Origin: a virus
Taxonomy: Duplodnaviria > Heunggongvirae > Uroviricota > Caudoviricetes
Direction: 5' to 3' (one strand)
Length of the DNA stretch: 64,000 nt
IMG/VR virus record: IMGVR_UViG_2541047850_000005
Location: 3,554-67,553 of that record
Shown here: piece after piece, positions 1-64,000 of the stretch
Layout of the letters: each line of letters opens with the position of its first letter
Position numbering within the stretch: position 1 is the stretch's first letter
The notes under the pieces: model-generated
Told to the model about the DNA's origin: nothing
Seen by the model: the letters and a program-made list of their open reading frames with translations, nothing else
Databases searched by the model: none
Program-made: the position numbers and the translations under genes

Positions 1-173
1 AAATTAAATTGGACGCTGGCTATACTCAAGCCAACCAGTTGATCAATCTTTGCGAACGTCTTGGACTTGTTGAAAAAGTCAAAGGAGCTGGGATCGCAAA
101 AGCTGGTACTCAGCAATATCGCTTCATTAAAAATGATTTCTACAATTATTTAGCTGATGCTTTCAAAGCGTAA
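1..173 (+). CDS. hypothetical protein, 3' end only (truncated by window edge)
   Basis: Open frame from window start to TAA at 171-173 (…YRFIKNDFYNYLADAFKA*); followed by hairpin AGCGCCCATAGTGGGCGCT at 187-205. Confidence 0.3.
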   Translation, partial: IKLDAGYTQANQLINLCERLGLVEKVKGAGIAKAGTQQYRFIKNDFYNYLADAFKA

Positions 174-220
174 TTAATGGAATCAAGCGCCCATAGTGGG
201 CGCTTTAAAGGAGCTTTAAA

Positions 221-424
221 ATGATCAGCTATGACAAGATCCGCGCGGAATATCGCGCAAAGTATCGCGCTTATAAACTGGAATTAATCGATGATTTGAT
301 CGCGCAACGCGACCAATTAAATTTTACGTTTTCTGATTTGCTTAACAGCAAGCAAGATTGCAAGCGCAAACGTGAATACTTACGTTTAAGCGCATTAATC
401 GGAAAACTTCAAAATTCTATTTAA
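221..424 (+). CDS. hypothetical small protein (67 aa)
   Basis: ORF track; AAAGGAG Shine-Dalgarno about 8 nt upstream of the ATG; no recognisable domain. Confidence 0.4.
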   Translation: MISYDKIRAEYRAKYRAYKLELIDDLIAQRDQLNFTFSDLLNSKQDCKRKREYLRLSALIGKLQNSI

Positions 425-445
425 TTTTTTTTAAGGAGCTTAATC

Positions 446-676
446 ATGTTTGTTCTTATCGCTGGCGTTAACGTCCATAATGAATATTATGTTAATCGCA
501 TCGCTGGGATCGCTGGTTACGCTGGGCGCGCAGTCGAGCTTATAGATGAAACGACGCGCAAAATTGACTTATTGAGCGACCAGGAGCGAAAAAAAGCAGA
601 CGTGAACGACGCTGATATATTTTTAATGTTAAAAGCGTTTGTAGAAATGGGGTTTAAAATCAGTTTACACAAATAA
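446..676 (+). CDS. hypothetical small protein (76 aa)
   Basis: ORF track; TAAGGAG SD upstream; followed directly by a hairpin plus T-run. Confidence 0.4.
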   Translation: MFVLIAGVNVHNEYYVNRIAGIAGYAGRAVELIDETTRKIDLLSDQERKKADVNDADIFLMLKAFVEMGFKISLHK

Positions 677-681
677 AATCG

Positions 682-706
682 AGCGCCCACTATGGGCGCT
701 TTTTTC
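682..706 (+). terminator. rho-independent terminator-like hairpin
   Basis: AGCGCCCACTATGGGCGCT stem-loop followed by TTTTT, 6 nt after the stop of the 446..676 ORF; same stem with inverted loop occurs at 187-205. Confidence 0.55.
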
Positions 707-1291
707 GTTTCCAATACACCTACCATAACGCGCCAATGATGGCGCGTTTTTATTGTCTTTAACTCACTCCAACAACATAAAAATAAGCGCCAAAATAACG
801 CCATAGACGCGATTTTATATCCTTGCCAGTACACACCCATTACTTAACACATTAACGCGCTTAAAACGCGTTATATTGCGCTATAGAGTATGGTTAATCA
901 TTGGCTTTTAGTCTTGCTTTATGATCCGCGTTTATTTGTCGGCGCGGATCGGCATTTTGTTTTGTTCCGTATCCGCTCGCGTATTATGTGCGCGTGATTT
1001 TTCACATAATCACACCACTTAATCACGTATGTGATTACGCTACGAAAGAAATCTGGATGTCTCAGGCGACGAAAGTCATAATAATTTTCCCCGCTCACCT
1101 GTCCGACAACCGCTGGTTGGATTCCACCAGCTTCCCGATGTTTTTTCTACATAAAGGCGAATGCAGCCGTTTCCCGAAAAAATCCTGGCCGTTTCCCGTC
1201 GGCTAATGAATACGTTCCTCGCCGTTTCTGAAAATTTCCCTACGGCAGCTGATGGATATAGAGAAAGGGCCGTTTCTGGCCCTCTTCTCAG

Positions 1292-1774
1292 TTACACGCC
1301 ATCAAGGATGTGGATGCGGTTGCTTGCGTATACATTCAGCATAAAGTTAGCGCAAAACAGTTTCCATGTATCAACGCCAGCGGTATACGTAATGTTTTTG
1401 CATTTAATTGCATTGTTGGCGATCCGCATCCCCTGCGATACTGCTTCATCGTCGGAAAATTTGAACGACGATTGAGTTTTAATCCAGACAGAAATCTGCG
1501 TAGCGAACTCAATCAGCTTGGACTGGCAGAATCGCCCGGAGCGCACCGGAAAGACGAACGTTCCGAATCCAGAATTTACCACATACGCTTTCTCAAATAC
1601 CCGCGAGTAACGACGATTGCCAATGATGTCGCGTGCAATAATGCATTTTTCTTGTGCTGACAGTTCTACCGTCTCATTGTCGCGCCATGCACCAAGTACT
1701 CGTTTTTCAATGTCAGAGAACGTTACAGCGATATTGCCATGTGCGGGTGCGTTTACAGTAGCGATAAAATTCAT
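1292..1774 (-). CDS. hypothetical protein (160 aa)
   Basis: ORF track; preceded (high-coordinate side) by motif-1 element at 1792-1812. Confidence 0.5.
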   Translation of the reverse strand: MNFIATVNAPAHGNIAVTFSDIEKRVLGAWRDNETVELSAQEKCIIARDIIGNRRYSRVFEKAYVVNSGFGTFVFPVRSGRFCQSKLIEFATQISVWIKTQSSFKFSDDEAVSQGMRIANNAIKCKNITYTAGVDTWKLFCANFMLNVYASNRIHILDGV

Positions 1775-1791
1775 GATTAATTCCTTATCGT

Positions 1792-1812
1792 AAATAACAA
1801 ATTGTTTTCTTG
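1792..1812 (-). promoter_or_regulatory. motif-1 palindromic operator/promoter element (AAAACAAsTTGTTTT family)
   Basis: aaataacaaattgttttcttg immediately upstream of the 1292..1774 start; one of at least 13 copies in the window. Confidence 0.45.
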
Positions 1813-2124
1813 TTGGCGTTAATTATCGTTGTACGAATAAGGCATCAAAGTGGAAAGTTGCGGTAGCCGGACGGGAACAGGTGGGTTTGTCGGTTGCCTG
1901 GAGGTAAGAGGTTGGTGTTTTTAGCCTGCGGGAAACAGGATGGTCATTTAAGGCCACCAGCAGTGGTGGCCTTAATAATTATCGACCGATTACGCTAAGG
2001 ATCTTTTCCTCAACTGATTTGTTGTTGCGACTAAACTGCCTTGCGTATCTGATGACAGAAGAGGCGTTTTGCTTTCTGACTATCTCGGCTCTTTCCTTCA
2101 GGCGTTTCTTGAAATCGCCCATAT

Positions 2125-2499
2125 TTACCACCAGGCGCAGAAGGTCAGTCTGTTATTGTGAAAGTCGTGGTTCTTAATCAGCTCTTCCACAAGTTTTTTC
2201 AACTCCCCCACGTCATGCCAGTACCCTTCATCGTACTCCTGACTGCCGAAGAAAAAACCTTCACAGGTAGGTAAGTACTCTTCGCAGTTACTTTCGTTCA
2301 TGTGCATCAAATGAGCTTTCAGAGCACAAATGTCATTCATCGTTAATTCTAAAAGCTCACAATTTTTGACTTCACCTACGTTGCGTTCCATCCACCCAAA
2401 GAGAGCATTGAACTTACGGAAGTAAGCAACCTTCTTTCTGGATGCATCGTTATTCAGATCGTTTTTTGGTTGCGTCTCAATGTAGATATCAAGTCCCAT
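2125..2499 (-). CDS. hypothetical protein (124 aa)
   Basis: ORF track; motif-1 copy at 2556-2574 upstream; hairpin GGCCACCAGCAGTGGTGGCC at 1961-1980 after the stop. Confidence 0.5.
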   Translation of the reverse strand: MGLDIYIETQPKNDLNNDASRKKVAYFRKFNALFGWMERNVGEVKNCELLELTMNDICALKAHLMHMNESNCEEYLPTCEGFFFGSQEYDEGYWHDVGELKKLVEELIKNHDFHNNRLTFCAWW

Positions 2500-2617
2500 G
2501 ATGGTTTCCTTATCAAGTTGCTTTCAGTGAAAGCATTTTCACAAATCAGATAAGGCAGAAAACAAATTGTTATCGGGCATAAGAAAATGGCGCGGTTTAC
2601 GCGCCATTCAAAGAGGA

Positions 2618-3025
2618 TTAAGCGAATACGCTTTCAGGGATTAAGGTGTCAGCAGGAATGCCGGAGGTAATGCGCAGACCATACTGACCAATCCAGGTAG
2701 TGTTAGTGTTCAGACTGGAAGCGAATACGGTGTTAACCATATTCATCATGGTTTCAAACACCTCTTTATTCACCTTACGGAAGTAACTTTCAATTTTCAA
2801 CAACAACGGGTCCGTTGCATCAAAAATGGACTGATATTGCGCCTCATATTCCCCGCCTGATGTATCTCCTTTACGCACAATAGTACTTGCCTGAACTTCA
2901 GTTCCAGTTTCGGTGTTGTACGTAACGACGGTGATTTTAGCTACATTCTTACCTTCGGCGCTTTCTGAAGCATAGTAGACATCAACTGTCAGGTTTTCTC
3001 GTTTAACGCTCATATCACTCTCCAT
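2618..3025 (-). CDS. hypothetical protein (about 131-135 aa)
   Basis: ORF track; likely true start a few codons inside (MSVKREN…). Confidence 0.45.
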   Translation of the reverse strand: MESDMSVKRENLTVDVYYASESAEGKNVAKITVVTYNTETGTEVQASTIVRKGDTSGGEYEAQYQSIFDATDPLLLKIESYFRKVNKEVFETMMNMVNTVFASSLNTNTTWIGQYGLRITSGIPADTLIPESVFA

Positions 3026-3139
3026 AGTGTCTTGGTTATTTTTCTATTTTATAGACATAGGTATGTACTTACAATACAAAAAAAACCCGTAAGGATGGCG
3101 GGGCTGTCGTACTGTCGACTAATTACCACTTGCACATTA

Positions 3140-3451
3140 TCAGGCTATTGCCATCACTGATGCTCTCTGAATCTCTTGCTGGGCCACGCGGTTAACTTCC
3201 ATCAAAGCCAGTTCGAGCTGATGTTCCGGCCACATTCTTTGAAATGCCATCCAGCCTTTTCCACGCTGGCGACGAACATTCATTACATAACGAGTAAAGG
3301 TGTTTTTATCGAAAGACACCGCTGTTTCACGGAACAGACGAATAGAGGTTCCATTGGCAACGATGTCCAGCAAAGTTAATTGAGCAACCAGCGCAGGCTT
3401 CTCTTTTCTCTTCTGGTCTTTGTCCAGACCAAGAACCAATGATTTTTTCAT
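3140..3451 (-). CDS. hypothetical protein (about 104 aa)
   Basis: ORF 3140..3481 trimmed to the ATG at 3451 (MKKSLVLG…) that follows a GGAG SD and lies downstream of motif-1 copy 3461-3479. Confidence 0.45.
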   Translation of the reverse strand: MKKSLVLGLDKDQKRKEKPALVAQLTLLDIVANGTSIRLFRETAVSFDKNTFTRYVMNVRRQRGKGWMAFQRMWPEHQLELALMEVNRVAQQEIQRASVMAIA

Positions 3452-3604
3452 CACAACTCCGTAAACAACTTGTTTTCTCAATGTCGTAAATAATACCAGT
3501 AAGAAAACGGCTACAAAGCATATTGATCAGGTGCATGAGCGATATGCAGGTTCTTCCCTGCGGCTATAGAGAAATTAAGCCAGCAATGCTGGCTTTGGTT
3601 GGGA

Positions 3605-3934
3605 TTACGCGAATACCTCAAGAAACTCCTGAACGTCCCAATGCTGGACGAGGTGAAGATAGACCTTAGAAATCACGTCATTTTCACTATCGCATGTGAA
3701 GTAGTACTTCTGGCTGCGGTTGTATGTGTCCACACAAAATTCGCTCATATCCATAAAGTCAGCATCTTCACCCATGTCGCAAATCATCAAAGCAGGTGCG
3801 TCATCACGAGTCATCAGCTCCAGCACCCATATTGAATTAATCAGAGTGGAAGACCAACCTTCCAGCTCATAAAACTGGTCAAACTCTTTTTGAGTCAATT
3901 TCTTAATTTGGTTGATGTCGATATTTGCAAACAT
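3605..3934 (-). CDS. hypothetical protein (about 109 aa)
   Basis: ORF 3605..4000 trimmed to ATG at 3934 (MFANIDINQ…) preceded by AAGGA; motif-1 variant at 3945-3962. Confidence 0.4.
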   Translation of the reverse strand: MFANIDINQIKKLTQKEFDQFYELEGWSSTLINSIWVLELMTRDDAPALMICDMGEDADFMDMSEFCVDTYNRSQKYYFTCDSENDVISKVYLHLVQHWDVQEFLEVFA

Positions 3935-4039
3935 AAAGCAATCCTTAAACATGTTGTTTTCTGAATTACGTAAACAATACCAGTAAGAAAACGGCCACAA
4001 AGTATATCGTTACGGTGCTGCGCTGCCCCGGAGGTTAAT

Positions 4040-4066
4040 AGCGACAAAAGCCACCGTGCTGGTGGC
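4040..4066 (-). terminator. rho-independent terminator-like hairpin
   Basis: Minus-strand GGCCACCAGCACGGTGGC followed by CTTTTGT, directly after the 4074..4292 stop. Confidence 0.5.
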
Positions 4067-4073
4067 CTCACTC

Positions 4074-4292
4074 TTAATCTTGGTCGTCCGGGAACTCGCT
4101 GTGTACCGCGCCAACCAGCTCCCGCTTTTCATCTTCACTCAGCAGGTGCCAGATATCCTTCCCTTTGGGCGATTCCCCTTCTGCCGGGACGAACGACCAC
4201 AACTTGCGGTACAACTCCGGCCCCACTGCATCCAGACACTCAGCCAGGGAATCCACGCCCCACACCTCAACCGTCACAGGCATCTTAATCAT
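4074..4292 (-). CDS. hypothetical small protein (72 aa)
   Basis: ORF track; terminator-like hairpin GCCACCGTGCTGGTGGCC at 4049-4066 just after the stop. Confidence 0.4.
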   Translation of the reverse strand: MIKMPVTVEVWGVDSLAECLDAVGPELYRKLWSFVPAEGESPKGKDIWHLLSEDEKRELVGAVHSEFPDDQD

Positions 4293-4879
4293 CTCTTCAT
4301 CCTCACTTCGTTTCTATAACGTCTAAATATGCTGTTTACTTGTTGGTGTTATTATCGCAATAAGACAAAGGCGAAAAAGGATTTTATGTCGGGAAAGCCA
4401 GGCTGGGCAGTGAATATCCGGGAACGACACGAGAGCCAGTATTTACGATATTCTGCTCTACGCACGCCGCGGGGCTGGTGGGCAGAATAATCCTCTCCCC
4501 GAAAACCTACTGAAATCGATTGTGACCCGCTGGCTGTCTGGCACAATTACGCTGTATCTGGCATTCAGAGGGAATCCAGCGGTAAGCAAGTCAGCCTGCA
4601 CGTGAGCGTCTCTCTTCTTCCCGCACATTACAGGTGGGTAGCTGCAACTCTCTCTCGCTATACCGGTACGCCGCCGTTCCTGAACCGGCATCGAGCCTTT
4701 TCCCGAAATCCACACAGGCAACTCGACCGTTTCCCTGAAAATCCCCAGCCGTTTCTGTAGCGTATGCAACCTTTTCTCTGTATGGACCGAAGGCTGACCG
4801 TAGGGGTGTTACGGGGGATGATGGTAAGATGTTGAATAAATACGAAAAAGGAGGCGACACCCCTCCTTCCCTCCCCACT

Positions 4880-5660
4880 TATACATACCTTGCTTCTTCG
4901 CTATACATGTTGTGTTTTCTTCGTGTTTTATCTGTCTCAACCTCTCTATAGGCGTTAATGCTTACTCCTTCCAGAACGTTCTATACGGCGACTATTTCTG
5001 TTGGTGAATTGGGTGTGTTGTTTTCTCTGTCGATGTATGTGGTTTCGTTCGTTTTGCGGTGGTTCTTCTATGGGGTGTTCTCGTCGTTTTGGTGATTGTT
5101 CTTCTCCGTGTATGGAGTAATGGCAGGTGGGCGATTCCTTTCGTTATTGTGTTTGAGTTGTTTGTCTGGAGTGTGTGAAGGGCTTTTGTAGTTATTCGTG
5201 TATTGGGTAATGGCGTTTCCCGTGATTGTTATGTTTCGTGTCTTTTGGGATTGAGAGAAACCTTGCGGTTACAGGCTTCGTTGGGGTTTCAGCGGTTCAG
5301 GTGTTTCTTCGCTGTTTGGGTAATGGCGTGTCGTGGGTATCGCGCGTATGAATGTTTTCGGATTGCCTGTGAAAGTTAGGTTGGTTATCCGGTAGCCTGG
5401 GAAGAAGAGGTGGGGTCTTTTCGGTAGCCTGCCATAAAGAGGTTGGTTGTTTTGGGTAATGGCATATGTGTTATTTGGTTGTTTTGTTATGCCTGAAAAT
5501 AAGTTGTTTATATGGTTGTGTAACGCAACGGGAGCGATTTTGAGCGTGTGTTTTTGTTGGTAGTGTGTTGAGTCGTCTGTGGTGAAAATTGGACGCTGTG
5601 GAGCTGTCTGCTGCGTAGGTTTACGGGTATAAGAAGTGATGTGTGAAAACGTCAATTTTT
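4880..5660. repeat. strand-asymmetric GT-rich repeat block (no credible ORF)
   Basis: Plus strand is almost only G and T over about 800 bp; at least 4 copies of GGGTAATGGC plus one GGAGTAATGGC, and repeated CGGTAGCCTG; ORFs called here are low-complexity. Confidence 0.5.
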
Positions 5661-5861
5661 TAGACCAAATCGGGAGAAAGCGTTGATGTTTCGTTGATCT
5701 GTTATTTAGTTGTTTTCTTATTGGTATAAACAACTGTAACCTATTGATATTTAAGGATGTGATTGCAGGCATGGAAGGGGAGTAGTGGCGATCAACGGAT
5801 TCTTATAGAAAAGAATCAAATTGTGACCGCCATTATCAACGGTTTGAATATGTTTGCAGAT

Positions 5862-6170
5862 TTACCAGTTCCAGCACTCAAGCCCTTCAACGACCGGCGC
5901 ACCACAATCAAAATGTACAGAGTCAAAGCCTACATCAAGTACTTTCTGAATGTTAGCAATCGCGCCTTCGGATATACCATATCGACGCAAGTCGTCTTTC
6001 CAGACATCATCCTGTAACCCGGCGTGGACAATACAACCGCCATCAATTTGTGAAACCCAATCCAGCTCATTGCTTGCGATCATGAATCGGCGAGCATCTT
6101 CCTCTGATGTATGAGATGAACTGATCAATGCCACCTGGTAGGCTTGGGTAATGTTCAACATTTCAACCAC
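5862..6170 (-). CDS. hypothetical protein (102 aa)
   Basis: ORF track; two motif-1 copies upstream at 6172-6194 and 6221-6240. Confidence 0.45.
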   Translation of the reverse strand: MVEMLNITQAYQVALISSSHTSEEDARRFMIASNELDWVSQIDGGCIVHAGLQDDVWKDDLRRYGISEGAIANIQKVLDVGFDSVHFDCGAPVVEGLECWNW

Positions 6171-6322
6171 TCCAAAACAAGTTGTTTTCTTATGTGGCTT
6201 ATTATCTCTAACAACAAAAGGCAGAAAACAAATTGTTTTAGGTACTGTGTAAATCAGAAGGGATTGTGTCTATATGAAAATGCCCGGCGTGTTGCCGGGC
6301 ATTGCGAAGAGAGGTTGCTTAA

Positions 6323-8356
6323 TTACTTAACCTGGTGACCAGGTTTAGCACCAGCATCCGGGCTTAACAGGAAGATATCTTTCCCACCAGGACCAGCAGC
6401 CATCACCATGCCTTCTGAGATACCGAAACGCATTTTACGCGGAGCCAGGTTAGCCACCATAATGGTGTGACGACCAATCAGTGCCTGTGGGTCTGGATAA
6501 GCAGAACGAATGCCGGAGAAGACATTACGCTTTTCCCCACCGAGATCCAGTGTCAGACGCAGCAGTTTGTCAGAGCCTTCAACAAACTCCGCGTTTTCAA
6601 TCAGCGCCACACGCAGGTCAACTTTGGCGAAGTCGTCAAAGGTGATGGTTTCCTGAATCGGGTCGTCAGCCAGTGGGCCAGTTACCGGTGCGGCTGTGGC
6701 TTTCACTTCTTCTTTGGATGCTTCCACCAGTGCTTCCACCTGTTTCATATCGATGCGGTTATACAGCGCCTTGAACGGATTCACTTTGTGGCCCAGCAGC
6801 GGTTGCTGGATACCATCCCAGGTCAGTTCTGTATTGAGGAATGCTTCTGCGCGCTCGGTCAGTTTCGGCAGTACCGGTTTCAGGTAAGTCATCAGCACGC
6901 GGAACAGGTTAATGCCCATAGAGCAAATCGCCTGCAGATCGGCATCGCGACCTTCCTGCTTCGCCACCACCCACGGAGCCTGTTCATCGACATAGCGGTT
7001 AGCCAGGTCAGCCAGTGCCATGATTTCACGGATAGCTTTACCAAATTCGCGGCTTTCCCATGCTTCGCCAATCACTTCAGCGGCATCAGTAAAGGTTTTG
7101 TACAGTTGCGGGTCAGCCAGTTCGCTTGCCAGCACGCCGTCAAAACGCTTGTTGATAAAGCCTGCATTACGGGAGGCCAGGTTAACCACTTTGTTCACGA
7201 TATCGGCATTCACTCGCTGAACGAAATCTTCCAGGTTGAGATCGATATCATCAATGCGCGAAGAGAGTTTCGCAGTGTAGTAGTAACGCAGGCTGTCGGC
7301 GTCAAAATGATTCAGCCAGGTGCTGGCTTTAATGAACGTGCCGCGAGACTTGGACATCTTCGCACCGTTCACCGTCACATAGCCATGAACAAACAGGTTG
7401 GTCGGCTTGCGGAAGTTGCTGCCTTCCAGCATGGCAGGCCAGAACAGGCTGTGGAAGTAAACGATATCTTTACCGATGAAGTGGTACAGCTCGGCGGTGG
7501 AGTCTTTCTTCCAGTATTCATCGAAGCTGGAGGTGTCGCCGCGTTTGTCGCACAGATTCTTGAAGGAACCCATGTAGCCAATCGGCGCGTCCAGCCAGAC
7601 GTAGAAATATTTGCCCGGCGCGTTCGGAATTTCAAAACCGAAATAAGGGGCGTCGCGGGAGATATCCCACTGTTGCAGGCCAGATTCAAACCACTCCTGC
7701 ATTTTATTTGCCACCTGCTCCTGCAACGCACCGCTGCGGGTCCATGCCTGCAGCATTTCGCTGAAAGAAGGCAGATCAAAGAAGAAGTGTTCGGAATCAC
7801 GCATTACCGGCGTAGCACCAGAAACTACCGATTTCGGCTCGATCAGTTCAGTCGGGCTGTAAGTCGCGCCGCAGACTTCACAGTTATCGCCGTATTGATC
7901 TGGCGCTTTACATTTAGGGCAGGTGCCTTTTACAAAACGGTCCGGCAGGAACATGCCTTTTTCCGGGTCGTATAACTGAGAGATGGTGCGGTTTTTAATA
8001 AAACCGTTCTCTTTCAGGCGAGTATAAATAAGCTCGGACAACTGACGGTTCTCTTCGCTGTGCGTCGAGTGATAGTTGTCATAGCTGATGTTAAAGCCTG
8101 CAAAATCAGTCTGGTGTTCCTGACTCATTTCGCCAATCATCTGTTCCGGTGTGATACCAAGCTGCTGTGCTTTCAGCATGATCGGTGTGCCGTGGGCATC
8201 GTCGGCACAGATGAAATTAACCTCGTGGCCGCGCATTCGCTGGTAACGAACCCAGACATCAGCCTGGATGTGCTCCAGCATATGGCCGAGGTGGATTGAG
8301 CCGTTAGCGTACGGCAGCGCGCACGTCACCAGAATTTTCTTCGCGACTTGGGTCAT
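6323..8356 (-). CDS. metG: methionine--tRNA ligase (MetG), E. coli-type
   Basis: 677 aa from [41 protein letters not shown]…; class I aaRS HIGH/KMSKS (KMSKS present), C-terminal tRNA-binding domain; from memory near-identical to E. coli MetG. The ORF track's 43-residue N-terminal extension (to 8485) is rejected. Confidence 0.95.
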
Positions 8357-8513
8357 AGTAGGCATTACTTCTTTGTAGTGAAAAGGGGCTTGATAGTAAC
8401 AAAATGGCCTTATGTCTGCCATGTGATAACAGCATTTCTCATAAATGATTAAATGCCGTAGCTGGAGTACACTACAAGGCGACAATTGCGCAAATTAAAA
8501 TAAAGGAGACGGG

Positions 8514-9614
8514 ATGAGCGAGTCCAAATCGCCGGATGCCCTGAGAGCAATGGTAGCCGGTACGCTGGCTAATTTTCAGCACCCAACCCTGAAACACAAC
8601 CTGACTACGCTTAAAGCGTTACACCATGTTGCGTTGATGGATGACACACTGCATGTCGAACTAATCATGCCTTTCGTGTGGAATAAGCCTTTTGAAGACC
8701 TGAAAGAGCAATGTAGTGGTGATCTGCTCCGTATCACTGGCGCAAAGGCTATCGACTGGAAGCTGTCGTACAACATTGCCACGCTTAAGCGCGTCAAAAA
8801 CCAACCAGGCATTAATGGCGTTAAGAACATTATCGCCGTCAGCTCAGGCAAGGGCGGCGTTGGTAAATCCTCCACGGCGGTAAACCTGGCACTGGCGTTG
8901 GCTGCTGAAGGTGCGAAAGTTGGTATTTTGGATGCCGATATCTACGGGCCATCAATTCCAACCATGCTTGGCGCGGAAAACCAACGTCCAACCTCACCGG
9001 ACGGTACTCACATGGCACCGATTATGTCTCATGGACTGGCAACCAATTCAATTGGTTATCTGGTAACTGACGACAATGCGATGGTGTGGCGTGGTCCGAT
9101 GGCGAGCAAGGCGTTAATGCAGATGTTGCAGGAAACTCTATGGCCTGATCTGGACTATCTCGTTCTCGATATGCCGCCGGGTACTGGTGATATTCAGCTG
9201 ACGCTGGCGCAGAACATTCCTGTAACTGGTGCTGTTGTGGTAACTACGCCGCAAGATATCGCGCTGATCGATGCGAAGAAAGGCATTGTGATGTTCGAAA
9301 AAGTCGAAGTGCCGGTACTGGGTATCGTCGAAAACATGAGTGTGCATATTTGCAGTAACTGCGGTCATCACGAGCCAATTTTTGGCACCGGTGGCGCACA
9401 GAAACTGGCCGAGAAATACAACACGCAGTTGTTAGGCCAAATGCCACTTCATATCTCTCTTCGTGAAGATCTGGATAACGGAACACCAACCGTTATTAGT
9501 CGTCCAGATAGCGAATTTACGGCTATTTATCGTGACCTTGCAGATCGCGTTGCTGCCCAAATGTATTGGCAAGGTGAAGTAATACCTGGCGAAATCGCAT
9601 TCCGCGCAGTGTGA
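8514..9614 (+). CDS. apbC: Fe-S cluster carrier ATPase ApbC/Mrp
   Basis: 366 aa with Walker A SSGKGGVGKSSTAVNLA and CxxC (CSNCGHH) motif; divergent from metG as in the E. coli chromosome. Confidence 0.93.
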   Translation: MSESKSPDALRAMVAGTLANFQHPTLKHNLTTLKALHHVALMDDTLHVELIMPFVWNKPFEDLKEQCSGDLLRITGAKAIDWKLSYNIATLKRVKNQPGINGVKNIIAVSSGKGGVGKSSTAVNLALALAAEGAKVGILDADIYGPSIPTMLGAENQRPTSPDGTHMAPIMSHGLATNSIGYLVTDDNAMVWRGPMASKALMQMLQETLWPDLDYLVLDMPPGTGDIQLTLAQNIPVTGAVVVTTPQDIALIDAKKGIVMFEKVEVPVLGIVENMSVHICSNCGHHEPIFGTGGAQKLAEKYNTQLLGQMPLHISLREDLDNGTPTVISRPDSEFTAIYRDLADRVAAQMYWQGEVIPGEIAFRAV

Positions 9615-9651
9615 TAAAAAGGTGGTGCAATGCACCACCTAAACAGTTCTC

Positions 9652-10041
9652 CTACATCACAGGACAATCATCAAACTCGCCACTTCTTGCGTCGTTGATA
9701 ATGTGAGTGATCACACCAAACACGGCATTGCTGCCCGTGCATCCATCATCATCCTTTGGCAATGCTTCCTTCTTACCAGTTCTTAAATCCTCCAGATGCT
9801 GACGTGGATACTTCCGGTATCTTTTTACGCGATATTCCCCATCCAGAGCACATACAAGAAGAGATCCATCAACAGGAGTGAGTGAGGAATCGACCACCAG
9901 CAATGCACCCTGCAATATTCCCTCACGATGATGGCTATCAGCTGCCCTCAAGAAGTAGGTCGCTGAAGGATGTCTAATTATCTGCTGATCAAGAGAAATA
10001 CGGCTCTCAGCATAATCCGCCGCAGGAGAGGGGTACCCCAT
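9652..10041 (-). CDS. UmuD'-like S24 peptidase domain protein (N-terminally pre-truncated)
   Basis: MGYPSPAADYAESRISLDQQIIRHPSATYF… aligns with E. coli UmuD from Gly25 onward ([29 protein letters not shown]); Ser (DSH) and Lys (RVKR) of the catalytic dyad retained; in-frame stop 3 codons upstream of the ATG. Confidence 0.7.
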   Translation of the reverse strand: MGYPSPAADYAESRISLDQQIIRHPSATYFLRAADSHHREGILQGALLVVDSSLTPVDGSLLVCALDGEYRVKRYRKYPRQHLEDLRTGKKEALPKDDDGCTGSNAVFGVITHIINDARSGEFDDCPVM

Positions 10042-10059
10042 AGCGTTTTACCTCAAAAA

Positions 10060-10079
10060 TACTGTTTATCTGTACAGTA
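10060..10079 (-). promoter_or_regulatory. LexA (SOS) box
   Basis: TACTGTTTATCTGTACAGTA = CTGT-N8-ACAG, 19-38 bp upstream of the UmuD'-like start. Confidence 0.65.
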
Positions 10080-10198
10080 TACATTAAAGAAGCACCTTTG
10101 GTGCATTAGAGAAATGCAAAACGATAATAGAGGCTAAATCGAGGTAGAAAACACATTGTTTAAGGCCACTAATTGTGGCCTTAATGGAGAGGGGATGC

Positions 10199-10762
10199 TT
10201 ATTGGCTATGGCTAAAAATCAAATTAGACACTTCATGTGGTTGTAGCTCGTCAAGATCCGGTGCCACAAAACCTTTTCCGAAAGACTTCACAAGTGATTC
10301 ACCAGCCGCATCATTGTCACCTATTACACGAAAGTCATACGGCAGCATTGCCAGTTGACGACGTAATCCTGCTGAGAAAGTCGAACCTAACAGCGCCCAC
10401 GAATTTCCGCCCGCGTTGTGCACTGCTGCACTTTTAAAAATCGACTCAGTTATCCATATCGGTCCATCTTTTAAAGGAAGATAGGTTCCCCATAGTAGCT
10501 GTCTGCCGTGCGCTCGTGTGAAATACCGGGCCATCTTCGGATTGCTGTGCTGCTTAGGAGCGCCTGGTCTGTATGTCTGATACCCGGCCAACATCCCATC
10601 AAACCTGTATAGAGGGAATGTAACAACTCCTTCGCTTTCATCGATCCACTGTCTATATGGGTGTATATCATGGCGGTAGTTACGAGTCAGCAAATGAGCT
10701 TCCAGCTTTCCAAATTTGGTCATAACTTCGCATCCCTCATAACACTTCCCATTTATCACCAT
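10199..10762 (-). CDS. Toprim-domain protein (primase-like), hypothetical
   Basis: WITESIF (conserved Glu) and VIGDNDAAG (DxD) resemble the DnaG-type Toprim fold; true start may be the internal MTKFGK. Confidence 0.4.
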   Translation of the reverse strand: MVINGKCYEGCEVMTKFGKLEAHLLTRNYRHDIHPYRQWIDESEGVVTFPLYRFDGMLAGYQTYRPGAPKQHSNPKMARYFTRAHGRQLLWGTYLPLKDGPIWITESIFKSAAVHNAGGNSWALLGSTFSAGLRRQLAMLPYDFRVIGDNDAAGESLVKSFGKGFVAPDLDELQPHEVSNLIFSHSQ

Positions 10763-11591
10763 ATTTCTCCATAGCTCTTAGCCAGTAAACATGGCCACTA
10801 GGCATAGTGATGTGAGGCTCGCCAAACTCTTCTCCATGCACATCAAAGATGTCCCCAACAGAGAATTGGGGGATTTCTGTGCCGTTTTCACCTATATGCG
10901 TAATTCGTATACGTTTCGGTTGAGATTCGCCCCCTTTGAGCGAGTTGTTCACGGCTCTTGCAATCTTCTCCCGCAATTGCTGCGTTCCGTGATACGAAAC
11001 CGCAATATCCCGCAACTCGTTCACCAGTTCTCGAATTTGGTGATCTTTAAGCTCATTATTTGGGTGATGGGCAACAACTCTGGTTAATTCACCCTTGTCT
11101 TTTGCTCTTACGTATGCAGCTCTTGTGCATTCGACCCATGTATTACCGCCTACATTAACTTCGTAGATTAGGCTGGACTTATCTGTTAATTCGGCACAAA
11201 TACGGGCCGTGGTCTGACAACTAGAGCATTCGCAGTGATCACGGAAACCGTGATCTACTGGCTTCGGTTTCACATCATCAACTTTTTCTACCCTATTGGA
11301 ATTTAAATACTTCGAAGCCTTGCTATGCCAATCGCTGGTTTTAGGATCTTGTCCATCCATCAAACGCCAGGCTTCAGCGATTAACTCATAACTAGTGACT
11401 GTAGCTTCCTGCGCATCACCAATAAGTCGTGTAATCTCTCTTTCAAGCCGACCGCCTAATTCCGTTTTAGTGCAATGTTCTGACCAATCGCCAGCCTCAA
11501 GAAGCGCGAGAATGTTTAAAATATCGTCCAATAGAACGGTAGTATTTTCGACTTCCTTCTGAAGCTCTCCGGCTGCTGATTTATGCGTCAT
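10737..11591 (-). CDS. hypothetical protein with Cys/His cluster (HCECSSCQ)
   Basis: ORF track, 284 aa; overlaps the downstream Toprim ORF by 26 nt, suggesting coupling. Confidence 0.4.
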   Translation of the reverse strand: MTHKSAAGELQKEVENTTVLLDDILNILALLEAGDWSEHCTKTELGGRLEREITRLIGDAQEATVTSYELIAEAWRLMDGQDPKTSDWHSKASKYLNSNRVEKVDDVKPKPVDHGFRDHCECSSCQTTARICAELTDKSSLIYEVNVGGNTWVECTRAAYVRAKDKGELTRVVAHHPNNELKDHQIRELVNELRDIAVSYHGTQQLREKIARAVNNSLKGGESQPKRIRITHIGENGTEIPQFSVGDIFDVHGEEFGEPHITMPSGHVYWLRAMEKYGDKWEVL

Positions 11592-11857
11592 TCGTCATCC
11601 TCATCCGACTCATCCTCATCACAGGTTGAGAGTAGTGGGTTAGTCATTCGTCCTACTTGAGTGGCGTAGCCACGCCGACAGAGATTGCGCAGCACACTGT
11701 ATATTTCGAACATCTCGGTTCGTTCCTCACCAACATCAAGCTCAGATGCTATAGCGTGGCATTCAGTCGCGAGAGCCGATATTTTCTGAAATAACTCTGC
11801 TTTATTCACTCTTCGACTCCTGCGGAGGTTCTGGTAGCGGCATCCAGTGTGTGACAT
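11588..11857 (-). CDS. hypothetical small protein with acidic C-terminus
   Basis: ORF track, 89 aa, ends …DEDESDEDDE; start uncertain. Confidence 0.3.
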   Translation of the reverse strand: MSHTGCRYQNLRRSRRVNKAELFQKISALATECHAIASELDVGEERTEMFEIYSVLRNLCRRGYATQVGRMTNPLLSTCDEDESDEDDE

Positions 11858-12413
11858 TGCTAATCAGACCATATTCATTCGTTTGAGGATGGTTGCCGTT
11901 ATCGTCTCCGTATTTAAGACTCTCCATAAAGCCATAATGCCTATCACCATTAACGCTCACAAAGCCGTAATAAGCAGGTATAACGCCGATCTCACACGTA
12001 ACCAGCAAAGGAAAACTAGTTCTCCAATTTAGCTCGCCGATTACAGGCATCTGCTCACTACAGCTTATCCAACCATCAGGAGTAACCGGATAGTTGCGCA
12101 TTGCGACCTTAAATGCCTCATAGAAGCAACCTTTCAGATTATTGAACTGACGCCCGTTCAGAGGGCCATGTTCTGTCAACATGTTGTGTAATTTCCATGC
12201 CGCGTCGTTAACTTCGTTGGATGATCTGGGAGGCAACTTGCAAGTTTGGCTTACAGGTTCTGCACTATCAGCTTCGCGCCGCTTCTGTAGCTCTGCTGCC
12301 ATCGCTCTCACGACTTCAACTGGTGCCCTTGCAGCAAACTCTATGTTGGTGATCAGCTCATTAAGATATTGCTCGCCTGGATACTGTTTCTTATCGGTTA
12401 TAGTAGTCATATC
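11802..12413 (-). CDS. hypothetical phage protein (DUF551-like C-terminus)
   Basis: ORF trimmed to MTTITDKK…; C-terminal …VTHWMPLPEPP resembles the DUF551 signature. Confidence 0.4.
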   Translation of the reverse strand, partial: DMTTITDKKQYPGEQYLNELITNIEFAARAPVEVVRAMAAELQKRREADSAEPVSQTCKLPPRSSNEVNDAAWKLHNMLTEHGPLNGRQFNNLKGCFYEAFKVAMRNYPVTPDGWISCSEQMPVIGELNWRTSFPLLVTCEIGVIPAYYGFVSVNGDRHYGFMESLKYGDDNGNHPQTNEYGLISNVTHWMPLPEPPQESKSE

Positions 12414-12849
12414 ACTCTCCTTTTCCCTGAAGCATGGCAGCGTGGCAGGCATCCTCTACGCCCTTAACTGCATCTGCGCAGTAGTTATAGCGATTGCATT
12501 CCACTAACTTCTGCTTGAGATTTTCAATTGCTTGCGCGACATCAGCCTGTATTACGGGAACGAGGGGAGCGGCGTATACTTCAATTGTCCCATTATCAAT
12601 AGGCCACTCCCCATCCTTGATGTAGTCACTTGTGCCGTCAACTTGCTGTTCTGCAATGTGGAATGCACCTATTGGTTTTGTCTCAAGTGAGGCCAGTGCA
12701 ATTCGTGCCAGTTTTAGATCTCGTTCGACCATCTCAATAACAACTTTGCAGTCCGCACCTTCTTTACTAACACGTCCTTTCAAGTCTTCCAGATAACTAA
12801 CGCTTTCGCGTGCATGGGAGATTAACTGTTCTTTGGTTAAGGTGGTCAT
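12412..12849 (-). CDS. hypothetical protein (145 aa)
   Basis: ORF track; stop/start overlap with neighbours. Confidence 0.45.
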   Translation of the reverse strand: MTTLTKEQLISHARESVSYLEDLKGRVSKEGADCKVVIEMVERDLKLARIALASLETKPIGAFHIAEQQVDGTSDYIKDGEWPIDNGTIEVYAAPLVPVIQADVAQAIENLKQKLVECNRYNYCADAVKGVEDACHAAMLQGKGE

Positions 12850-13034
12850 TAGGCAGCTCTCTCAACAACAAGCAATTCGTCGTAGTCATAATCAGTTTCG
12901 GAACCATCCGTACCGAACAGAGTCACTTTGTCATCTTCCATCCAAAAAGATTTAACCGCACATTGTTGACCTTTAGATGTTATGAGCACATCACCAGGGA
13001 TTACATCTTCAGCGCGAACTTCTAGTGTTCTCAT
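12849..13034 (-). CDS. hypothetical small protein (61 aa)
   Basis: ORF track; packed between coupled genes. Confidence 0.3.
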   Translation of the reverse strand: MRTLEVRAEDVIPGDVLITSKGQQCAVKSFWMEDDKVTLFGTDGSETDYDYDELLVVERAA

Positions 13035-13561
13035 CGTGCTGACCCCTCTTTGGTTAAAATGCCTGCTGCAATGCTGTTTATGATGCTGTCAGTGCATGGA
13101 GTAGAAAGCTGGGCATCTCCAGCAATTTTCATGACCTCAACATCCGCATATCGAATACCGAGGTGTATCAGACCGGCTATACCTGACTTAAGTCGAACAT
13201 TTTCCATAAACAGATCTTTTTCCCGCTGTTTAGCGGCTTCCAACTCCATCGACAATTTTTCCAACTGCTCTTTATGCTTCTTGTATTCCTGATACGCGTG
13301 CCAAGACTGACCTTTGCGCACACTATCAGTGATATCAGCAACCTGCTCCGGTGTTAGCGTGGTCAGTGGCTGTGCTGGAAAAATCATCACCTTCCCGGCA
13401 TCCCAATCAAAACCCGCCTGAATTGACTGAACCTCAACTGATGGTGTTGAACCGATGCGACCAGGCGAATGAACAACGATCGTTACATCCATATCGCGAC
13501 GATGGCTGTGGTTGTTGGACAAAATACGATTCACCAACTCAGAAAATTTGGAAAATTTCAT
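13031..13561 (-). CDS. hypothetical protein
   Basis: ORF 13031..13690 trimmed to MKFSKFS… which overlaps the upstream stop by 4 nt. Confidence 0.4.
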
Positions 13562-13881
13562 GCTGATCCCTCTTTTTCTCCCCGGATAATTCTGTTGCAC
13601 ACATCCACACACTCGTCGCAGATGAAAACGGCGTCCCCAGCAATTAACTTTTTGACGGCGTACTGGGATTTGTTGCAGAAGCTGCAACAAAGTGTTCGCC
13701 TGACTGATAAGGATGGAGCGCCAGATGTCAGCCGCTCCATATCGTTCTTGCGACGCAATATCACACGGCTGAACTCAACCAGTTTCTCCGGGGATATCTC
13801 CTCCTCCGTAGCAAGCGCCTCTAATCGTTCGAGTATGTGGAAGGCTTTTTTCTGGGTAATTGCAGAATGCGATGTGGTCAT
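13558..13881 (-). CDS. stand-alone ClpX-type zinc-binding domain (C4 zinc finger) protein
   Basis: …[36 protein letters not shown]… matches the ClpX N-terminal ZBD ([36 protein letters not shown]); no AAA+ module follows; start taken at MTTSHS after an AAGGAG SD. Confidence 0.6.
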
Positions 13882-13882
13882 C

Positions 13883-14413
13883 TCACTCTCCTTTGATGCG
13901 AATGCCAGCGGCGCGGGAATCATTCCATCGCTTTACTTCTTCACGAATTACGTCAATGCATTCTTTCGAATCCATTAGGTAATCTTCATCAAAAAGACGT
14001 TCCTGTTCGTTTTCTATCGCAACAATGATTGCTTCAACTAACTTTTGTGCCTGAGAATCACTTTCTAACTCTGCTATGCGCTTACTTCCATCCGAGATAA
14101 CGCCCTCGTAATACTCACGCTGCTCGTTGAGTTTTGATTTTGCCAACTCCAGTTGTTTTGTTAGTTCCGCAATACGGCAAACATCGTTGATACGCGTTTC
14201 CTCTAATGCGTTGATCTCATCCAGTAGTGCCAGCACGGTTTCTGGTCCGGCCAGAAATTTGAAGGCGTTGAGGGCATCAATATCAACACCGCTATCTTTA
14301 AGTTCCTGTTCACTTAACAAGTCATCATCAGCTGGCAACATTAACAGGCGTTCCATTGCTGGAATTGCACGTTCCGCCACCTCACGCAGTGCCTGGTAAT
14401 TAATTTCGCTCAC
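13883..14413 (-). CDS. hypothetical protein (coiled-coil-like, 176 aa)
   Basis: ORF track. Confidence 0.45.
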
Positions 14414-14654
14414 TGGCTGCCTCCTGCTTTTCTGCCTTCAACACCATGCGAGAACCATCATCCAGCTCCCACACTATCTCACCACCTTCAGCCATGACCA
14501 GTTGCCACACCAATTGAGCAGCCTCATTGGTAACATCACGACCTGGATCATTGCCAACGCGCATACGTCCACCTTCAACATCGCGCATTTTTGCCAGCAT
14601 GATAGTTTTTGATAGCGGTGAAAAACCAAGCTGTAGTCGTGCTGAATTACTCAC
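14400..14654 (-). CDS. hypothetical protein (84 aa)
   Basis: ORF track. Confidence 0.35.
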   Translation of the reverse strand: MSNSARLQLGFSPLSKTIMLAKMRDVEGGRMRVGNDPGRDVTNEAAQLVWQLVMAEGGEIVWELDDGSRMVLKAEKQEAASERN

Positions 14655-15157
14655 TGGTTGCCTCCTTTGCGAAGCTGGTCGGCGAACAAACGTACACCAG
14701 ACGCTTCACTGCGTAGAAACTTAACGGCATCATCAAAACCACCTCGTTCTGCGTCGTCTGCTCCGTTGTCGAGGTTATCTGCGTACATCTCTACCCCCTG
14801 CGCCCGTACTTCAGCCAGAAAAGCATCGGTGGCTGGAGTCTCCGTTAATTCGCTAACCCAATTATCTCCGTGTTCCTCGGCACGCATCGCATCGAATGCT
14901 CGCTCAGATTCTTTCAGGGCTGCATTCTCCGCCGCTAATGCGTCTCTCTGCGCCCGCAACTTCTCAATTTCGGCAGCCATGTAGTAACCAACCATAGCGA
15001 AGACGGCAAAAGAGTTGTCTGCCTCATCAGGCGACACTGAGGCCATTAGCAGACCATCGTAATAATCGTGACTCCCATTGGTGATCGCCACCGCATAGGA
15101 GTCGTGGTTCTCACGCTTGTGAATGAGAACTACGGGGTTTTCGATTTTGTTACTCAT
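14651..15157 (-). CDS. hypothetical protein (168 aa)
   Basis: ORF track; conserved AAGGAAAAACAC-ATG initiation context; motif-1 copy at 15227-15248. Confidence 0.45.
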   Translation of the reverse strand: MSNKIENPVVLIHKRENHDSYAVAITNGSHDYYDGLLMASVSPDEADNSFAVFAMVGYYMAAEIEKLRAQRDALAAENAALKESERAFDAMRAEEHGDNWVSELTETPATDAFLAEVRAQGVEMYADNLDNGADDAERGGFDDAVKFLRSEASGVRLFADQLRKGGNQ

Positions 15158-15295
15158 GTGTTTTTCTCTTCTTTGCTGTTACATAAGCACTACCAAGTGC
15201 TGGTTTATTTTCACAAATAAGAAAATGTAGAAAACAATTTATTTAAGGCCACAACTTATGGCCTTTATTTATTCATGCCGAAGGATTTGTAGCGT

Positions 15296-15676
15296 CTAAT
15301 TGCCGTATAAAATGGGGTGAGGTGCTTGCCAGTAGGCTCCACCGGTCCATGTGAACCCCATGCGAATAAGAGTGTTTATTGCGGCTTTGGTAGACTCCGA
15401 TTCGACACTGGCTTTACGAAACTCTTGAACCTCTTTCGCCAACCTGTATGTAATTGTGCAGGGGACGATTGCAGCCCAGCCTTTCTCATGACTGTTAATG
15501 ACCATCTGGATGTGACCATCCAGAATAGGTTGATTAGACATGTTATTGAAAATGTCTGCCTGTTTTTGAATGTGAAGAAAAAGCCTTGCCAGCTCCATTT
15601 GCTCACTACGAGACAAGGGATTATCAAGAGGGCTTTTTGCAAAAGCGGCTATACGCTGTGCGTCAATGCCAAACAT
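15296..15676 (-). CDS. hypothetical protein (126 aa)
   Basis: ORF track. Confidence 0.4.
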   Translation of the reverse strand: MFGIDAQRIAAFAKSPLDNPLSRSEQMELARLFLHIQKQADIFNNMSNQPILDGHIQMVINSHEKGWAAIVPCTITYRLAKEVQEFRKASVESESTKAAINTLIRMGFTWTGGAYWQAPHPILYGN

Positions 15677-16380
15677 CAGCGCACCTCACCATCTTTATGG
15701 CTGGAGTTAACTTCCGCCATTAAATGTCTGACGTAATCGACAAGAGAGCCACCTGGTGGAATCTGGCATTCCTCAACTAACTGGAAGTAGATATCCGCAG
15801 CATTACGTGTATTGCTACCCGCGCATATTCTTTCTTCCCGAAGTGCATGAAGCTCGTTGATCAAACGGTCACACTCTCCGTTACGCTGATCCACAACAGC
15901 CTCAAGTTCTGCGACGCGTTCACCTGGCGTCTTACCTTCTTCGCGTTGGATGGTAACGACGAAATCGCCAATTGCAGGGACGTTGTAATCCAGCTCAAGG
16001 TAGTTTTTGGCACCGCTGCGGACGAACTCACCCGCGAACATGGTGGCGAACATCTCAGAGGCCATTGTGCTGTTGAAAAGTGACTCCAGATCTAACGGAG
16101 TCCCGGCAGCCAGAGCCTCTTTTGCTGTATCCATTGCATCCATGAACCGATCAAACTCATTAGCGCGCTTTTCCAGGTCTTTCCATTGCTCGCTCCAACG
16201 TTTGGCAATGAAGTCTATGAATGTTTTCGCGGATTCATCAAAATCCCCCTCAAACTTAACGATGCCTTTATCAATAATGATCTGGCCTACCGCATCCTCT
16301 GCATAACCTTTCAATGTAAACTTGAAAGGAAAATCAGAATGGCCTGTGACGTTAAAATGCTCTAACTGGAGGTTGTTCAT
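15676..16380 (-). CDS. hypothetical protein (234 aa)
   Basis: ORF track; motif-2 palindrome at 16423-16443 upstream. Confidence 0.45.
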   Translation of the reverse strand: MNNLQLEHFNVTGHSDFPFKFTLKGYAEDAVGQIIIDKGIVKFEGDFDESAKTFIDFIAKRWSEQWKDLEKRANEFDRFMDAMDTAKEALAAGTPLDLESLFNSTMASEMFATMFAGEFVRSGAKNYLELDYNVPAIGDFVVTIQREEGKTPGERVAELEAVVDQRNGECDRLINELHALREERICAGSNTRNAADIYFQLVEECQIPPGGSLVDYVRHLMAEVNSSHKDGEVR

Positions 16381-16441
16381 ATGTTTTTCTCTTATCGTTT
16401 AGTTATTACATTCTTACACAAATTAAGTAAGTATTTACCTA

Positions 16442-18127
16442 TCATTTAACGCGTTTGAAAACGTATACGCTGACTGTGATCCCTGTGTCTTCAAACTCGT
16501 TGGTAAACGACTTCCCTCTGGCATAAACGTAATTATCCATCGTCATCCAGTCCAGTATTGGCGCAGTGCCCGGCAATACTGCTACAAGACGCCCGCCGAC
16601 TTTCAGATGCCCCAGCGCAGCCAGCGTGTGCTCTCTATGACGACCAAGCGAGTACGGCGGGTTCATAACGATTTTGTCGAACTGATAACCTGCGTTGTCC
16701 TCAGACCACTTTATGAAGTCGCAGCAAATCGTGTTCGTATACCCTTTTCCACGCAGGATATCAGCGAAGAGAGGTGCGATTTCTATACAGGTAACATCTT
16801 CCAGATCGGCGTTAATATAGGCCAGAAGATCCCCACGTCCGGCTTGAGGCTCCAGCAGCTTCTCACCAGGCTTCAATTCAGTGGCTCTGGCAACGTACTC
16901 AGCAATCAAGCGTGGGGTAGGGTAGAACTGGTGTGATTTTGTATCCGGTATTAAACCGGTAGCCACAATCGTATTTAGCGTATGGCCGATCTCATACTGG
17001 AACTGCCAGTGCTTTTTCTCCTGCACGCCGCCAATGAAGCTCAGTGTGCGCTCAAGCTCTTCCACCTGCGACTTCTGGAGAGCTGAATCAGAGAAGTACC
17101 ATACGCCTTTGTCTTTGCTCAATCGCCCGTCACGAAGCGCAGTGCGAACCGGCACGGAGATCGTCTTCTGGATTAACCCGAACTGCTTTGGTGCCCGTGT
17201 TTTTGGCGCAGTTCGGCATGGCGCGGGGATTGCAGCAGGCATACTGTAAGCCAGCACCTCATTCAACTTCCAGGCCACGTCAGGATGTATTTCAAAGTGA
17301 ACGTTGCCGTTCTTGAACATCTTCACGCGCATCAGATTTCCATCGACGTTCATCCAGTCACCGGTCTGGCAGTCGTTTGCCCTATACGCAGCTGATAGCA
17401 CCTCAGCAGTGCGGTTGATGGTAATAAATTCTTTGTGCGCGAAGAAATGAAGCAAGACACGCAGATCGTCGATGTAGTCCTCTTTGCGATAGTTCACGCT
17501 AACGCTGTCCCGCCAGAAATCAGAAATGCAGTCAGCGATTATCAGCCGCTCGCTGAAACCGTTTGTCTTATTTGTCTTGTGCGCAGGACTCAGCGCCTTA
17601 AACAAGCCATACACGCGCTCAGAGAGATATTTGTGCCTGTCATTCAGCAAATTAAGCATCGTGGGTATGACCGTTTCTGCTTTGAACTCCGGTACACCAA
17701 CGAACTCTTTAACCTTCATCTGATAGCCGGTTCTGTCAGTTTTGATGACTTCCTGCTTGCCCTCGATAAATTGCTCACGCCACTCGTCGCGACGGGAAGC
17801 TGGCATGATCAGCAGAACGTTAGTCATATCCGTGACCTTCCTCCAGTACTCGGCCCAAATATTCTGTTTCACCCATTCCAGATCGACGTTATCCAGCCAG
17901 ACTCGATTCAAACGTGAGCGATCTTCATCTGGTCGGTGGTTTAGTCGAAGCAGGCGATTAATCATGTTGTGGCGTTCATCGCCATAAACGAAGTCGTGTA
18001 CCTGATACATGAAGGAGATCTCTTTCTCGCACTCGGCCACAATTTCGTGGATGACGTTCATTTCCTGTCGATAGTCGATAGCAGTGTTTGAGCTGGCATC
18101 GTCCATGATGGAAAGAGCTGTATTCAT
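16442..18127 (-). CDS. N6-adenine DNA methyltransferase fused to a large N-terminal domain of unknown function
   Basis: C-terminal third has motif I-like LEPQAGRGDL and motif IV MNPPYS; about 380 N-terminal residues have no recognisable family. Confidence 0.6.
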   Translation of the reverse strand: MNTALSIMDDASSNTAIDYRQEMNVIHEIVAECEKEISFMYQVHDFVYGDERHNMINRLLRLNHRPDEDRSRLNRVWLDNVDLEWVKQNIWAEYWRKVTDMTNVLLIMPASRRDEWREQFIEGKQEVIKTDRTGYQMKVKEFVGVPEFKAETVIPTMLNLLNDRHKYLSERVYGLFKALSPAHKTNKTNGFSERLIIADCISDFWRDSVSVNYRKEDYIDDLRVLLHFFAHKEFITINRTAEVLSAAYRANDCQTGDWMNVDGNLMRVKMFKNGNVHFEIHPDVAWKLNEVLAYSMPAAIPAPCRTAPKTRAPKQFGLIQKTISVPVRTALRDGRLSKDKGVWYFSDSALQKSQVEELERTLSFIGGVQEKKHWQFQYEIGHTLNTIVATGLIPDTKSHQFYPTPRLIAEYVARATELKPGEKLLEPQAGRGDLLAYINADLEDVTCIEIAPLFADILRGKGYTNTICCDFIKWSEDNAGYQFDKIVMNPPYSLGRHREHTLAALGHLKVGGRLVAVLPGTAPILDWMTMDNYVYARGKSFTNEFEDTGITVSVYVFKRVK

Positions 18128-18230
18128 AATTGCACCATTAAGAAATGATTTGTTTAATGATGCAATTATTTCAAAAATAAAAAGGTGCTAAATAGAAATT
18201 AACAGGCAATACTTAAAATAAAGGCATTGA

Positions 18231-18905
18231 CTAATCATACTTGGATGTATTTATAACCAGGACTTTATTTGTATATAGTTTTTTTACATCCCATGTAACA
18301 TTACTTGAATACCATTCACCATTATATATTTGGTTTCCCGTTGCGCCTGTCATTGTTACGTATACAGGTCTGTCGTAAGGTGTTCGTCTATAGTTATATA
18401 CTCCAACCATTGCAGGCATTATCGCACACGGGTATCCCATATTTATGGTAAATTGAGGATTTGTAATAGTGATAATCTCTGCATCAAGGGGCATCATCTC
18501 ACCGTGATATACCATTTTACCTGCGCTATTATACATGGCAATACCATATCCTGAATGTGGTAACACCATATCAGAAAAAGCATAAACTGTTATCGTTCCG
18601 GGGTTTCCTCCAACCTGATTCAGTCTGAGAACATTATACCCATCTCTAAATTCATGAACGAACATCATATTCGCCTTATTACTGCTTTTTATAAAGAAAA
18701 AACATGATTTGTTCGACGGTATTGAAGTCTTAAAAACAGAACCTTTAGACGTGGACATTGTCCCCCTATTAATCAAATTTTGCGGTGTAAATTCTGGACT
18801 CATCCACACATTACCATTTGACTGAGTAATTGACATCCCGAACATTATTGTTATCCCCAATATGTATATATATAAGATCCAAGTCCCTTGTATAAATTTG
18901 ACCAA
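18231..18905 (-). CDS. hypothetical membrane-anchored/secreted protein in AT-rich island
   Basis: N-terminal hydrophobic segment WILYIYILGITIMFG; strongly AT-rich codons unlike neighbours. Confidence 0.4.
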   Translation of the reverse strand: MVKFIQGTWILYIYILGITIMFGMSITQSNGNVWMSPEFTPQNLINRGTMSTSKGSVFKTSIPSNKSCFFFIKSSNKANMMFVHEFRDGYNVLRLNQVGGNPGTITVYAFSDMVLPHSGYGIAMYNSAGKMVYHGEMMPLDAEIITITNPQFTINMGYPCAIMPAMVGVYNYRRTPYDRPVYVTMTGATGNQIYNGEWYSSNVTWDVKKLYTNKVLVINTSKYD

Positions 18906-19132
18906 CTTACTGTATTGCCGTTAATAGTGATAGTTGGTGTAGGTATATTTACATGGTTATCGTTATTTAAAGGCATCAATGAGCACACAGCATGTAATGA
19001 TTTGCCAGGTGGTGGATTTGGGTAAGTCTTAGAGCCTGACGTGGTTGTAAATCGATCAAGAAAAAAAATAGGAGTAAGGAAGCCGGTAACGTTAACTCCC
19101 TTATTATTGTAGATCCCTGTACCGTATGCCAT
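18851..19132 (-). CDS. hypothetical protein in AT-rich island
   Basis: ORF track, 93 aa; overlaps the next ORF in another frame, so boundaries uncertain. Confidence 0.3.
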   Translation of the reverse strand: MAYGTGIYNNKGVNVTGFLTPIFFLDRFTTTSGSKTYPNPPPGKSLHAVCSLMPLNNDNHVNIPTPTITINGNTVSWSNLYKGLGSYIYTYWG

Positions 19133-19186
19133 TTTTCATCCTTGTTTTTATCAACATAATATGGCCGATCATGCGGCCATATCAGA

Positions 19187-19756
19187 TCAATTAGAGCTTT
19201 GAAAGGCTTTGTGTGGCTGTGTTGCGAGGTTATGTCGATGGCTTAACTCACGCATCATGTCTTCAAAGCGACTCTTTGTGTCGTCGAGTTGGTCAGCCAT
19301 TGCTCCTAAAAGCTGACGAACTACCATCGGATCGTCGCTGTTTAGTGATGGCATTTTATAACCCGCCTGAGAAGACATCAGATTGAATGCAGACATCAAC
19401 ATCGTTAGAGAGGATTTAAGCCCGGCAATTTCACGATCTTTGCTGGCAATAATCGTCTCACTTTTGTTACTGTCATGAGTTCCTTGAGTCTCGCTCACCA
19501 TATCCAAAGTCGCCTGCAACTTATCAGCGCGCTCTTTTTCAGCAAGATAATGAACACCGAAATGATGTGCTAAAGCTACAACCTGAGTTGGCTCTTCAAA
19601 GGTGGACTCAAAATTAAGTGCTGTAACCACTCTCTCAAAAATGGAAACGTCTTCTATTCCTCGAAGAATGGCTAACATTTTGACCAGTTCATTAGCATCC
19701 ATTTCTTCGAATAAGGCGTTTTGTTCATCAGCTATCGCTTTGCATTTCTTGCACAT
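19187..19756 (-). CDS. hypothetical protein (189 aa)
   Basis: ORF track; motif-1 copy 19773-19797 plus AGGAAAAACAC-ATG context. Confidence 0.45.
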   Translation of the reverse strand: MCKKCKAIADEQNALFEEMDANELVKMLAILRGIEDVSIFERVVTALNFESTFEEPTQVVALAHHFGVHYLAEKERADKLQATLDMVSETQGTHDSNKSETIIASKDREIAGLKSSLTMLMSAFNLMSSQAGYKMPSLNSDDPMVVRQLLGAMADQLDDTKSRFEDMMRELSHRHNLATQPHKAFQSSN

Positions 19757-20053
19757 GTGTTTTTCCTAATGCTTAAACAAGTTGTTTTCTTATTGGCTTT
19801 ATTGTGATGTGGCATAAAAGGGGAGCAAGCTAAACGTAAAGGTGCAAACTCTCTATTTCGGTCAACGAAACACAATGGCCATTTGACCCTTGTCATTAAC
19901 ACGTTGCTTTACGGACTAGCGGATAAGCGAAGTAGATCGCCAGACCAATGAGGACGCCATCAGAAATGACAGACATCATCTTTCCCGTAAAATCCACCAA
20001 CACCGCCATCACCAGAAGAGCAATGACGGTCACAAGCCGGAATCTCTCAAGCA

Positions 20054-20479
20054 TTAGAGATAAGCATCCAGTGACAACTGAAGCGCCTGGGCGATCTTTT
20101 TCAGCGCCTGCTCTTCTGGTTCATCAATGCCGTCTTGGTCGGCAATATCAAGGCACAGACAAAGTACATCTACTGCATCATCAGTCCCGGCCACATCCGC
20201 CAGCTCACGTAAAGCCTGGGCATTAGCACGGCGCGGTGAGGCTTCGTATTGAGCGCGGATATTGGCGCTCATCTGGGCAATCTCACCAGCAAAAGGAGAA
20301 AATGCAGGCAGAGCTGCAATTGTTTTCTCAAGAATGGAAATTTCTTTTGCATCGCATGTACCGTTGGCATAGGAGATCATGTACCCACCCCACACGGTGG
20401 CTTCAACCGCATCACGGTTCTCCATTTTTTTGACTTCGATAACTGCTTTACGAGTTTTCTTTTTGAAGAAACCTAACAT
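20054..20479 (-). CDS. hypothetical protein, possibly TerB-like
   Basis: Acidic C-terminal segment …DQDGIDEPEEQALKKIAQAL… resembles TerB-family proteins (weak); motif-1 copy at 20500-20520. Confidence 0.35.
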   Translation of the reverse strand: MLGFFKKKTRKAVIEVKKMENRDAVEATVWGGYMISYANGTCDAKEISILEKTIAALPAFSPFAGEIAQMSANIRAQYEASPRRANAQALRELADVAGTDDAVDVLCLCLDIADQDGIDEPEEQALKKIAQALQLSLDAYL

Positions 20480-20572
20480 GTGTTTTCCTTTTGTTATTTG
20501 TCAAAACAAGTTGTTTTCTAGTTAAATAAATTGCTTACGCAAAGGCGGTCAATGCATATGCACTAACAACCG

Positions 20573-20761
20573 TCAGAAATAACCAAGTACCGAACCGACT
20601 GGAAAAATAAAAATCCCAACTACACGAGCCAAGGTCATGCCAGCCTGAAACTGGAGATCGCCAGAGCAAACAAGTTTTATAATGTTCGATACCCAACCGG
20701 CGGCCATGAGGGCAAGAATTGCCAGCCAAATTTTTCCAAAGTGATTTGAAAACCAGTTCAT
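20573..20761 (-). CDS. small hydrophobic membrane protein (62 aa)
   Basis: Two predicted TM stretches (IWLAILALMAAGWV, VVGIFIFPVGSVLGYF). Confidence 0.35.
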   Translation of the reverse strand: MNWFSNHFGKIWLAILALMAAGWVSNIIKLVCSGDLQFQAGMTLARVVGIFIFPVGSVLGYF

Positions 20762-21009
20762 ACAACCGCCTTAGTCACAGCATGATCCTGAGTAACTGGA
20801 TGAACTTGAGGTATCGCATCCACCGTCATCCCATCCAGAGTGACAGGACGCTCTGCTGGAGTGGTGGTAATTGTCGTCGACGGAGGTGTGGTGATGGATG
20901 AATCCGGCATCAAAAGGCTCTGGCCGGCTGGAACGGCTACCGTCGCCAGTGAAACTATAATGAGAACGTAGGCCATTGGTTTCAGCCTCTTTCTTTGAAA
21001 ATTTTCCAT
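20758..21009 (-). CDS. small membrane/secreted Thr-Pro-rich protein (83 aa)
   Basis: Hydrophobic N-terminus MAYVLIIVSLATVAV followed by TTPPSTTITTTP. Confidence 0.35.
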   Translation of the reverse strand: MENFQRKRLKPMAYVLIIVSLATVAVPAGQSLLMPDSSITTPPSTTITTTPAERPVTLDGMTVDAIPQVHPVTQDHAVTKAVV

Positions 21010-21286
21010 TCGAACTGTCCTTGTTGTTTTTCTCCTTCACTAAAGGCCGTGCATTTTTCGCTTGGTGTGAAGAACCAGAGGTAACAATCGCCCCCACGTT
21101 CGCAACAACTGACGCTTGCTTATCTAAACGTTCATTCAGCAACCGAACGGTAGTCTCAAGTTCATCAAGACGTGACAGAACACGACCGCTAAATAATTCG
21201 GCCAAAATTTGACGTAGTGAACGAGGACGTTTAGTTGCAGAAGTGAAATAGGTTTGACGTGCCATGTGGACTCCATCCAGTGTCAT
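20771..21286 (-). CDS. hypothetical protein (only N-terminal part credible)
   Basis: ORF track; C-terminal half is low-complexity and overlaps 20758..21009 in another frame; motif-2 variant at 21384-21405 upstream. Confidence 0.3.
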   Translation of the reverse strand: MTLDGVHMARQTYFTSATKRPRSLRQILAELFSGRVLSRLDELETTVRLLNERLDKQASVVANVGAIVTSGSSHQAKNARPLVKEKNNKDSSNGKFSKKEAETNGLRSHYSFTGDGSRSSRPEPFDAGFIHHHTSVDDNYHHSSRASCHSGWDDGGCDTSSSSSYSGSCCD

Positions 21287-21410
21287 AAAGAGTTGCGGCT
21301 GGCGATTGCCAGCCGCCTTTCTCGTTCCATCCTGGAACTGTGTCTTACCGACACATTGTCATCCTGACGCCGATAAGATACATGATTTATAATGATAGGT
21401 AAACACTTAC

Positions 21411-22005
21411 TTACTGCTTGTTATAAACAAAACCAATATCTTTCTTGTGAGGCATATCTGCTGCGGAAAAAGCTGCGATCTTCGCGAGTCGATCACATAT
21501 TTCATTTTCACGATGCCCGGCGTGACCTTTAACCCACTTCCAGCGAACATTATGTCGACTTGCGGCCTCATCCAGACGCTTCCACAGATCAACATTCTTT
21601 ACCGGTTTTTTGTCAGAAGTCATCCATCCATTGCGTTTCCACCATTTCATCCACTGTGTCATGCCGTTTTTCAGATACTGGCTATCAGAGTGCAAAATAA
21701 CGTTGCATGGATATTTCAAACGCTCCAGCCCGATAAGTGCCCCCATCATCTCCATGCGGTTATTGGTGGTGCTATGAAAACCATCTGAGAACTCGCGTTC
21801 CTCACCACGATACTGAAGAACGATACCGTAACCGCCCGGGCCACCCGGATTTTTAAGGCAAGAGCCATCACTGAAGATTTTCACGGTTTTAAGCTGGGGA
21901 TTGAACTCTACGACAGGCGTTGTGGGATTGGTACGGGGAGAATTTTTGTTTTTGGCTTTTTTGCGAGTTTTTGCTTGCGATCGGGCTGGTGTCTTCGTCG
22001 TCATA
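21411..22005 (-). CDS. rnhA: ribonuclease HI-like
   Basis: [22 protein letters not shown]…[10 protein letters not shown]…[18 protein letters not shown] are the RNase H DEDD-type motifs; start set at MTTKTPA after an AGGAG SD. Confidence 0.8.
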
Positions 22006-22588
22006 TAAACTCCTGAATCAAGCGCCGCGCCGATTTTTTTTTCCTCGCGCGTGCGCACACGCGTGCGTGTTAATAATTATTAAAATAAACAAATTACTTC
22101 CCAGAACAGGTTTTTATAAACCTGAACTGAACGAACGAAGTGAGTGAAGTTCACCTCGAACGAAGTGAGAGGTTGTCTTTTCAGGTAATACTCTCCCAGG
22201 GAGGTGAGTATAAAATTCCTCACCAACCTGGTCGTTTCATAACCTGAAAAGTTATGGTCTAAGTCTACTGCCAGCTTAGACTTGGGAAGTTATGGATGAC
22301 AGCACCCCAGAACCGAGATCTTCCCACACTTTATGAAGGGGAGTACTGGATTCAACCTCTCGAAACACCCCAGACTCGACAATCATAAAGTGACCCTTGT
22401 CTCTGCTCACTTTGGTTCCCCCTTCCCCGACACCTAAACGGCACCGGTTCTACGCTGGTAGTGAGCTTTTTAAACCTGACGCCAGTGACGCTTACCCCCA
22501 CCCATCAGGTCGAGCCTCCAGTCTACGACTGGAAACAATCAGATCTTAGCACTTACAATTCACTTTATGAATAGTTTGTACTTATCTA
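22006..22588 (-). other. ORF-free, structure-rich segment (candidate non-coding RNA)
   Basis: About 580 bp with no ORF of 60 aa or more on either strand in a densely packed region; several hairpins and tandem GAACGAAGTGAG repeats. Confidence 0.3.
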
Positions 22589-22843
22589 TCATTGTGATTG
22601 ATTATTTTCTCGACCATGTAGTTGAACATTCAAGGCAAACACCTCATTGATCAACTCACCTAAAAGCTGTTCAACAAGTTCGCGATGCTCCCCAAGATGC
22701 AAGCACTTAATTGCCCATTCGTACAAGTTGAAAGCCTGCTCTCGATCTTTCATCATTTCACGAGCCTTAGCCAGAAAATCGCTCTCTACGAGCGCAACGA
22801 CATTAGTCGGGTATGACATGTTGGTTTCCTTAAAGTGGTTCAT
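22589..22843 (-). CDS. hypothetical small protein (84 aa)
   Basis: ORF track. Confidence 0.4.
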   Translation of the reverse strand: MNHFKETNMSYPTNVVALVESDFLAKAREMMKDREQAFNLYEWAIKCLHLGEHRELVEQLLGELINEVFALNVQLHGRENNQSQ

Positions 22844-22927
22844 AAAATCGATTTTAAAGCGTCTGGGAAGGGGGTCTAGTGGATTCTGTAGTGATGTTCA
22901 GGTCTGGGAGTCTCTGATACAAAACAG

Positions 22928-22980
22928 CCTGCTTCCGTATATTAATAATTAATATGTAGTTATTTATATACAGAAGCAGG
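22928..22980 (-). terminator. long inverted repeat / putative terminator
   Basis: CCTGCTTCCGTATAT … ATATACAGAAGCAGG (15-bp arms, 1 mismatch, 23-nt AT loop), 24 nt after the Dam-like gene stop. Confidence 0.4.
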
Positions 22981-23003
22981 TTAATTACACTCGCCAGAAC
23001 AAA

Positions 23004-23597
23004 CTAAGCAGCCTTCTTTGATGCTCTTTTTTTTCTGACCACATTCGCAGGATCATACCCTCCCAGACTTTTCATGACGTCCAAAGGGATCTTGCTTATA
23101 GAGTGCCCAGCGTCCTGACAGAATCCTCGAAAAACAACGAGCATACTGCCACCGGGGTTGATGTTTACTTCTACCTGACCCAAATTGACGTCAGGCTCGA
23201 CAAACGCTACGCGGCCACCAGACAGAATAATCGTCTCATTCGCATACTCTGTTGCACGCTCATACCACTTTGTATCGAGGGATTGAGGAATTAGCATCAC
23301 TGTTGTAACTCCGCGAGCCTGCTCACGTATAGCCGCATCAATCCAGGGGGAGATTTTGGAGTAGGGTGGATTGAGGAAGGCAATTGTACCTGGCTGCCCC
23401 CATTCAGATTTCAAAGCATCGCGCTCAACGCCTATGAAAATAGGCAGCTTTGCATTGTCCTTGTTGCAGGCAACGTCAACATCAAATGTCACTCCAAGAT
23501 AACGTTGAATGGCAGAAAACAGCCAATCAGGTGTTCTCCAGAGATCACGAAGAGAGTTGTCGCGCTTTCGCTGTTTGATTTTTTCGGCTGCAATCAT
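23004..23597 (-). CDS. phage-type Dam-like N6-adenine DNA methyltransferase
   Basis: 197 aa with NPPYS motif (FLNPPYSKISPW) and the short single-domain architecture of phage N6A methyltransferases. Confidence 0.7.
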   Translation of the reverse strand: MIAAEKIKQRKRDNSLRDLWRTPDWLFSAIQRYLGVTFDVDVACNKDNAKLPIFIGVERDALKSEWGQPGTIAFLNPPYSKISPWIDAAIREQARGVTTVMLIPQSLDTKWYERATEYANETIILSGGRVAFVEPDVNLGQVEVNINPGGSMLVVFRGFCQDAGHSISKIPLDVMKSLGGYDPANVVRKKRASKKAA

Positions 23598-23608
23598 CTT
23601 TTTTCTCG

Positions 23609-23628
23609 ATAGGTAAGTGATTACCTAT
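23609..23628. promoter_or_regulatory. motif-2 palindromic operator (ATAGGTAAG-N-CTTACCTAT family)
   Basis: ATAGGTAAGTGATTACCTAT, perfect 8-4-8 palindrome 12 bp upstream of the Dam-like start. Confidence 0.5.
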
Positions 23629-23780
23629 TTTTGCATTTGATTTCATGTATGGCAATCAAATAAAACGCGCCAGAAATGCGAACAAGAAGCTCTCTGGCGC
23701 GTTTTTGTGGTGCTGGGTATGGGTTATGCTTACCCAGCACTATAAAGCTCTCTATGGGCTTTATTTTCAGTAGGGGAACG

Positions 23781-24590
23781 TCATCCAATAGTGTACTCCG
23801 CGACAAACTTCTTAACGATCGGTGATTCTTCGTTCAATGTTAGATTTCCACCGTCTCTAACAGCAATTCCTGTAGCTGGAAATACAGCCATCATTTGCCC
23901 AGCCTGAGTTGACGCAGTGTTAAGCGGATACGGTTTTTCTGGATTGCTCATTAAAGCAATCTTAATACTATTACTTGTAGCCTTCTTTTCTGTGAGAAGG
24001 TGTCTCATGGAAATTACCGTGTAAACACTAATATCTGGACCTCCGCTAAACCAATTAAGAAGATTTAATATCTTATCCTTCGCTTTGACAGGCGCGTTTT
24101 CGTAAGCGTCTAAGAAAATATCTTTTTCTAAGCCTGCTTTATTGAAAAACGAATCATCTTTATCACTTAAAGTAAAACGAGGACCTCTTGCAACACGAGC
24201 TTTTTTATTTGTATTGCTATCATTTGACTGTTGAACTTTTAATTCATCATTAACCTCAACACACTCTTCAACCTCAATAAATCCCAATTGTTCTGGCTCG
24301 TTTTCGGCAGCTTCAACACTTTCAGCGTTAATTACGTTTATAGGCTCATGCGCTAACTCCAACTCATTTAAAGCAGAGCTGAAATCACCTGCTTTTTCTT
24401 CATTGAACAGTTCTTCGGCAACATCATCAGAACTCATGGCTACGCCAGCATCGAGGCCGAGAAGCAGATCGTCAATATCATCAGTATTTTCAACCTGTGC
24501 AGCTTTTTTTACTGGTTCATCAAGTGATTGCAACATGGCTGTCAGCTCATCCAGATCATCATTTGTCATTACATTTTCAACCGAACTCAT
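23781..24590 (-). CDS. hypothetical protein with acidic N-terminal half (269 aa)
   Basis: ORF track. Confidence 0.45.
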   Translation of the reverse strand: MSSVENVMTNDDLDELTAMLQSLDEPVKKAAQVENTDDIDDLLLGLDAGVAMSSDDVAEELFNEEKAGDFSSALNELELAHEPINVINAESVEAAENEPEQLGFIEVEECVEVNDELKVQQSNDSNTNKKARVARGPRFTLSDKDDSFFNKAGLEKDIFLDAYENAPVKAKDKILNLLNWFSGGPDISVYTVISMRHLLTEKKATSNSIKIALMSNPEKPYPLNTASTQAGQMMAVFPATGIAVRDGGNLTLNEESPIVKKFVAEYTIG

Positions 24591-24750
24591 GTAAGTCTCC
24601 TTCTGTTTAGTTGCATTTGCGTTTCGATGGCTACATTTTGACTAAACCTATCAGGCGGAAAAGTATTAAATACAGGCAGGAAATGATTGAAAGGCGACTG
24701 TTCTTTAAAAGAAAGCCTGCTTCAAACTCTCTTTAAAGCAGGCTTTTGTT

Positions 24751-25308
24751 TTACACAATTTCAGAGGGTAATTTAAAAAATCCGTATTTATTACGTGCCT
24801 TAAAGAAGCATTGCATCATTAAGTTTGTGTCATATAAGGCACTATGTGCTTTGGCATGATCGTATATAAAGCCAAGAGAGAAGGCCAATTCTTCAAGGCG
24901 AGGACGTTTACCGTCTTCTGTGGCCCACAATCCCGATAACATAGTATCTATAACGGGAACGTCTGGCAGTCTTACTCCATACCCTGAAAACTCGTGTCGA
25001 ATAAATGGTATATCAAACGCTTCGCCGTTATGAGCAATCCACGCACTACATGCCCCCATATAAGCGCCAATTTCGCTGGCATGATTTGACAACAAAGGTT
25101 CAGCTGCGAGCTGTTCTAATGAAATGCCATGAACGGCTTGAGCTTTCGGATCTATGTTTCTGCGAGGGTTAAAACGCATCTCCAGACTATCAATATGTCT
25201 CTGTGTCTCCAGTTCATAGCGGGTAATTGCGATTTCAATAATTTTATGACCAGCAAGGAAATCCAGTCCCGTAGACTCGATATCGATGCCTGCAACAATC
25301 GTTGTCAT
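24751..25308 (-). CDS. DEDDh 3'-5' exonuclease (DnaQ/epsilon-like)
   Basis: Exo I GIDIESTGL, Exo II AHNGEAFDIPF, Exo III HSALYDT. Confidence 0.75.
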   Translation of the reverse strand: MTTIVAGIDIESTGLDFLAGHKIIEIAITRYELETQRHIDSLEMRFNPRRNIDPKAQAVHGISLEQLAAEPLLSNHASEIGAYMGACSAWIAHNGEAFDIPFIRHEFSGYGVRLPDVPVIDTMLSGLWATEDGKRPRLEELAFSLGFIYDHAKAHSALYDTNLMMQCFFKARNKYGFFKLPSEIV

Positions 25309-25317
25309 CAGAACTCC

Positions 25318-25737
25318 TTACAACTTCTTAGCGCCCTTAAGTAGTGCGCTACGTACAAATTGAGCCGCTTTTTTCAAAGTTTCTTGACTGGTTTCACAGA
25401 CAATCGGATTTTTCCACTTACCTGACGCAGTGTTGAGAATATTGATTTGGTTGCTATCCAGACAAACAGAGATATAAAGCACCGTGCCACCAGCCAGCAT
25501 CAAATGCATAGGAAACAGAGGCTTTTTACTGTCTTCACTGAACTGAGACATGGCGATGTTAATGGCTTCACCTACTTGTGCGCCAACAAGCCCCTGCGCA
25601 GTTTCGAATATGGCACGAATAGCCAGACGAGCCTCTCGATCGCTCATAAGCGACCGGGAATGTTCGTCCGCTACACGAATCAAAGCCTCTGTTGTTTTCC
25701 GATCCAGTTCATCTTCAAGCAACATTTCACTAAACAT
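25318..25737 (-). CDS. hypothetical protein (139 aa)
   Basis: ORF track. Confidence 0.4.
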   Translation of the reverse strand: MFSEMLLEDELDRKTTEALIRVADEHSRSLMSDREARLAIRAIFETAQGLVGAQVGEAINIAMSQFSEDSKKPLFPMHLMLAGGTVLYISVCLDSNQINILNTASGKWKNPIVCETSQETLKKAAQFVRSALLKGAKKL

Positions 25738-25798
25738 TTTTTATCCTTAACCCATTTTGAGAGTTTTATTGTCGCAATGTCGAAGAGGCGAACAATTT

Positions 25799-26443
25799 CT
25801 AATGAACGGTCACTCGGCCACAGAACCGGTTTTCTATCTTTTCTACAGCGTTATCTAGCACTCTCATCACTGATCTGGCTCTTGCTTCAACCGTGCGATA
25901 TCGGTTGGAAACGACGAAGGTTTGCAGATCCCCCCTTTGCGGATGCAGGTGAATTTTTGTCAGTTCCCCGCACATCAACGCATCAATACGAGCGACATAC
26001 AGACGGTCTAATGATGCTCGTTGTGATCGCAAGTAATCTCGCTCTGAGAGAGCGACTCCCGGGCGTAGGCCAGCAATGGCGTTAAAGTTTGAAATAGCAG
26101 TTTTGTGGCAAAACTTTTCGATATCGAGGGCTAACTCAATACATCGATCTTCATTGGTATGGCCGACCAAATCCAACGTGTAGGCCATAACATCAGCAGG
26201 TGTGCGATCGATAACAAAGCCTTCAACACCACGCGTAAGTAGCTCTATATGCTTTGCTATTTCCATTTGAATCTGAAGCCGCTCATATAGAGGCATAGAC
26301 TCACCTACTCGAACACCGAGTCGGCTCATCAAACTTCCGACACCAGCATCCACGTAAGGGATTCCGTAATGTTTGTCGATATATTTTGCCAGGGTTGTTT
26401 TCCCACTGCCCTGAGCACCAGTGATCCCAATCCGGTAATCCAT
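25799..26443 (-). CDS. P-loop NTPase, putative (deoxy)nucleotide kinase
   Basis: Walker A GITGAQGSGKTTLAKYI and a DRT motif; sits in the thyA-folA precursor cluster. Confidence 0.5.
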   Translation of the reverse strand: MDYRIGITGAQGSGKTTLAKYIDKHYGIPYVDAGVGSLMSRLGVRVGESMPLYERLQIQMEIAKHIELLTRGVEGFVIDRTPADVMAYTLDLVGHTNEDRCIELALDIEKFCHKTAISNFNAIAGLRPGVALSERDYLRSQRASLDRLYVARIDALMCGELTKIHLHPQRGDLQTFVVSNRYRTVEARARSVMRVLDNAVEKIENRFCGRVTVH

Positions 26444-26919
26444 TACGACCTTCTGTATACGATCTGCGAAAAGCCAGGCTCTTCCTCGCTGGCTCGTTGG
26501 GTAAAAACTGTTTCAACAGGCACAAAGCCTAAATTACGCATCATGCTTGCCGGGAAGAATGCATCGGCGTTTGGCACATCAACGCCGATGTGGGAGAGCC
26601 AAATCTCTTCAACATGCGGCATGAATAGCGAGTAAATTTGTTCCCCGCCAATCACCCACACAGGCTCTGGTAATCGCAACACATCATCCACACCAGCAGG
26701 GTAGAATCCATTTGGTACAAAGCCATGAGAGCGCGTCAAAACGAGGTTATGACGCTCTGGAAGAGGGCGTTTGAGACTTTCCATCGTTTTACGCCCCATA
26801 ACGACAGTGGCGTTTTTGGTGAGTCTCTTAAATAGCTTCAGATCGGTAGAACAACGCCAGGGCAGTTCGTTCGCTATGCCGATCTCATAGTTACGGCCAA
26901 CAGCAGCTATCATCTTCAT
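26443..26919 (-). CDS. folA: dihydrofolate reductase
   Basis: MKMIAAVGRNYEIGIANELPW…VVMGRKTMESL…LVLTRS matches the DHFR fold signature; 158 aa. Confidence 0.8.
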   Translation of the reverse strand: MKMIAAVGRNYEIGIANELPWRCSTDLKLFKRLTKNATVVMGRKTMESLKRPLPERHNLVLTRSHGFVPNGFYPAGVDDVLRLPEPVWVIGGEQIYSLFMPHVEEIWLSHIGVDVPNADAFFPASMMRNLGFVPVETVFTQRASEEEPGFSQIVYRRS

Positions 26920-27332
26920 TTGCTCACCTCATAGATGACCGGTCTATGATGAGAGTCAGCTAAAGCGGCACGGAGTCGAGGATCGTGCACCAGCGCAGCG
27001 ATAAGCAGATCGCCTTTATGCTCCGCTAATGTGCGCTTAATATGCTTCTCATAACTGGTGCCATTCGGTACGAGATGAAGCCAGTCGTAATCAACGCCAA
27101 AATCTTTCAGCCATCGTTTAGTGGGCGCTTCAAGAGTTTCAGAGCGGCTACTGATAAGCACCACTTCAGCCCCTGAGCGAGCAAAACCACGCAACATACG
27201 GCTGGTGGGGAAAATGAGTTCATCACCGGCAATGAGCTGGTCTGCATCCGTGTCAGGTACAGATTTACGATGGCTGGTATTTGCCAGCACACCTTCAATT
27301 TCGCATAAGACATACATACCTCTTGCCATATC
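26916..27332 (-). CDS. hypothetical protein (possible nucleotide-metabolism enzyme)
   Basis: ORF trimmed to MARGMYVL…; coupled between thyA-like and folA-like genes; no confident motif. Confidence 0.35.
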   Translation of the reverse strand, partial: DMARGMYVLCEIEGVLANTSHRKSVPDTDADQLIAGDELIFPTSRMLRGFARSGAEVVLISSRSETLEAPTKRWLKDFGVDYDWLHLVPNGTSYEKHIKRTLAEHKGDLLIAALVHDPRLRAALADSHHRPVIYEVSK

Positions 27333-28434
27333 ACACCGCCACTGGAACCTTGATCCACGGTAGAGGGTCATAGCCAAGAATCAGAATATCGTCCCATTTG
27401 AAATCATCCAGCTCAGACCATTCATGAGGGAAAATAACGACCGGATCTGAATGCTCTGGAGCCTGTCGTTTCATTAGCTCACACACACCTTCCATGTGGT
27501 TGTTGTACAAATGCACGTCAAAGCCAAAATGCACAAATGCACCGGCCATGTGACCCGTAATCTTCGCGAGAAAATGAGTGAGAATGCCATAGCCAGCAAT
27601 ATTGAATGGCATACCAACAAAAGTGTCTACGCTACGCTGTACGAGGCAGGAGTTGAGGATGCGTTTGGGGATTCCAAGTTCATCCAGTTCAGTTTCAGTA
27701 ACACTGCCGTCCATCTCCAGATCGTATAGCATCTTGGTGTAGATAGACTCATAACCGAGGCGACTGTGTTGAAGACCAATGTCAGTTGCCATCGTTAAAC
27801 GGGTTTCAAAATCAAGCTCACGACTCCACAAAGAGAAGACAAAGTGGCAAGGTGGCAGTTTCATATCCTCAAGCTCGCCTACGTTCCATGCGTTAAGCAT
27901 GATGCGACGATCGGTAGGGTTCGTGCGCAGTGTGTCGACAATACGCTGTAGCTGATCGATTTCACGGGACAGCACTACGCGATCTTCACTGATACCCAGG
28001 TATCCCTCGACTTTGTACCCGCGTTCACGGAAAGTAGCGATCTTGCTCAGATATTCACTATGGCTCACGATGCGGGTATCTTCCCATCGACGCCACTGCT
28101 TACCGTAAACCGGCCCCAAATCGCCATTCTCATCGGCCCATGCATCCCAAATCTTAACGCCGTTATCCTTAAGAAATTGGATGTTGCCCGTGCCTTTCAG
28201 ATACCACTCAAGTTCGACAAGCAGTGGTTTAAGATTTACCGCCTTTCCAGAAATAAGCGGCACAGTCCCACCAGTAAGCATGTAGTAAGAGGGAACGTAG
28301 CAGGTGCTTAAAGTACCAGTGCCTGTGCGATCATCAGTCTGCACGCCGCTTTTAAGCACCGTCTCAATAACTTTTGCATACGATGCGTTTGTTACCTGAC
28401 CGTTCGTATGCTCACGATTCAAAAGGAGTGACAT
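27331..28434 (-). CDS. thyA: thymidylate synthase (ThyA family) with two internal insertions
   Basis: DRTGTGT, WADENGDLGPVYGKQWR (as in E. coli ThyA), catalytic PPCH, MPFNIAGY, GFDVHLYNNH; 367 aa against about 264 for E. coli ThyA. Confidence 0.8.
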   Translation of the reverse strand: MSLLLNREHTNGQVTNASYAKVIETVLKSGVQTDDRTGTGTLSTCYVPSYYMLTGGTVPLISGKAVNLKPLLVELEWYLKGTGNIQFLKDNGVKIWDAWADENGDLGPVYGKQWRRWEDTRIVSHSEYLSKIATFRERGYKVEGYLGISEDRVVLSREIDQLQRIVDTLRTNPTDRRIMLNAWNVGELEDMKLPPCHFVFSLWSRELDFETRLTMATDIGLQHSRLGYESIYTKMLYDLEMDGSVTETELDELGIPKRILNSCLVQRSVDTFVGMPFNIAGYGILTHFLAKITGHMAGAFVHFGFDVHLYNNHMEGVCELMKRQAPEHSDPVVIFPHEWSELDDFKWDDILILGYDPLPWIKVPVAV

Positions 28435-28507
28435 AAAACCTCACGAAGATAAGTAATCAATTATTTATCACGTGAGTTTACATTCATTGATAACACAAGA
28501 CCAGATA

Positions 28508-28535
28508 GATAAAAAATGGTGGCCATAGGCCACCA
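28508..28535 (-). terminator. rho-independent terminator-like hairpin
   Basis: TGGTGGCCTATGGCCACCA followed by TTTTTT on the minus strand, downstream of the 28602 stop. Confidence 0.5.
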
Positions 28536-28601
28536 AAAAGAATAGTCGCTCCAGAGTTTTATACGCAAATCAAATATACATTAGTAGATAATCACCTACA
28601 A

Positions 28602-29471
28602 TTATTTTTTGATCATTCCGTACATTGCTGAGGCTTTAGCTTGCTCAACAAAGGAGGATAAATCGACATCACTATAGGTTGGAGACTTCAGAATCTTTCC
28701 ATCGGAAATTCGAAAACCGATCATCTTATCGGTGCCATCAGCATGGCGGAATCCCAGATCTGAAGAGTCGTATTTGCAGTTGGCCACAGCCTGGCGACGT
28801 TCCTCGACATCAGCAGGCCATAATTTTGTCATGTTAGACCGATGAATTTCGCCAACCAGCTCGACTACATTGATACCGAGGAAATCAGCCAGTCGATAGG
28901 TCATCATGCACGCCACATAGATTTTGTTCATGACACGGCGCAGTTCCTGAATCAGCTCAGAATCCTTAACAGTCTTGTTCTCAAGTTTATCTGCCAGCTC
29001 TTCGAGCATACATGACGCCTCACGAGCTTCCTGAAATGGCATTGCCATATCATCGAAAACAGTGTTACCGGGCACAAAAATTGTCTGCATAAAGCGATCA
29101 ATGCTCTGTTCCTGCGTGTAATAGGTCATGCCGGTAGAAATACCACCTTTGATGGCGACCATCGTACCAACACCAACGTATAAAAAGTCGGCCATTGCAT
29201 CCAGCAGTTGCTCAATATCCCCATTCATTGCAGCTGGAATACCTTCCACTACAGCTTCTTCATGAATCAGGCTTGCACGGAGACGAAGCAGCTCTGGTGT
29301 CGGCATAACGCGTCTCGGATGCTGGAAGAGTTCATGAAACTGATCGACCATCTTGTAAATACTTTCAGTAGCTACACCATGACCTTCATGCAACTCATAT
29401 GGTTCTGGCTTAAATCCAATGAGACGATCGGTGGCAAGTTTCAGGTGGTCAGTCAGTTTGGTAAAGTTCAT
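28602..29471 (-). CDS. hypothetical protein, possibly all-alpha NTP pyrophosphohydrolase (MazG-like)
   Basis: ORF 28602..29669 trimmed to MNFTKLTD… because the upstream part overlaps the nrdB 3' end; Glu-rich helical motifs; weak assignment. Confidence 0.35.
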   Translation of the reverse strand: MNFTKLTDHLKLATDRLIGFKPEPYELHEGHGVATESIYKMVDQFHELFQHPRRVMPTPELLRLRASLIHEEAVVEGIPAAMNGDIEQLLDAMADFLYVGVGTMVAIKGGISTGMTYYTQEQSIDRFMQTIFVPGNTVFDDMAMPFQEAREASCMLEELADKLENKTVKDSELIQELRRVMNKIYVACMMTYRLADFLGINVVELVGEIHRSNMTKLWPADVEERRQAVANCKYDSSDLGFRHADGTDKMIGFRISDGKILKSPTYSDVDLSSFVEQAKASAMYGMIKK

Positions 29472-29548
29472 GCTAGTTTTGTTCCTTCTTAATTCTTGTG
29501 ATCCATTGTGGCCCAGCGTTGCCAGGCCACATAATGCTTTGTATCGGT

Positions 29549-30694
29549 TTACAGGTCTGCAAACTGGCTTAGAGAAGCCTTGTCCACGGTAGAATCGATC
29601 TGACCTACCAGATATGTGCTTTGCTCTGCCTCTTGTGGTGCAATTTGCAGTGTGTCGGTTAACAACCACTTGTTCATCCAGACCAGCGGATCGGTGGTAA
29701 CCTCTGGAAATAAAGCCTTCAGGCCAAGACGATTCATAGCCAGATTGGTGCGGTATTTTACATAGGTCTTCAAAATATCCGCGTTTAAACCAATCATCGA
29801 ACCGTCTTTGAAGAGATACTCGGCCCAGTTCATTTCTTGTTCGGCGACTGATTTCATGGTGTCGTAAATGACGTTTTCTTCATCAGCAGCAATCTCTTTC
29901 CACAATAAACCTTCGCGACCGGTACGCATGAAGCGGATCATGCGTTCAGTTCCTTCGCAATGCAGAGCTTCATCACGGGCAATAAAGCGCATAATTTTGG
30001 TGTTACCCTCAAGCAACTTCCGTTCGCCAAAGGCAAACGTACATGCAAAACTTACATAGAAACGGATCGCCTCAAGCGCATTAATGGACACCAACGTGCG
30101 GAAAAGCTGACGGTGCAAAGGGTATGGCTCCCAGCCATATTCATTTACGTACAGACGTTCAAACTCCTTCTCACCTAACGACTGGCGCTCGCAGGTCATC
30201 CCATAAAGCCTGTCATATTCAGCAGAGATACTGATCGCTCGGTTGATGATTTCTTCATCCGTAACAATACCGTCAAAAACAATGCTCGGATCGTCCACCA
30301 TGCCACGAATAATGTGGGTGTAGCTGCGGCTATGGATAGTCTCAGAGAAAGACCATGTTTCAACCCACGTTTCCAGTTCAGGAATAGAGATAAGCGGCAG
30401 CAGCGTTGCATTTGGGCTACGTCCCTGAACTGAATCGAGTAACGTTTGATAACGGAGATTGCTCAGAAAAATGTGACGTTCGTGGTCCCGCAGCTTCGTG
30501 TTGAAGTCGATACGATCGCTCGAAATATCAACTTCTTCCGGCCGCCAGAAGAAAGACAATTGACGTTCAATCAACTTTTCAAAATCACGGTATTTTTGCT
30601 GATCGTAACGTGCCACGTTGACAGATTGTCCGAGGAACATAGGCTCTTTGGTTGCATCATTAGCACCCAAACGGAACGTTGAATATGACATGTG
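29549..30694 (-). CDS. nrdB: ribonucleotide reductase class Ia beta subunit (NrdB)
   Basis: …[20 protein letters not shown]…[11 protein letters not shown]… collinear with E. coli NrdB; start set at MSYSTFRL. Confidence 0.9.
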
Positions 30695-30796
30695 TTTTTC
30701 CTTTTGCTTTTTGATGTGTTTAAACAAGTTGTTATCCTATTTGTTTAAACAAGGCTTACAAATCAAAGAGAAGGTGGGGATACACCCCACCATATG

Positions 30797-33112
30797 TCAG
30801 ATTTTGCAGGCTCCGTCGCACTCATCTTCTGGCTCGACGGCTACAGCTTGCGTCAGTGGATTCTGCGGTTCGTCGTCATCACGCTTTCCTGCCCCATCTC
30901 TGGTGTTGTGGTAGTAAAGCGTTTTAACTCCCATCTTGTAGGCGAGAAGCAAATCTGACAGTAGCGTCATCATTGGGACTTTATCGTCTTCAAAGCGAGA
31001 AGGGTCATAGTTGGTATTGGCCGAAATAGCCTGGTCAAAGAACTTCTGGATGATCGCCACCTTTGTCAGATAGCCGCGGTTGTCCGGCATATCCCACAGG
31101 TATTCATACTGTTCCTTCAGTTTTTCAAACTCAGGCACGACCATCTTAACGATGCCGTCCTTAGAAGATTTCACCGACACCGGTCCACGAGGCGGTTCGA
31201 TGCCGTTTGTGGAATTAGTGATCTGGCTGGAAGTCTCGCATGGCATTTGTGCCGTCAGTGTGGAGTTGCGAAGACCGTATTTTGCAATACGTTCACGCAG
31301 TTCTTCCCACGGCATCTTTAACTCAAAGTTGGTTTCGCCACTTTCGTCTAATGAAGAACGATAGTGGTCGATCGGCAACTGACCAATTGCGTACTTGGTC
31401 TGCTCAAACCAGTCACACTCACCTTTTGCTTCAGCAAGTCGGCAGCTGGCATCAAGAAGGTAATACTGGATAGCTTCGAACGTTTCATGCACCAGTTTAT
31501 TGCCAGCGGTATCAGAATAACGAACGCCATTCTTTGCCAGGTAATAAGCAAAGTTGGTTACACCGATTCCCAGGCTACGACGAGCTTTGGCAGGCACTTC
31601 AGCTGCCTCCATCGGATAGTCTTGATAATCCAGTAACGAATCCAGTGCAGCAACGGCATAGAACGCCACCTCTTTAAGAGACTCCAGTGAACGGATGGCT
31701 CCGAGGTTAAAAGCGGATAAAGTGCAAAGCGCGATCTCACCGTTCGGGTCGTCGGTAAATGCCAGTGGACGAGTGGGTAGAGTGATCTCCATGCACAGGT
31801 TTGACTGGCGAACAGGTGCAAGAGCAGGAATGAAAGCGCCATGCTCATTAATATGATCGACGTTCGCAATATAAATTCGGCCAGTGGACGCTCGTTCCTG
31901 CATCAGAGATGAAAACAGCTCAATGGCAGGCACTGACTTCTTGCGAATTGAATCATCGGCTTCGTATTTATGGTACAGCTTTTCAAACAGATCTTGGTCT
32001 GTGAAAAAGGCTTCGTACATATCAGGCACATCATGCGGGCTGAACAGAGTGATGTTCTCGCTTCTGACGAGTCGACGGTACATCAGACGGTTACTCATGA
32101 CGCCGTAATCAAGATGGCGAACGCGGTTTTCATCGATACCACGGTTATTTTTCACCACCAGCAGACTTTCAACTTCAAGATGCCAGATCGGGTAAAACGC
32201 TGTTGCTGCGCCACCACGAACACCACCTTGCGAGCAAGATTTAACAGCAGTCTGGAAATGCTTCAGGAATGGAATAACTCCGGTATGGGTGGCTTCACCA
32301 TTGCGGATCTCACTGCCCAGCGCACGGATACGGCCAAAACCAATACCAATTCCAGCACGACGTGAAACGTAGTCGATAATTGCGGCTGAAGCTGCACTAA
32401 TACCTTTCAGACTATCGCCAGACTCAATCAGCACACAACTGGAGAACTGACGGGTTGGAGTACGGACGCCGACCATGATTGGTGTGGGCAGAGACAGTTT
32501 GAACGTACTTGTAACGTCATAGAAACCTTTGACCATCTCCATACGTGTTTTGCCAGCGCAGTCGTCTTCCCAATTCTGGAACAGACACATGCCCACCAGC
32601 ATATAGATATGTTGCGGCCCCTCATGAATCTCACCAGTAACACGGTTTTGAACGAGGTATTTGCTTTGCAACTGCGCCGTAGCTGCATAGCCAAAAAGAT
32701 CGTCACGTTTCGGCTTAATGTAATTGCCGAGTTCTTCGATCTCTTCAAACGAATAATGTGTCAGCAAATCCTTGTCATAAACGCCCTTGTTAACGTTCTT
32801 GACAATGTGTTGGTAGAAGTTCGGATAGTCGTAACGACCGAAGGCATCTTTGCGGATTTTAAAAATGTTCAGGCGGGCAGCCACCTGCGAGTAATTTGGT
32901 GCATCTGGTGAGATCAAATCAGCGGCAGATTTAACCAAAGCCTCATGCAACTGGCTGGTGGTAATCCCATCAAAAATGCTGGCCGCAGCTCCCATTGCTA
33001 CAGCGGATGCGCTTACACCACGAATGCCTTCTACGCCATACATTACGACGCGGTTGTATTTTTCTTCGGATAACGGCTCTGTTTGGCCGTTACGTTTTAC
33101 GATGCTTATCAT
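30797..33112 (-). CDS. nrdA: ribonucleotide reductase class Ia alpha subunit (NrdA)
   Basis: 771 aa; …LPTPIMVGVRTPTRQFSSCVLIE…SCSQGGVRGGAATAFYPIWHLEVESLLV… collinear with E. coli NrdA; normal length, so no intein. Confidence 0.92.
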   Translation of the reverse strand: MISIVKRNGQTEPLSEEKYNRVVMYGVEGIRGVSASAVAMGAAASIFDGITTSQLHEALVKSAADLISPDAPNYSQVAARLNIFKIRKDAFGRYDYPNFYQHIVKNVNKGVYDKDLLTHYSFEEIEELGNYIKPKRDDLFGYAATAQLQSKYLVQNRVTGEIHEGPQHIYMLVGMCLFQNWEDDCAGKTRMEMVKGFYDVTSTFKLSLPTPIMVGVRTPTRQFSSCVLIESGDSLKGISAASAAIIDYVSRRAGIGIGFGRIRALGSEIRNGEATHTGVIPFLKHFQTAVKSCSQGGVRGGAATAFYPIWHLEVESLLVVKNNRGIDENRVRHLDYGVMSNRLMYRRLVRSENITLFSPHDVPDMYEAFFTDQDLFEKLYHKYEADDSIRKKSVPAIELFSSLMQERASTGRIYIANVDHINEHGAFIPALAPVRQSNLCMEITLPTRPLAFTDDPNGEIALCTLSAFNLGAIRSLESLKEVAFYAVAALDSLLDYQDYPMEAAEVPAKARRSLGIGVTNFAYYLAKNGVRYSDTAGNKLVHETFEAIQYYLLDASCRLAEAKGECDWFEQTKYAIGQLPIDHYRSSLDESGETNFELKMPWEELRERIAKYGLRNSTLTAQMPCETSSQITNSTNGIEPPRGPVSVKSSKDGIVKMVVPEFEKLKEQYEYLWDMPDNRGYLTKVAIIQKFFDQAISANTNYDPSRFEDDKVPMMTLLSDLLLAYKMGVKTLYYHNTRDGAGKRDDDEPQNPLTQAVAVEPEDECDGACKI

Positions 33113-33157
33113 GTATCACCAAATAAAGAGGGCCACTAAATATAGTGGCCCATGTTA

Positions 33158-33178
33158 ATAGATAAGCACCTACCTATC
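33158..33178. promoter_or_regulatory. motif-2 palindromic operator
   Basis: ATAGATAAGCACCTACCTATC in a TTGATA-N17-TAACAT promoter-like context upstream of nrdA; followed by 5'-UTR hairpin GGGCCACTAAATATAGTGGCCC (33131-33151). Confidence 0.45.
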
Positions 33179-33185
33179 AATGAAA

Positions 33186-33755
33186 TCAAATGAGAGACTT
33201 AAGAACATCGCGCACCTGGCGGAACTGATCTGTTTGCATACCGGTATGGATGGCAGCCACCGCATCAGCCAAATGTTCGTTTTTGTTCACGAGAACATCC
33301 TGTCCAGATTGCTTACGACGCAGCCACGGTGCTTTAGGGTGTTTTTTCGTAGCCCACTGGATAATCTCTTCTTTCGATGTAGTAAGTTTATTGCCGACAA
33401 AATGCTTGATTTCGTTTGGAGTAACCTGGATCAATGGCTTATCCACACACGCAAGTACACCGATACAAATACCGTAAGACGTCTGCGAACGAGAGTTTTG
33501 GCTCCCAACCGGTAGCTCACAAAAAACCATATTTGCCTTATCAATGATTGGCTTCGCAACACGCCATATTTCACTGGCTCGGCGCAGATCGTCACTGTTC
33601 ACACGAACGGTCTTTTTGTTACTCCCCGCTTTAGTCTCAACAAGAGTAAGGCCGTGAATCTCAAGTTCGTCCGTCTCAAGGTCTAAAGTGCCCACAGCAA
33701 GCCCAAAGTTGCTCATTGAGGGATCAACACCAACTACGCTGATTTTTTTACTCAT
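33186..33755 (-). CDS. RuvC-like Holliday-junction resolvase (phage type), putative
   Basis: N-terminal VVGVDPSMSNFGLAV and C-terminal HLADAVAAIHTG resemble the RuvC/RNase H-fold resolvase pattern. Confidence 0.5.
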   Translation of the reverse strand: MSKKISVVGVDPSMSNFGLAVGTLDLETDELEIHGLTLVETKAGSNKKTVRVNSDDLRRASEIWRVAKPIIDKANMVFCELPVGSQNSRSQTSYGICIGVLACVDKPLIQVTPNEIKHFVGNKLTTSKEEIIQWATKKHPKAPWLRRKQSGQDVLVNKNEHLADAVAAIHTGMQTDQFRQVRDVLKSLI

Positions 33756-33764
33756 ATAGTCTCC

Positions 33765-34523
33765 TTACCATGTTCCCCATATAGGGTTTTCCAATAATCT
33801 CGCCTCCAACGAATTGGCTACTATTGCCGTTTGCAACGTTGGTTGGGGATAGTTTGCAAAGTCTGAATACTCATTTTCCTGCGTGACACGTTTATCTGCG
33901 GCATGTTTATCTGCGGCATGTTTTACACCACTTGCTATGAAATGACGCATGATGCCCAACAGCCTCCGACTGTCTGCACTATCGTTTGCTAAAACATGAG
34001 GGAGCTGAAGTTCGATTTCTACCATTTCTCCATACTTACCAACAAACTGTAGTTTGTCCGCACTGTACTTTTTATCCCTCCTTTGGATAAGGAAACCAAT
34101 AAAAGCATCACCTGGCGATGCCAAACTATCCACCCGCTTATTGGCAAGTCGAATAAGGTTCGTGAAAGCCATACAGTGATGCGCACCCATTCCCCCAAAG
34201 AACCCTTCGCTATTAATGTTAAGATCTTCAGTTTCATGGGATGCAATAAACCCAGGCCCGACGTTGGGAAGATATCCCCCCTCAACAAAAGGATTAATCA
34301 GGATCGGCGCAATACATCCAGGTGGTAGTGATTTCAAACTTTGCATCAATGGCGTCTCGGATATTAGACCAAGCAACGCGGCGAATTGTACTCCGTCAAT
34401 ATTGTTGCTGCCCCACAGAATACGTGGAGCCGCACCATTGGAAGTATGCCCATTGATCAGTTTTATCGACTGCATCACTGCAAATACCTGCAAAAACTGC
34501 GAGCGGCTTAATTTAAACGACAT
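33765..34523 (-). CDS. hypothetical protein (252 aa)
   Basis: ORF track. Confidence 0.45.
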   Translation of the reverse strand: MSFKLSRSQFLQVFAVMQSIKLINGHTSNGAAPRILWGSNNIDGVQFAALLGLISETPLMQSLKSLPPGCIAPILINPFVEGGYLPNVGPGFIASHETEDLNINSEGFFGGMGAHHCMAFTNLIRLANKRVDSLASPGDAFIGFLIQRRDKKYSADKLQFVGKYGEMVEIELQLPHVLANDSADSRRLLGIMRHFIASGVKHAADKHAADKRVTQENEYSDFANYPQPTLQTAIVANSLEARLLENPIWGTW

Positions 34524-36429
34524 AGCTGCGCCCCTCTTTAACTTCCAGCGTAATAGTTTCCCGGAACCATGACTTCATCTCTTTATGGGAGATAATCAGC
34601 ACAGTACCTCGCTCGCGAGCTTTGGACTCCAGAATACCCATGAGGCGTTCAAGACCGGCTGTATCGAGTGCATCGTCAATTTCGTCGCCGATAAACAAAT
34701 CGATGTTTTTACTCGCCCGGTTACTAACCAGATCCTGCAATGCCAAAGAACACGCAATGCGAACCTTCCGCTTCTCACCACCAGAGAGGGTCTGGAACGA
34801 CTTACTTGAACCTTTCTTCTGCACACTAATGTTGAATTTGTCGCGATACTCACCTTTTTTGGTGACATCCATCGTCGACCACTCAGCAGTAATATTCCCG
34901 TCAGACAACGTATTGAGATACTCGGCAGTGCGTGTATTCAGGAAAGGCGTAACAGACGTCAAAATATGAGAACGCACCCCGGCAGGAGAGTAGACCTGAC
35001 GAGCTTTTTCCAATAGCAACGTTTGTTCCTGAATAGCCTTCAACTCATCTTTTAAGGACTTGAAGGTAGACTTACTGGATACCAGGTTATCTTCGTGTCT
35101 GGCGATAAGAGCAATAAACGGATTAATCTCTTTTGATATACGATCGACCTCAGTACGAGCACGAGTCACAAGAGACTCAATAGCAACAACCTCCTTCTCA
35201 CGATGACGCAAAGATGAGAGTTGTTTCGTAAGCTCTTCAATCCGGGCAATGATAGCCGTTACATCAGGTGTCGTTTTAACAAGGGCAGACTCAATGCTTA
35301 ACGCTTTCTCAAGATTCGTTTTGTGTTTAGCCATTGCCTCTGCAAGTGTCTTCGCCTGACCAATTTCCTGACGTGCTTGTTCAATGAAATTCTCCTTCAC
35401 CGTTGATAGATCTTCTTCGCAGTAGGCTTTGCCACAAGTAGGGCATGGTGATCCCACTTTAGTACCAACCTCTTCTGCTTTGGTCTTAAAATTACGCGCG
35501 CGGCTCATTGCATCAGCCTGACTATTTTCTGTAGCTTTGATGCTTGCCCGAATATCAGTTATCGCACCACGAACTTTGAGCAACTTGGCGTCATGTTCTT
35601 CTTTTGAGGCTAACTTTTTGCGCTCACTTTCGATTGCCTTCTCGGTATCACGGATCTGTTCGGGAAGAGTGCGGATCTCAAGTTCAACTTCCGTTAACTC
35701 AACTTCGGCACTGGCCAGCCCAGCCAGGGCATCGTCATAACGTTTAGAACGCTCTTGCTCCCATGATTCAGAGGAGGCTTTCGCTGACTCAATTTCTGAC
35801 TGTGTTGCCTCAATGGTCGAGATTGTCGACTCCAATTTGGTTTTAACCACATCCATACGTGCGGCAGCTGCATTAGCTCGCTCACGAGCAATAGCGTAGG
35901 CGCGTGTCAGTCTGTCAACGCCAGCGGCTTCTTCTACGATGGTTTTGAGGTTTTTGTCGGACATTCCAGGTAAATCTGGCATAGCTTCTTGGCTCGCATA
36001 GATGGAAGCCATGAAAACCTCTTTAGATGCACCGATCAGACGCTCGACGAACTCTTGCGTCAGCGCATCTTTGCCTTTCGTCATATCGCCGTCTTCACCA
36101 CGAACGATAAGCCGATTTTTGAACTCTTTGTGTTTACGGTGACGAATGATCGCATATCTCTTGCCTTCATCCTCGATGGTTACTGCAACACGACAGTTCT
36201 TTTCATGGTCGGTAGACAACACATCGTCACCCTTCACACCATGAGCTGTTTCGCCATAAAGACACCACATCAGGCTATTCATTAGCGTTGACTTTCCAGA
36301 GCCATTACTTGATGCGGAACTATCATCACTATTAACACCCTGAATGAGCACTAAACCACGCTGATCTAACTCGACCTCCGCGCTGGCGATAGCCATAAAA
36401 TTCTCAACCTGGAGCTTTAAAAACTTCAT
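34513..36429 (-). CDS. sbcC: SbcC/Rad50-like ATPase
   Basis: Walker A NGSGKSTLMNSL, central CPTCG zinc hook in a coiled coil, C-terminal signature LSGGEKRKV and Walker B LFIGDEIDDALD. Confidence 0.8.
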   Translation of the reverse strand: MKFLKLQVENFMAIASAEVELDQRGLVLIQGVNSDDSSASSNGSGKSTLMNSLMWCLYGETAHGVKGDDVLSTDHEKNCRVAVTIEDEGKRYAIIRHRKHKEFKNRLIVRGEDGDMTKGKDALTQEFVERLIGASKEVFMASIYASQEAMPDLPGMSDKNLKTIVEEAAGVDRLTRAYAIARERANAAAARMDVVKTKLESTISTIEATQSEIESAKASSESWEQERSKRYDDALAGLASAEVELTEVELEIRTLPEQIRDTEKAIESERKKLASKEEHDAKLLKVRGAITDIRASIKATENSQADAMSRARNFKTKAEEVGTKVGSPCPTCGKAYCEEDLSTVKENFIEQARQEIGQAKTLAEAMAKHKTNLEKALSIESALVKTTPDVTAIIARIEELTKQLSSLRHREKEVVAIESLVTRARTEVDRISKEINPFIALIARHEDNLVSSKSTFKSLKDELKAIQEQTLLLEKARQVYSPAGVRSHILTSVTPFLNTRTAEYLNTLSDGNITAEWSTMDVTKKGEYRDKFNISVQKKGSSKSFQTLSGGEKRKVRIACSLALQDLVSNRASKNIDLFIGDEIDDALDTAGLERLMGILESKARERGTVLIISHKEMKSWFRETITLEVKEGRSYVV

Positions 36430-36658
36430 ATAACACCTTTGATACCGTGTGTTAGCTTTTGACCTTCTTTCAATCTGAACTCCGTATGCGCCGGGAAGGA
36501 TCTGCGCCTCAATACGCCTTTTCTGGTTAACCTTCCAAGATAAAACGCTACGGGATTTCCTTGTGGCGGGTAGGGCTTGTGAAACATCACCGTCTGGCCT
36601 CGTTCAAGTCTTTTCATCGTGATGGCAAAGTCTCGAAAGCTCCCATAACGACTTTGCC

Positions 36659-37744
36659 TCACACAGCCTCCGAACTCTCCGCTTCGGTGAGGATTTCCTG
36701 ACACAAAATATCCAACTTGCTCAGATCAAATCCGCCGTCAGTATCGTGGACAATCTTGCAATAAGCAGATACCGACTCTCCCAGGCTATCGATTTTGCTG
36801 GTTTCCGTTGTGCTTACTGTCCCTTCCATCATTGATGACTTACGGATGAAGTTGCACACGACACCTTTTGCACCCATTGTTTTGAGGATGTTCTGGTACT
36901 TAATGCCTTCTTCATCGTTCTCAATTACGGCGCGGAAACGCACGTAGTTGCCGCGAATTTGGTCATCGGCAACATAATCTTCTAGGTTAATGAATTTAGG
37001 CGCACTGGTTTCGTAGTGACTGAAACTGCCGTCCGGGTTTACGATCATGTAACCAGCCAGAGATCCAACATCTCCCCAATTTTGATGGGTCAGCGCACCG
37101 ACACTGATAACTCCAGGAATGACCTCTTTGTGGTTGTGGTAATGCCCACTAAGCACGAGACGAAAGCCGATATCCTTTAACTCCTGCGCATCGATACCGA
37201 CGTCAGGCATTGTTGGAATGGCTTTGTTAATGGATGTATGGATAACAACGTCATGATTATCACCTTCTACGCTCTTACGTAATGCTTTCAGATCGCTGAT
37301 AAGCTCCGCATGATTGTTACGCCAGCTAATCAGGTGGACAGTCACATCACCAATTTTTATTGAGTGTGGGCGTTTGCCACATACGATTACCACGCCGATA
37401 GAACTCAGCGATGCTGCTGCGTTGGCGCTATATACTGAATCGTTGGTTTCAAGATCGTGATTACCGGCCAGCATTACTACTGTCAGATCAAGCTCGTTGA
37501 TAATCCACTTGTACGTTTCAGTTACGTAATGCAAAACAGAAGGGGACACAGTTCCTCGGACGTGAAATGTATCACCGGCAACCAACATGTACTTACAACC
37601 GGCCTTCTTCATGGCGATGGCTGCTTCTTTCGTTGCTTCCAACTGTATTTCAAGTCTGGAGTTAAGCCCCTCAGCGTTCGTCGTGGAGAACGCATCCCAT
37701 TTGTGGTAGTGGCAGTCAGAAATGACGCCGTATGGCAAAGTCAT
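36659..37744 (-). CDS. sbcD: SbcD/Mre11-like nuclease (calcineurin-like phosphoesterase)
   Basis: MLVAGDTFH, LAGNHD, GHYHNH phosphoesterase motifs; directly upstream of the SbcC-like gene. Confidence 0.8.
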   Translation of the reverse strand: MTLPYGVISDCHYHKWDAFSTTNAEGLNSRLEIQLEATKEAAIAMKKAGCKYMLVAGDTFHVRGTVSPSVLHYVTETYKWIINELDLTVVMLAGNHDLETNDSVYSANAAASLSSIGVVIVCGKRPHSIKIGDVTVHLISWRNNHAELISDLKALRKSVEGDNHDVVIHTSINKAIPTMPDVGIDAQELKDIGFRLVLSGHYHNHKEVIPGVISVGALTHQNWGDVGSLAGYMIVNPDGSFSHYETSAPKFINLEDYVADDQIRGNYVRFRAVIENDEEGIKYQNILKTMGAKGVVCNFIRKSSMMEGTVSTTETSKIDSLGESVSAYCKIVHDTDGGFDLSKLDILCQEILTEAESSEAV

Positions 37745-37855
37745 GTGTTTTTCCTTTGTGGTTATTTTGATACAAATTTTAAGAGCAATGAGAAGGTAAA
37801 CAACTATGCATAACGGTATGTTAGGAATGAAACGAGCGTCTTAATATACAAAATT

Positions 37856-37876
37856 TATAAGTAAGTATATACCTAT
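37856..37876. promoter_or_regulatory. motif-2 palindromic operator
   Basis: TATAAGTAAGTATATACCTAT upstream of the SbcD-like gene. Confidence 0.45.
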
Positions 37877-37998
37877 TTGTTGTGACGCAACTTTGCTTGT
37901 CTGTATGACTAAAAATAAGACAGGATCACTGTAGAACGCTATGAGAGCTATTTTGAGGGGGCGTAGATTCTATCTACGCCAATATACGATCTGGAGGG

Positions 37999-38643
37999 TT
38001 ACAGCGCGTCAGTGGGCTTTTTACGCGCTGCGTTTATGCTTATGACGCCAGCTTTTGGACGTGGGTCAACAAGGTTAAGCTCTTCTTCACTGTGGTATTC
38101 GAGGTCGAACTCACGTTTTACATGTCTGATGTAGATTGCGGTGAGCAGGCTATCTTTGGTCAGAAAGTGTCCGTAGGATTTGCGGATCACTTCTTTTACC
38201 TTCTCGATTTTCTCACCACCCATACAGAGATGATTAAATCGGCTGTGTTTCCGCAACATTTCGTCTACTGGGCCTGAGTAAACCTTGTCCACTTTCCCAA
38301 AACGGATGATTTTCCCTGTGTCTGCGGATACGAGGCAAATCAGCTTGTCTGGTGATAAACGATCTCGCCACGTCACACCTGAACGGAGTGTGTTGAAGTA
38401 GGGGGCATCCAATCCGATGATCGGTTTACGAAATGCGAGCAATGGAACGTACCTGATGCAACTGTTTAAATGAAAATTCACACCAGCCTTATCAAGTTTT
38501 ATTCTGGTTTCGTAGATCGGGCACTTCGCCGCTATACCGCAGATGTCACAAAGCAACTTCTGCTTGTTCAGGTTGGAATTTGATTCGATAGTGTAGGAGC
38601 CGTCTTCAAGACGACGAACCCAGCGCGTGCGTTTTAGATCCAT
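37999..38643 (-). CDS. hypothetical protein with CxxC motifs (possible nuclease)
   Basis: ORF track, 214 aa; LCDICGIAAKCP cluster; no confident family. Confidence 0.4.
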   Translation of the reverse strand: MDLKRTRWVRRLEDGSYTIESNSNLNKQKLLCDICGIAAKCPIYETRIKLDKAGVNFHLNSCIRYVPLLAFRKPIIGLDAPYFNTLRSGVTWRDRLSPDKLICLVSADTGKIIRFGKVDKVYSGPVDEMLRKHSRFNHLCMGGEKIEKVKEVIRKSYGHFLTKDSLLTAIYIRHVKREFDLEYHSEEELNLVDPRPKAGVISINAARKKPTDAL

Positions 38644-38721
38644 ATGTCATTTTTCTGTGATTGTTAGCCGAGGCAACGATAACCCACCAGGTGCGCCGAA
38701 GGTAGTAAATGCCTGTTTTAA

Positions 38722-38943
38722 TTATTCACATATCCACAGGATAGATCCTAATAAAGAGATCCATAGATAGATCCTTGTATAGATCAAATAAGATCCCCGA
38801 TCGCTGTAAGCCGCGCCACGACTGGTCTGAAGCCATGTTCATGTATGCTGTCAGCGGTAATTGATAGTCTGTCAGCGGTTCACCGTATGCTGCCAACTGT
38901 TTTTGGTATTCTGTCAGCGGCAAATCAAGTATGCTGTCAGCGG
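38722..38943 (+). promoter_or_regulatory. plasmid-type replication origin (DnaA boxes + GATC cluster + iterons)
   Basis: Tandem DnaA boxes TTATTCACA/TATCCACA (38722-38738), six GATC sites within 38744-38803, then 4-5 copies of iteron TATGCTGTCAGCGGT (38844-38943) ending 22 bp before the rep start. Confidence 0.7.
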
Positions 38944-38964
38944 TTGAATGACAAAGGTGTCCAC

Positions 38965-40059
38965 ATGTCCACAAAAAATAAAAAAGGTAAAAATAACAAA
39001 GAAGTAGAAGATAACATCGACAACTTTGAAGAAGGTTCCCTTGAATTGTACACAGGGGAACTTGTCCCTAATAGCAACAATACAGTCCAACCAATTGCGT
39101 TGATGCGACTGGGGTTGTTCGTCCCCACGCTTAAGGGAACAAAATACAGTAAACGTAACAAGCCAAATGAGATCGATGCTTCAAAGGAGCTTGTCCAGCT
39201 CGAAGTAGCCCGTTCTGAAGGCTATTCCGATATCAAGATAACCGGTCCTCGTCTCGACATGGATCATGATTTCAAAACGTGGGTGGGCGTTGTGCGTTCG
39301 CTGGCAGAATACGGCGAACCTAATGGTCGTGTCGAGTTAAGCATCACGAAATTTGCGAAGTTTTGTGGCTATCCATCGTCACAGATCCGCAAAACACTCC
39401 GCGACCGGCTTACAAACAGTCTTTTGAAGATCATGCGTACAACTCTGTCTTTCCAGAGAACGTATGAAGAAAAGAACGTCGACGGCTCTAACAAGATCTC
39501 GCTTCTGATGGTGCACCTCATCAATAGCGTGGACTACAACGAGCAGAAAGATACGGTGGTGTTCTATGCAGAACCGAAGCTGGCCGAACTATATCGCTTT
39601 GACCATAAGGTTCTTTTGCAGTTAAAGGTTATCAATAAGCTACCACGCAAAGAAACAGCACAGGCTCTGTACACCTTCATCGAAAGTCTTCCAACCAAGC
39701 CTGCGCCGGTATCGCTTGCTCGATTGCGTGCGCGACTCAATTTGAGTAGCAGGAATGTCAGCTCGCAGAATCAGACTATACGTAACGGCTTAAAAGCTCT
39801 CCAAGATTTGGGCTATCTCGAATACAGCGAGATTAAGCGTGGGCGGTCGATCTATATCCAGATTCACAGCCGCAATCCAAAACTCAAAGTCGCACCGCCA
39901 AAACCTGAAGACATCGAACCCAAAAAACCAGATGAGAAAGCTGGGGAAATTGATGCCAAACAGAACATTATCAACAAGATAACCGAACTTTCGCAGAATT
40001 TGACGCCTGAAAATATCAAGATGATTGAGATCCTTTCCAATAGTCTCAAACTGCTTTGA
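38965..40059 (+). CDS. repA: iteron-binding replication initiator (RepA-like)
   Basis: Only large plus-strand gene in the element, flanked by iterons; start set at MSTKNKKGK because the ORF-track start at 38845 lies inside the iterons. Confidence 0.7.
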   Translation: MSTKNKKGKNNKEVEDNIDNFEEGSLELYTGELVPNSNNTVQPIALMRLGLFVPTLKGTKYSKRNKPNEIDASKELVQLEVARSEGYSDIKITGPRLDMDHDFKTWVGVVRSLAEYGEPNGRVELSITKFAKFCGYPSSQIRKTLRDRLTNSLLKIMRTTLSFQRTYEEKNVDGSNKISLLMVHLINSVDYNEQKDTVVFYAEPKLAELYRFDHKVLLQLKVINKLPRKETAQALYTFIESLPTKPAPVSLARLRARLNLSSRNVSSQNQTIRNGLKALQDLGYLEYSEIKRGRSIYIQIHSRNPKLKVAPPKPEDIEPKKPDEKAGEIDAKQNIINKITELSQNLTPENIKMIEILSNSLKLL

Positions 40060-40590
40060 TATGCTGTCAGCGGTGAAATGTATGCTATCAGCGGCTATTT
40101 TTCTGAAAAGTATGCTGTGAACGGTTAAAGATATGCTACCAGCGGTATAGTGAGATAAACGTATGCTGTGAGCGGTAAATCATCTATCACCACTCAATGC
40201 TCTTTTATACCTCCCCAGTGGTTACTAACCTCGAAGAGTGCATTCCATATAGGTTTGCGCTCACTAACATTCTATTCCCATTGCGCTGATTACTTGTAGT
40301 GAAAGGTATTTATTGCCTGCTGCTCCCTGATAGAACGTATGCTGTCAGCGGTGTTTTATTGAGGAATTTTTGTTTGGATATGCTATCAGCGGTAATTAAT
40401 GGCATATGTCAGACCTTCGTATGCTGCCAGCGGTAATTTTGTTCTGGTTATACCCATACCGGTACACATTATTCATGCAATGTCTTAAGTATGCTGTCAG
40501 CGGTAAAAAATCGAGTAAAGTATGCTGTGAGCGGTGAGATAGACTCTCGATATGCTATCAGCGGCAGTTGATTGTGTATGCTGTCAGCGG
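40060..40590 (+). repeat. downstream iteron array (incA-like control locus)
   Basis: 12 copies of TATGCT(G/A)(T/C)(C/G)A(G/A)CGG(T/C) in two clusters (5 + 7) with irregular 3-170 bp spacing; same unit as upstream of the rep gene. Confidence 0.75.
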
Positions 40591-40638
40591 TGACGACTAT
40601 GAAATATGACTGCGGAACGTGCCGCAGTCAGTTTGCAT

Positions 40639-40851
40639 TTAGTGTATTTTCTTCAACAGACCCCAAAGTGTTCCGGCTTTTGTAGTCAGTTTTCCTGTTT
40701 CTGGATCGTACATACGCCATTCACGCCGCTGGTGGACGATATACCCATCTTCACGTTCCAGACGCTCAAGAATGCCAGGCTGCTTGAAACCCTTAGCACG
40801 CCAGTATCCGCTTGTTTTCTCGATTTCCAGACCTGCCAGTGTTAATGCCAT
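40639..40851 (-). CDS. hypothetical protein (70 aa)
   Basis: ORF track. Confidence 0.35.
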   Translation of the reverse strand: MALTLAGLEIEKTSGYWRAKGFKQPGILERLEREDGYIVHQRREWRMYDPETGKLTTKAGTLWGLLKKIH

Positions 40852-41186
40852 TATCCAACCTCCTTGCAGTCATCGAAAAGGTAGCTTTGCTGAGAAGCGT
40901 GAACGCCATAGAAGCCCTTGTATTTGTTGTATACGAAGTGGTCTTCTCCGACGCCGGTTAATTTGCCATTACGGTTTGTGAGATATGGGGATGACAATAC
41001 TCGATCGTCACGCACAACATAGAACTGGTCGCCGCTGTCTACGACCATCGCTCCATATGGTGCTTTTATGACGTCGGTAAGAGCGCCATTCTTAACGTCG
41101 GCTACAGACATTTCACACTGATAAACAGTGGTGTCGGTCACAACGATCGAGGAAAGGAACAACAGAGCGAATGGGATGGCCTTCAT
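40851..41186 (-). CDS. hypothetical secreted protein (signal peptide)
   Basis: N-terminal MKAIPFALLFLSSIVVT signal-like sequence; ATGA-type overlap with a possible upstream 55-aa hydrophobic ORF (about 41187-41350). Confidence 0.4.
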   Translation of the reverse strand: MKAIPFALLFLSSIVVTDTTVYQCEMSVADVKNGALTDVIKAPYGAMVVDSGDQFYVVRDDRVLSSPYLTNRNGKLTGVGEDHFVYNKYKGFYGVHASQQSYLFDDCKEVG

Positions 41187-41401
41187 GCTGCCACCTCTTT
41201 GATTACATCAAATGCTGAATTAAATACGAGCACGATAGCCAAAGCGTTTATGACTACGTCGTTCACCGGGGAAAAGACTTTACGAATGACACCGGTGAAA
41301 ATGCAGTCGATGACAAAAGCTATTGAAACGATGAGTAACAAGTATTCAATAAAAATCTTAATGATAGGTAGATACTAACTTATATAAATTTTACTGTAAA
41401 C

Positions 41402-41677
41402 TCACTCAAAAGTGCTGATGCTTAAAATACGCTCAAGATGTGCGGCATCTTCATCACTGATTTGTTGAGTCTCTTCTACGTACCAACAGTTGCCGTTATG
41501 CCAACAAACACCATCATCATCAACCATCACTGAATCAGCGTCATGACCTGTATATTCAACGAGAATACGCTGGATCAGCGCGTCAGTTTCTTCGTCGTTA
41601 AGACCATCGGCTTTGACCATAAAAAGCGGAAACACGTCATAGACAGTGCTGGTAACGATTCGAACTAAAACTCTCAT
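41402..41677 (-). CDS. hypothetical protein (91 aa)
   Basis: ORF track; AAAAGGAAAAACAC-ATG context. Confidence 0.4.
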   Translation of the reverse strand: MRVLVRIVTSTVYDVFPLFMVKADGLNDEETDALIQRILVEYTGHDADSVMVDDDGVCWHNGNCWYVEETQQISDEDAAHLERILSISTFE

Positions 41678-41732
41678 GTGTTTTTCCTTTTGTGGTTAGT
41701 GTTTACTTATTTTGTTAGTTATGAATAGGCGA

Positions 41733-42158
41733 TCAATCTTCTTGTTTAGGGAAAAACTGTTCAATAACTCTGTCAACGGCTGTGTCTATATGGAGTAGAT
41801 GCCACACAACCATATCTTTGCTTCCCATGCCTTGTGTGAATATCACGTCATACTTACGCCATGCGCAGTGGAACCAATATGCTGAGTCATCAATTGGTAA
41901 ATCCTCTCCCGCCTCTTTGAAGTATTTCAGCAGCATTGCCTGCTCTGCCGTTGGCGTTGGGCCTATTTCCTGAGCGTACATACGGATGAATCGCTGCCAG
42001 TCTGTCTCGTCGGGGGTTGGATCTGGTGGGGTCATTTCTGAGATAGCGTTTCGTAGCTGATGCGCCCAATCAGGTTCAGGAAAGCCTTTTGCTACTTCAT
42101 CATCAATAACATCCAGAGCCACGTTTGCGGCATCGTAGAGTTTCTTAATAGCTGTCAT
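41733..42158 (-). CDS. hypothetical protein (141 aa)
   Basis: ORF track; motif-1 copy at 42170-42194. Confidence 0.45.
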   Translation of the reverse strand: MTAIKKLYDAANVALDVIDDEVAKGFPEPDWAHQLRNAISEMTPPDPTPDETDWQRFIRMYAQEIGPTPTAEQAMLLKYFKEAGEDLPIDDSAYWFHCAWRKYDVIFTQGMGSKDMVVWHLLHIDTAVDRVIEQFFPKQED

Positions 42159-42204
42159 GTTTTCTTATCCTTTTAAACAAATTGTTTTCTTAATAAGATA
42201 ATTG

Positions 42205-42233
42205 CGATAAAAAAGGCGTCCAACTGGACGCCT
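42205..42233 (-). terminator. rho-independent terminator
   Basis: Minus-strand AGGCGTCCAGTTGGACGCCT + TTTTT, 18 nt after the SPFH gene stop. Confidence 0.7.
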
Positions 42234-42250
42234 GATCTTCTCAAAGAGAG

Positions 42251-43081
42251 TTATTTCACTGTAATGAAAGGAGTGTTAGCCCCTTGAGTCATGTACTGCG
42301 GTAACTGGCCATTCCATTTATTGATGGCTTCCAGCTCCATAACGTTCGGGTTTTGACGCAGAGCTTCACCGCGCAGACGAATGGCGTCTGCTTCTGCTTG
42401 CGCACGAGCACGGATAGCATCAGCTTCACCATTAGCCTGTTCACGTAGCATATTCGCCTCAGCTTTACGTTGTTCAACTTCCTGCTGACGTTGCAGAGTA
42501 CGCTGGTTAGCCGTTACTTTGGCGTTGATAGATTCAATGACGGTTTTTGGGTAATCAGGCTTTCCAACCCATGACAGGCTCAGTACCTCAATACCAACCG
42601 GAGACATCTCTTTCTGAATATCTTTCAGTGCGTTGTCCAGCAATTGTGCCTTACCACCGTCGATAAATGAGTCAGTGGTCATACGGCTGGCCAAACGGTT
42701 TAGAGAGTCGGCAATTTTCTGACGCAGATCTGATTCGGTGATATCGTCTACGCCTTTGCGATAGGTCTGGAACACCGTCGTTACCTTGTCACGATTAACC
42801 AGATACGCAACGCCAATTTTGTGACCAATAGCAGTACCGTCACTCATCTGGAATGTGAACGGCTCGTCGTAGGTCTTCATTTGTTTGAAGGTCGGGAATA
42901 CGTAAAGTTCGGTGTTAAGACCTGTCCATTGGCGACCAACGCCAACTACTTCACCAATCCCTTTGTCTTCACCTAATTTGTTTACTTTGATGCCAACGTA
43001 TCCAGGCTCCACGCGATCACAGCCAGTAAGACCCATTGTGCAAACAGCGGCCACGATCACTGCCAGTAAACCTTTCTTCAT
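42251..43081 (-). CDS. SPFH/band-7 domain lipoprotein
   Basis: Lipobox LTGC after a signal peptide; band-7-like core and C-terminal coiled coil (EADAIRARAQAEADAIRLRGEAL). Confidence 0.6.
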   Translation of the reverse strand: MKKGLLAVIVAAVCTMGLTGCDRVEPGYVGIKVNKLGEDKGIGEVVGVGRQWTGLNTELYVFPTFKQMKTYDEPFTFQMSDGTAIGHKIGVAYLVNRDKVTTVFQTYRKGVDDITESDLRQKIADSLNRLASRMTTDSFIDGGKAQLLDNALKDIQKEMSPVGIEVLSLSWVGKPDYPKTVIESINAKVTANQRTLQRQQEVEQRKAEANMLREQANGEADAIRARAQAEADAIRLRGEALRQNPNVMELEAINKWNGQLPQYMTQGANTPFITVK

Positions 43082-43084
43082 TAC

Positions 43085-43285
43085 TTACTTCTCCTTCGAA
43101 TTGATGAGTGACTTTAGAAACTTACGACCTGCAATAAACCCGATCACAGGAGCGCCAAAAGCAACGATGATTCCAAGCATTACGGCAATGTCGCTTTTAG
43201 TAGAGATCAGCGACGGAACCAGCAAACAGTAGATGAAAACTACAGATAGACCTGTAACTACTGCCATAAGATAGAGTTTGATCAT
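43085..43285 (-). CDS. small two-TM membrane protein (66 aa) coupled to SPFH gene
   Basis: Two hydrophobic helices; stop 3 nt before the SPFH start; motif-2 element at 43314-43336. Confidence 0.45.
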   Translation of the reverse strand: MIKLYLMAVVTGLSVVFIYCLLVPSLISTKSDIAVMLGIIVAFGAPVIGFIAGRKFLKSLINSKEK

Positions 43286-43344
43286 GTGTTTTCCTATGTG
43301 GTTGTTATGCGAAAATAATAAGTAAGTGCTTATGTATTTTCAAG

Positions 43345-43372
43345 AGATAAAAAAGGCGTCCTGTGGACGCCT
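43345..43372 (-). terminator. rho-independent terminator
   Basis: Minus-strand AGGCGTCCACAGGACGCCT + TTTTTT directly after the RecA-like stop. Confidence 0.7.
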
Positions 43373-43377
43373 TGTGT

Positions 43378-45717
43378 TTACTCTTCTACTGACTCGGTGG
43401 GGTTGTCTTTTGCTCTTCGGTCGTCGATTGCCTGCAAAGCCGCAATGATTTCAGCCAGTGGCTTCTCCCGATACATCTCGACGATCTGCGATTTGGTGTA
43501 TTTCTTGTCACCAATTTCAACTCGCCCGCTGGCGTTCTTTGGCAGGTATCCTTCTTCCAGCATGTACTCGACGAGCGATTCGATAACGTCGAGGCCACGA
43601 GTAGGATCGAAGTAGAATTTCCAGGTGCATTTGCCATACGGTGGTGCAACTTTGTTTTTGATGCATTCTGCGCCTACGTCCTGGCCGATCTTCTCTTTAC
43701 CATCCTTCATCACCGATGCACCAAGACGGATACGTACAGAAGCGTAGAACTTCGGTGAATCTCCACCTGGCGACGTAGTAGGGTCGCCAAACATTACACC
43801 GATTTTTGTGCGAACCTGATTCAAGAAGATGATGCAGGCGTTGTATTTGCGTGCCCACAAAGCCAGAGTAGGGAAGTTCGCACTTGTCGCACGAGCCAGT
43901 GCCGTATTGTCGTTCATGTTTAGCTGATCTTTGTCTTTGGCAGTGCCTTCAGCCATCTTTTCGAACTTCTCGGCTTTGGAGTTCGGAACCATAGACGCAA
44001 GTGAGTCAGCCACGATACAGATAGGTGCTGATTCAGGAATAAGCTCTTCATCACGTACCAATTTAAGAATTGTGCCGATCAACTCTACAGAGTCTTCGAA
44101 GGTATCAGGCTGCTTGTATACCCACTGACCGTCATCCTCATCTGCGTTCAGGCCATTGGCTACAGCCAGGCCAACGTCAAAACTGTTTTCATGATCGAGG
44201 AATACCGCCAGACCATCTTGTTTTTGAGCGGAGATCATCGCTGCTGTTGCAAGGAATGTGTTGTGGCTGATAATCCCGTTAGACCAGAAAGAGTGTGTTT
44301 CCGGCATCGCTACGTCGAACGTTGGTGCTTCACCTTCCTCAATAGCCACGACTTCGTCGTAGAATAAGTTAGAGCCAATTACCGCTGCCAGTTGTGCAAA
44401 CAGATGCTCGTTAAAACGATTCTTTCTGCCAATGAAGGAGACATAGATTTCTCGCAGTTTGTCTATTCCGACACGATCGCCGCGGCCAATAACGTGGTCT
44501 ACCAGAGCGTAGTCTTCACGGGTGGTCTTGGTGAGCGACTCGTAGAGTGATTTCACTAAGCCGCTGATGTGCGGAACATAGCCTGAGTAAGTGCGGTCAA
44601 AACCAATGTCCCGTTTGGTTGCCACTGATAAACGTGCCGGAGATTCGAAACCAATCGTTGACAGAAAAAGGTCGTAATTAGAGCCACTGAATGACAGCCG
44701 GTAATATGTATTTTCATAACCCGCGACGTGTTTTTCAGAGATAGTTGACGTAATCCCCAGATTCAGGAGCATGAGGCGAATTTGCTGTAGCAGCAGCCCA
44801 CTCGCGCTCACAACCTCAATGCAGCGACCACCATTGACGTGGCATTCCAGCTCAAAGTAGCCGCGAAGGAATGCAATTTGAGCCTCGCTATTGGCGCGAC
44901 GCACACTCAACGGAACCTGCTTGCCAGCAGCTTTCTCATACTCCAGACCATATTCTTTAAAAAGCAGCGAACGCACCTCTTTGCTAAACAGCACATGGTC
45001 TTCCGAGCCGTTATGTTTTCTCGTAACTGGCATCTTGTCTGATACCAGCGAAATGAGGCGGTAGTACTCATCCTTGATGAATGGATCTGTGTTAGAAAAA
45101 TGCACAGAATTTTCAGAGGCCACGTATCCGTCAGCAATTAAATAGCCCATCAGTTTTGCGATATTGGCATCCAAGTGCTGATCGCCGAATTGATGTGTGC
45201 CAACCATTGAAGGAATCGTGTCGCCTACACTGATTTTTTCAGCATACCGCCAGACGATATTGCCTAAGTCGTCAACCACACGAATTGGGTGACGGAACGT
45301 AGCCTCGATGTAACCCCCTGATGCCAGCTTAATGCGCTTGAATTTGCGACGGTTGTTCCATGTCAGGTGTGAGGTTTTCTCTATCACGCCATTTTCATTG
45401 ATGAGTCCAACGTTATGCTCTACATCGCGAGTAGTGCATGTTGCTTTGTGCCCCTCAATCTCAAACAGTTCTTTCACTGTTACCATTCCACGCTCCGTCA
45501 GCAGCATGGTGTCTGCGGTAACACATTTCCCCGCACTTGGAGGACCGAATACTTCGACGATACGACCACATGGGAAACCGCCATCGTAACGACCGGAAAT
45601 CGCTTTGTTTAACGGAGGAAAGCCTGTGTCAATCCAATGAGTTACTTTCTGAATTTCGTCGTTGCTACCGATTTTCTTTTTCAGAGCAAGTGCCAGTGCG
45701 GATTTTCCTTTTGCCAT
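43378..45717 (-). CDS. recA: RecA-family recombinase interrupted by an intein
   Basis: N-extein ends …VFGPPSAGK, C-extein resumes TFLATAAM…FLNQVRTKIGVMFGDPTTSPGG…FYASVRIRLG (collinear with bacterial RecA); 779 aa total, 357 aa after predicted splicing. Confidence 0.85.
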   Translation of the reverse strand: MAKGKSALALALKKKIGSNDEIQKVTHWIDTGFPPLNKAISGRYDGGFPCGRIVEVFGPPSAGKCVTADTMLLTERGMVTVKELFEIEGHKATCTTRDVEHNVGLINENGVIEKTSHLTWNNRRKFKRIKLASGGYIEATFRHPIRVVDDLGNIVWRYAEKISVGDTIPSMVGTHQFGDQHLDANIAKLMGYLIADGYVASENSVHFSNTDPFIKDEYYRLISLVSDKMPVTRKHNGSEDHVLFSKEVRSLLFKEYGLEYEKAAGKQVPLSVRRANSEAQIAFLRGYFELECHVNGGRCIEVVSASGLLLQQIRLMLLNLGITSTISEKHVAGYENTYYRLSFSGSNYDLFLSTIGFESPARLSVATKRDIGFDRTYSGYVPHISGLVKSLYESLTKTTREDYALVDHVIGRGDRVGIDKLREIYVSFIGRKNRFNEHLFAQLAAVIGSNLFYDEVVAIEEGEAPTFDVAMPETHSFWSNGIISHNTFLATAAMISAQKQDGLAVFLDHENSFDVGLAVANGLNADEDDGQWVYKQPDTFEDSVELIGTILKLVRDEELIPESAPICIVADSLASMVPNSKAEKFEKMAEGTAKDKDQLNMNDNTALARATSANFPTLALWARKYNACIIFLNQVRTKIGVMFGDPTTSPGGDSPKFYASVRIRLGASVMKDGKEKIGQDVGAECIKNKVAPPYGKCTWKFYFDPTRGLDVIESLVEYMLEEGYLPKNASGRVEIGDKKYTKSQIVEMYREKPLAEIIAALQAIDDRRAKDNPTESVEE
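44260..45525 (-). mobile_element. intein with LAGLIDADG homing endonuclease, inserted in the RecA P-loop
   Basis: Begins CVTADTMLL, contains ATFRHP (TxxH), LMGYLIADGYV and FLRGYFELECHV, ends GIISHN followed by Thr; about 422 aa. Confidence 0.85.
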
Positions 45718-45719
45718 GA

Positions 45720-45992
45720 TCAGGCTCCTTTTGTTTCGTTGATTCGTTTTAAAGCGGCGGATTCGTCGAATACAATCGCATCGTGGTTAAGGTGTCTGGA
45801 TACACGAGCGAGGATTTTTACGACCTGCTCGCTGACTAATCCAAACTCGCGATCTGTCGCTTTCATTCCGGCAGCGTCTAGAATTGACGGCAGTGCGATG
45901 ACAGCGTACTCACCGTGATAAAAGACAATCTCTTTTGCCAGTTGGGTAGGGGTGGTTGTAGCGCCATTAATAATCGATTTAAGCATTAGCAA
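45720..45992 (-). CDS. hypothetical protein (90 aa)
   Basis: ORF track; coupled to RecA and FEN genes. Confidence 0.4.
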   Translation of the reverse strand: MLMLKSIINGATTTPTQLAKEIVFYHGEYAVIALPSILDAAGMKATDREFGLVSEQVVKILARVSRHLNHDAIVFDESAALKRINETKGA

Positions 45993-46981
45993 TACCTTTC
46001 GAATGGAAGAACAAACACTTCAAGGTCTTCAAGGAACGAACGGAAATTCAGCTCGTAGCACAGTTGCTCGAATGCTTTCACGTCACGATTGCCTTTGATT
46101 GTTTCGATTTCGGTAGGCGGAAACTTCGTCTCAATCAGGTTCATTAGCGTGATGTTTCTCTTGAACGCTTCGAGCATTCGACAGCCTGTTTTCTCGTTGA
46201 AGGCATTCTTCGCTAGTTTGTTGAAGGCGGTCTTATGACGCCCTTTATTAACCACGATTGAGCCGTCGTTGATGCCGCGTACCATCGTTGCGACACTTCC
46301 CCATTCATGCAGTAGCTCTTTCGCACCGCCAGCACCAATGCCACCAACACCGCTAATGTTGTCCGATTTATCGCCTTGTAATGCTTTTGCTTCCAAAAAT
46401 GCGCGAGGAGTAGCGAATCCTGTCAGCTCCGCAAATTGCTCAAAATTAACCTGCTTGTTTTTGGCGTCTTCGCGCAGGCTTACCCAGCTTACGTTTTCGC
46501 GAACTAACTGAAGCCAGTCGCTATCGCCTGTTAACAGATAGATGTGTTCAACGATTGGCTGCGGTGCAATGCTGGCTACCAGCAGCCCGGCCAGATCATC
46601 CGCTTCTGCATCTTTTGCAATGAGTTGGGTAACTCCAAGCGCGGTCATCATTTTGAGGATGTATGGCTTCTGGATAGCAAAGCCTTCCTTCATCTTTTTC
46701 ATATCAGGATCGTCGTCGCGATTTGCTTTGTAGTCCGGGTAAAAGTCGCGACGCTTGTCACTAAATCCATCCCAAAGAATCATAGGTCGGGCATGGAGGA
46801 TGGAGGCATAACGACGGACGTTCTTAACAAAGCCGAAAGCAGCCTGTACTTCCATTTCGCCGTTGTGCAATTTGTCAGATTGTTGGTGGTAATAACCCAG
46901 GCTATTGCCATCTACGAAGAGATAATTCTCCGGTACATTCCTTCCAAAAAGTAAGGCGTCCGTAGACGCCTTACTGGTCAC
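45986..46981 (-). CDS. 5'-3' exonuclease / flap endonuclease (FEN, Pol I 5'-nuclease family)
   Basis: LFVDGNSLGYY, AEADDLAG, LTGDSDWLQL, QGDKSDNISGVGGIG; start is GTG at 46981 and the first codons contain a hairpin, so the exact start is uncertain. Confidence 0.75.
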   Translation of the reverse strand: MTSKASTDALLFGRNVPENYLFVDGNSLGYYHQQSDKLHNGEMEVQAAFGFVKNVRRYASILHARPMILWDGFSDKRRDFYPDYKANRDDDPDMKKMKEGFAIQKPYILKMMTALGVTQLIAKDAEADDLAGLLVASIAPQPIVEHIYLLTGDSDWLQLVRENVSWVSLREDAKNKQVNFEQFAELTGFATPRAFLEAKALQGDKSDNISGVGGIGAGGAKELLHEWGSVATMVRGINDGSIVVNKGRHKTAFNKLAKNAFNEKTGCRMLEAFKRNITLMNLIETKFPPTEIETIKGNRDVKAFEQLCYELNFRSFLEDLEVFVLPFERYC

Positions 46982-46990
46982 GTAATGGGA

Positions 46991-48019
46991 TTAAAGAGAG
47001 TCCAGCTCTCTCAGTAGGTCATCCAGACCTTCATCTTCCGTCGCAGATGCGGCTGCTACAGATGTCGCTGCGACTGCTTCAGACTCTTTGACTGATACTG
47101 CAACGGCAGCGGAACTTGCTTCTGGTTTAAATTCAGTTTCAACGGCACGGAGGATTTCTTCATCAACCAGACTGGTTGGTTCAGAAGCTGGGGTGTGAGC
47201 GGTAGCTACAGCAGTCGCACCCTCCGTATGACCAGTGACAGAGCCAAATCCAGGCAGTGCCGCAGCCGATGTTTTCGCGGTTGAGGAAATTGCTGGTGCA
47301 GATGCTGCGGCAGTTGGTGCAGCGATGCCAATCAGACGACCCATAGTGCGAACTGTCGACAGAAGACGAGTTTCATCAGCCTGATTTGCGTATGCGATCA
47401 GATCATGCTGGGTGTTCCAGAATTTATCTTCGATATCGCCTTTGTAGACTTTACGCTTAGGCGAGACGTCATATTTGGTATCGCGACCAGAGCCAGTACG
47501 TTTAATCAGGAATGCGTAGCCTTCCTCTTTGCTCAGTGGATTACCGATATCATCAGCGATGTCTTCGGTGATTGCTTTGCAGATATCATCGAATACAGTA
47601 GACGGCAGCTCGATTAACTGGCATTTCTCAGCATCTGCGAAATCCTCACGAGCAGAAAGAATGCCGTTGACCAGGTAGCGAGGAGTGGCACGCATTTGAC
47701 CGATGCGTTCTTCCATTGCTTTGTTACCCTTGTGACGAGCGCGACCTTCCATCACCATTTCGCATAGCTGACAAGCGCGACCGTGAGTATGTTGCTCACA
47801 AATATAAGCGTTGGTTGCTTCTTTACCTTCCTCGTTCTGATACTTAACGTAGTGCATACCGAAAGTCTGGAAGAACTTACCGTTTGGGTCGTCTTTATTC
47901 GGGAAGATGCGGATATAGTTGACGCCGTCTTTTAAGCGAGTCAGATCAACGTTGTTACCACGTTTGGCGGCAATGTCTTCACGAGTTTTGTTAAGCAAAT
48001 CAAGTAATGTCTTAGACAT
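46991..48019 (-). CDS. putative single-stranded DNA-binding protein (gp32-like)
   Basis: Cys/His cluster CEQHTHGRACQLC, long Ala/Ser-rich linker and acidic C-terminal tail …EDEGLDDLLRELDSL typical of SSB interaction tails; inference. Confidence 0.45.
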   Translation of the reverse strand: MSKTLLDLLNKTREDIAAKRGNNVDLTRLKDGVNYIRIFPNKDDPNGKFFQTFGMHYVKYQNEEGKEATNAYICEQHTHGRACQLCEMVMEGRARHKGNKAMEERIGQMRATPRYLVNGILSAREDFADAEKCQLIELPSTVFDDICKAITEDIADDIGNPLSKEEGYAFLIKRTGSGRDTKYDVSPKRKVYKGDIEDKFWNTQHDLIAYANQADETRLLSTVRTMGRLIGIAAPTAAASAPAISSTAKTSAAALPGFGSVTGHTEGATAVATAHTPASEPTSLVDEEILRAVETEFKPEASSAAVAVSVKESEAVAATSVAAASATEDEGLDDLLRELDSL

Positions 48020-48136
48020 GTGTTTCTCCTTGTTGTGATTTGGCCGATGGCGCTATGCGCGTTGGGCTTTCGTTCATTCGTGGCTCTTTCGAGCTGTTTA
48101 ATGATAGATCAGTGCTTACTTATTATCTATCAAAAA

Positions 48137-48568
48137 TCAACGGGGAGTAATAAAGCGTTCAGAGCCTAATCGCTCTAATTCAACGATGGCCATCTTTGAC
48201 GCCTGAACGATCATGTCTCGGCGATGCGAAAAGGCGGCGACAGCATGTTTGTATATGTCTGCGATGTGCCGTGCTTCATCCAACTTCTGCCGTTTAGACA
48301 GATACTGTGGGTTTGTTTTAACCTTAGCGTCCAGTACAGATTCGTTGAACTTAATGCCGTTCATACTCAAGTTCTTACGCTCTGTGTCGTATAGCTTTGC
48401 TTCAACAGCTTCAAGGTTAAGTTTTGCTTCTGCGACACTTCTTTCTGCATGGGCGAGTTTTGAGCCATATTCCATCAACAGGCGGGGTTGTCTACGCCAG
48501 ACTTCCTCCAGATTGTCTCGGTCAAACTCGAGATCAGACATTATTTTCTCGTAAATATCGGTGATCAT
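48137..48568 (-). CDS. hypothetical helical protein (possible recombination mediator)
   Basis: ORF track, 143 aa; sits between the SSB-like and DnaE genes. Confidence 0.35.
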   Translation of the reverse strand: MITDIYEKIMSDLEFDRDNLEEVWRRQPRLLMEYGSKLAHAERSVAEAKLNLEAVEAKLYDTERKNLSMNGIKFNESVLDAKVKTNPQYLSKRQKLDEARHIADIYKHAVAAFSHRRDMIVQASKMAIVELERLGSERFITPR

Positions 48569-48654
48569 GTGCTTTCCTTTTTACTTATCATCTTATATTG
48601 ATTATATCATTGTGATGATAAGGCAAGGAGTTCGAGGATAGGGGATATGAGGGG

Positions 48655-48684
48655 ATAAGAGAAAACATGGCCATAGAGGCCATG
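48655..48684 (-). terminator. rho-independent terminator (bidirectional hairpin)
   Basis: CATGGCCTCTATGGCCATG + TTTTCTCTT on the minus strand, 10 nt after the DnaE stop. Confidence 0.6.
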
Positions 48685-48693
48685 TTTATTGGA

Positions 48694-51600
48694 TCACGAC
48701 TTAATAGTTTCTGCTACGTCGGCTAATATCGCTTCTAGTCGTTCTCCCTCTTCAGGTCTGAAGTAAAGAATGTTGGGGTTAAACCCGTAAAAGACAGTAA
48801 CGTCAAGGTCTGGAAGATACTCCTTCCTGCCGACCAAATCGGATGGCTTGTTTTTGTTGTTAAACAATGCCGTTGCCCGGCTGCCACACGTCAGCACATA
48901 GGTCGGACGCACCAGATTGATCTCTTCACGTATAAAGTCGGTGAACTGGCCGATCTCGTCTTTGGTGTAGTCTTTTTCTTTGTCTTTAACCTTCTTGCAA
49001 ACGCCTGTGACATAGAGATCGCCCATGCGTAAATCTCCAGCCGTCAATAGCTTGGCCTTAAAGTCGTCGTATCCGTTCTCCATAAAGTAACCTGTTCGAG
49101 CATCATTGCCGTTCGCATTGTCCAGAATGATCATGATTTTCGGCTTAATACCAATGCTGGGGCGGATTAGTTCATCACCTAAGCCCATTTCAGCCGCCAT
49201 CCGTGTCATGAGCACGTTAATCTCAGCCGAACGTTTGGGGTTCATCTCAAACGGACGTGAGGCTTTAACTGCGTCTATGACAAGATTTCCCATCAATTCC
49301 GCTTGGTCGCGGAGACGTTCTGGATCAGTTGCTGGCAGACTACCTGGCTCGATGGATGCAAACGCACCTACTTTTCGCAGTGATTCGCGCACTCGACTAT
49401 TACAGGCACGTTTCTCGACAGCTTCTTCGAATTGCGCCAGTGACTCGAATTTGCCGCCAACTTTTTCTCGCGCTCTCATGATGGCTTGGCAGCCATTCTC
49501 AGAACACCCCTTCACAGCAGAGAAGGGTGCATACAGAACCTGGCTGCCATCTTCAAGCGTGCGGATCTCGATTCGGTTAGATGACACGTTAACGTCTGGT
49601 GGCAATACGCGAATACCATAGGTCAGCGCATCTTTAACCAGCCCTTGGTGTTTATCTTCGCCAAGAATAGTGAGAGCAGCAGCGAAAAACTCTGCGGGAT
49701 AATGAGTTTTCAACCACATAGATTGATAACTGATTAAGGAGTAAGCAACAGAGTGTGATTTGTTGAACTGGTAGGCACCATTTTTTTCGAATGCGGTCCA
49801 GATCTCCTTCGCTTTCATCTCTGATAGGCCAGGATGTGACGCTGTAACGCGTACTGCGTTTATAGGTAGTTTTGCGCCGTGCTCAAGTGCCTCTTCGACA
49901 GTTTTCAGAGTTCCGTCTTCGCATTTAAAATGTTCCGCACGGTGAATGCGCTGTGTAGTGCCATCTTCCAGCTCAACGTCTATCCAGCCAGCTTGAGCCT
50001 GAACGATGAACTTCTCGCCCATGCTCTTCATTTTTTCCATGTTCTTCTTACCGATTGCGGAACGCACACCGTCAGCTTCAGCCATTGTGAAGCCGGCAAG
50101 CAATCGAGTCGCGTTCATCGTCTGTTCCTGATAGAGAATCACGCCATTTGTTTCCGCGGTAAGTTCATCAAGAACGGGGTGTAATGATTCCGGCGTCATA
50201 AAGCCTTTGGCGACAGAAACATAGTCATCCAACATGCCTGATTGAATTGGCCCCGGCCGGAAGAGCGCAGTTGTAGCGACGACCGTTTTAAAGCTCATTG
50301 GCTCAATTCCACCACCTAAATCTTTAAGCAGCTTGCGCATTGGGCCTGATTCAAGCTGGAAAACACCTTGAGTGTACCCAGCAGCAAAACCATCCAGTAC
50401 CTTGCGATCTTCAAGAGAAATGGCATCAAGATTGATATCCTCACCTGTGTTCTCTTTAATGTAGCGTTTTGCACTATCGAGCAAATCGAGAGTCGCCAGG
50501 CCAAGTACATCCAGCTTAATTAGGCCCATAGCCTCGCAGTAACGCTTGTCAAATGCGATACAACGCGCGTCACCACGGCGTTCAACCGGTGTACGTTCTG
50601 TCAAGGGAACACCTGCTACGATCATCCCTGCCGCATGTCTGCCAAAGCCACGCATAATGCTTTGTAACTTACAGGCTGCATTGAATGCATCAGGATATTT
50701 TGTCGCGTATTTGTCGAGACTTGCTAGTTGTTCGCGCAGCTCTTCCAATGGAAGGCTATCATCCTCGACGTTCTTCAGTTCTTTTGATACCGCCATATCC
50801 GCAGCATCGACACCGTAAATACGCGCAGTGTCACGCAGCGCAGAAGCAGCGCCCAGATAGGTGAAGTTCGGAATACCGGCAACGTAATCTTCGCCATAGC
50901 GTTCATTCAGATACTCGATCACCTCATGACGACGTGCCTGACTGAAGTCTAAATCAGCATCCGGCAAGTCGAGACGCTCAGGGTTGATGAAACGCTCAAA
51001 CAGAAGACCGTGACGGATTGGGTCGACGTTGGTTATGCCTATGCACCACGCCACCAGAGAACCGGCAGAGGAACCACGACCAGGCCCAACGGGAATGCCA
51101 GTTTCACGACTATGATTCATCAGATCGCGCACCATCAGGAAGTAACCACAGAATCCCAGGCGAGTCAGCGTGTCCATTTCGTACTTTAGCCGCTCAACAT
51201 AAACCCTGTTCTCAGAAGCAGGTGGTGTGTATCCAAACTCTTTTGTGGTAAGACGTTTACGCAGCCCTGCAACAGCCAGTTTCATCAGCGTTGCAGGTTC
51301 GTCGTCTGCCATCTTGGGCAGTGCTGGTGGCAATTCATGCCAGCGCCATGTGCAGGCATCGATAATGGTATCCTGCGTTGTTGAGGCCATTGCAGCTGTT
51401 ACCGGCACATCCATGCGAACGGAGAAGGCTTTAAGCGACTCAAGGAGATGGCGGCGACCATTGACGGCGTTATCTCGCTGGTGGGGGATACGCAGACGAT
51501 GCGGCTGGTCGATTTTTATGTTGTTCGTAACCATGTGCGCAATGTCTTTAATGTCTGCATCGTCGATCGATTCGTAATAAGCGGGATAGAACGCTACTGG

Positions 51601-52212
51601 CTCTATTTTCAGTGCGCTGGCTACTTTCATCGCTCGGACGTTAATCTGGTCGTAGAATGGGGTAGGGTGCGGATAAACCACGCTATAGAAGTTGTCTTTT
51701 CCACCCGCTGTAATCAGTGTGCTTATGATTTTTGCAAAATCGTTGCGTTGGAACACGCTACCGATGTCGGAAGTGAGCAGGATGATGTTGCCTTTGGCAT
51801 ATGTAGAAACCAACTGTTCGAGCGAGAGACGCGGTACAAAGTAGAACTGTTCTCGTGTGTTGGCCACCGTCATTAGTTCGCAGATGTCGCGATATCCTTG
51901 CTCATTTTTAATTAGAGCGGTAAACGAGTAGTTACGTCCCCGCTCTAATGATTCCATACATCTCATAGATTCTTTAGCAAGTTTAGCACGGTGCTCGTAT
52001 GTGGGATCATCAACAATGTTTAGTTTCACACCACAAATAACCGCCATGTCGTCACCAGCGGCACGTTGTAGTGGAATAACGCTCGCAATATTCATGCTAT
52101 CTGCTGAAATTACAGCGGTGTAGCCAGCTTCTCTGGCAATCTTCACCGCGTTTTCTGCTTTTAAAGCCGACTCCCCAAGTGAGAAGTCAGTTCGAACCAT
52201 CAGTGCCTTCAT
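48694..52212 (-). CDS. dnaE: DNA polymerase III alpha subunit (DnaE family)
   Basis: 1172 aa; GIPVGPGRGSSAGSLVAWCIGITNVDP…LLFERFINPER and AYQFNKSHSVAYSLISYQSMWLKTHYPAEFF match the DnaE polymerase core; N-terminal PHP-like domain. Confidence 0.9.
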   Translation of the reverse strand: MKALMVRTDFSLGESALKAENAVKIAREAGYTAVISADSMNIASVIPLQRAAGDDMAVICGVKLNIVDDPTYEHRAKLAKESMRCMESLERGRNYSFTALIKNEQGYRDICELMTVANTREQFYFVPRLSLEQLVSTYAKGNIILLTSDIGSVFQRNDFAKIISTLITAGGKDNFYSVVYPHPTPFYDQINVRAMKVASALKIEPVAFYPAYYESIDDADIKDIAHMVTNNIKIDQPHRLRIPHQRDNAVNGRRHLLESLKAFSVRMDVPVTAAMASTTQDTIIDACTWRWHELPPALPKMADDEPATLMKLAVAGLRKRLTTKEFGYTPPASENRVYVERLKYEMDTLTRLGFCGYFLMVRDLMNHSRETGIPVGPGRGSSAGSLVAWCIGITNVDPIRHGLLFERFINPERLDLPDADLDFSQARRHEVIEYLNERYGEDYVAGIPNFTYLGAASALRDTARIYGVDAADMAVSKELKNVEDDSLPLEELREQLASLDKYATKYPDAFNAACKLQSIMRGFGRHAAGMIVAGVPLTERTPVERRGDARCIAFDKRYCEAMGLIKLDVLGLATLDLLDSAKRYIKENTGEDINLDAISLEDRKVLDGFAAGYTQGVFQLESGPMRKLLKDLGGGIEPMSFKTVVATTALFRPGPIQSGMLDDYVSVAKGFMTPESLHPVLDELTAETNGVILYQEQTMNATRLLAGFTMAEADGVRSAIGKKNMEKMKSMGEKFIVQAQAGWIDVELEDGTTQRIHRAEHFKCEDGTLKTVEEALEHGAKLPINAVRVTASHPGLSEMKAKEIWTAFEKNGAYQFNKSHSVAYSLISYQSMWLKTHYPAEFFAAALTILGEDKHQGLVKDALTYGIRVLPPDVNVSSNRIEIRTLEDGSQVLYAPFSAVKGCSENGCQAIMRAREKVGGKFESLAQFEEAVEKRACNSRVRESLRKVGAFASIEPGSLPATDPERLRDQAELMGNLVIDAVKASRPFEMNPKRSAEINVLMTRMAAEMGLGDELIRPSIGIKPKIMIILDNANGNDARTGYFMENGYDDFKAKLLTAGDLRMGDLYVTGVCKKVKDKEKDYTKDEIGQFTDFIREEINLVRPTYVLTCGSRATALFNNKNKPSDLVGRKEYLPDLDVTVFYGFNPNILYFRPEEGERLEAILADVAETIKS

Positions 52213-52396
52213 GTGTTTTTACCTTTCTGGTTTTTTTGATTTTGTCATTTGGGAAGCCTACGAACTTCCCATGCATCGAAATCGCAACTTCTTTTGCTGA
52301 TTGGTGACAATAAGGCTTGTCTGGACACACCAGACAAGCCTTACCAGTTTCAGAAGCAGCGATAAGAGAGCCGAAACATCCTTTACGCACGATCAA
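52187..52396 (-). CDS. hypothetical small Cys-rich protein (69 aa)
   Basis: ORF track; CLVCPDKPYCH cluster; overlaps the dnaE start by 26 nt. Confidence 0.3.
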   Translation of the reverse strand: MIVRKGCFGSLIAASETGKACLVCPDKPYCHQSAKEVAISMHGKFVGFPNDKIKKTRKVKTHEGTDGSN

Positions 52397-53628
52397 CCAA
52401 ATATTTTTTGAACAACTTCACGAGCCGCTTGTGCAGAAGCTGAAGGGAGTTTGTTAATGAAAGAACGCTCAATACCTGTCACAAAATCGCCTCGCATCAT
52501 TCCAATCTTGGCCGACAACAAAAGCTCACGAGGCCCAATCGGTTGGCTGATATTGTGTTCTTCGTATCCATCGCGAACGATACCGGCAAACTTAACCATC
52601 TTTTCAGCGTATTCATCCACGATGCCGGCATTTATCAACATGTTGATCTCTGCCTCTTTGCTCATGTATTTCACATTCGAAACGATGCCAAAACGCGAAA
52701 AGTTAGCGGCGTTCTGGATGTTTGTACCCTGGTACAAGCCGGTTTCATCACCAGATCCGTTCGTGTTGCCAGTGCCAATGAAAGCAAACCGTTCATGCGG
52801 AGTAATGCGACGCCATTCTGGAGTCGCCTCTTTGATGACCAACGCTTCACCTTCCAGCACTGGCTGATACACGCCAAGAATCTGTGGAAACGCAAAGTCG
52901 TATTCATCCGCGAGGTAAACCCAGCCATGCTTCATTGCGAGCGCAAGCAAACCAGGCTCGAAATACGTAGAGCCATCACGCGCCAGAATTTGTCCCGTAA
53001 CATGAGCCTCTTCCATTGATGCTGTATGTTGGGCACGGATTAACGGACGATTGAGCAAAGCACATAGTTGTGTAGGCAATGAAGATTTGCCTGTTCCTGC
53101 ATGACCCCACAAATAGCCTGGTATGCCAAGTTCAAGCATCATGAAAATGTCTTTGATCAGTTCGAAGTCGCCATATACGTATCCCTTCTTCACTTCTGGA
53201 ACGAACTCTGGAAACGGCGTATTGACGTTGACGCTAACCATGAGCGGCGTCCCACGTTTTGTTCCGAGTTCTTTCACCGTTACATTTAGCATTTCGTGAG
53301 CTGCGACCAGATCTGTCTTGTACTCAACTGTGCCTGTATAGCCTGGGCTATTGGTCACGCCAGATGATTTGGCCATTTCGCTTTTTTGCTCGGCACGTTT
53401 AGCTTGAATTGCATCAAGTGCCTTTTTCGATAGCGTTGGCTCATCTGGAAACTGCGTTGTGTACATTTTCAGTACGGTGTCAGGATCGGCATCTTTTACT
53501 GACTCAGGAATGCCCTCGCAATTACCATTGGCTACATGGGACTTAAAATAGTGAAATGATTTTCCGCACCACTTGCAAACAAGGTAATCAGAAGGATTTT
53601 TTTCATTTTGCAGTGCAGTAGTAGTCAT
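52393..53628 (-). CDS. AAA+ ATPase, CobS/MoxR-like
   Basis: Walker A GHAGTGKSSL and Walker B-like VYLADEYD. Confidence 0.65.
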   Translation of the reverse strand: MTTTALQNEKNPSDYLVCKWCGKSFHYFKSHVANGNCEGIPESVKDADPDTVLKMYTTQFPDEPTLSKKALDAIQAKRAEQKSEMAKSSGVTNSPGYTGTVEYKTDLVAAHEMLNVTVKELGTKRGTPLMVSVNVNTPFPEFVPEVKKGYVYGDFELIKDIFMMLELGIPGYLWGHAGTGKSSLPTQLCALLNRPLIRAQHTASMEEAHVTGQILARDGSTYFEPGLLALAMKHGWVYLADEYDFAFPQILGVYQPVLEGEALVIKEATPEWRRITPHERFAFIGTGNTNGSGDETGLYQGTNIQNAANFSRFGIVSNVKYMSKEAEINMLINAGIVDEYAEKMVKFAGIVRDGYEEHNISQPIGPRELLLSAKIGMMRGDFVTGIERSFINKLPSASAQAAREVVQKIFG

Positions 53629-53723
53629 GCGTTTTTCCTTTGTTTTCTAATGAGCTTTCAACTTCTTATATAAATATACCATCAAATATCGTAAGTGATT
53701 ACTTATCATTAAGGCTATTCTAA

Positions 53724-55832
53724 TCACTTCAAAATGATACGAGATAGTTCAGTAACTACAGATGAACCAAGACTATCAACGCTCGTTACCAGGGCATGGT
53801 TTGCGTAAAATCTCTCCGGTGCGTCAGTCATGATGCCAATTGCCATCAAATCAATGTCAGTCTGCGTTTCAATTTGCTTCGCAACCGAACGCAAATGAGC
53901 GTCAAAACCTCTCCCAACAGCCAACGGCTCGCCATCATTCAGAACAAGCATGATCTTCCTGTCCTCCATGCGACCGGAAAATAACGATGCAAGGCTGGCT
54001 ATGCTTTCACCATCCACGTTATTAAGAAGTGGGAATGTGTAGCCTACGCACCCCATACGTGAGCGAACTTCGCGAGAATTTACCTTTTCATTCCAATTTT
54101 TGATGATAGGTAGCATTAAAGATTCAAAGCGAGAGAACTCATACTTGACAGCCTTAAGTTCTCCTGCCGCCATATGACTACCAAATGTAGTGAAGCCGGT
54201 GATAATGTTGGGAACATTTATTCGATCAAGGGCATCGGCGATGGTATATGCACTTGCAAGAGCCAATTGTATCGTTATACCACTCATTGAACCTGATAAA
54301 TCAATCACTTGTTGAACACAGGCGTTAACGGCTTTAGATTCTTCTTTTTTACGAAACACGCGATCATCATTCATTGCTAATCTGTAGATACTAGAACCAT
54401 GAATGCGCCCCCGACGCTGGCCCGGTATAAACTGAACTCTGTTTCTGCTTGCTATTGCTCGCTCCAGGTCTTTTGCCAGCGTCGACGAAACACCTGACGA
54501 AAGATGCTTTTCAATATATTTGTCGAAGAGCTGGTTGCCTTCAGGAACGATGCGATAGCGGCTGATTGGATATCCTCCTAAATCAATATCGGAGAATGTT
54601 TTAATAAGCCGTTTGATATGGGCTTCTGCCTGATCAATCGAGCCGATGAAGTCGTATGAGCGATTGTATGGCCTGTATTCACTTTTCGAGCTTTCTGTTA
54701 ACTCGCTTTTAATCGTTTCGGATAGAGCATCTTCTGTCATGCCTCCGACTTCATCTTCTATGCTATCCAGCTCCTCTAAAGCCTCTTCCAGACTCATTTT
54801 TGACGTAGTTGGAATATCTGAAGAGCCGTCTTCTGTCGTTTTTCTTTTTTCGTGGTCAGCGGTTAATGATTCTGACGCCGCGTTATCAGAAGCATCAGAA
54901 TCTGATACCTCTTTATCATTTTCTGTATCATCGAATATTGTTTCTGATGATTCAGAATTATCTGAATCATCACTGTCGTTATTATCATGTTTGTGCTTAC
55001 TATGTGATTCTGATTTGATAGATTTGTGATTATCTAACAATGAGGGTGTCTCATGATCTTCGTTGTCTTCATTGTTTTCTCCAGAGGCATCCGTCTGGTC
55101 AGCGTCTGAAGGATCGGAAGTTTTTCCCGGAGCTGACTCCTTACCTTTGCTTTCACTTTCAGTGTCTTTGAGGATCTTAGCTATGGTCGCAGCCACCTTT
55201 ACACAATCCTCGGTGCAAGACATGTTACGCACGGCCACATCGATACCATGTTCTTTTAATAATGAAATTGGTTTCTCAATGACAGGCCAATATTCATCCA
55301 TGAAATCTACGAACGGTGCTTGGCCATCCCAGGCTCTTACAACCGGACAGAGAAAGAAGTTTAGAAAAAGCGCGCGCTGATCTTTGCCACAATAAGCAAT
55401 AGCCTCTGAAGCCTTTGGTTTAAAGACTTTTTCGATTATAAGGCGCTGAGTTGCCATCAGATTACGTCTTGTTCCGTTAAAGACCTGACCCATTTTTCGC
55501 TCGATGAACACGTCTTCTAAGGCATTCCATAGCGACCAGGAAGGAACGCGTCCTTTTTCTTTCATTTTGTTGGACACACGAATATCGGTAAACAAAATGT
55601 GAGCAACCTCATGATCGAGAAATCCGCGCACAGCATTCATCAATGCCGGTGTTGCGTTATCCGGGATTGATGGGATGTTTACGAGAATTGGCTCTCCATC
55701 ATCATTATAGCGTACATAAGCGTCGTCCCCTCGTTCTGCAACAGGGATGTTTTTACCTGAAAGGAGAGCGACTACTCGTTTTACACTGTCACGGAAGTCC
55801 TGAACCTCTTTGATGGAACGTTTTTTAGACAT
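53724..55832 (-). CDS. CobT-like protein with acidic linker and C-terminal VWA domain
   Basis: Central Asp/Ser/Glu-rich low-complexity stretch; C-terminal MIDAS-like VIDLSGSMSG. Confidence 0.6.
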   Translation of the reverse strand: MSKKRSIKEVQDFRDSVKRVVALLSGKNIPVAERGDDAYVRYNDDGEPILVNIPSIPDNATPALMNAVRGFLDHEVAHILFTDIRVSNKMKEKGRVPSWSLWNALEDVFIERKMGQVFNGTRRNLMATQRLIIEKVFKPKASEAIAYCGKDQRALFLNFFLCPVVRAWDGQAPFVDFMDEYWPVIEKPISLLKEHGIDVAVRNMSCTEDCVKVAATIAKILKDTESESKGKESAPGKTSDPSDADQTDASGENNEDNEDHETPSLLDNHKSIKSESHSKHKHDNNDSDDSDNSESSETIFDDTENDKEVSDSDASDNAASESLTADHEKRKTTEDGSSDIPTTSKMSLEEALEELDSIEDEVGGMTEDALSETIKSELTESSKSEYRPYNRSYDFIGSIDQAEAHIKRLIKTFSDIDLGGYPISRYRIVPEGNQLFDKYIEKHLSSGVSSTLAKDLERAIASRNRVQFIPGQRRGRIHGSSIYRLAMNDDRVFRKKEESKAVNACVQQVIDLSGSMSGITIQLALASAYTIADALDRINVPNIITGFTTFGSHMAAGELKAVKYEFSRFESLMLPIIKNWNEKVNSREVRSRMGCVGYTFPLLNNVDGESIASLASLFSGRMEDRKIMLVLNDGEPLAVGRGFDAHLRSVAKQIETQTDIDLMAIGIMTDAPERFYANHALVTSVDSLGSSVVTELSRIILK

Positions 55833-55930
55833 GGCTAATCCTTTGTTATGAAAACAAATTATTTACTAGTATGTTTAATGTAGCACTGCGCGAACAGGGA
55901 ACTAAGCCATTCGCGCAGGTAGCAGAGGGG

Positions 55931-56143
55931 TTAACAGGTTCTGACGGCTAAAGAGCCAGAGCCGGTATTGATAAGCGTGAAGCGTTTGTTATTAAGTAGG
56001 AATATAAAGGCTGTTGCGTCATGCATACCAACCTGAATCTGCTCATTTGGTAATTCGGTGAGAATGTCAGCTACACATTCATCAGCTAATTTTTCAACGT
56101 GTCCGATCTCAAGAGTGATTAGGCTGGAAATAGTTGTTTTCAT
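55931..56143 (-). CDS. hypothetical small protein (70 aa)
   Basis: ORF track; divergent from the HTH gene. Confidence 0.35.
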   Translation of the reverse strand: MKTTISSLITLEIGHVEKLADECVADILTELPNEQIQVGMHDATAFIFLLNNKRFTLINTGSGSLAVRTC

Positions 56144-56345
56144 TCAATCAATCCATTCTAACTTAAAATATGGTAGGGAGTACTATTAAATCTTATATCA
56201 TAATTGAACTTATCTATATCATATCTGAGTTAGTTTTGTTACATGTTATTAGTCGTTTTTCTCCATTAATGAATGCTGATTGGTTAATATTTGTGCCTGT
56301 AGAAAAAATGATTATATCTTTACAACCCTAACCTTTGATGTAATA

Positions 56346-56362
56346 TCGGTAAGCACTTACCA
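56346..56362. promoter_or_regulatory. motif-2-like palindrome upstream of HTH regulator gene
   Basis: GGTAAGCACTTACC about 30 bp upstream of the 56391 ATG; candidate autoregulatory operator. Confidence 0.4.
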
Positions 56363-56390
56363 GAGAGTTTAACGCGCAAAGGTCGCAATA

Positions 56391-56777
56391 ATGTCTGACA
56401 AAAACATTGAATTTATAGAAAGTCGCTATGCTGCTTTTATCGCAGGGCTGATTGAATCCTCACCTATGAGTCAGGCCCAAATAGCCAGACTTATTGGTTA
56501 TAAAAATGCCAACAACCTTTCTTTAATTAAAAGTGGTAAAATTCCTTTGCCTATCGATAAGGTTCGTCCGCTGGCGTTGGCGCTGGGTATTGAGCCAAGT
56601 CGTCTTATGATGATGGTGCTGGAAGAACGCCAACCTGAACTCGCAGCATTTTTATACAAAGAAGGCACCGCTCCTCTTAACGAGGACGAAAAACAGGTTC
56701 TTGCTGCATATAACGAGCGATTCGGTAAAGAGAAAGGCGCATCACAAAAGGTTGTTGAGGCCATAAAGTCTCTATGA
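56391..56777 (+). CDS. XRE-family helix-turn-helix transcriptional regulator
   Basis: …SQAQIARLIGYKNANNLSLIKSGK… HTH signature; 128 aa; convergent with the recombinase gene. Confidence 0.65.
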   Translation: MSDKNIEFIESRYAAFIAGLIESSPMSQAQIARLIGYKNANNLSLIKSGKIPLPIDKVRPLALALGIEPSRLMMMVLEERQPELAAFLYKEGTAPLNEDEKQVLAAYNERFGKEKGASQKVVEAIKSL

Positions 56778-57875
56778 AAAATTTAGACGAATAAGCTCTG
56801 TTGATAGACGATCTCCCTTGAATTTGTGGTCAATTTCGTCTAAATCCGGTTGCTCTACGATTGATGCGATGTACGTTGAGAAACTTTCTAAGGCGTCTCG
56901 CATCTCGTCCATATAATCGTGCCGGTCGTAGACCCGATCTATCCCCTCAAGACTGTGGTTCATGATTTTGCGTGATACCTCCTGGCTTATGCCTAATGCT
57001 GGGAAGTAACTACGCGCAGTACGACGCAAATCTCGGGGTGTAAATGGCGCAAGCTCCATCAGTTCTGGTCGTTCCAGAATACGACGTAATGCCTGGGCTA
57101 TTGCCACTTTAGACATAGGAAGGTCTTTCCCGATTTTTTTATTCGAAGGCACGAGCCACTGGCTGTCTTTACCGTATTCGAACAACTCTTCAATGCATGT
57201 GCGCATTAATGTGCTTAAAGGCAGCGAATGCTCACGTGCTGACTTGTTTCTCTTGCCTTGATTCCAAACTCCACGCTTAAGATTGAACTCACTTTTTTTA
57301 GCCCTCAGTACTTCGTCAGGTCGTCTTGCTGATACAAGACACAGCCTGGCCGCCCATTTTGTACCAGCGCACACATTGAAGTAGTCCCATATATTCCAGA
57401 ACACCCATACCTCTGCGTCGGTCAGCTTCCGCTCGCGAGGTGTGGGCTTTGCGCCACCGGCAACTTTGTTTAGTGACATATCGTTTAACGGTGACACGTC
57501 TATCATCCCCTGGAAGGCGCACCAGCTAAGGAACTGCTTCATCAGAGAGAAAACGCGGCGGCCCATAACAATTTTGCCATCCAGTATTAGTGGGTTGACC
57601 AGTTGGTTCACCATGAACCTATTAATGTCACTTACTTTTACATCGGCAATGTGCGGCAAAACATGTATCAAAATACAATGAACAGCGATCTCTGGCCGAC
57701 GTCTGGTTATCAGCAGAGATAAGCGAGTGAATAACATGAATGCGTCCGAGAATTTCATATCATTGCTAACCTGCGAGATCATAACGGCCTGCATTTGAGA
57801 TGCTCTTTCGAGATACTCAATCGCCTCTTTTGAGGTGTTCTCAGCAGCGCGTGCTCTGTCAAAGCTATTTTTCAT
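56772..57875 (-). CDS. tyrosine-type site-specific recombinase/integrase
   Basis: 367 aa; candidate catalytic Arg (ARRPDEV), RDLRRTARSYF and HSLEGIDRVYDRHDY fit the R…H-x-x-R…Y pattern. Confidence 0.75.
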   Translation of the reverse strand: MKNSFDRARAAENTSKEAIEYLERASQMQAVMISQVSNDMKFSDAFMLFTRLSLLITRRRPEIAVHCILIHVLPHIADVKVSDINRFMVNQLVNPLILDGKIVMGRRVFSLMKQFLSWCAFQGMIDVSPLNDMSLNKVAGGAKPTPRERKLTDAEVWVFWNIWDYFNVCAGTKWAARLCLVSARRPDEVLRAKKSEFNLKRGVWNQGKRNKSAREHSLPLSTLMRTCIEELFEYGKDSQWLVPSNKKIGKDLPMSKVAIAQALRRILERPELMELAPFTPRDLRRTARSYFPALGISQEVSRKIMNHSLEGIDRVYDRHDYMDEMRDALESFSTYIASIVEQPDLDEIDHKFKGDRLSTELIRLNFS

Positions 57876-57901
57876 ATGACAATCACCGAGTTACGCCGAT
57901 T

Positions 57902-64000: not shown

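Follow-up and report, generated by a model that had tools for sequence, protein, structure and literature searches.

In the window, the whole 64,000-nucleotide stretch of viral DNA analysed here, a gene for a RecA/UvsX-like recombinase is interrupted between the Lys and the Thr of its Walker A motif by a class-1 intein, which shows Cys1, TxxH, His-Asn and Thr+1 and carries a double-motif LAGLIDADG endonuclease, an assignment that is fully supported. It is very probable that the complete explanation holds: a bona fide class-1 intein with a LAGLIDADG homing endonuclease, predicted splicing and homing included. Features of the gene are given below, with conservation counted over eighteen intein-bearing alleles (17 IMG/VR loci and the window's own gene).

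43378..45717, minus strand: precursor gene for the intein-containing RecA/UvsX-like recombinase, 779 aa (open reading frame and translation)
45526..45717, minus strand: N-extein, residues 1–64, which closes with GPPSAGK, the start of Walker A
45526–45546, minus strand: GPPSAGK, the N-side part of Walker A
44260..45525, minus strand: intein, 422 aa, precursor residues 65–486, in which a LAGLIDADG homing-endonuclease domain divides a Hint splicing domain
45487..45525, minus strand: block A, CVTADTMLLTERG, with the Cys1 nucleophile (Cys1 invariant in 18/18 copies)
45286..45300, minus strand: block B, TFRHP (TxxH motif; Thr and His invariant in 18/18)
45127..45153, minus strand: first LAGLIDADG motif, LMGYLIADG, catalytic Asp at intein residue 132
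44845..44871, minus strand: second LAGLIDADG motif, FLRGYFELE, catalytic Glu at intein residue 227
44287..44325, minus strand: block F, PTFDVAMPETHSF, with conserved Asp and His
44257..44280, minus strand: block G, NGIISHN (penultimate His and terminal Asn), followed by the nucleophilic +1 Thr of the C-extein
43378..44259, minus strand: C-extein, residues 487–779 and stop codon, starting with the Walker A Thr (TFLATAAM)

The host element is an SSU5-type Escherichia coli phage-plasmid. The gene has an AAAGGAG ribosome-binding site just 5′ of it and shows 100% identity to Escherichia phage PhiR41_1 (PV340561.1). A reading of the window as chromosomal DNA with an integrated element, prompted by metG-like and usher genes, was rejected because both window ends are collinear with PhiR41_1 (99.4–99.9% identity) and because all 252 E. 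coli matches to the phage-plasmid recA gene (252/252) are plasmid-borne. The element is temperate and contains a complete UvsX/UvsY/gp32-type module. Rfam returned zero hits over the full window, so no group I/II intron or riboswitch is associated with the recA gene, and Pfam scans of ten other large open reading frames found no second intein in the window.

The insert (CVTADTM...GIISHN) lies between the Lys and the Thr of GPPSAGK|T, and its splicing residues fall in precursor numbering at C65, T140-F-R-H143, H485, N486 and T487. Cys1, TxxH, His-Asn and Thr+1 are invariant in all eighteen copies and are also kept in distant same-site RecA inteins. Four profile models match above their cutoffs: Intein_splicing (Pfam PF14890, 46.0 bits, cutoff 35.8), intein_Nterm (NCBIfam TIGR01445, 36.3 bits, cutoff 24.5), intein_Cterm (NCBIfam TIGR01443, 16.9 bits, cutoff 15.6) and LAGLIDADG_3 (Pfam PF14528, 68 bits, cutoff 22.5). 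Chance does not account for the insert.

An AF2 model of the 422-aa intein, run from a multiple alignment, reached a pLDDT of 83.8 and a pTM of 0.87, and in this model the N- and C-terminal segments are predicted to form a Hint fold. Foldseek searches gave full-length top matches to the inteins TliVMA (7qss; E 4.5e-23, TM 0.73), PI-PfuI (1dq3), PI-PkoII (2cw7) and PI-SceI, while the central domain matched I-DmoI and I-Tsp061I. The first three are the closest structures and combine Hint and LAGLIDADG domains (E 4.5e-23 to 4.3e-17, TM ≤0.73); they are archaeal, reside in other host proteins and share 15–21% sequence identity with the phage-plasmid intein. The endonuclease domain, besides matching its family model, has two LAGLIDADG motifs with one acidic catalytic residue each, and Asp132 and Glu227 are invariant in 18/18 copies. 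The second motif ends in Cys instead of Gly, and full endonuclease activity is therefore uncertain.

These results bear out most of a sequence-only reading of the window. It had described a 779-aa open reading frame with a 422-aa insert at 44260–45525 after the P-loop Lys, with coordinates that proved correct to the base, and the motifs that it quoted (GPPSAGK, TFRHP, LMGYLIADG, FLRGYFELE, PTFDVAMPETHSF and NGIISHN|T) are all present at verified coordinates. Its proposal of a class-1 intein plus homing-endonuclease signature agrees with the four profile models, the AF2/Foldseek match and a clean empty allele (below), and the Pfam Hint/LAGLIDADG_3 search that it had suggested yielded both Intein_splicing and LAGLIDADG_3 above cutoff.

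The C-extein carries the rest of the RecA core, and once the insert is removed this core (Walker A, Walker B, L1 and L2) is contiguous. The predicted spliced extein gives a single contiguous match to Pfam RecA (PF00154) at 27–281, with 145.8 bits (cutoff 27), whereas the unspliced precursor scores lower, at 125.7 bits in two stretches. As the same reading had held, the exteins are collinear with bacterial RecA: the spliced 357 aa align unbroken to E. coli RecA across its GPESSGKT, and the continuous alignment includes GRIVEVFGPPSAGKT versus GRIVEIYGPESSGKT. The extein also matches phrog_97 'UvsX-like recombinase' (E 1e-91) and scores 153.7 bits against the bacterial RecA equivalog TIGR02012, under the cutoff of 325.3. 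Judged by sequence, the extein is a divergent phage-type RecA paralogue, not a cellular RecA orthologue.

Splicing of the 779-aa precursor is predicted from these residues and from established intein chemistry. The gene itself shows that a single precursor is translated, with its ATP-binding loop split by 422 residues; before splicing the recombinase should not bind ATP. An N-S acyl shift at Cys65 would be followed by thioester transfer to the hydroxyl of Thr487, Asn486 would cyclise with the aid of the block F Asp/His and of His485, and Lys64 and Thr487 would finally be joined by an O-N shift. This is predicted to yield a 357-aa recombinase equal to that of intein-less alleles. The excised 422-aa protein would act as a monomeric double-motif LAGLIDADG endonuclease through Asp132 and Glu227, cutting the intact GCx-GGx-AAA|ACx in an intein-less recA when two related phage-plasmids are present in one cell. 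With the intein-bearing copy as repair template, the empty allele would then be converted, and a few flanking extein bases would be taken along.

It could instead be supposed that an endonuclease gene was inserted in frame and inactivated the recombinase, with no splicing. PGAP often labels the whole protein 'LAGLIDADG family homing endonuclease', and a few disrupted alleles exist (H87, H129 and L087), which would suit such a reading. Yet all the residues for the four splicing steps are present and invariant, Hint-domain models match above curated cutoffs at both ends, and the insertion lies exactly in frame at the Lys|Thr nucleophile site. Furthermore, one open frame runs through both exteins in 18/18 copies and likewise in 237 long PLSDB alleles, which were matched over at least 80% of gene length. 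We therefore regard a dead recA as highly improbable.

The sister phage-plasmid CMS-2020a carries an intein-less allele, which differs by a clean 1266-bp indel exactly at the insertion position. Its product is identical to the predicted spliced RecA at 357/357 residues, and its empty site reads TTCGGTCCTCCAAGTGCAGGGAAA|ACGTTCCTTGCAACAGCAGCGATG. A further 62 empty alleles were found. In the window, the former homing site is divided into two halves.

45526..45549, minus strand: N-side half of the former homing site, TTCGGTCCTCCAAGTGCGGGGAAA, with a synonymous G at −7 common to all intein-bearing alleles
44236..44259, minus strand: C-side half of the former homing site, ACATTCCTTGCAACAGCAGCGATG, with a synonymous A at +3 common to all intein-bearing alleles

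The junction combination GCGGGGAAA|ACA occurs in 18/18 intein-bearing alleles versus 0/62 empty alleles. Between the window's exteins and CMS-2020a there are seven differences, all synonymous and all within gene nt 90–195, around the junction, which lies at nt 192. Such clustering has a chance probability of ~6e-6. The shared junction bases could in part reflect common descent of the flanking segment, rather than repeated co-conversion.

Allele patterns carry the case for mobility. The IMG/VR comparison covered the best 80 matches. The eighteen intein-bearing alleles are not phylogenetically independent, and the fraction of 18/80 is not an estimate of prevalence because selecting the top 80 favours full-length matches. 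Minimum identity between the eighteen alleles is 96.5% for the intein versus 81.2% for the exteins. Of 14 extein clusters, 4 contain the intein, interspersed with empty alleles (7/26, 5/15, 1/13 and 5/5). Compared with Klebsiella phage p4727, the window's two exteins are 79.7% and 81.7% identical and its intein is 98.1% identical, with a dS of 2.2 for the exteins versus 0.049 for the intein, and extein divergence in the Klebsiella allele is uniform right to the junction. All eighteen copies are full-length, with invariant Cys1, block B Thr/His, Asp132, Glu227, block F Asp/His and His-Asn, and their polymorphic codons comprise 30 synonymous versus 25 non-synonymous. More widely, the long allele is present in 237 of the 736 PLSDB plasmids with the gene and in 114 of the 250 E. 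coli genomes with it. The extein dN/dS is 0.019, which mostly reflects divergence older than the intein invasion and is therefore no proof that lineages with the intein still depend on the recombinase.

Splicing might be intact and the endonuclease dead, leaving the intein to spread only vertically or by ordinary recombination of whole recA segments. Endonuclease domains are clearly degenerate in two distant same-site bacterial RecA relatives (P0011 and P0016), so decay does occur in this family of RecA P-loop inteins, and the Cys that replaces the final Gly of the second LAGLIDADG motif points the same way. Against this, the exteins diverge by as much as 19% while the inteins they carry stay 96.5–100% identical, and the divergence of the Klebsiella exteins is uniform up to the junction; taken together, these observations imply that the intein moved with few flanking bases, which fits endonuclease-driven homing and not segment exchange. 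Both catalytic acidic residues are also invariant, and intein polymorphism is biased to synonymous changes. We consider loss of endonuclease activity unlikely. A dead endonuclease is in itself a late stage of the homing cycle.

Active homing is the reading that we prefer. The population data suggest that it is ongoing, with the intein apparently still spreading, and their pattern indicates that homing has probably been recent and repeated among elements of E. coli, Klebsiella and other types. The putative route, proposed from the allele patterns, is that the endonuclease cuts the intein-less allele at a specific site and that gene conversion follows.

The sequence-only reading had also suggested that the insertion site and the host element might be undescribed; neither suggestion is supported. 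An intein between the Walker A Lys and Thr counts as the 'classic' P-loop insertion (PMC5050341), and GPPSAGK|C...HN|T conforms to it (between the Lys and the Thr/Ser of GxxxxGK[T/S]). The same position is occupied in five other RecA precursors, and homologous inteins at this site occur in metagenomic phage RecAs and in canonical bacterial RecA. RadA, the archaeal homologue of RecA, likewise has inteins in its P-loop (PMC5790916), and those of Pyrococcus horikoshii and Thermococcus sibericus share the position of the phage-plasmid RecA intein. The RadA inteins come from hyperthermophilic archaea and are mini-inteins that lack a homing endonuclease; their splicing has been shown experimentally to depend on temperature and ssDNA. 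In contrast, the phage-plasmid intein is a full-length LAGLIDADG intein in a mesophilic enterobacterial element.

Same-site relatives are found in Herelleviridae. The RecA of Bacillus phage fHSPT3 has a homologous intein after the Walker A Lys (GKPGGGK|C...HN|S), as does a UvsW-like helicase of Staphylococcus Twort-like phages (STNGGK|C...HN|T). The helicase insert is annotated 'intein' in phage Twillingate. These phage-ATPase inteins share ~33–34% identity with the phage-plasmid intein over all 422 aa, but they are carried by Gram-positive lytic myophages, their exteins show only a distant relationship and the helicase belongs to a different ATPase family. Insertion between Lys and a nucleophilic Thr is shared also with mycobacteriophage TerL1-a, DnaB-b, MCM-a and RFC-a (PMC5050341, PMC4760082), although the host proteins differ.

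The Mycobacterium tuberculosis RecA intein (PI-MtuI, NF007072) is likewise a class-1 intein with an endonuclease domain in a bacterial-type RecA. NF007072 aligns weakly to the endonuclease part of the phage-plasmid intein (22 bits), and the whole protein, with its other insertion site, scores 98–100 bits, far under the cutoff of 1024 for membership. The extein is continuous over NF007072 positions 32–253, with the phage-plasmid insertion at ~71–74 and the M. tuberculosis intein segment (~305–514) beyond; this unbroken alignment places the M. tuberculosis-type site downstream of that stretch. The M. tuberculosis N-extein is ~771 bp, and the published domain figure shows Walker A, Walker B, L1 and L2 (PMC11377839). 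The statement in the sequence-only reading that mycobacterial RecA inteins sit elsewhere is right for M. tuberculosis, whose site is well downstream of the P-loop.

As for the host element, NCBI/UniRef already list the identical 779-aa protein under the name 'intein-containing recombinase RecA [Escherichia coli]', in a 1496-member cluster. RefSeq plasmid records label the protein 'LAGLIDADG family homing endonuclease' or 'hint domain-containing protein'. Our literature search, which left the site tables of Novikova et al. (PMC4760082) outside its scope, found no paper describing the SSU5-type RecA intein; that paper reports 56 bacterial RecA inteins, some from Proteobacteria. Neither Swithers 2009 (PMC2814812) nor Lennon 2016 (PMC5238726) contains text on RecA or the P-loop site. 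The phage-plasmid RecA intein is textbook-like, at a classic site and in a protein already catalogued, with little that is new, and a standard intein class at a standard P-loop position carries small weight as a discovery.

As the intein splits the P-loop, splicing could be a conditional switch. On that account, conditional splicing has been co-opted for post-translational control, and the recombinase stays inactive, its P-loop split, until a trigger such as ssDNA, DNA damage, redox state or prophage induction sets off splicing. RadA of P. horikoshii provides a precedent for such a switch. The RadA P-loop inteins, whose splicing is temperature- and ssDNA-responsive (PMC5790916, PMC5238726), occupy the same functional position, and the phage-plasmid intein is kept at a frequency of 32–46% in a temperate element with a whole UvsX/UvsY/gp32-type module. 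A purely selfish homing cycle, however, equally predicts an intermediate frequency, many close relatives thrive with the empty allele, and no co-adaptation between intein and extein was detected, the same intein being present on exteins with 81% identity. Co-option as a switch is, on balance, quite unlikely. There is a similarly slim prospect that such a switch may time activation of the UvsX-like recombinase between plasmid-like maintenance and lytic replication, making the intein not only selfish.

For annotation, the finding calls for repair: phage records say 'hypothetical protein' or 'RecA' and RefSeq often gives the endonuclease label, which, placed on a whole recombinase, means that the recombinase can be missed in comparisons of phage-plasmids. 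Presence or absence of the intein is also a 1.27-kb indel that may confuse typing and clustering of SSU5-like elements. Intein-bearing and empty alleles coexist at ~1:2 to 1:1 across hundreds of sequenced E. coli and Klebsiella phage-plasmids, which makes them a handy natural system, in a model host, in which to study how inteins home, how long co-conversion tracts are and whether splicing may be conditional. Were splicing conditional, the element would offer an E. coli parallel to the archaeal RadA intein switch that is mesophilic and amenable to genetics; if the homing reading is true, a homing cycle would still be running naturally among E. coli and Klebsiella phage-plasmids of a family that is common in the clinic.

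The recombinase precursor and its insert occupy the following positions in the window:

43378..45717, minus strand: precursor ORF of 779 codons (translation of the window)
44260..45525, minus strand: intein CVTADTM...GIISHN, residues 65-486, 422 aa (ORF translation)

The intein falls between GPPSAGK and TFLATAAM, and so between the invariant Lys and Thr of the Walker A loop. Its motifs were located by coordinate: Cys1, block B (TFRHP), the LAGLIDADG motifs LMGYLIADG and FLRGYFELE, block F (PTFDVAMPETHSF) and block G (NGIISHN), followed by Thr at +1. An earlier sequence-only reading had described an intein with a LAGLIDADG endonuclease in a RecA P-loop; its coordinates for the insert match ours exactly, all the motifs it quoted were found and verified by coordinate, and its structural reading is upheld by profiles, motifs, predicted fold and an empty allele.

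In the Pfam search which that reading had proposed, the 422-aa insert alone matched LAGLIDADG_3 (68 bits; cutoff 22.5) and Intein_splicing (46 bits; cutoff 35.8), while NCBIfam returned intein_Nterm (36.3 bits; cutoff 24.5) and intein_Cterm (16.9 bits; cutoff 15.6) and aligned the insert to intein portions of many archaeal and bacterial proteins, including RFC, aIF2, GyrA, DnaB, RNR and V-ATPase. An AlphaFold2 model, built from an input alignment of 13 sequences, was confident (mean pLDDT 83.8, pTM 0.87). The solved structures closest to this model were endonuclease-containing inteins, namely TliVMA (7qss; E 4.5e-23, TM 0.73), PI-PfuI, PI-PkoII and PI-SceI, and its central domain also resembled the free-standing LAGLIDADG enzymes I-DmoI and I-Tsp061I. 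By all tests applied, judged from profile matches and predicted structure, the insert is an intein.

More than any other single result, an allele of the sister phage-plasmid CMS-2020a indicates that the insert is a discrete mobile element, predicted to be excised from the protein, as opposed to a domain of the recombinase: CMS-2020a has the same gene without the insert, differing by a clean 1266-bp indel at the Lys-Thr codon boundary and encoding a 357-aa product identical to the predicted spliced product. This conceptually spliced protein gave a single continuous Pfam RecA match (145.8 bits), compared with two stretches (125.7 bits) for the unspliced precursor, and, as the sequence-only reading had anticipated, aligned unbroken with E. 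coli RecA across the P-loop, with GRIVEVFGPPSAGKT facing GRIVEIYGPESSGKT. Its score against the bacterial RecA equivalog (153.7, under the cutoff of 325.3) and its assignment to PHROG 97, ‘UvsX-like recombinase’, identify it as a phage-type RecA paralogue, not cellular RecA.

The recombinase gene is 100% identical to that of Escherichia phage PhiR41_1 (PV340561.1), with which the window is collinear at both ends, and shows 98% identity to phage Cyrano and 91% to Klebsiella phage vB_KpnS_p4727; all four are SSU5-type phage-plasmids. In complete E. coli genomes, all 252 matches to the gene were on plasmids. In Cyrano, an exonuclease and a UvsY-like mediator are annotated near the recombinase, and its neighbours in the window include:

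46991-48019, minus strand: gp32-like SSB (Pfam)
45986-46981, minus strand: ORF whose counterpart in PhiR41_1 and Cyrano is annotated as 5'-3' exonuclease

Together with the recombinase gene, these belong to a large DNA-metabolism block (46991-48019, 45986-46981, 34513-36429, 48694-52212, 30797-33112 and 52393-55832, all minus strand) that also encodes an SbcC/Rad50-like ATPase, DNA Pol III alpha, class I ribonucleotide reductase, CobT and an AAA_5 ATPase. No second intein was found in the ten other large ORFs of the window that were scanned. Two ORFs downstream of the recombinase is a gene conserved across SSU5-like elements (42251-43081, minus strand); its Cyrano counterpart is annotated as a stomatin-like integral membrane protein, those of PhiR41_1 and SSU5 as a lipoprotein. 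Elsewhere, the window encodes a full-length class I methionyl-tRNA synthetase (6323-8485, minus strand; tRNA-synt_1g 553 bits, plus anticodon-binding and tRNA_bind domains), also annotated in PhiR41_1 and Cyrano and unusual cargo for a temperate element. A low-GC region (about 35%; about 58000-63400) carries a chaperone-usher fimbrial usher (Usher, PapC_N, PapC_C; e.g. 59247-61727, minus strand); it is present in PhiR41_1 and absent from CMS-2020a and Cyrano, whose similarity ends at about 58000, and, lying beside an integrase, looks like strain-specific adhesin cargo.

The gene matched 736 plasmids in PLSDB, 237 of them carrying at least 80% of the long allele, and occurred in 250 of 5426 complete E. 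coli genomes (long allele in 114), so the intein-bearing element is both common and polymorphic. A few alleles were disrupted (plasmid or genome matches H87, CP059946.1, and H129, NZ_CP075717.1, and IMG/VR locus L087): one match is split over about 3.1 kb, which suggests that roughly 0.8 kb more has been inserted; another is confined to the C-extein and the C-terminal part of the intein; and one is an empty allele with a disrupted N-terminus.

Exteins and intein have diverged to very different degrees. The window and Klebsiella phage alleles share 79.7% DNA identity in the N-extein and 81.7% in the C-extein but 98.1% in the intein, and their synonymous divergence is about 2.2 for the exteins and 0.049 for the intein. 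We compared 80 extein alleles, comprising the window's gene and 79 of the best 80 IMG/VR loci (L087, unclassifiable, was left out): 62 were empty and 18, not phylogenetically independent, carried the intein, each copy 1266 nt long within an intact 779- or 780-aa ORF. Among these 18, the lowest pairwise identity was 96.5% for the intein and 81.2% for the exteins. The intein occurred in four of 14 extein clusters, in three of them alongside empty alleles. Regardless of extein background, all 18 shared the synonymous junction context GCGGGGAAA followed by ACA, a combination found in none of the 62 empty alleles. The window's exteins differ from CMS-2020a at seven nucleotides, all synonymous and all within gene nt 90-195, a stretch surrounding the junction (nt 192; chance of such clustering about 6e-6), in a pattern that resembles a co-conversion tract. 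None of the 18 inteins varied at Cys1, at Thr and His of block B, at either acidic LAGLIDADG residue, at Asp and His of block F or at the C-terminal His-Asn pair, and polymorphic codons across these copies were synonymous-biased (30 synonymous, 25 non-synonymous). From these sequence comparisons, the intein appears to be homing now, or to have been so very recently. Two intein-less IMG/VR loci, L013 and L023, have an N-side flank typical of intein-bearing alleles (…AGCGCGGGGAAA) but read ACC or ACG at +1 to +3; possible explanations are precise loss of the intein, partial conversion of a recipient or an ancestral donor-type background.

Under standard class-1 intein chemistry, splicing would proceed through an N-S acyl shift at Cys65, transfer of the thioester to Thr487, cyclisation of Asn486 aided by His485 and block F residues, and an O-N shift creating a Lys64-Thr487 peptide bond that restores GPPSAGKT. 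As the P-loop is split until then, no ATPase activity is expected of the precursor. Once excised, the intein would cleave empty alleles of co-resident elements and be copied into them by double-strand-break repair, carried out perhaps by host RecA or by recombinase of the element that has already been spliced.

The sequence-only reading was right that the intein of M. tuberculosis RecA has a different position: the extein of the window's gene aligns without a gap to positions 32-253 of the Mtb-type model NF007072, whose intein segment lies beyond 253 (the Mtb RecA N-extein is about 771 bp; PMC11377839), whereas the window's intein is in the P-loop. Its suggestion that the insertion site might be undescribed was not borne out. 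P-loop inteins are documented in DnaB, MCM, RFC and many other ATPases by Novikova et al., whose tally of RecA inteins in bacteria reaches 56 and includes proteobacterial cases (PMC4760082), and the archaeal RecA homologue RadA has one in its P-loop (PMC5790916). Homologous inteins (30-45% identity) occupy the identical position between Lys and Thr/Ser in RecA of Bacillus phage fHSPT3, in metagenomic phage-type RecAs (P0007, P0009, P0018) and in canonical bacterial RecAs (P0011, P0012, P0013, P0016); a further homologue, already annotated as an intein, interrupts the Walker A motif in the UvsW-like helicase that Twort-like staphylococcal phages encode. P0011 (L008:3001-5166) lies on a 550-kb contig of MAG assembly GCA_027484465.1 and P0016 is from a metagenome; the endonuclease domains of both are clearly eroded, with LAGLIDADG motifs lost and large deletions, which places these cellular recA inteins further along the homing cycle.

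Nor did the possible novelty of the host element hold, as the identical 779-aa sequence is already named ‘intein-containing recombinase RecA [Escherichia coli]’ in NCBI and UniRef (e.g. EFK7891749.1, ERA97494.1, UPI0003910B1E), within a 90%-identity cluster of 1496 members. RefSeq plasmids label the precursor ‘LAGLIDADG family homing endonuclease’ or ‘hint domain-containing protein’, and PHROG 9666 is essentially the intein-containing precursor. Our literature search found no published description of this intein, and phage GenBank records of the gene lack intein annotation; the intein is thus catalogued yet uncharacterised. It is a textbook intein at a textbook site, already named in databases, and its remaining interest is as a tractable homing system of E. 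coli phage-plasmids that, judging by allele patterns, still appears to be active, and, by analogy, as a possible, unproven mesophilic counterpart of the RadA conditional-splicing switch.

Follow-up and report, generated by a model that had tools for sequence, protein, structure and literature searches.

A CobS/CobT-like ATPase and VWA protein encoded next to dnaE in an SSU5-like phage element: most likely a protein-remodelling or protein-cutting machine

Introduction

What do homologues of the cobaltochelatase subunits CobS and CobT do when they are encoded in a phage genome next to the gene for DNA polymerase III alpha (DnaE)? The question is raised by two neighbouring genes in the window, the whole stretch of 64,000 nucleotides of tailed-virus DNA that was analysed. 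Such pairs, which the initial annotation had placed in several phages and phage-plasmids, are in fact common there according to phage loci and the literature. Nearly every marine myo-cyanophage has roughly one homologue per genome. Further homologues are known from phages of Vibrio cholerae, from roseophages, rhizobiophages, actinophages and haloarchaeal viruses, and from enterobacterial phage-plasmids, which number in the hundreds and include some from Yersinia, Salmonella and Klebsiella. Virome studies routinely count them as vitamin-B12 "auxiliary metabolic genes", and their names are often mixed up with those of cobalamin synthase and DMB phosphoribosyltransferase. Both the gene pair and its reading as a metallopeptidase-VWA system have already been published (PMC8651126, PMC7824862), and no experiments on any viral member were found in the literature searched.

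Results

Over the 7.1 kb that were compared, the region shares 100% identity with Escherichia phage PhiR41_1, which is an SSU5-like phage-plasmid, and about 98% with many enterobacterial plasmids; the relative phage Cyrano, also SSU5-like, is 94% identical. According to its record, PhiR41_1 is propagated on E. coli K-12 MG1655, and because the region is identical to that of a phage grown on this strain, it provides a convenient genetic system. The features of the locus are given in Table 1.

Table 1. Coordinates of the gene pair, its domains and the genes downstream (positions in the window)
Feature	Position (nt)	Strand	Remarks
CobT-like VWA protein, 702 aa	53724..55832	-	N-domain, disordered acidic linker, C-terminal helical and VWA/MIDAS module
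CobT-like N-domain, aa 1-229	55146..55832	-	putative zincin site inside
Putative zincin site, HEVAH (aa 74-78) and NALEDVFIERKM (aa 103-114)	55599-55613 and 55491-55526	-	
CobT-like linker, aa 230-339	54816..55145	-	disordered, acidic, Ser/Asp/Glu-rich
CobT-like C-terminal helical region and VWA	53727..54815	-	complete MIDAS (D511-x-S513-x-S515, T548, D633)
CobS-like MoxR-class AAA+ ATPase, 411 aa	52393..53628	-	AAA+ core, aa 141-411
ATPase N-terminal extension, aa 1-140	53209..53628	-	zinc-finger-like motif C18-x2-C21-x4-H26-x4-H31 at nt 53536-53577
Small Cys-rich ORF, 69 aa from TTG	52187..52396	-	probably 67 aa from GTG at codon 3
Phage DnaE (Pol III alpha), 1172 aa	48694..52212	-	directly downstream, same strand

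Both ORFs that the initial annotation had described as an ATPase followed by a VWA protein are present on the minus strand, but the order has to be reversed, as transcription runs through the gene for the VWA protein (T) first and that for the ATPase (S) second, then through the Cys-rich micro-ORF and then dnaE. The pair had also been placed right upstream of dnaE; dnaE does follow on the same strand, but the Cys-rich ORF lies in between and overlaps both the stop codon of the ATPase gene and the start codon of dnaE. This small ORF corresponds to phrog_6337 (6e-45, match over aa 3-69) and is kept at the same place in the SSU5-like loci L177-L180. It carries no annotation in PhiR41_1. A Pfam search of DnaE revealed the domains DNA_pol3_alpha, finger, HHH_6 and PHP, and a terminator-like hairpin, detected by consensus scan only, is located past its gene at 48687-48663. 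The genes of the pair are the first large minus-strand genes downstream of a divergent repressor-like gene and, on the same strand, they are followed first by the closely spaced dnaE and then by genes for a UvsY-like protein, a gp32-like SSB, an exonuclease and a RecA-like protein.

The annotated Walker A motif GHAGTGKSSL of the ATPase (aa 175-184, nt 53077-53106) is accompanied by a Walker B motif VYLADEYD (aa 237-244), and a Pfam search matched the protein to AAA_5 at 2.1e-15 (57 bits, cut-off 22), which places it in the MoxR class; it also corresponds to phrog_249 at 9.5e-107. The best match of known structure is cobaltochelatase CobS (9ujv_A, E=3.8e-26, ATPase aa 141-411), and CbbQ (1.5e-6) and NorQ (1e-3) gave weak matches in the PDB search. 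Among 40 sequences, G175, G178 and K181 of Walker A and D241 and E242 of Walker B are invariant, as are the sensor/arginine residues N288, N290, R312, R352 and R367. Cellular CobS aligns to aa 141-411 only and lacks the N-terminal extension, for which the Pfam search gave no family match and which varies by lineage in sequence and length, so that the total size of the ATPase ranges from 411 to 617 aa. The zinc-finger-like motif within this extension has C18 and H26 each in 43 of 47 viral homologues and H31 in 38, and position 21 is occupied by C in 30 of them and by D in 11. The initial annotation had overlooked this motif (C-x2-C-x4-H-x4-H, aa 18-31), as it had the HEVAH motif of the partner protein. 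Since the ATPase gene adjoins dnaE, a clamp loader (gamma/tau/RFC-type AAA+) was considered and rejected: AAA_5 (dynein/MoxR type) is the sole match, no DnaX or RFC family was found for the ATPase in Pfam or NCBIfam, and T4-like cyanophages possess the pair in addition to gp44/62, which counts against such an identity.

The 702-aa protein with an acidic linker and a C-terminal MIDAS motif was confirmed as well. It matches the Pfam CobT N-domain (9e-27) and CobT_C, the VWA domain (5e-81), corresponds to phrog_1576 at 5.5e-298, and finds CobT in the PDB (9uka_G, 7.5e-13; 21vt_A, the CobT VWA, 6e-15). The MIDAS sequence DLSGS occupies aa 511-515 (nt 54288-54302) and, together with T548 and D633, its residues D511, S513 and S515 are invariant in 58 sequences, as is characteristic of a VWA/MIDAS protein. 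Residues 226-400, which span the linker, consist of 29% D+E and 26% S+T. An AF2 model of the full-length protein (pLDDT 81, pTM 0.74) is confident for aa 1-229 and 340-702 and disordered for aa 230-339, with pLDDT below 50 over aa 230-240, 242-248 and 252-339. The linker also diverges fastest when distant relatives are compared (dN 0.64-0.89 against 0.22-0.55 in the two domains). Judged by their scores, the domain and PDB matches of both proteins are far beyond chance, and the domain searches support the AAA+/VWA assignment and the CobS/CobT architecture that had been annotated (Pfam CobT, CobT_C and AAA_5; PDB 9ujv_A, 9uka_G and 21vt_A).

The N-domain of the CobT-like protein contains the motif HEVAH on a helix spanning residues 62-81, and E106 and E111 are located on a second helix spanning residues 99-117, so that a zincin signature is present at the sequence level. 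HExxH with a Glu-bearing helix after it typifies the catalytic site of zincins rather than a transfer site. An AF2 model of the N-domain (pLDDT 93) contains a sheet, the HExxH helix and the Glu helix. HExxH was found in 143 of 146 full-length representatives (50% clusters) of the CobT-like family, including proteins from the T4-like cyanophage S-PM2 (where it reads HEVGH), Vibrio ICP2, a Rhizobium phage, Roseobacter CRP-810, oyster phage T5S1 and Gordonia Woes, and E75, E106 and E111 are invariant among CobT-like relatives. In contrast, it was found in none of 58 cellular CobT proteins, in which the aligned segment is S-M-A-L-R, and this difference sets the viral family apart, in sequence, from true CobT. 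Nickievirus phiK7B1 reads SEISK at this place and, as the motif is missing there and in 3 of the 146 representatives, catalysis would be dispensable in some lineages. A search for curated peptidase families in Pfam gave no match, DUF2201_N being hit by a single one of 58 members (E=0.18). The sole peptidase-labelled family to match, and weakly so, was phrog_459 ('peptidase'), which is a viral family of CobT-like proteins. The assignment as a peptidase possibly holds and rests on a short motif, which suggests proteolysis over pure chaperoning.

In order to be read as cobaltochelatase subunits, the two proteins should resemble the equivalogs CobS and CobT, but the ATPase scored 87.2 bits against TIGR01650 (CobS; curated cut-off 558.55) and its partner 60.8 bits against TIGR01651 (CobT; curated cut-off 759.05). 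The absence of a cobalamin context, already pointed out in the initial annotation, was corroborated in the relatives, as neither Cyrano, of whose 108 kb about 106 kb were inspected, nor the 25 kb retrieved from PhiR41_1 carries an annotated CobN or B12 gene. Cyrano is annotated with a class I RNR (NrdAB), ThyX and DHFR. On the side of the host, E. coli MG1655 received cobN, cobS and cobT within a heterologous pathway of about 30 genes for B12 production (PMC6249242) and, judged from that paper and not from a genome search, E. coli is without CobN and corrin substrate. Taken together, the scores below cut-off, the lack of CobN and B12 genes in Cyrano and the lack of a pathway in E. coli make cobalt insertion by the phage pair very unlikely in this E. 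coli element. Salmonella uses the anaerobic CbiK route.

By sequence, the two proteins are homologues, but most likely not functional equivalents, of the aerobic cobaltochelatase motor CobS/CobT of alphaproteobacteria (PDB 9ujv, 9uka, 21vt). With it they share an AAA_5 MoxR-class ATPase, a partner consisting of CobT N-domain, acidic linker and VWA-MIDAS domain, significant sequence similarity over the AAA+ core and the VWA domain, and homologous N-domains (Pfam CobT 1.6e-21; hhalign E=1.7e-4), whereas they differ in the HExxH of the viral N-domain, in the 140-aa extension with its CCHH motif that cellular CobS does not have, and in that CobN and the corrin pathway are missing from the phage, going by the annotation of Cyrano and PhiR41_1 as inspected, and from the host, going by PMC6249242. 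CobS and CobT chains occur together in PDB entries such as 9uka, which shows that this homologous pair forms a complex.

Neighbourhoods were counted in loci that had been fished with patterns from the same clade: in these, the CobS-like gene adjoins the CobT-like gene in 43 of 44 viral loci, constituting the viral pair PHROG 249 + 1576, dnaE follows within 3 kb downstream in 35/35 eligible viral contigs, and a helicase, primase or ligase gene lies upstream in 26 of 32 loci. In cyanophage S-PM2 the pair lies beside gp46/47 and gp45/44, in Vibrio ICP2 beside the genes for primase, helicase and PolA, and in T5S1 beside those for DNA polymerase and primase-helicase. What is annotated next to it in Gordonia Woes and Roseobacter CRP-810 is endonuclease V and hypothetical proteins, not replisome genes. 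The pair was located in the replication module or a non-structural region of every lineage sampled, these having DnaE, PolA or T4-type replisomes. The replication-linked role put forward in the initial annotation gains circumstantial support insofar as replication or recombination genes adjoin the pair in phage lineages with three polymerase types, and this is a matter of synteny only. Much of the synteny with dnaE may represent one block inherited vertically from a single ancestor and, as phage early regions consist mostly of replication genes anyway, gene neighbourhood by itself says little in favour of a replication client.

Discussion

The pair belongs to the viral cobST cluster, which comprises cyanophage CobS with its 'peptidase', ORF41/42 of Vibrio ICP2, and the pairs of haloarchaeal tailed viruses, Zobellviridae Cobavirinae and SSU5/pHCM2-type phage-plasmids. 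It shares with this cluster the families (phrog_249 and phrog_1576 at E 1e-106 and below), the pairing and the non-structural position and differs in nothing essential, the T-then-S order and the Cys-rich micro-ORF and dnaE directly downstream being particulars of the present locus and the ATPase N-extensions varying by lineage. For T4-like group 2.2 jumbo phages, Iyer et al. 2021 (PMC7824862) have described a MoxR ATPase with a vWA co-chaperone that carries a metallopeptidase domain at its N-terminus; that pair (ASV44728/ASV44729) has the same domain reading and is likened to ours by description and taken as the same family, but a role in virion assembly was proposed there, whereas here the context points to the replication/early module. 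An ATPase ring working with a MIDAS adaptor on a client is also common to BchI/BchD (Mg-chelatase), RavA/ViaA, NorQ/NorD, CbbQ/CbbO and CoxD/CoxE (PMC7159879). Those systems act on metabolic enzymes whose genes lie close by, and the present locus encodes no such client. To our knowledge, an HExxH N-domain has not been described for BchD, ViaA, NorD, CbbO or CoxE. FtsH and SPRTN/Wss1 with p97/Cdc48 couple AAA+ unfolding to an HExxH zinc protease, and SPRTN/Wss1 work at replication forks; these are mechanistic analogues only, as no sequence relationship to them was detected, the two activities reside on separate chains here, and targeting would use VWA/MIDAS.

The domain identities, the conservation of motifs, the absence of a chelatase context and the conserved neighbourhood were observed directly. 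We propose, with moderate confidence, that the pair remodels proteins, driven by ATP and targeted through the VWA domain, that it may also be a protease, and that it is co-expressed with the replisome. By homology to CobS and CobT, the ATPase ring would dock the VWA protein, whose MIDAS site would grip a client protein by one of its acidic residues, and ATP hydrolysis would then remodel or pull on this client. Judging from motif and predicted fold, the N-domain with its HExxH...E might cleave the client or at least hold a metal. The client would most likely be a DNA replication or recombination protein of phage or host, and the pair would presumably act at the onset of lytic replication. A more far-reaching version, which we consider rather unlikely, is that of a two-component AAA+ protease of an uncharacterised class, in which a MoxR ring drives MIDAS-captured clients into the zincin of the partner chain and thereby serves the phage replisome, for instance by the removal of protein roadblocks or protein-DNA adducts or by the processing of a replisome or recombination factor; cellular CobST would then be a derivative without the protease site.

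The same machine might instead be made early as a host-takeover or counter-defence protease, with host defence proteins, regulators or nucleoid proteins outside replication as clients and the replication module as merely the early region. That the pair comes right after the divergent repressor-like gene suggests very early expression, the lineage-variable N-extension of the ATPase fits host-specific adaptor or substrate domains, and the Gordonia and Roseobacter pairs sit among uncharacterised non-structural genes; we nevertheless regard this as unlikely, if the best placed of the alternatives, since counter-defence genes are usually patchy and fast-evolving whereas conservation of the core proteins is strong even between phages whose hosts differ greatly. 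Furthermore, cobS behaves as a single-copy core gene in myo-cyanophages (PMC9983427), and a PADLOC/defence-related similarity search of the pair found nothing.

That a MoxR/VWA pair helps structural proteins to fold, to assemble or to mature by proteolysis, the role put forward by Iyer et al. 2021, has a precedent in the tail development of the Acidianus two-tailed virus, to the extent that PMC7824862 and PMC7159879 cite it. For the present pair this is quite improbable, as it never occurred in the structural module of any lineage inspected, as the structural genes of Cyrano (record 0.1-26.5 kb) are on the strand opposite to the pair (43-46.6 kb), and as the pair is closely spaced with dnaE on one strand here.

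Many characterised MoxR/VWA pairs function in metal-cofactor insertion (PMC7159879), and the phage pair might, in the manner of CobST, BchID, NorQD or CoxDE, deliver a metal bound at HExxH, without proteolysis, to a metalloenzyme of phage or host such as the PHP domain of DnaE, Mre11-like nucleases or ribonucleotide reductase. The closest characterised relatives are chelatase motors and there are metal-dependent neighbours (DnaE with its PHP domain here, gp46/gp47 in cyanophages), but the neighbouring metalloenzyme varies by lineage, the HExxH and Glu helix resemble a catalytic site rather than a transfer site, and no CobN-like client is encoded in Cyrano as inspected, so that we judge this more doubtful still. 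The hypothesis of Liu et al. 2021 that viral CobS/CobT hijack host CobN to raise cobalamin synthesis as true auxiliary metabolic genes (PMC8651126) draws on the homology to CobS/CobT and could hold for hosts with CobN (cyanobacteria, haloarchaea, rhizobia), but is highly improbable here, given an E. coli host without CobN or corrin substrate (PMC6249242), a phage with class I RNR and without a B12 gene (Cyrano annotation), scores far under the equivalog cut-offs, and an HExxH kept in viruses and missing in every cellular CobT examined.

The pair is thus most likely an ATP-driven protein-remodelling or protein-cutting machine made with the phage replication genes. If its members are not chelatase subunits, as the E. 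coli element indicates, B12 inferences drawn from viromes would be wrong and many phages would have a conserved core function that lacks an explanation; a PhiR41_1-type element makes this long-standing question of phage cobS testable.

Relationship of the pair to cobaltochelatase

The CobT-like VWA protein and the CobS-like AAA+ ATPase of the MoxR class are encoded by a gene pair that is already known as a feature and is publicly annotated as "CobT / AAA ATPase" or "porphyrin biosynthesis". In phage Cyrano, a 94%-identical relative, the corresponding genes CYRAN_47 and CYRAN_48 are wrongly labeled 'dimethylbenzimidazole phosphoribosyltransferase' and 'cobalamin synthetase', which is a name collision between cobaltochelatase CobT/CobS and the unrelated CobT/CobS enzymes of Salmonella nomenclature; the same confusion occurs in virome papers (e.g., PMC11288001; PMC9983427). 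The motifs quoted in the initial annotation were all located in the two ORFs, and domain searches agreed with its AAA+/VWA assignment (see the table). Both proteins matched large viral families in PHROGs, phrog_249 (1e-106) for the CobS-like and phrog_1576 (5e-298) for the CobT-like protein. In PDB searches, solved CobS aligned with the ATPase core (aa 141-411, E = 4e-26) and solved CobT with the VWA region (E about 1e-13 to 1e-15), and because the same PDB entries contain both chains, the homologous CobS/CobT pair forms a complex. The NCBI equivalog cut-offs were missed by far (87 versus 558 bits for the CobS-like protein, 61 versus 759 bits for the CobT-like protein), and cellular CobS has no counterpart to the first 140 residues of the ATPase. 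We conclude that this is a genuine, intact and conserved pair, part of a very large viral family homologous to, yet distinct from, cobaltochelatase CobS/CobT. Selection analysis added little: dN/dS against distant relatives was of little use with synonymous sites saturated, and omega against Cyrano (0.06-0.37) rested on too few changes to be informative.

A putative peptidase motif in the CobT-like protein

The N-domain of the CobT-like protein contains a motif overlooked in the initial annotation, HEVAH at aa 74-78, followed by N103-x2-E106-D107-x3-E111. Matches to the full-length protein were swamped by near-identical SSU5-type clusters. Among 1.84 billion cluster representatives 4953 relatives were found, 521 of them at E ≤ 1e-30, and HExxH was retained in 143 of 146 full-length best matches. 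In a 58-sequence alignment E75, E106 and E111 were invariant, and H74, H78, N103 and D107 were at least 90% conserved. The motif reads HEVGH in cyanophage S-PM2 and HECYH in Vibrio ICP2, HExxH is also present in a Rhizobium phage, Roseobacter phage CRP-810, an oyster Zobellviridae phage and Gordonia phage Woes, and Pseudomonas phage phiK7B1 has lost it and reads SEISK.

For comparison with cellular CobT, the VWA part of PDB CobT used as a query gave C-terminal fragments only, and a scan of alphaproteobacterial genomes, which provided 58 full-length proteins, was used instead. Whereas the viral N-domain retains HExxH, the motif is absent from all 58 of these proteins, and S-M-A-L-R occupies its place in a profile-profile alignment (hhalign E = 1.7e-4). 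The homology of viral and cellular N-domains is backed independently by a Pfam CobT match (1.6e-21).

In the AlphaFold2 model of the full-length protein, a disordered acidic linker (230-339) separates the N-domain (1-229) from a C-terminal helical and VWA module. The N-domain model was confident (pLDDT 93.3, pTM 0.88) and shows a three-stranded sheet, a helix bearing HExxH and a following helix with the invariant Glu residues. The N-domain alone gave no match in PDB with phmmer, nothing significant in PDB with Foldseek and no match to Pfam peptidase families; in BFVD, VWA proteins from siphoviruses, podoviruses, haloarchaeal viruses and actinophages share the N-domain fold. The comparison of predicted folds may weakly favor a peptidase. 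Motif conservation supports well, short of proof, that the N-domain is probably a zinc peptidase, a reading that Iyer et al. (PMC7824862) had earlier given for T4-like jumbo phages. PMC8651126 treats the old "peptidase" label of the cyanophage homologue as a mistake, yet this label may be apt after all.

The CobS-like ATPase

Across 40 homologues of the ATPase, no variation was seen at the Walker A, Walker B, sensor and arginine residues. A clamp loader was considered and rejected, as the protein is of the wrong AAA+ class. Its 140-aa N-terminal extension carries a zinc-finger-like motif, C18-x2-C21-x4-H26-x4-H31 (CKWCGKSFHYFKSH), which is absent from cellular CobS but which most of the homologues in DnaE-encoding phages retain (C18 in 43/47, H26 in 43/47, H31 in 38/47, with C or D at position 21). 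Other phage lineages have a longer extension that differs from this one, and this pattern would fit a lineage-specific adaptor or substrate-recognition domain.

Gene organization and origin of the element

The features surrounding the pair are compiled in the table. As the genes overlap or sit close together, their arrangement suggests that the cobT-like and cobS-like genes, orf69 (a Cys-rich ORF) and dnaE are co-transcribed. Consensus scans for transcription signals detected only one strong minus-strand terminator-like hairpin, directly past dnaE, and were otherwise unremarkable in the region. We infer that transcription of the pair would start next to the HTH repressor-like gene, in the divergent region that separates this gene from orf70. 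The two copies of a 14-nt direct repeat in that intergenic region are candidate operators for the transcription unit holding the pair and dnaE.

Features of the region containing the CobS/CobT-like pair (window coordinates)
Feature	Coordinates	Strand	Remarks
UvsY-like gene	48568..48137	minus	
gp32-like SSB gene	48019..46991	minus	
Terminator-like hairpin	48687-48663	minus	
dnaE	52212..48694	minus	1172 aa
DnaE C-terminal part	48694-49450		aa 920-1171 (~250 aa)
orf69	52396..52187	minus	69 aa; phrog_6337
CobS-like gene	53628..52393	minus	411 aa; AAA_5 ATPase
Zinc-finger-like motif	53536-53577	minus	aa 18-31 of CobS-like protein
CobT-like gene	55832..53724	minus	702 aa; CobT N-domain and CobT_C VWA domain
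orf70	56143..55931	minus	
14-nt direct repeat	56194-56228		TATATCATAATTGA / TATATCATATCTGA; 21-nt spacing
HTH repressor-like gene	56391..56777	plus	just upstream of the minus-strand gene run
Integrase gene	57875..56772		just upstream of the minus-strand gene run
Cargo block	58408-63102 and 63469-63879		GC 0.355

The small orf69 overlaps both the stop codon of the ATPase gene and the start codon of dnaE and is not annotated in Escherichia phage PhiR41_1. It is conserved in SSU5-like relatives only; DnaE phages that are less closely related have a sigma-70 region-2 protein in the slot between the CobS-like gene and dnaE. No sequence similarity between orf69 and that protein was found, and a relationship between the two was rejected. 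The C-terminal part of DnaE matches two separate, functionally uncharacterized families, phrog_4335 and phrog_13175, which suggests that a phage-specific module replaces the tau- and clamp-binding region usually present there. The dnaE gene is uninterrupted in the window and consists of two ORFs about 50-700 nt apart in the related contigs L178 (13766-16135 and 16843-18024), L179, L180, L190 and L198, a split that may come from an inserted element (intein, intron or homing endonuclease), from a frameshift or from faulty assembly. No tRNA genes were found in the window.

A 7.1-kb stretch with the pair is 100% identical to PhiR41_1, a circular sequence of 107,998 bp with E. coli K-12 MG1655 as host. 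The stretch shares 94-97% identity with phages Cyrano and CMS-2020a and 80% with Salmonella phage SSU5, and it matched 670 plasmids, among them plasmids of Escherichia, Klebsiella, Enterobacter, Yersinia and Salmonella. The element is a member of the SSU5 supergroup of phage-plasmids (PMC7969092). Beside the integrase gene lies a low-GC cargo block with genes for an AraC/GadW-like regulator, an 826-aa fimbrial usher, a chaperone and a fimbrial subunit, after which comes a fragment of an IS3-family transposase orfA. PhiR41_1 shares this block, which is missing from the equivalent place in Cyrano. Pfeifer et al. (2021) noted cargo of the PapC/PapD type in the supergroup.

Gene neighborhoods in other phages

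Among 44 diverse viral contigs that carry a CobT-like gene, the CobS-like gene adjoins it in 43, the exception being cut by the contig end, and the CobT-like gene comes first in 39 and second in 4. A dnaE gene lies within 3 kb in 35/35 loci of the former order with enough downstream sequence, a synteny that may be a single inherited block, since the contigs were found by patterns from one clade. Helicase, primase or ligase genes lie upstream in 26 of 32 loci. Phage early regions are rich in replication genes anyway. Pairing near replication genes repeats in annotated phages with other replisomes. The gene order is ligase, CobT-like, CobS, one gene and DnaE in Nickievirus; CobT, CobS, sigma factor, further genes, DnaE, SSB, exonuclease and RecA in a Rhizobium phage; CobT, CobS, two genes and then primase, helicase and PolA in Vibrio ICP2; gp47, gp46, "peptidase", CobS, gp45 and gp44 in cyanophage S-PM2; and CobS, CobT, DNA polymerase and primase-helicase in a Cobavirinae podovirus. 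The pair is surrounded by other non-structural genes in Roseobacter CRP-810 and Gordonia Woes.

Possible function of the pair

The best-supported explanation is that the pair would act as an ATP-driven MoxR/VWA remodeling machine, whose VWA partner is probably a zinc peptidase as well and which would be expressed together with phage replication and recombination genes. A role as a host-takeover protease is unlikely, and a PADLOC search showed no similarity to defense systems. That the pair serves as a virion-assembly factor appears improbable, as it was never seen in a structural module among the neighborhoods inspected (the 44 contigs and the annotated phages), and a metallochaperone is hardly probable. 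Viral CobST has been proposed to hijack host CobN (PMC8651126), but for the pair studied here such a boost to cobalamin synthesis is barely credible. The lack of cobalamin context reported in the initial annotation held for Cyrano, where no CobN or cobalamin gene is annotated in the inspected 106 of 108 kb, and E. coli received cobN, cobS and cobT within ~30 heterologous genes for making B12 (PMC6249242); the proposal is therefore inapplicable to this element, in which cobalt insertion by the pair is very unlikely. A B12-dependent ribonucleotide reductase as the reason for the pair was also rejected, since Cyrano encodes class I NrdAB, annotated along with ThyX and DHFR.

Literature searches found no functional or experimental study of any viral member, and papers of 2023 and 2024 still call the function of phage cobS unknown. 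The value of this element is that it offers an accessible E. coli model for the old question of phage cobS/cobT function.
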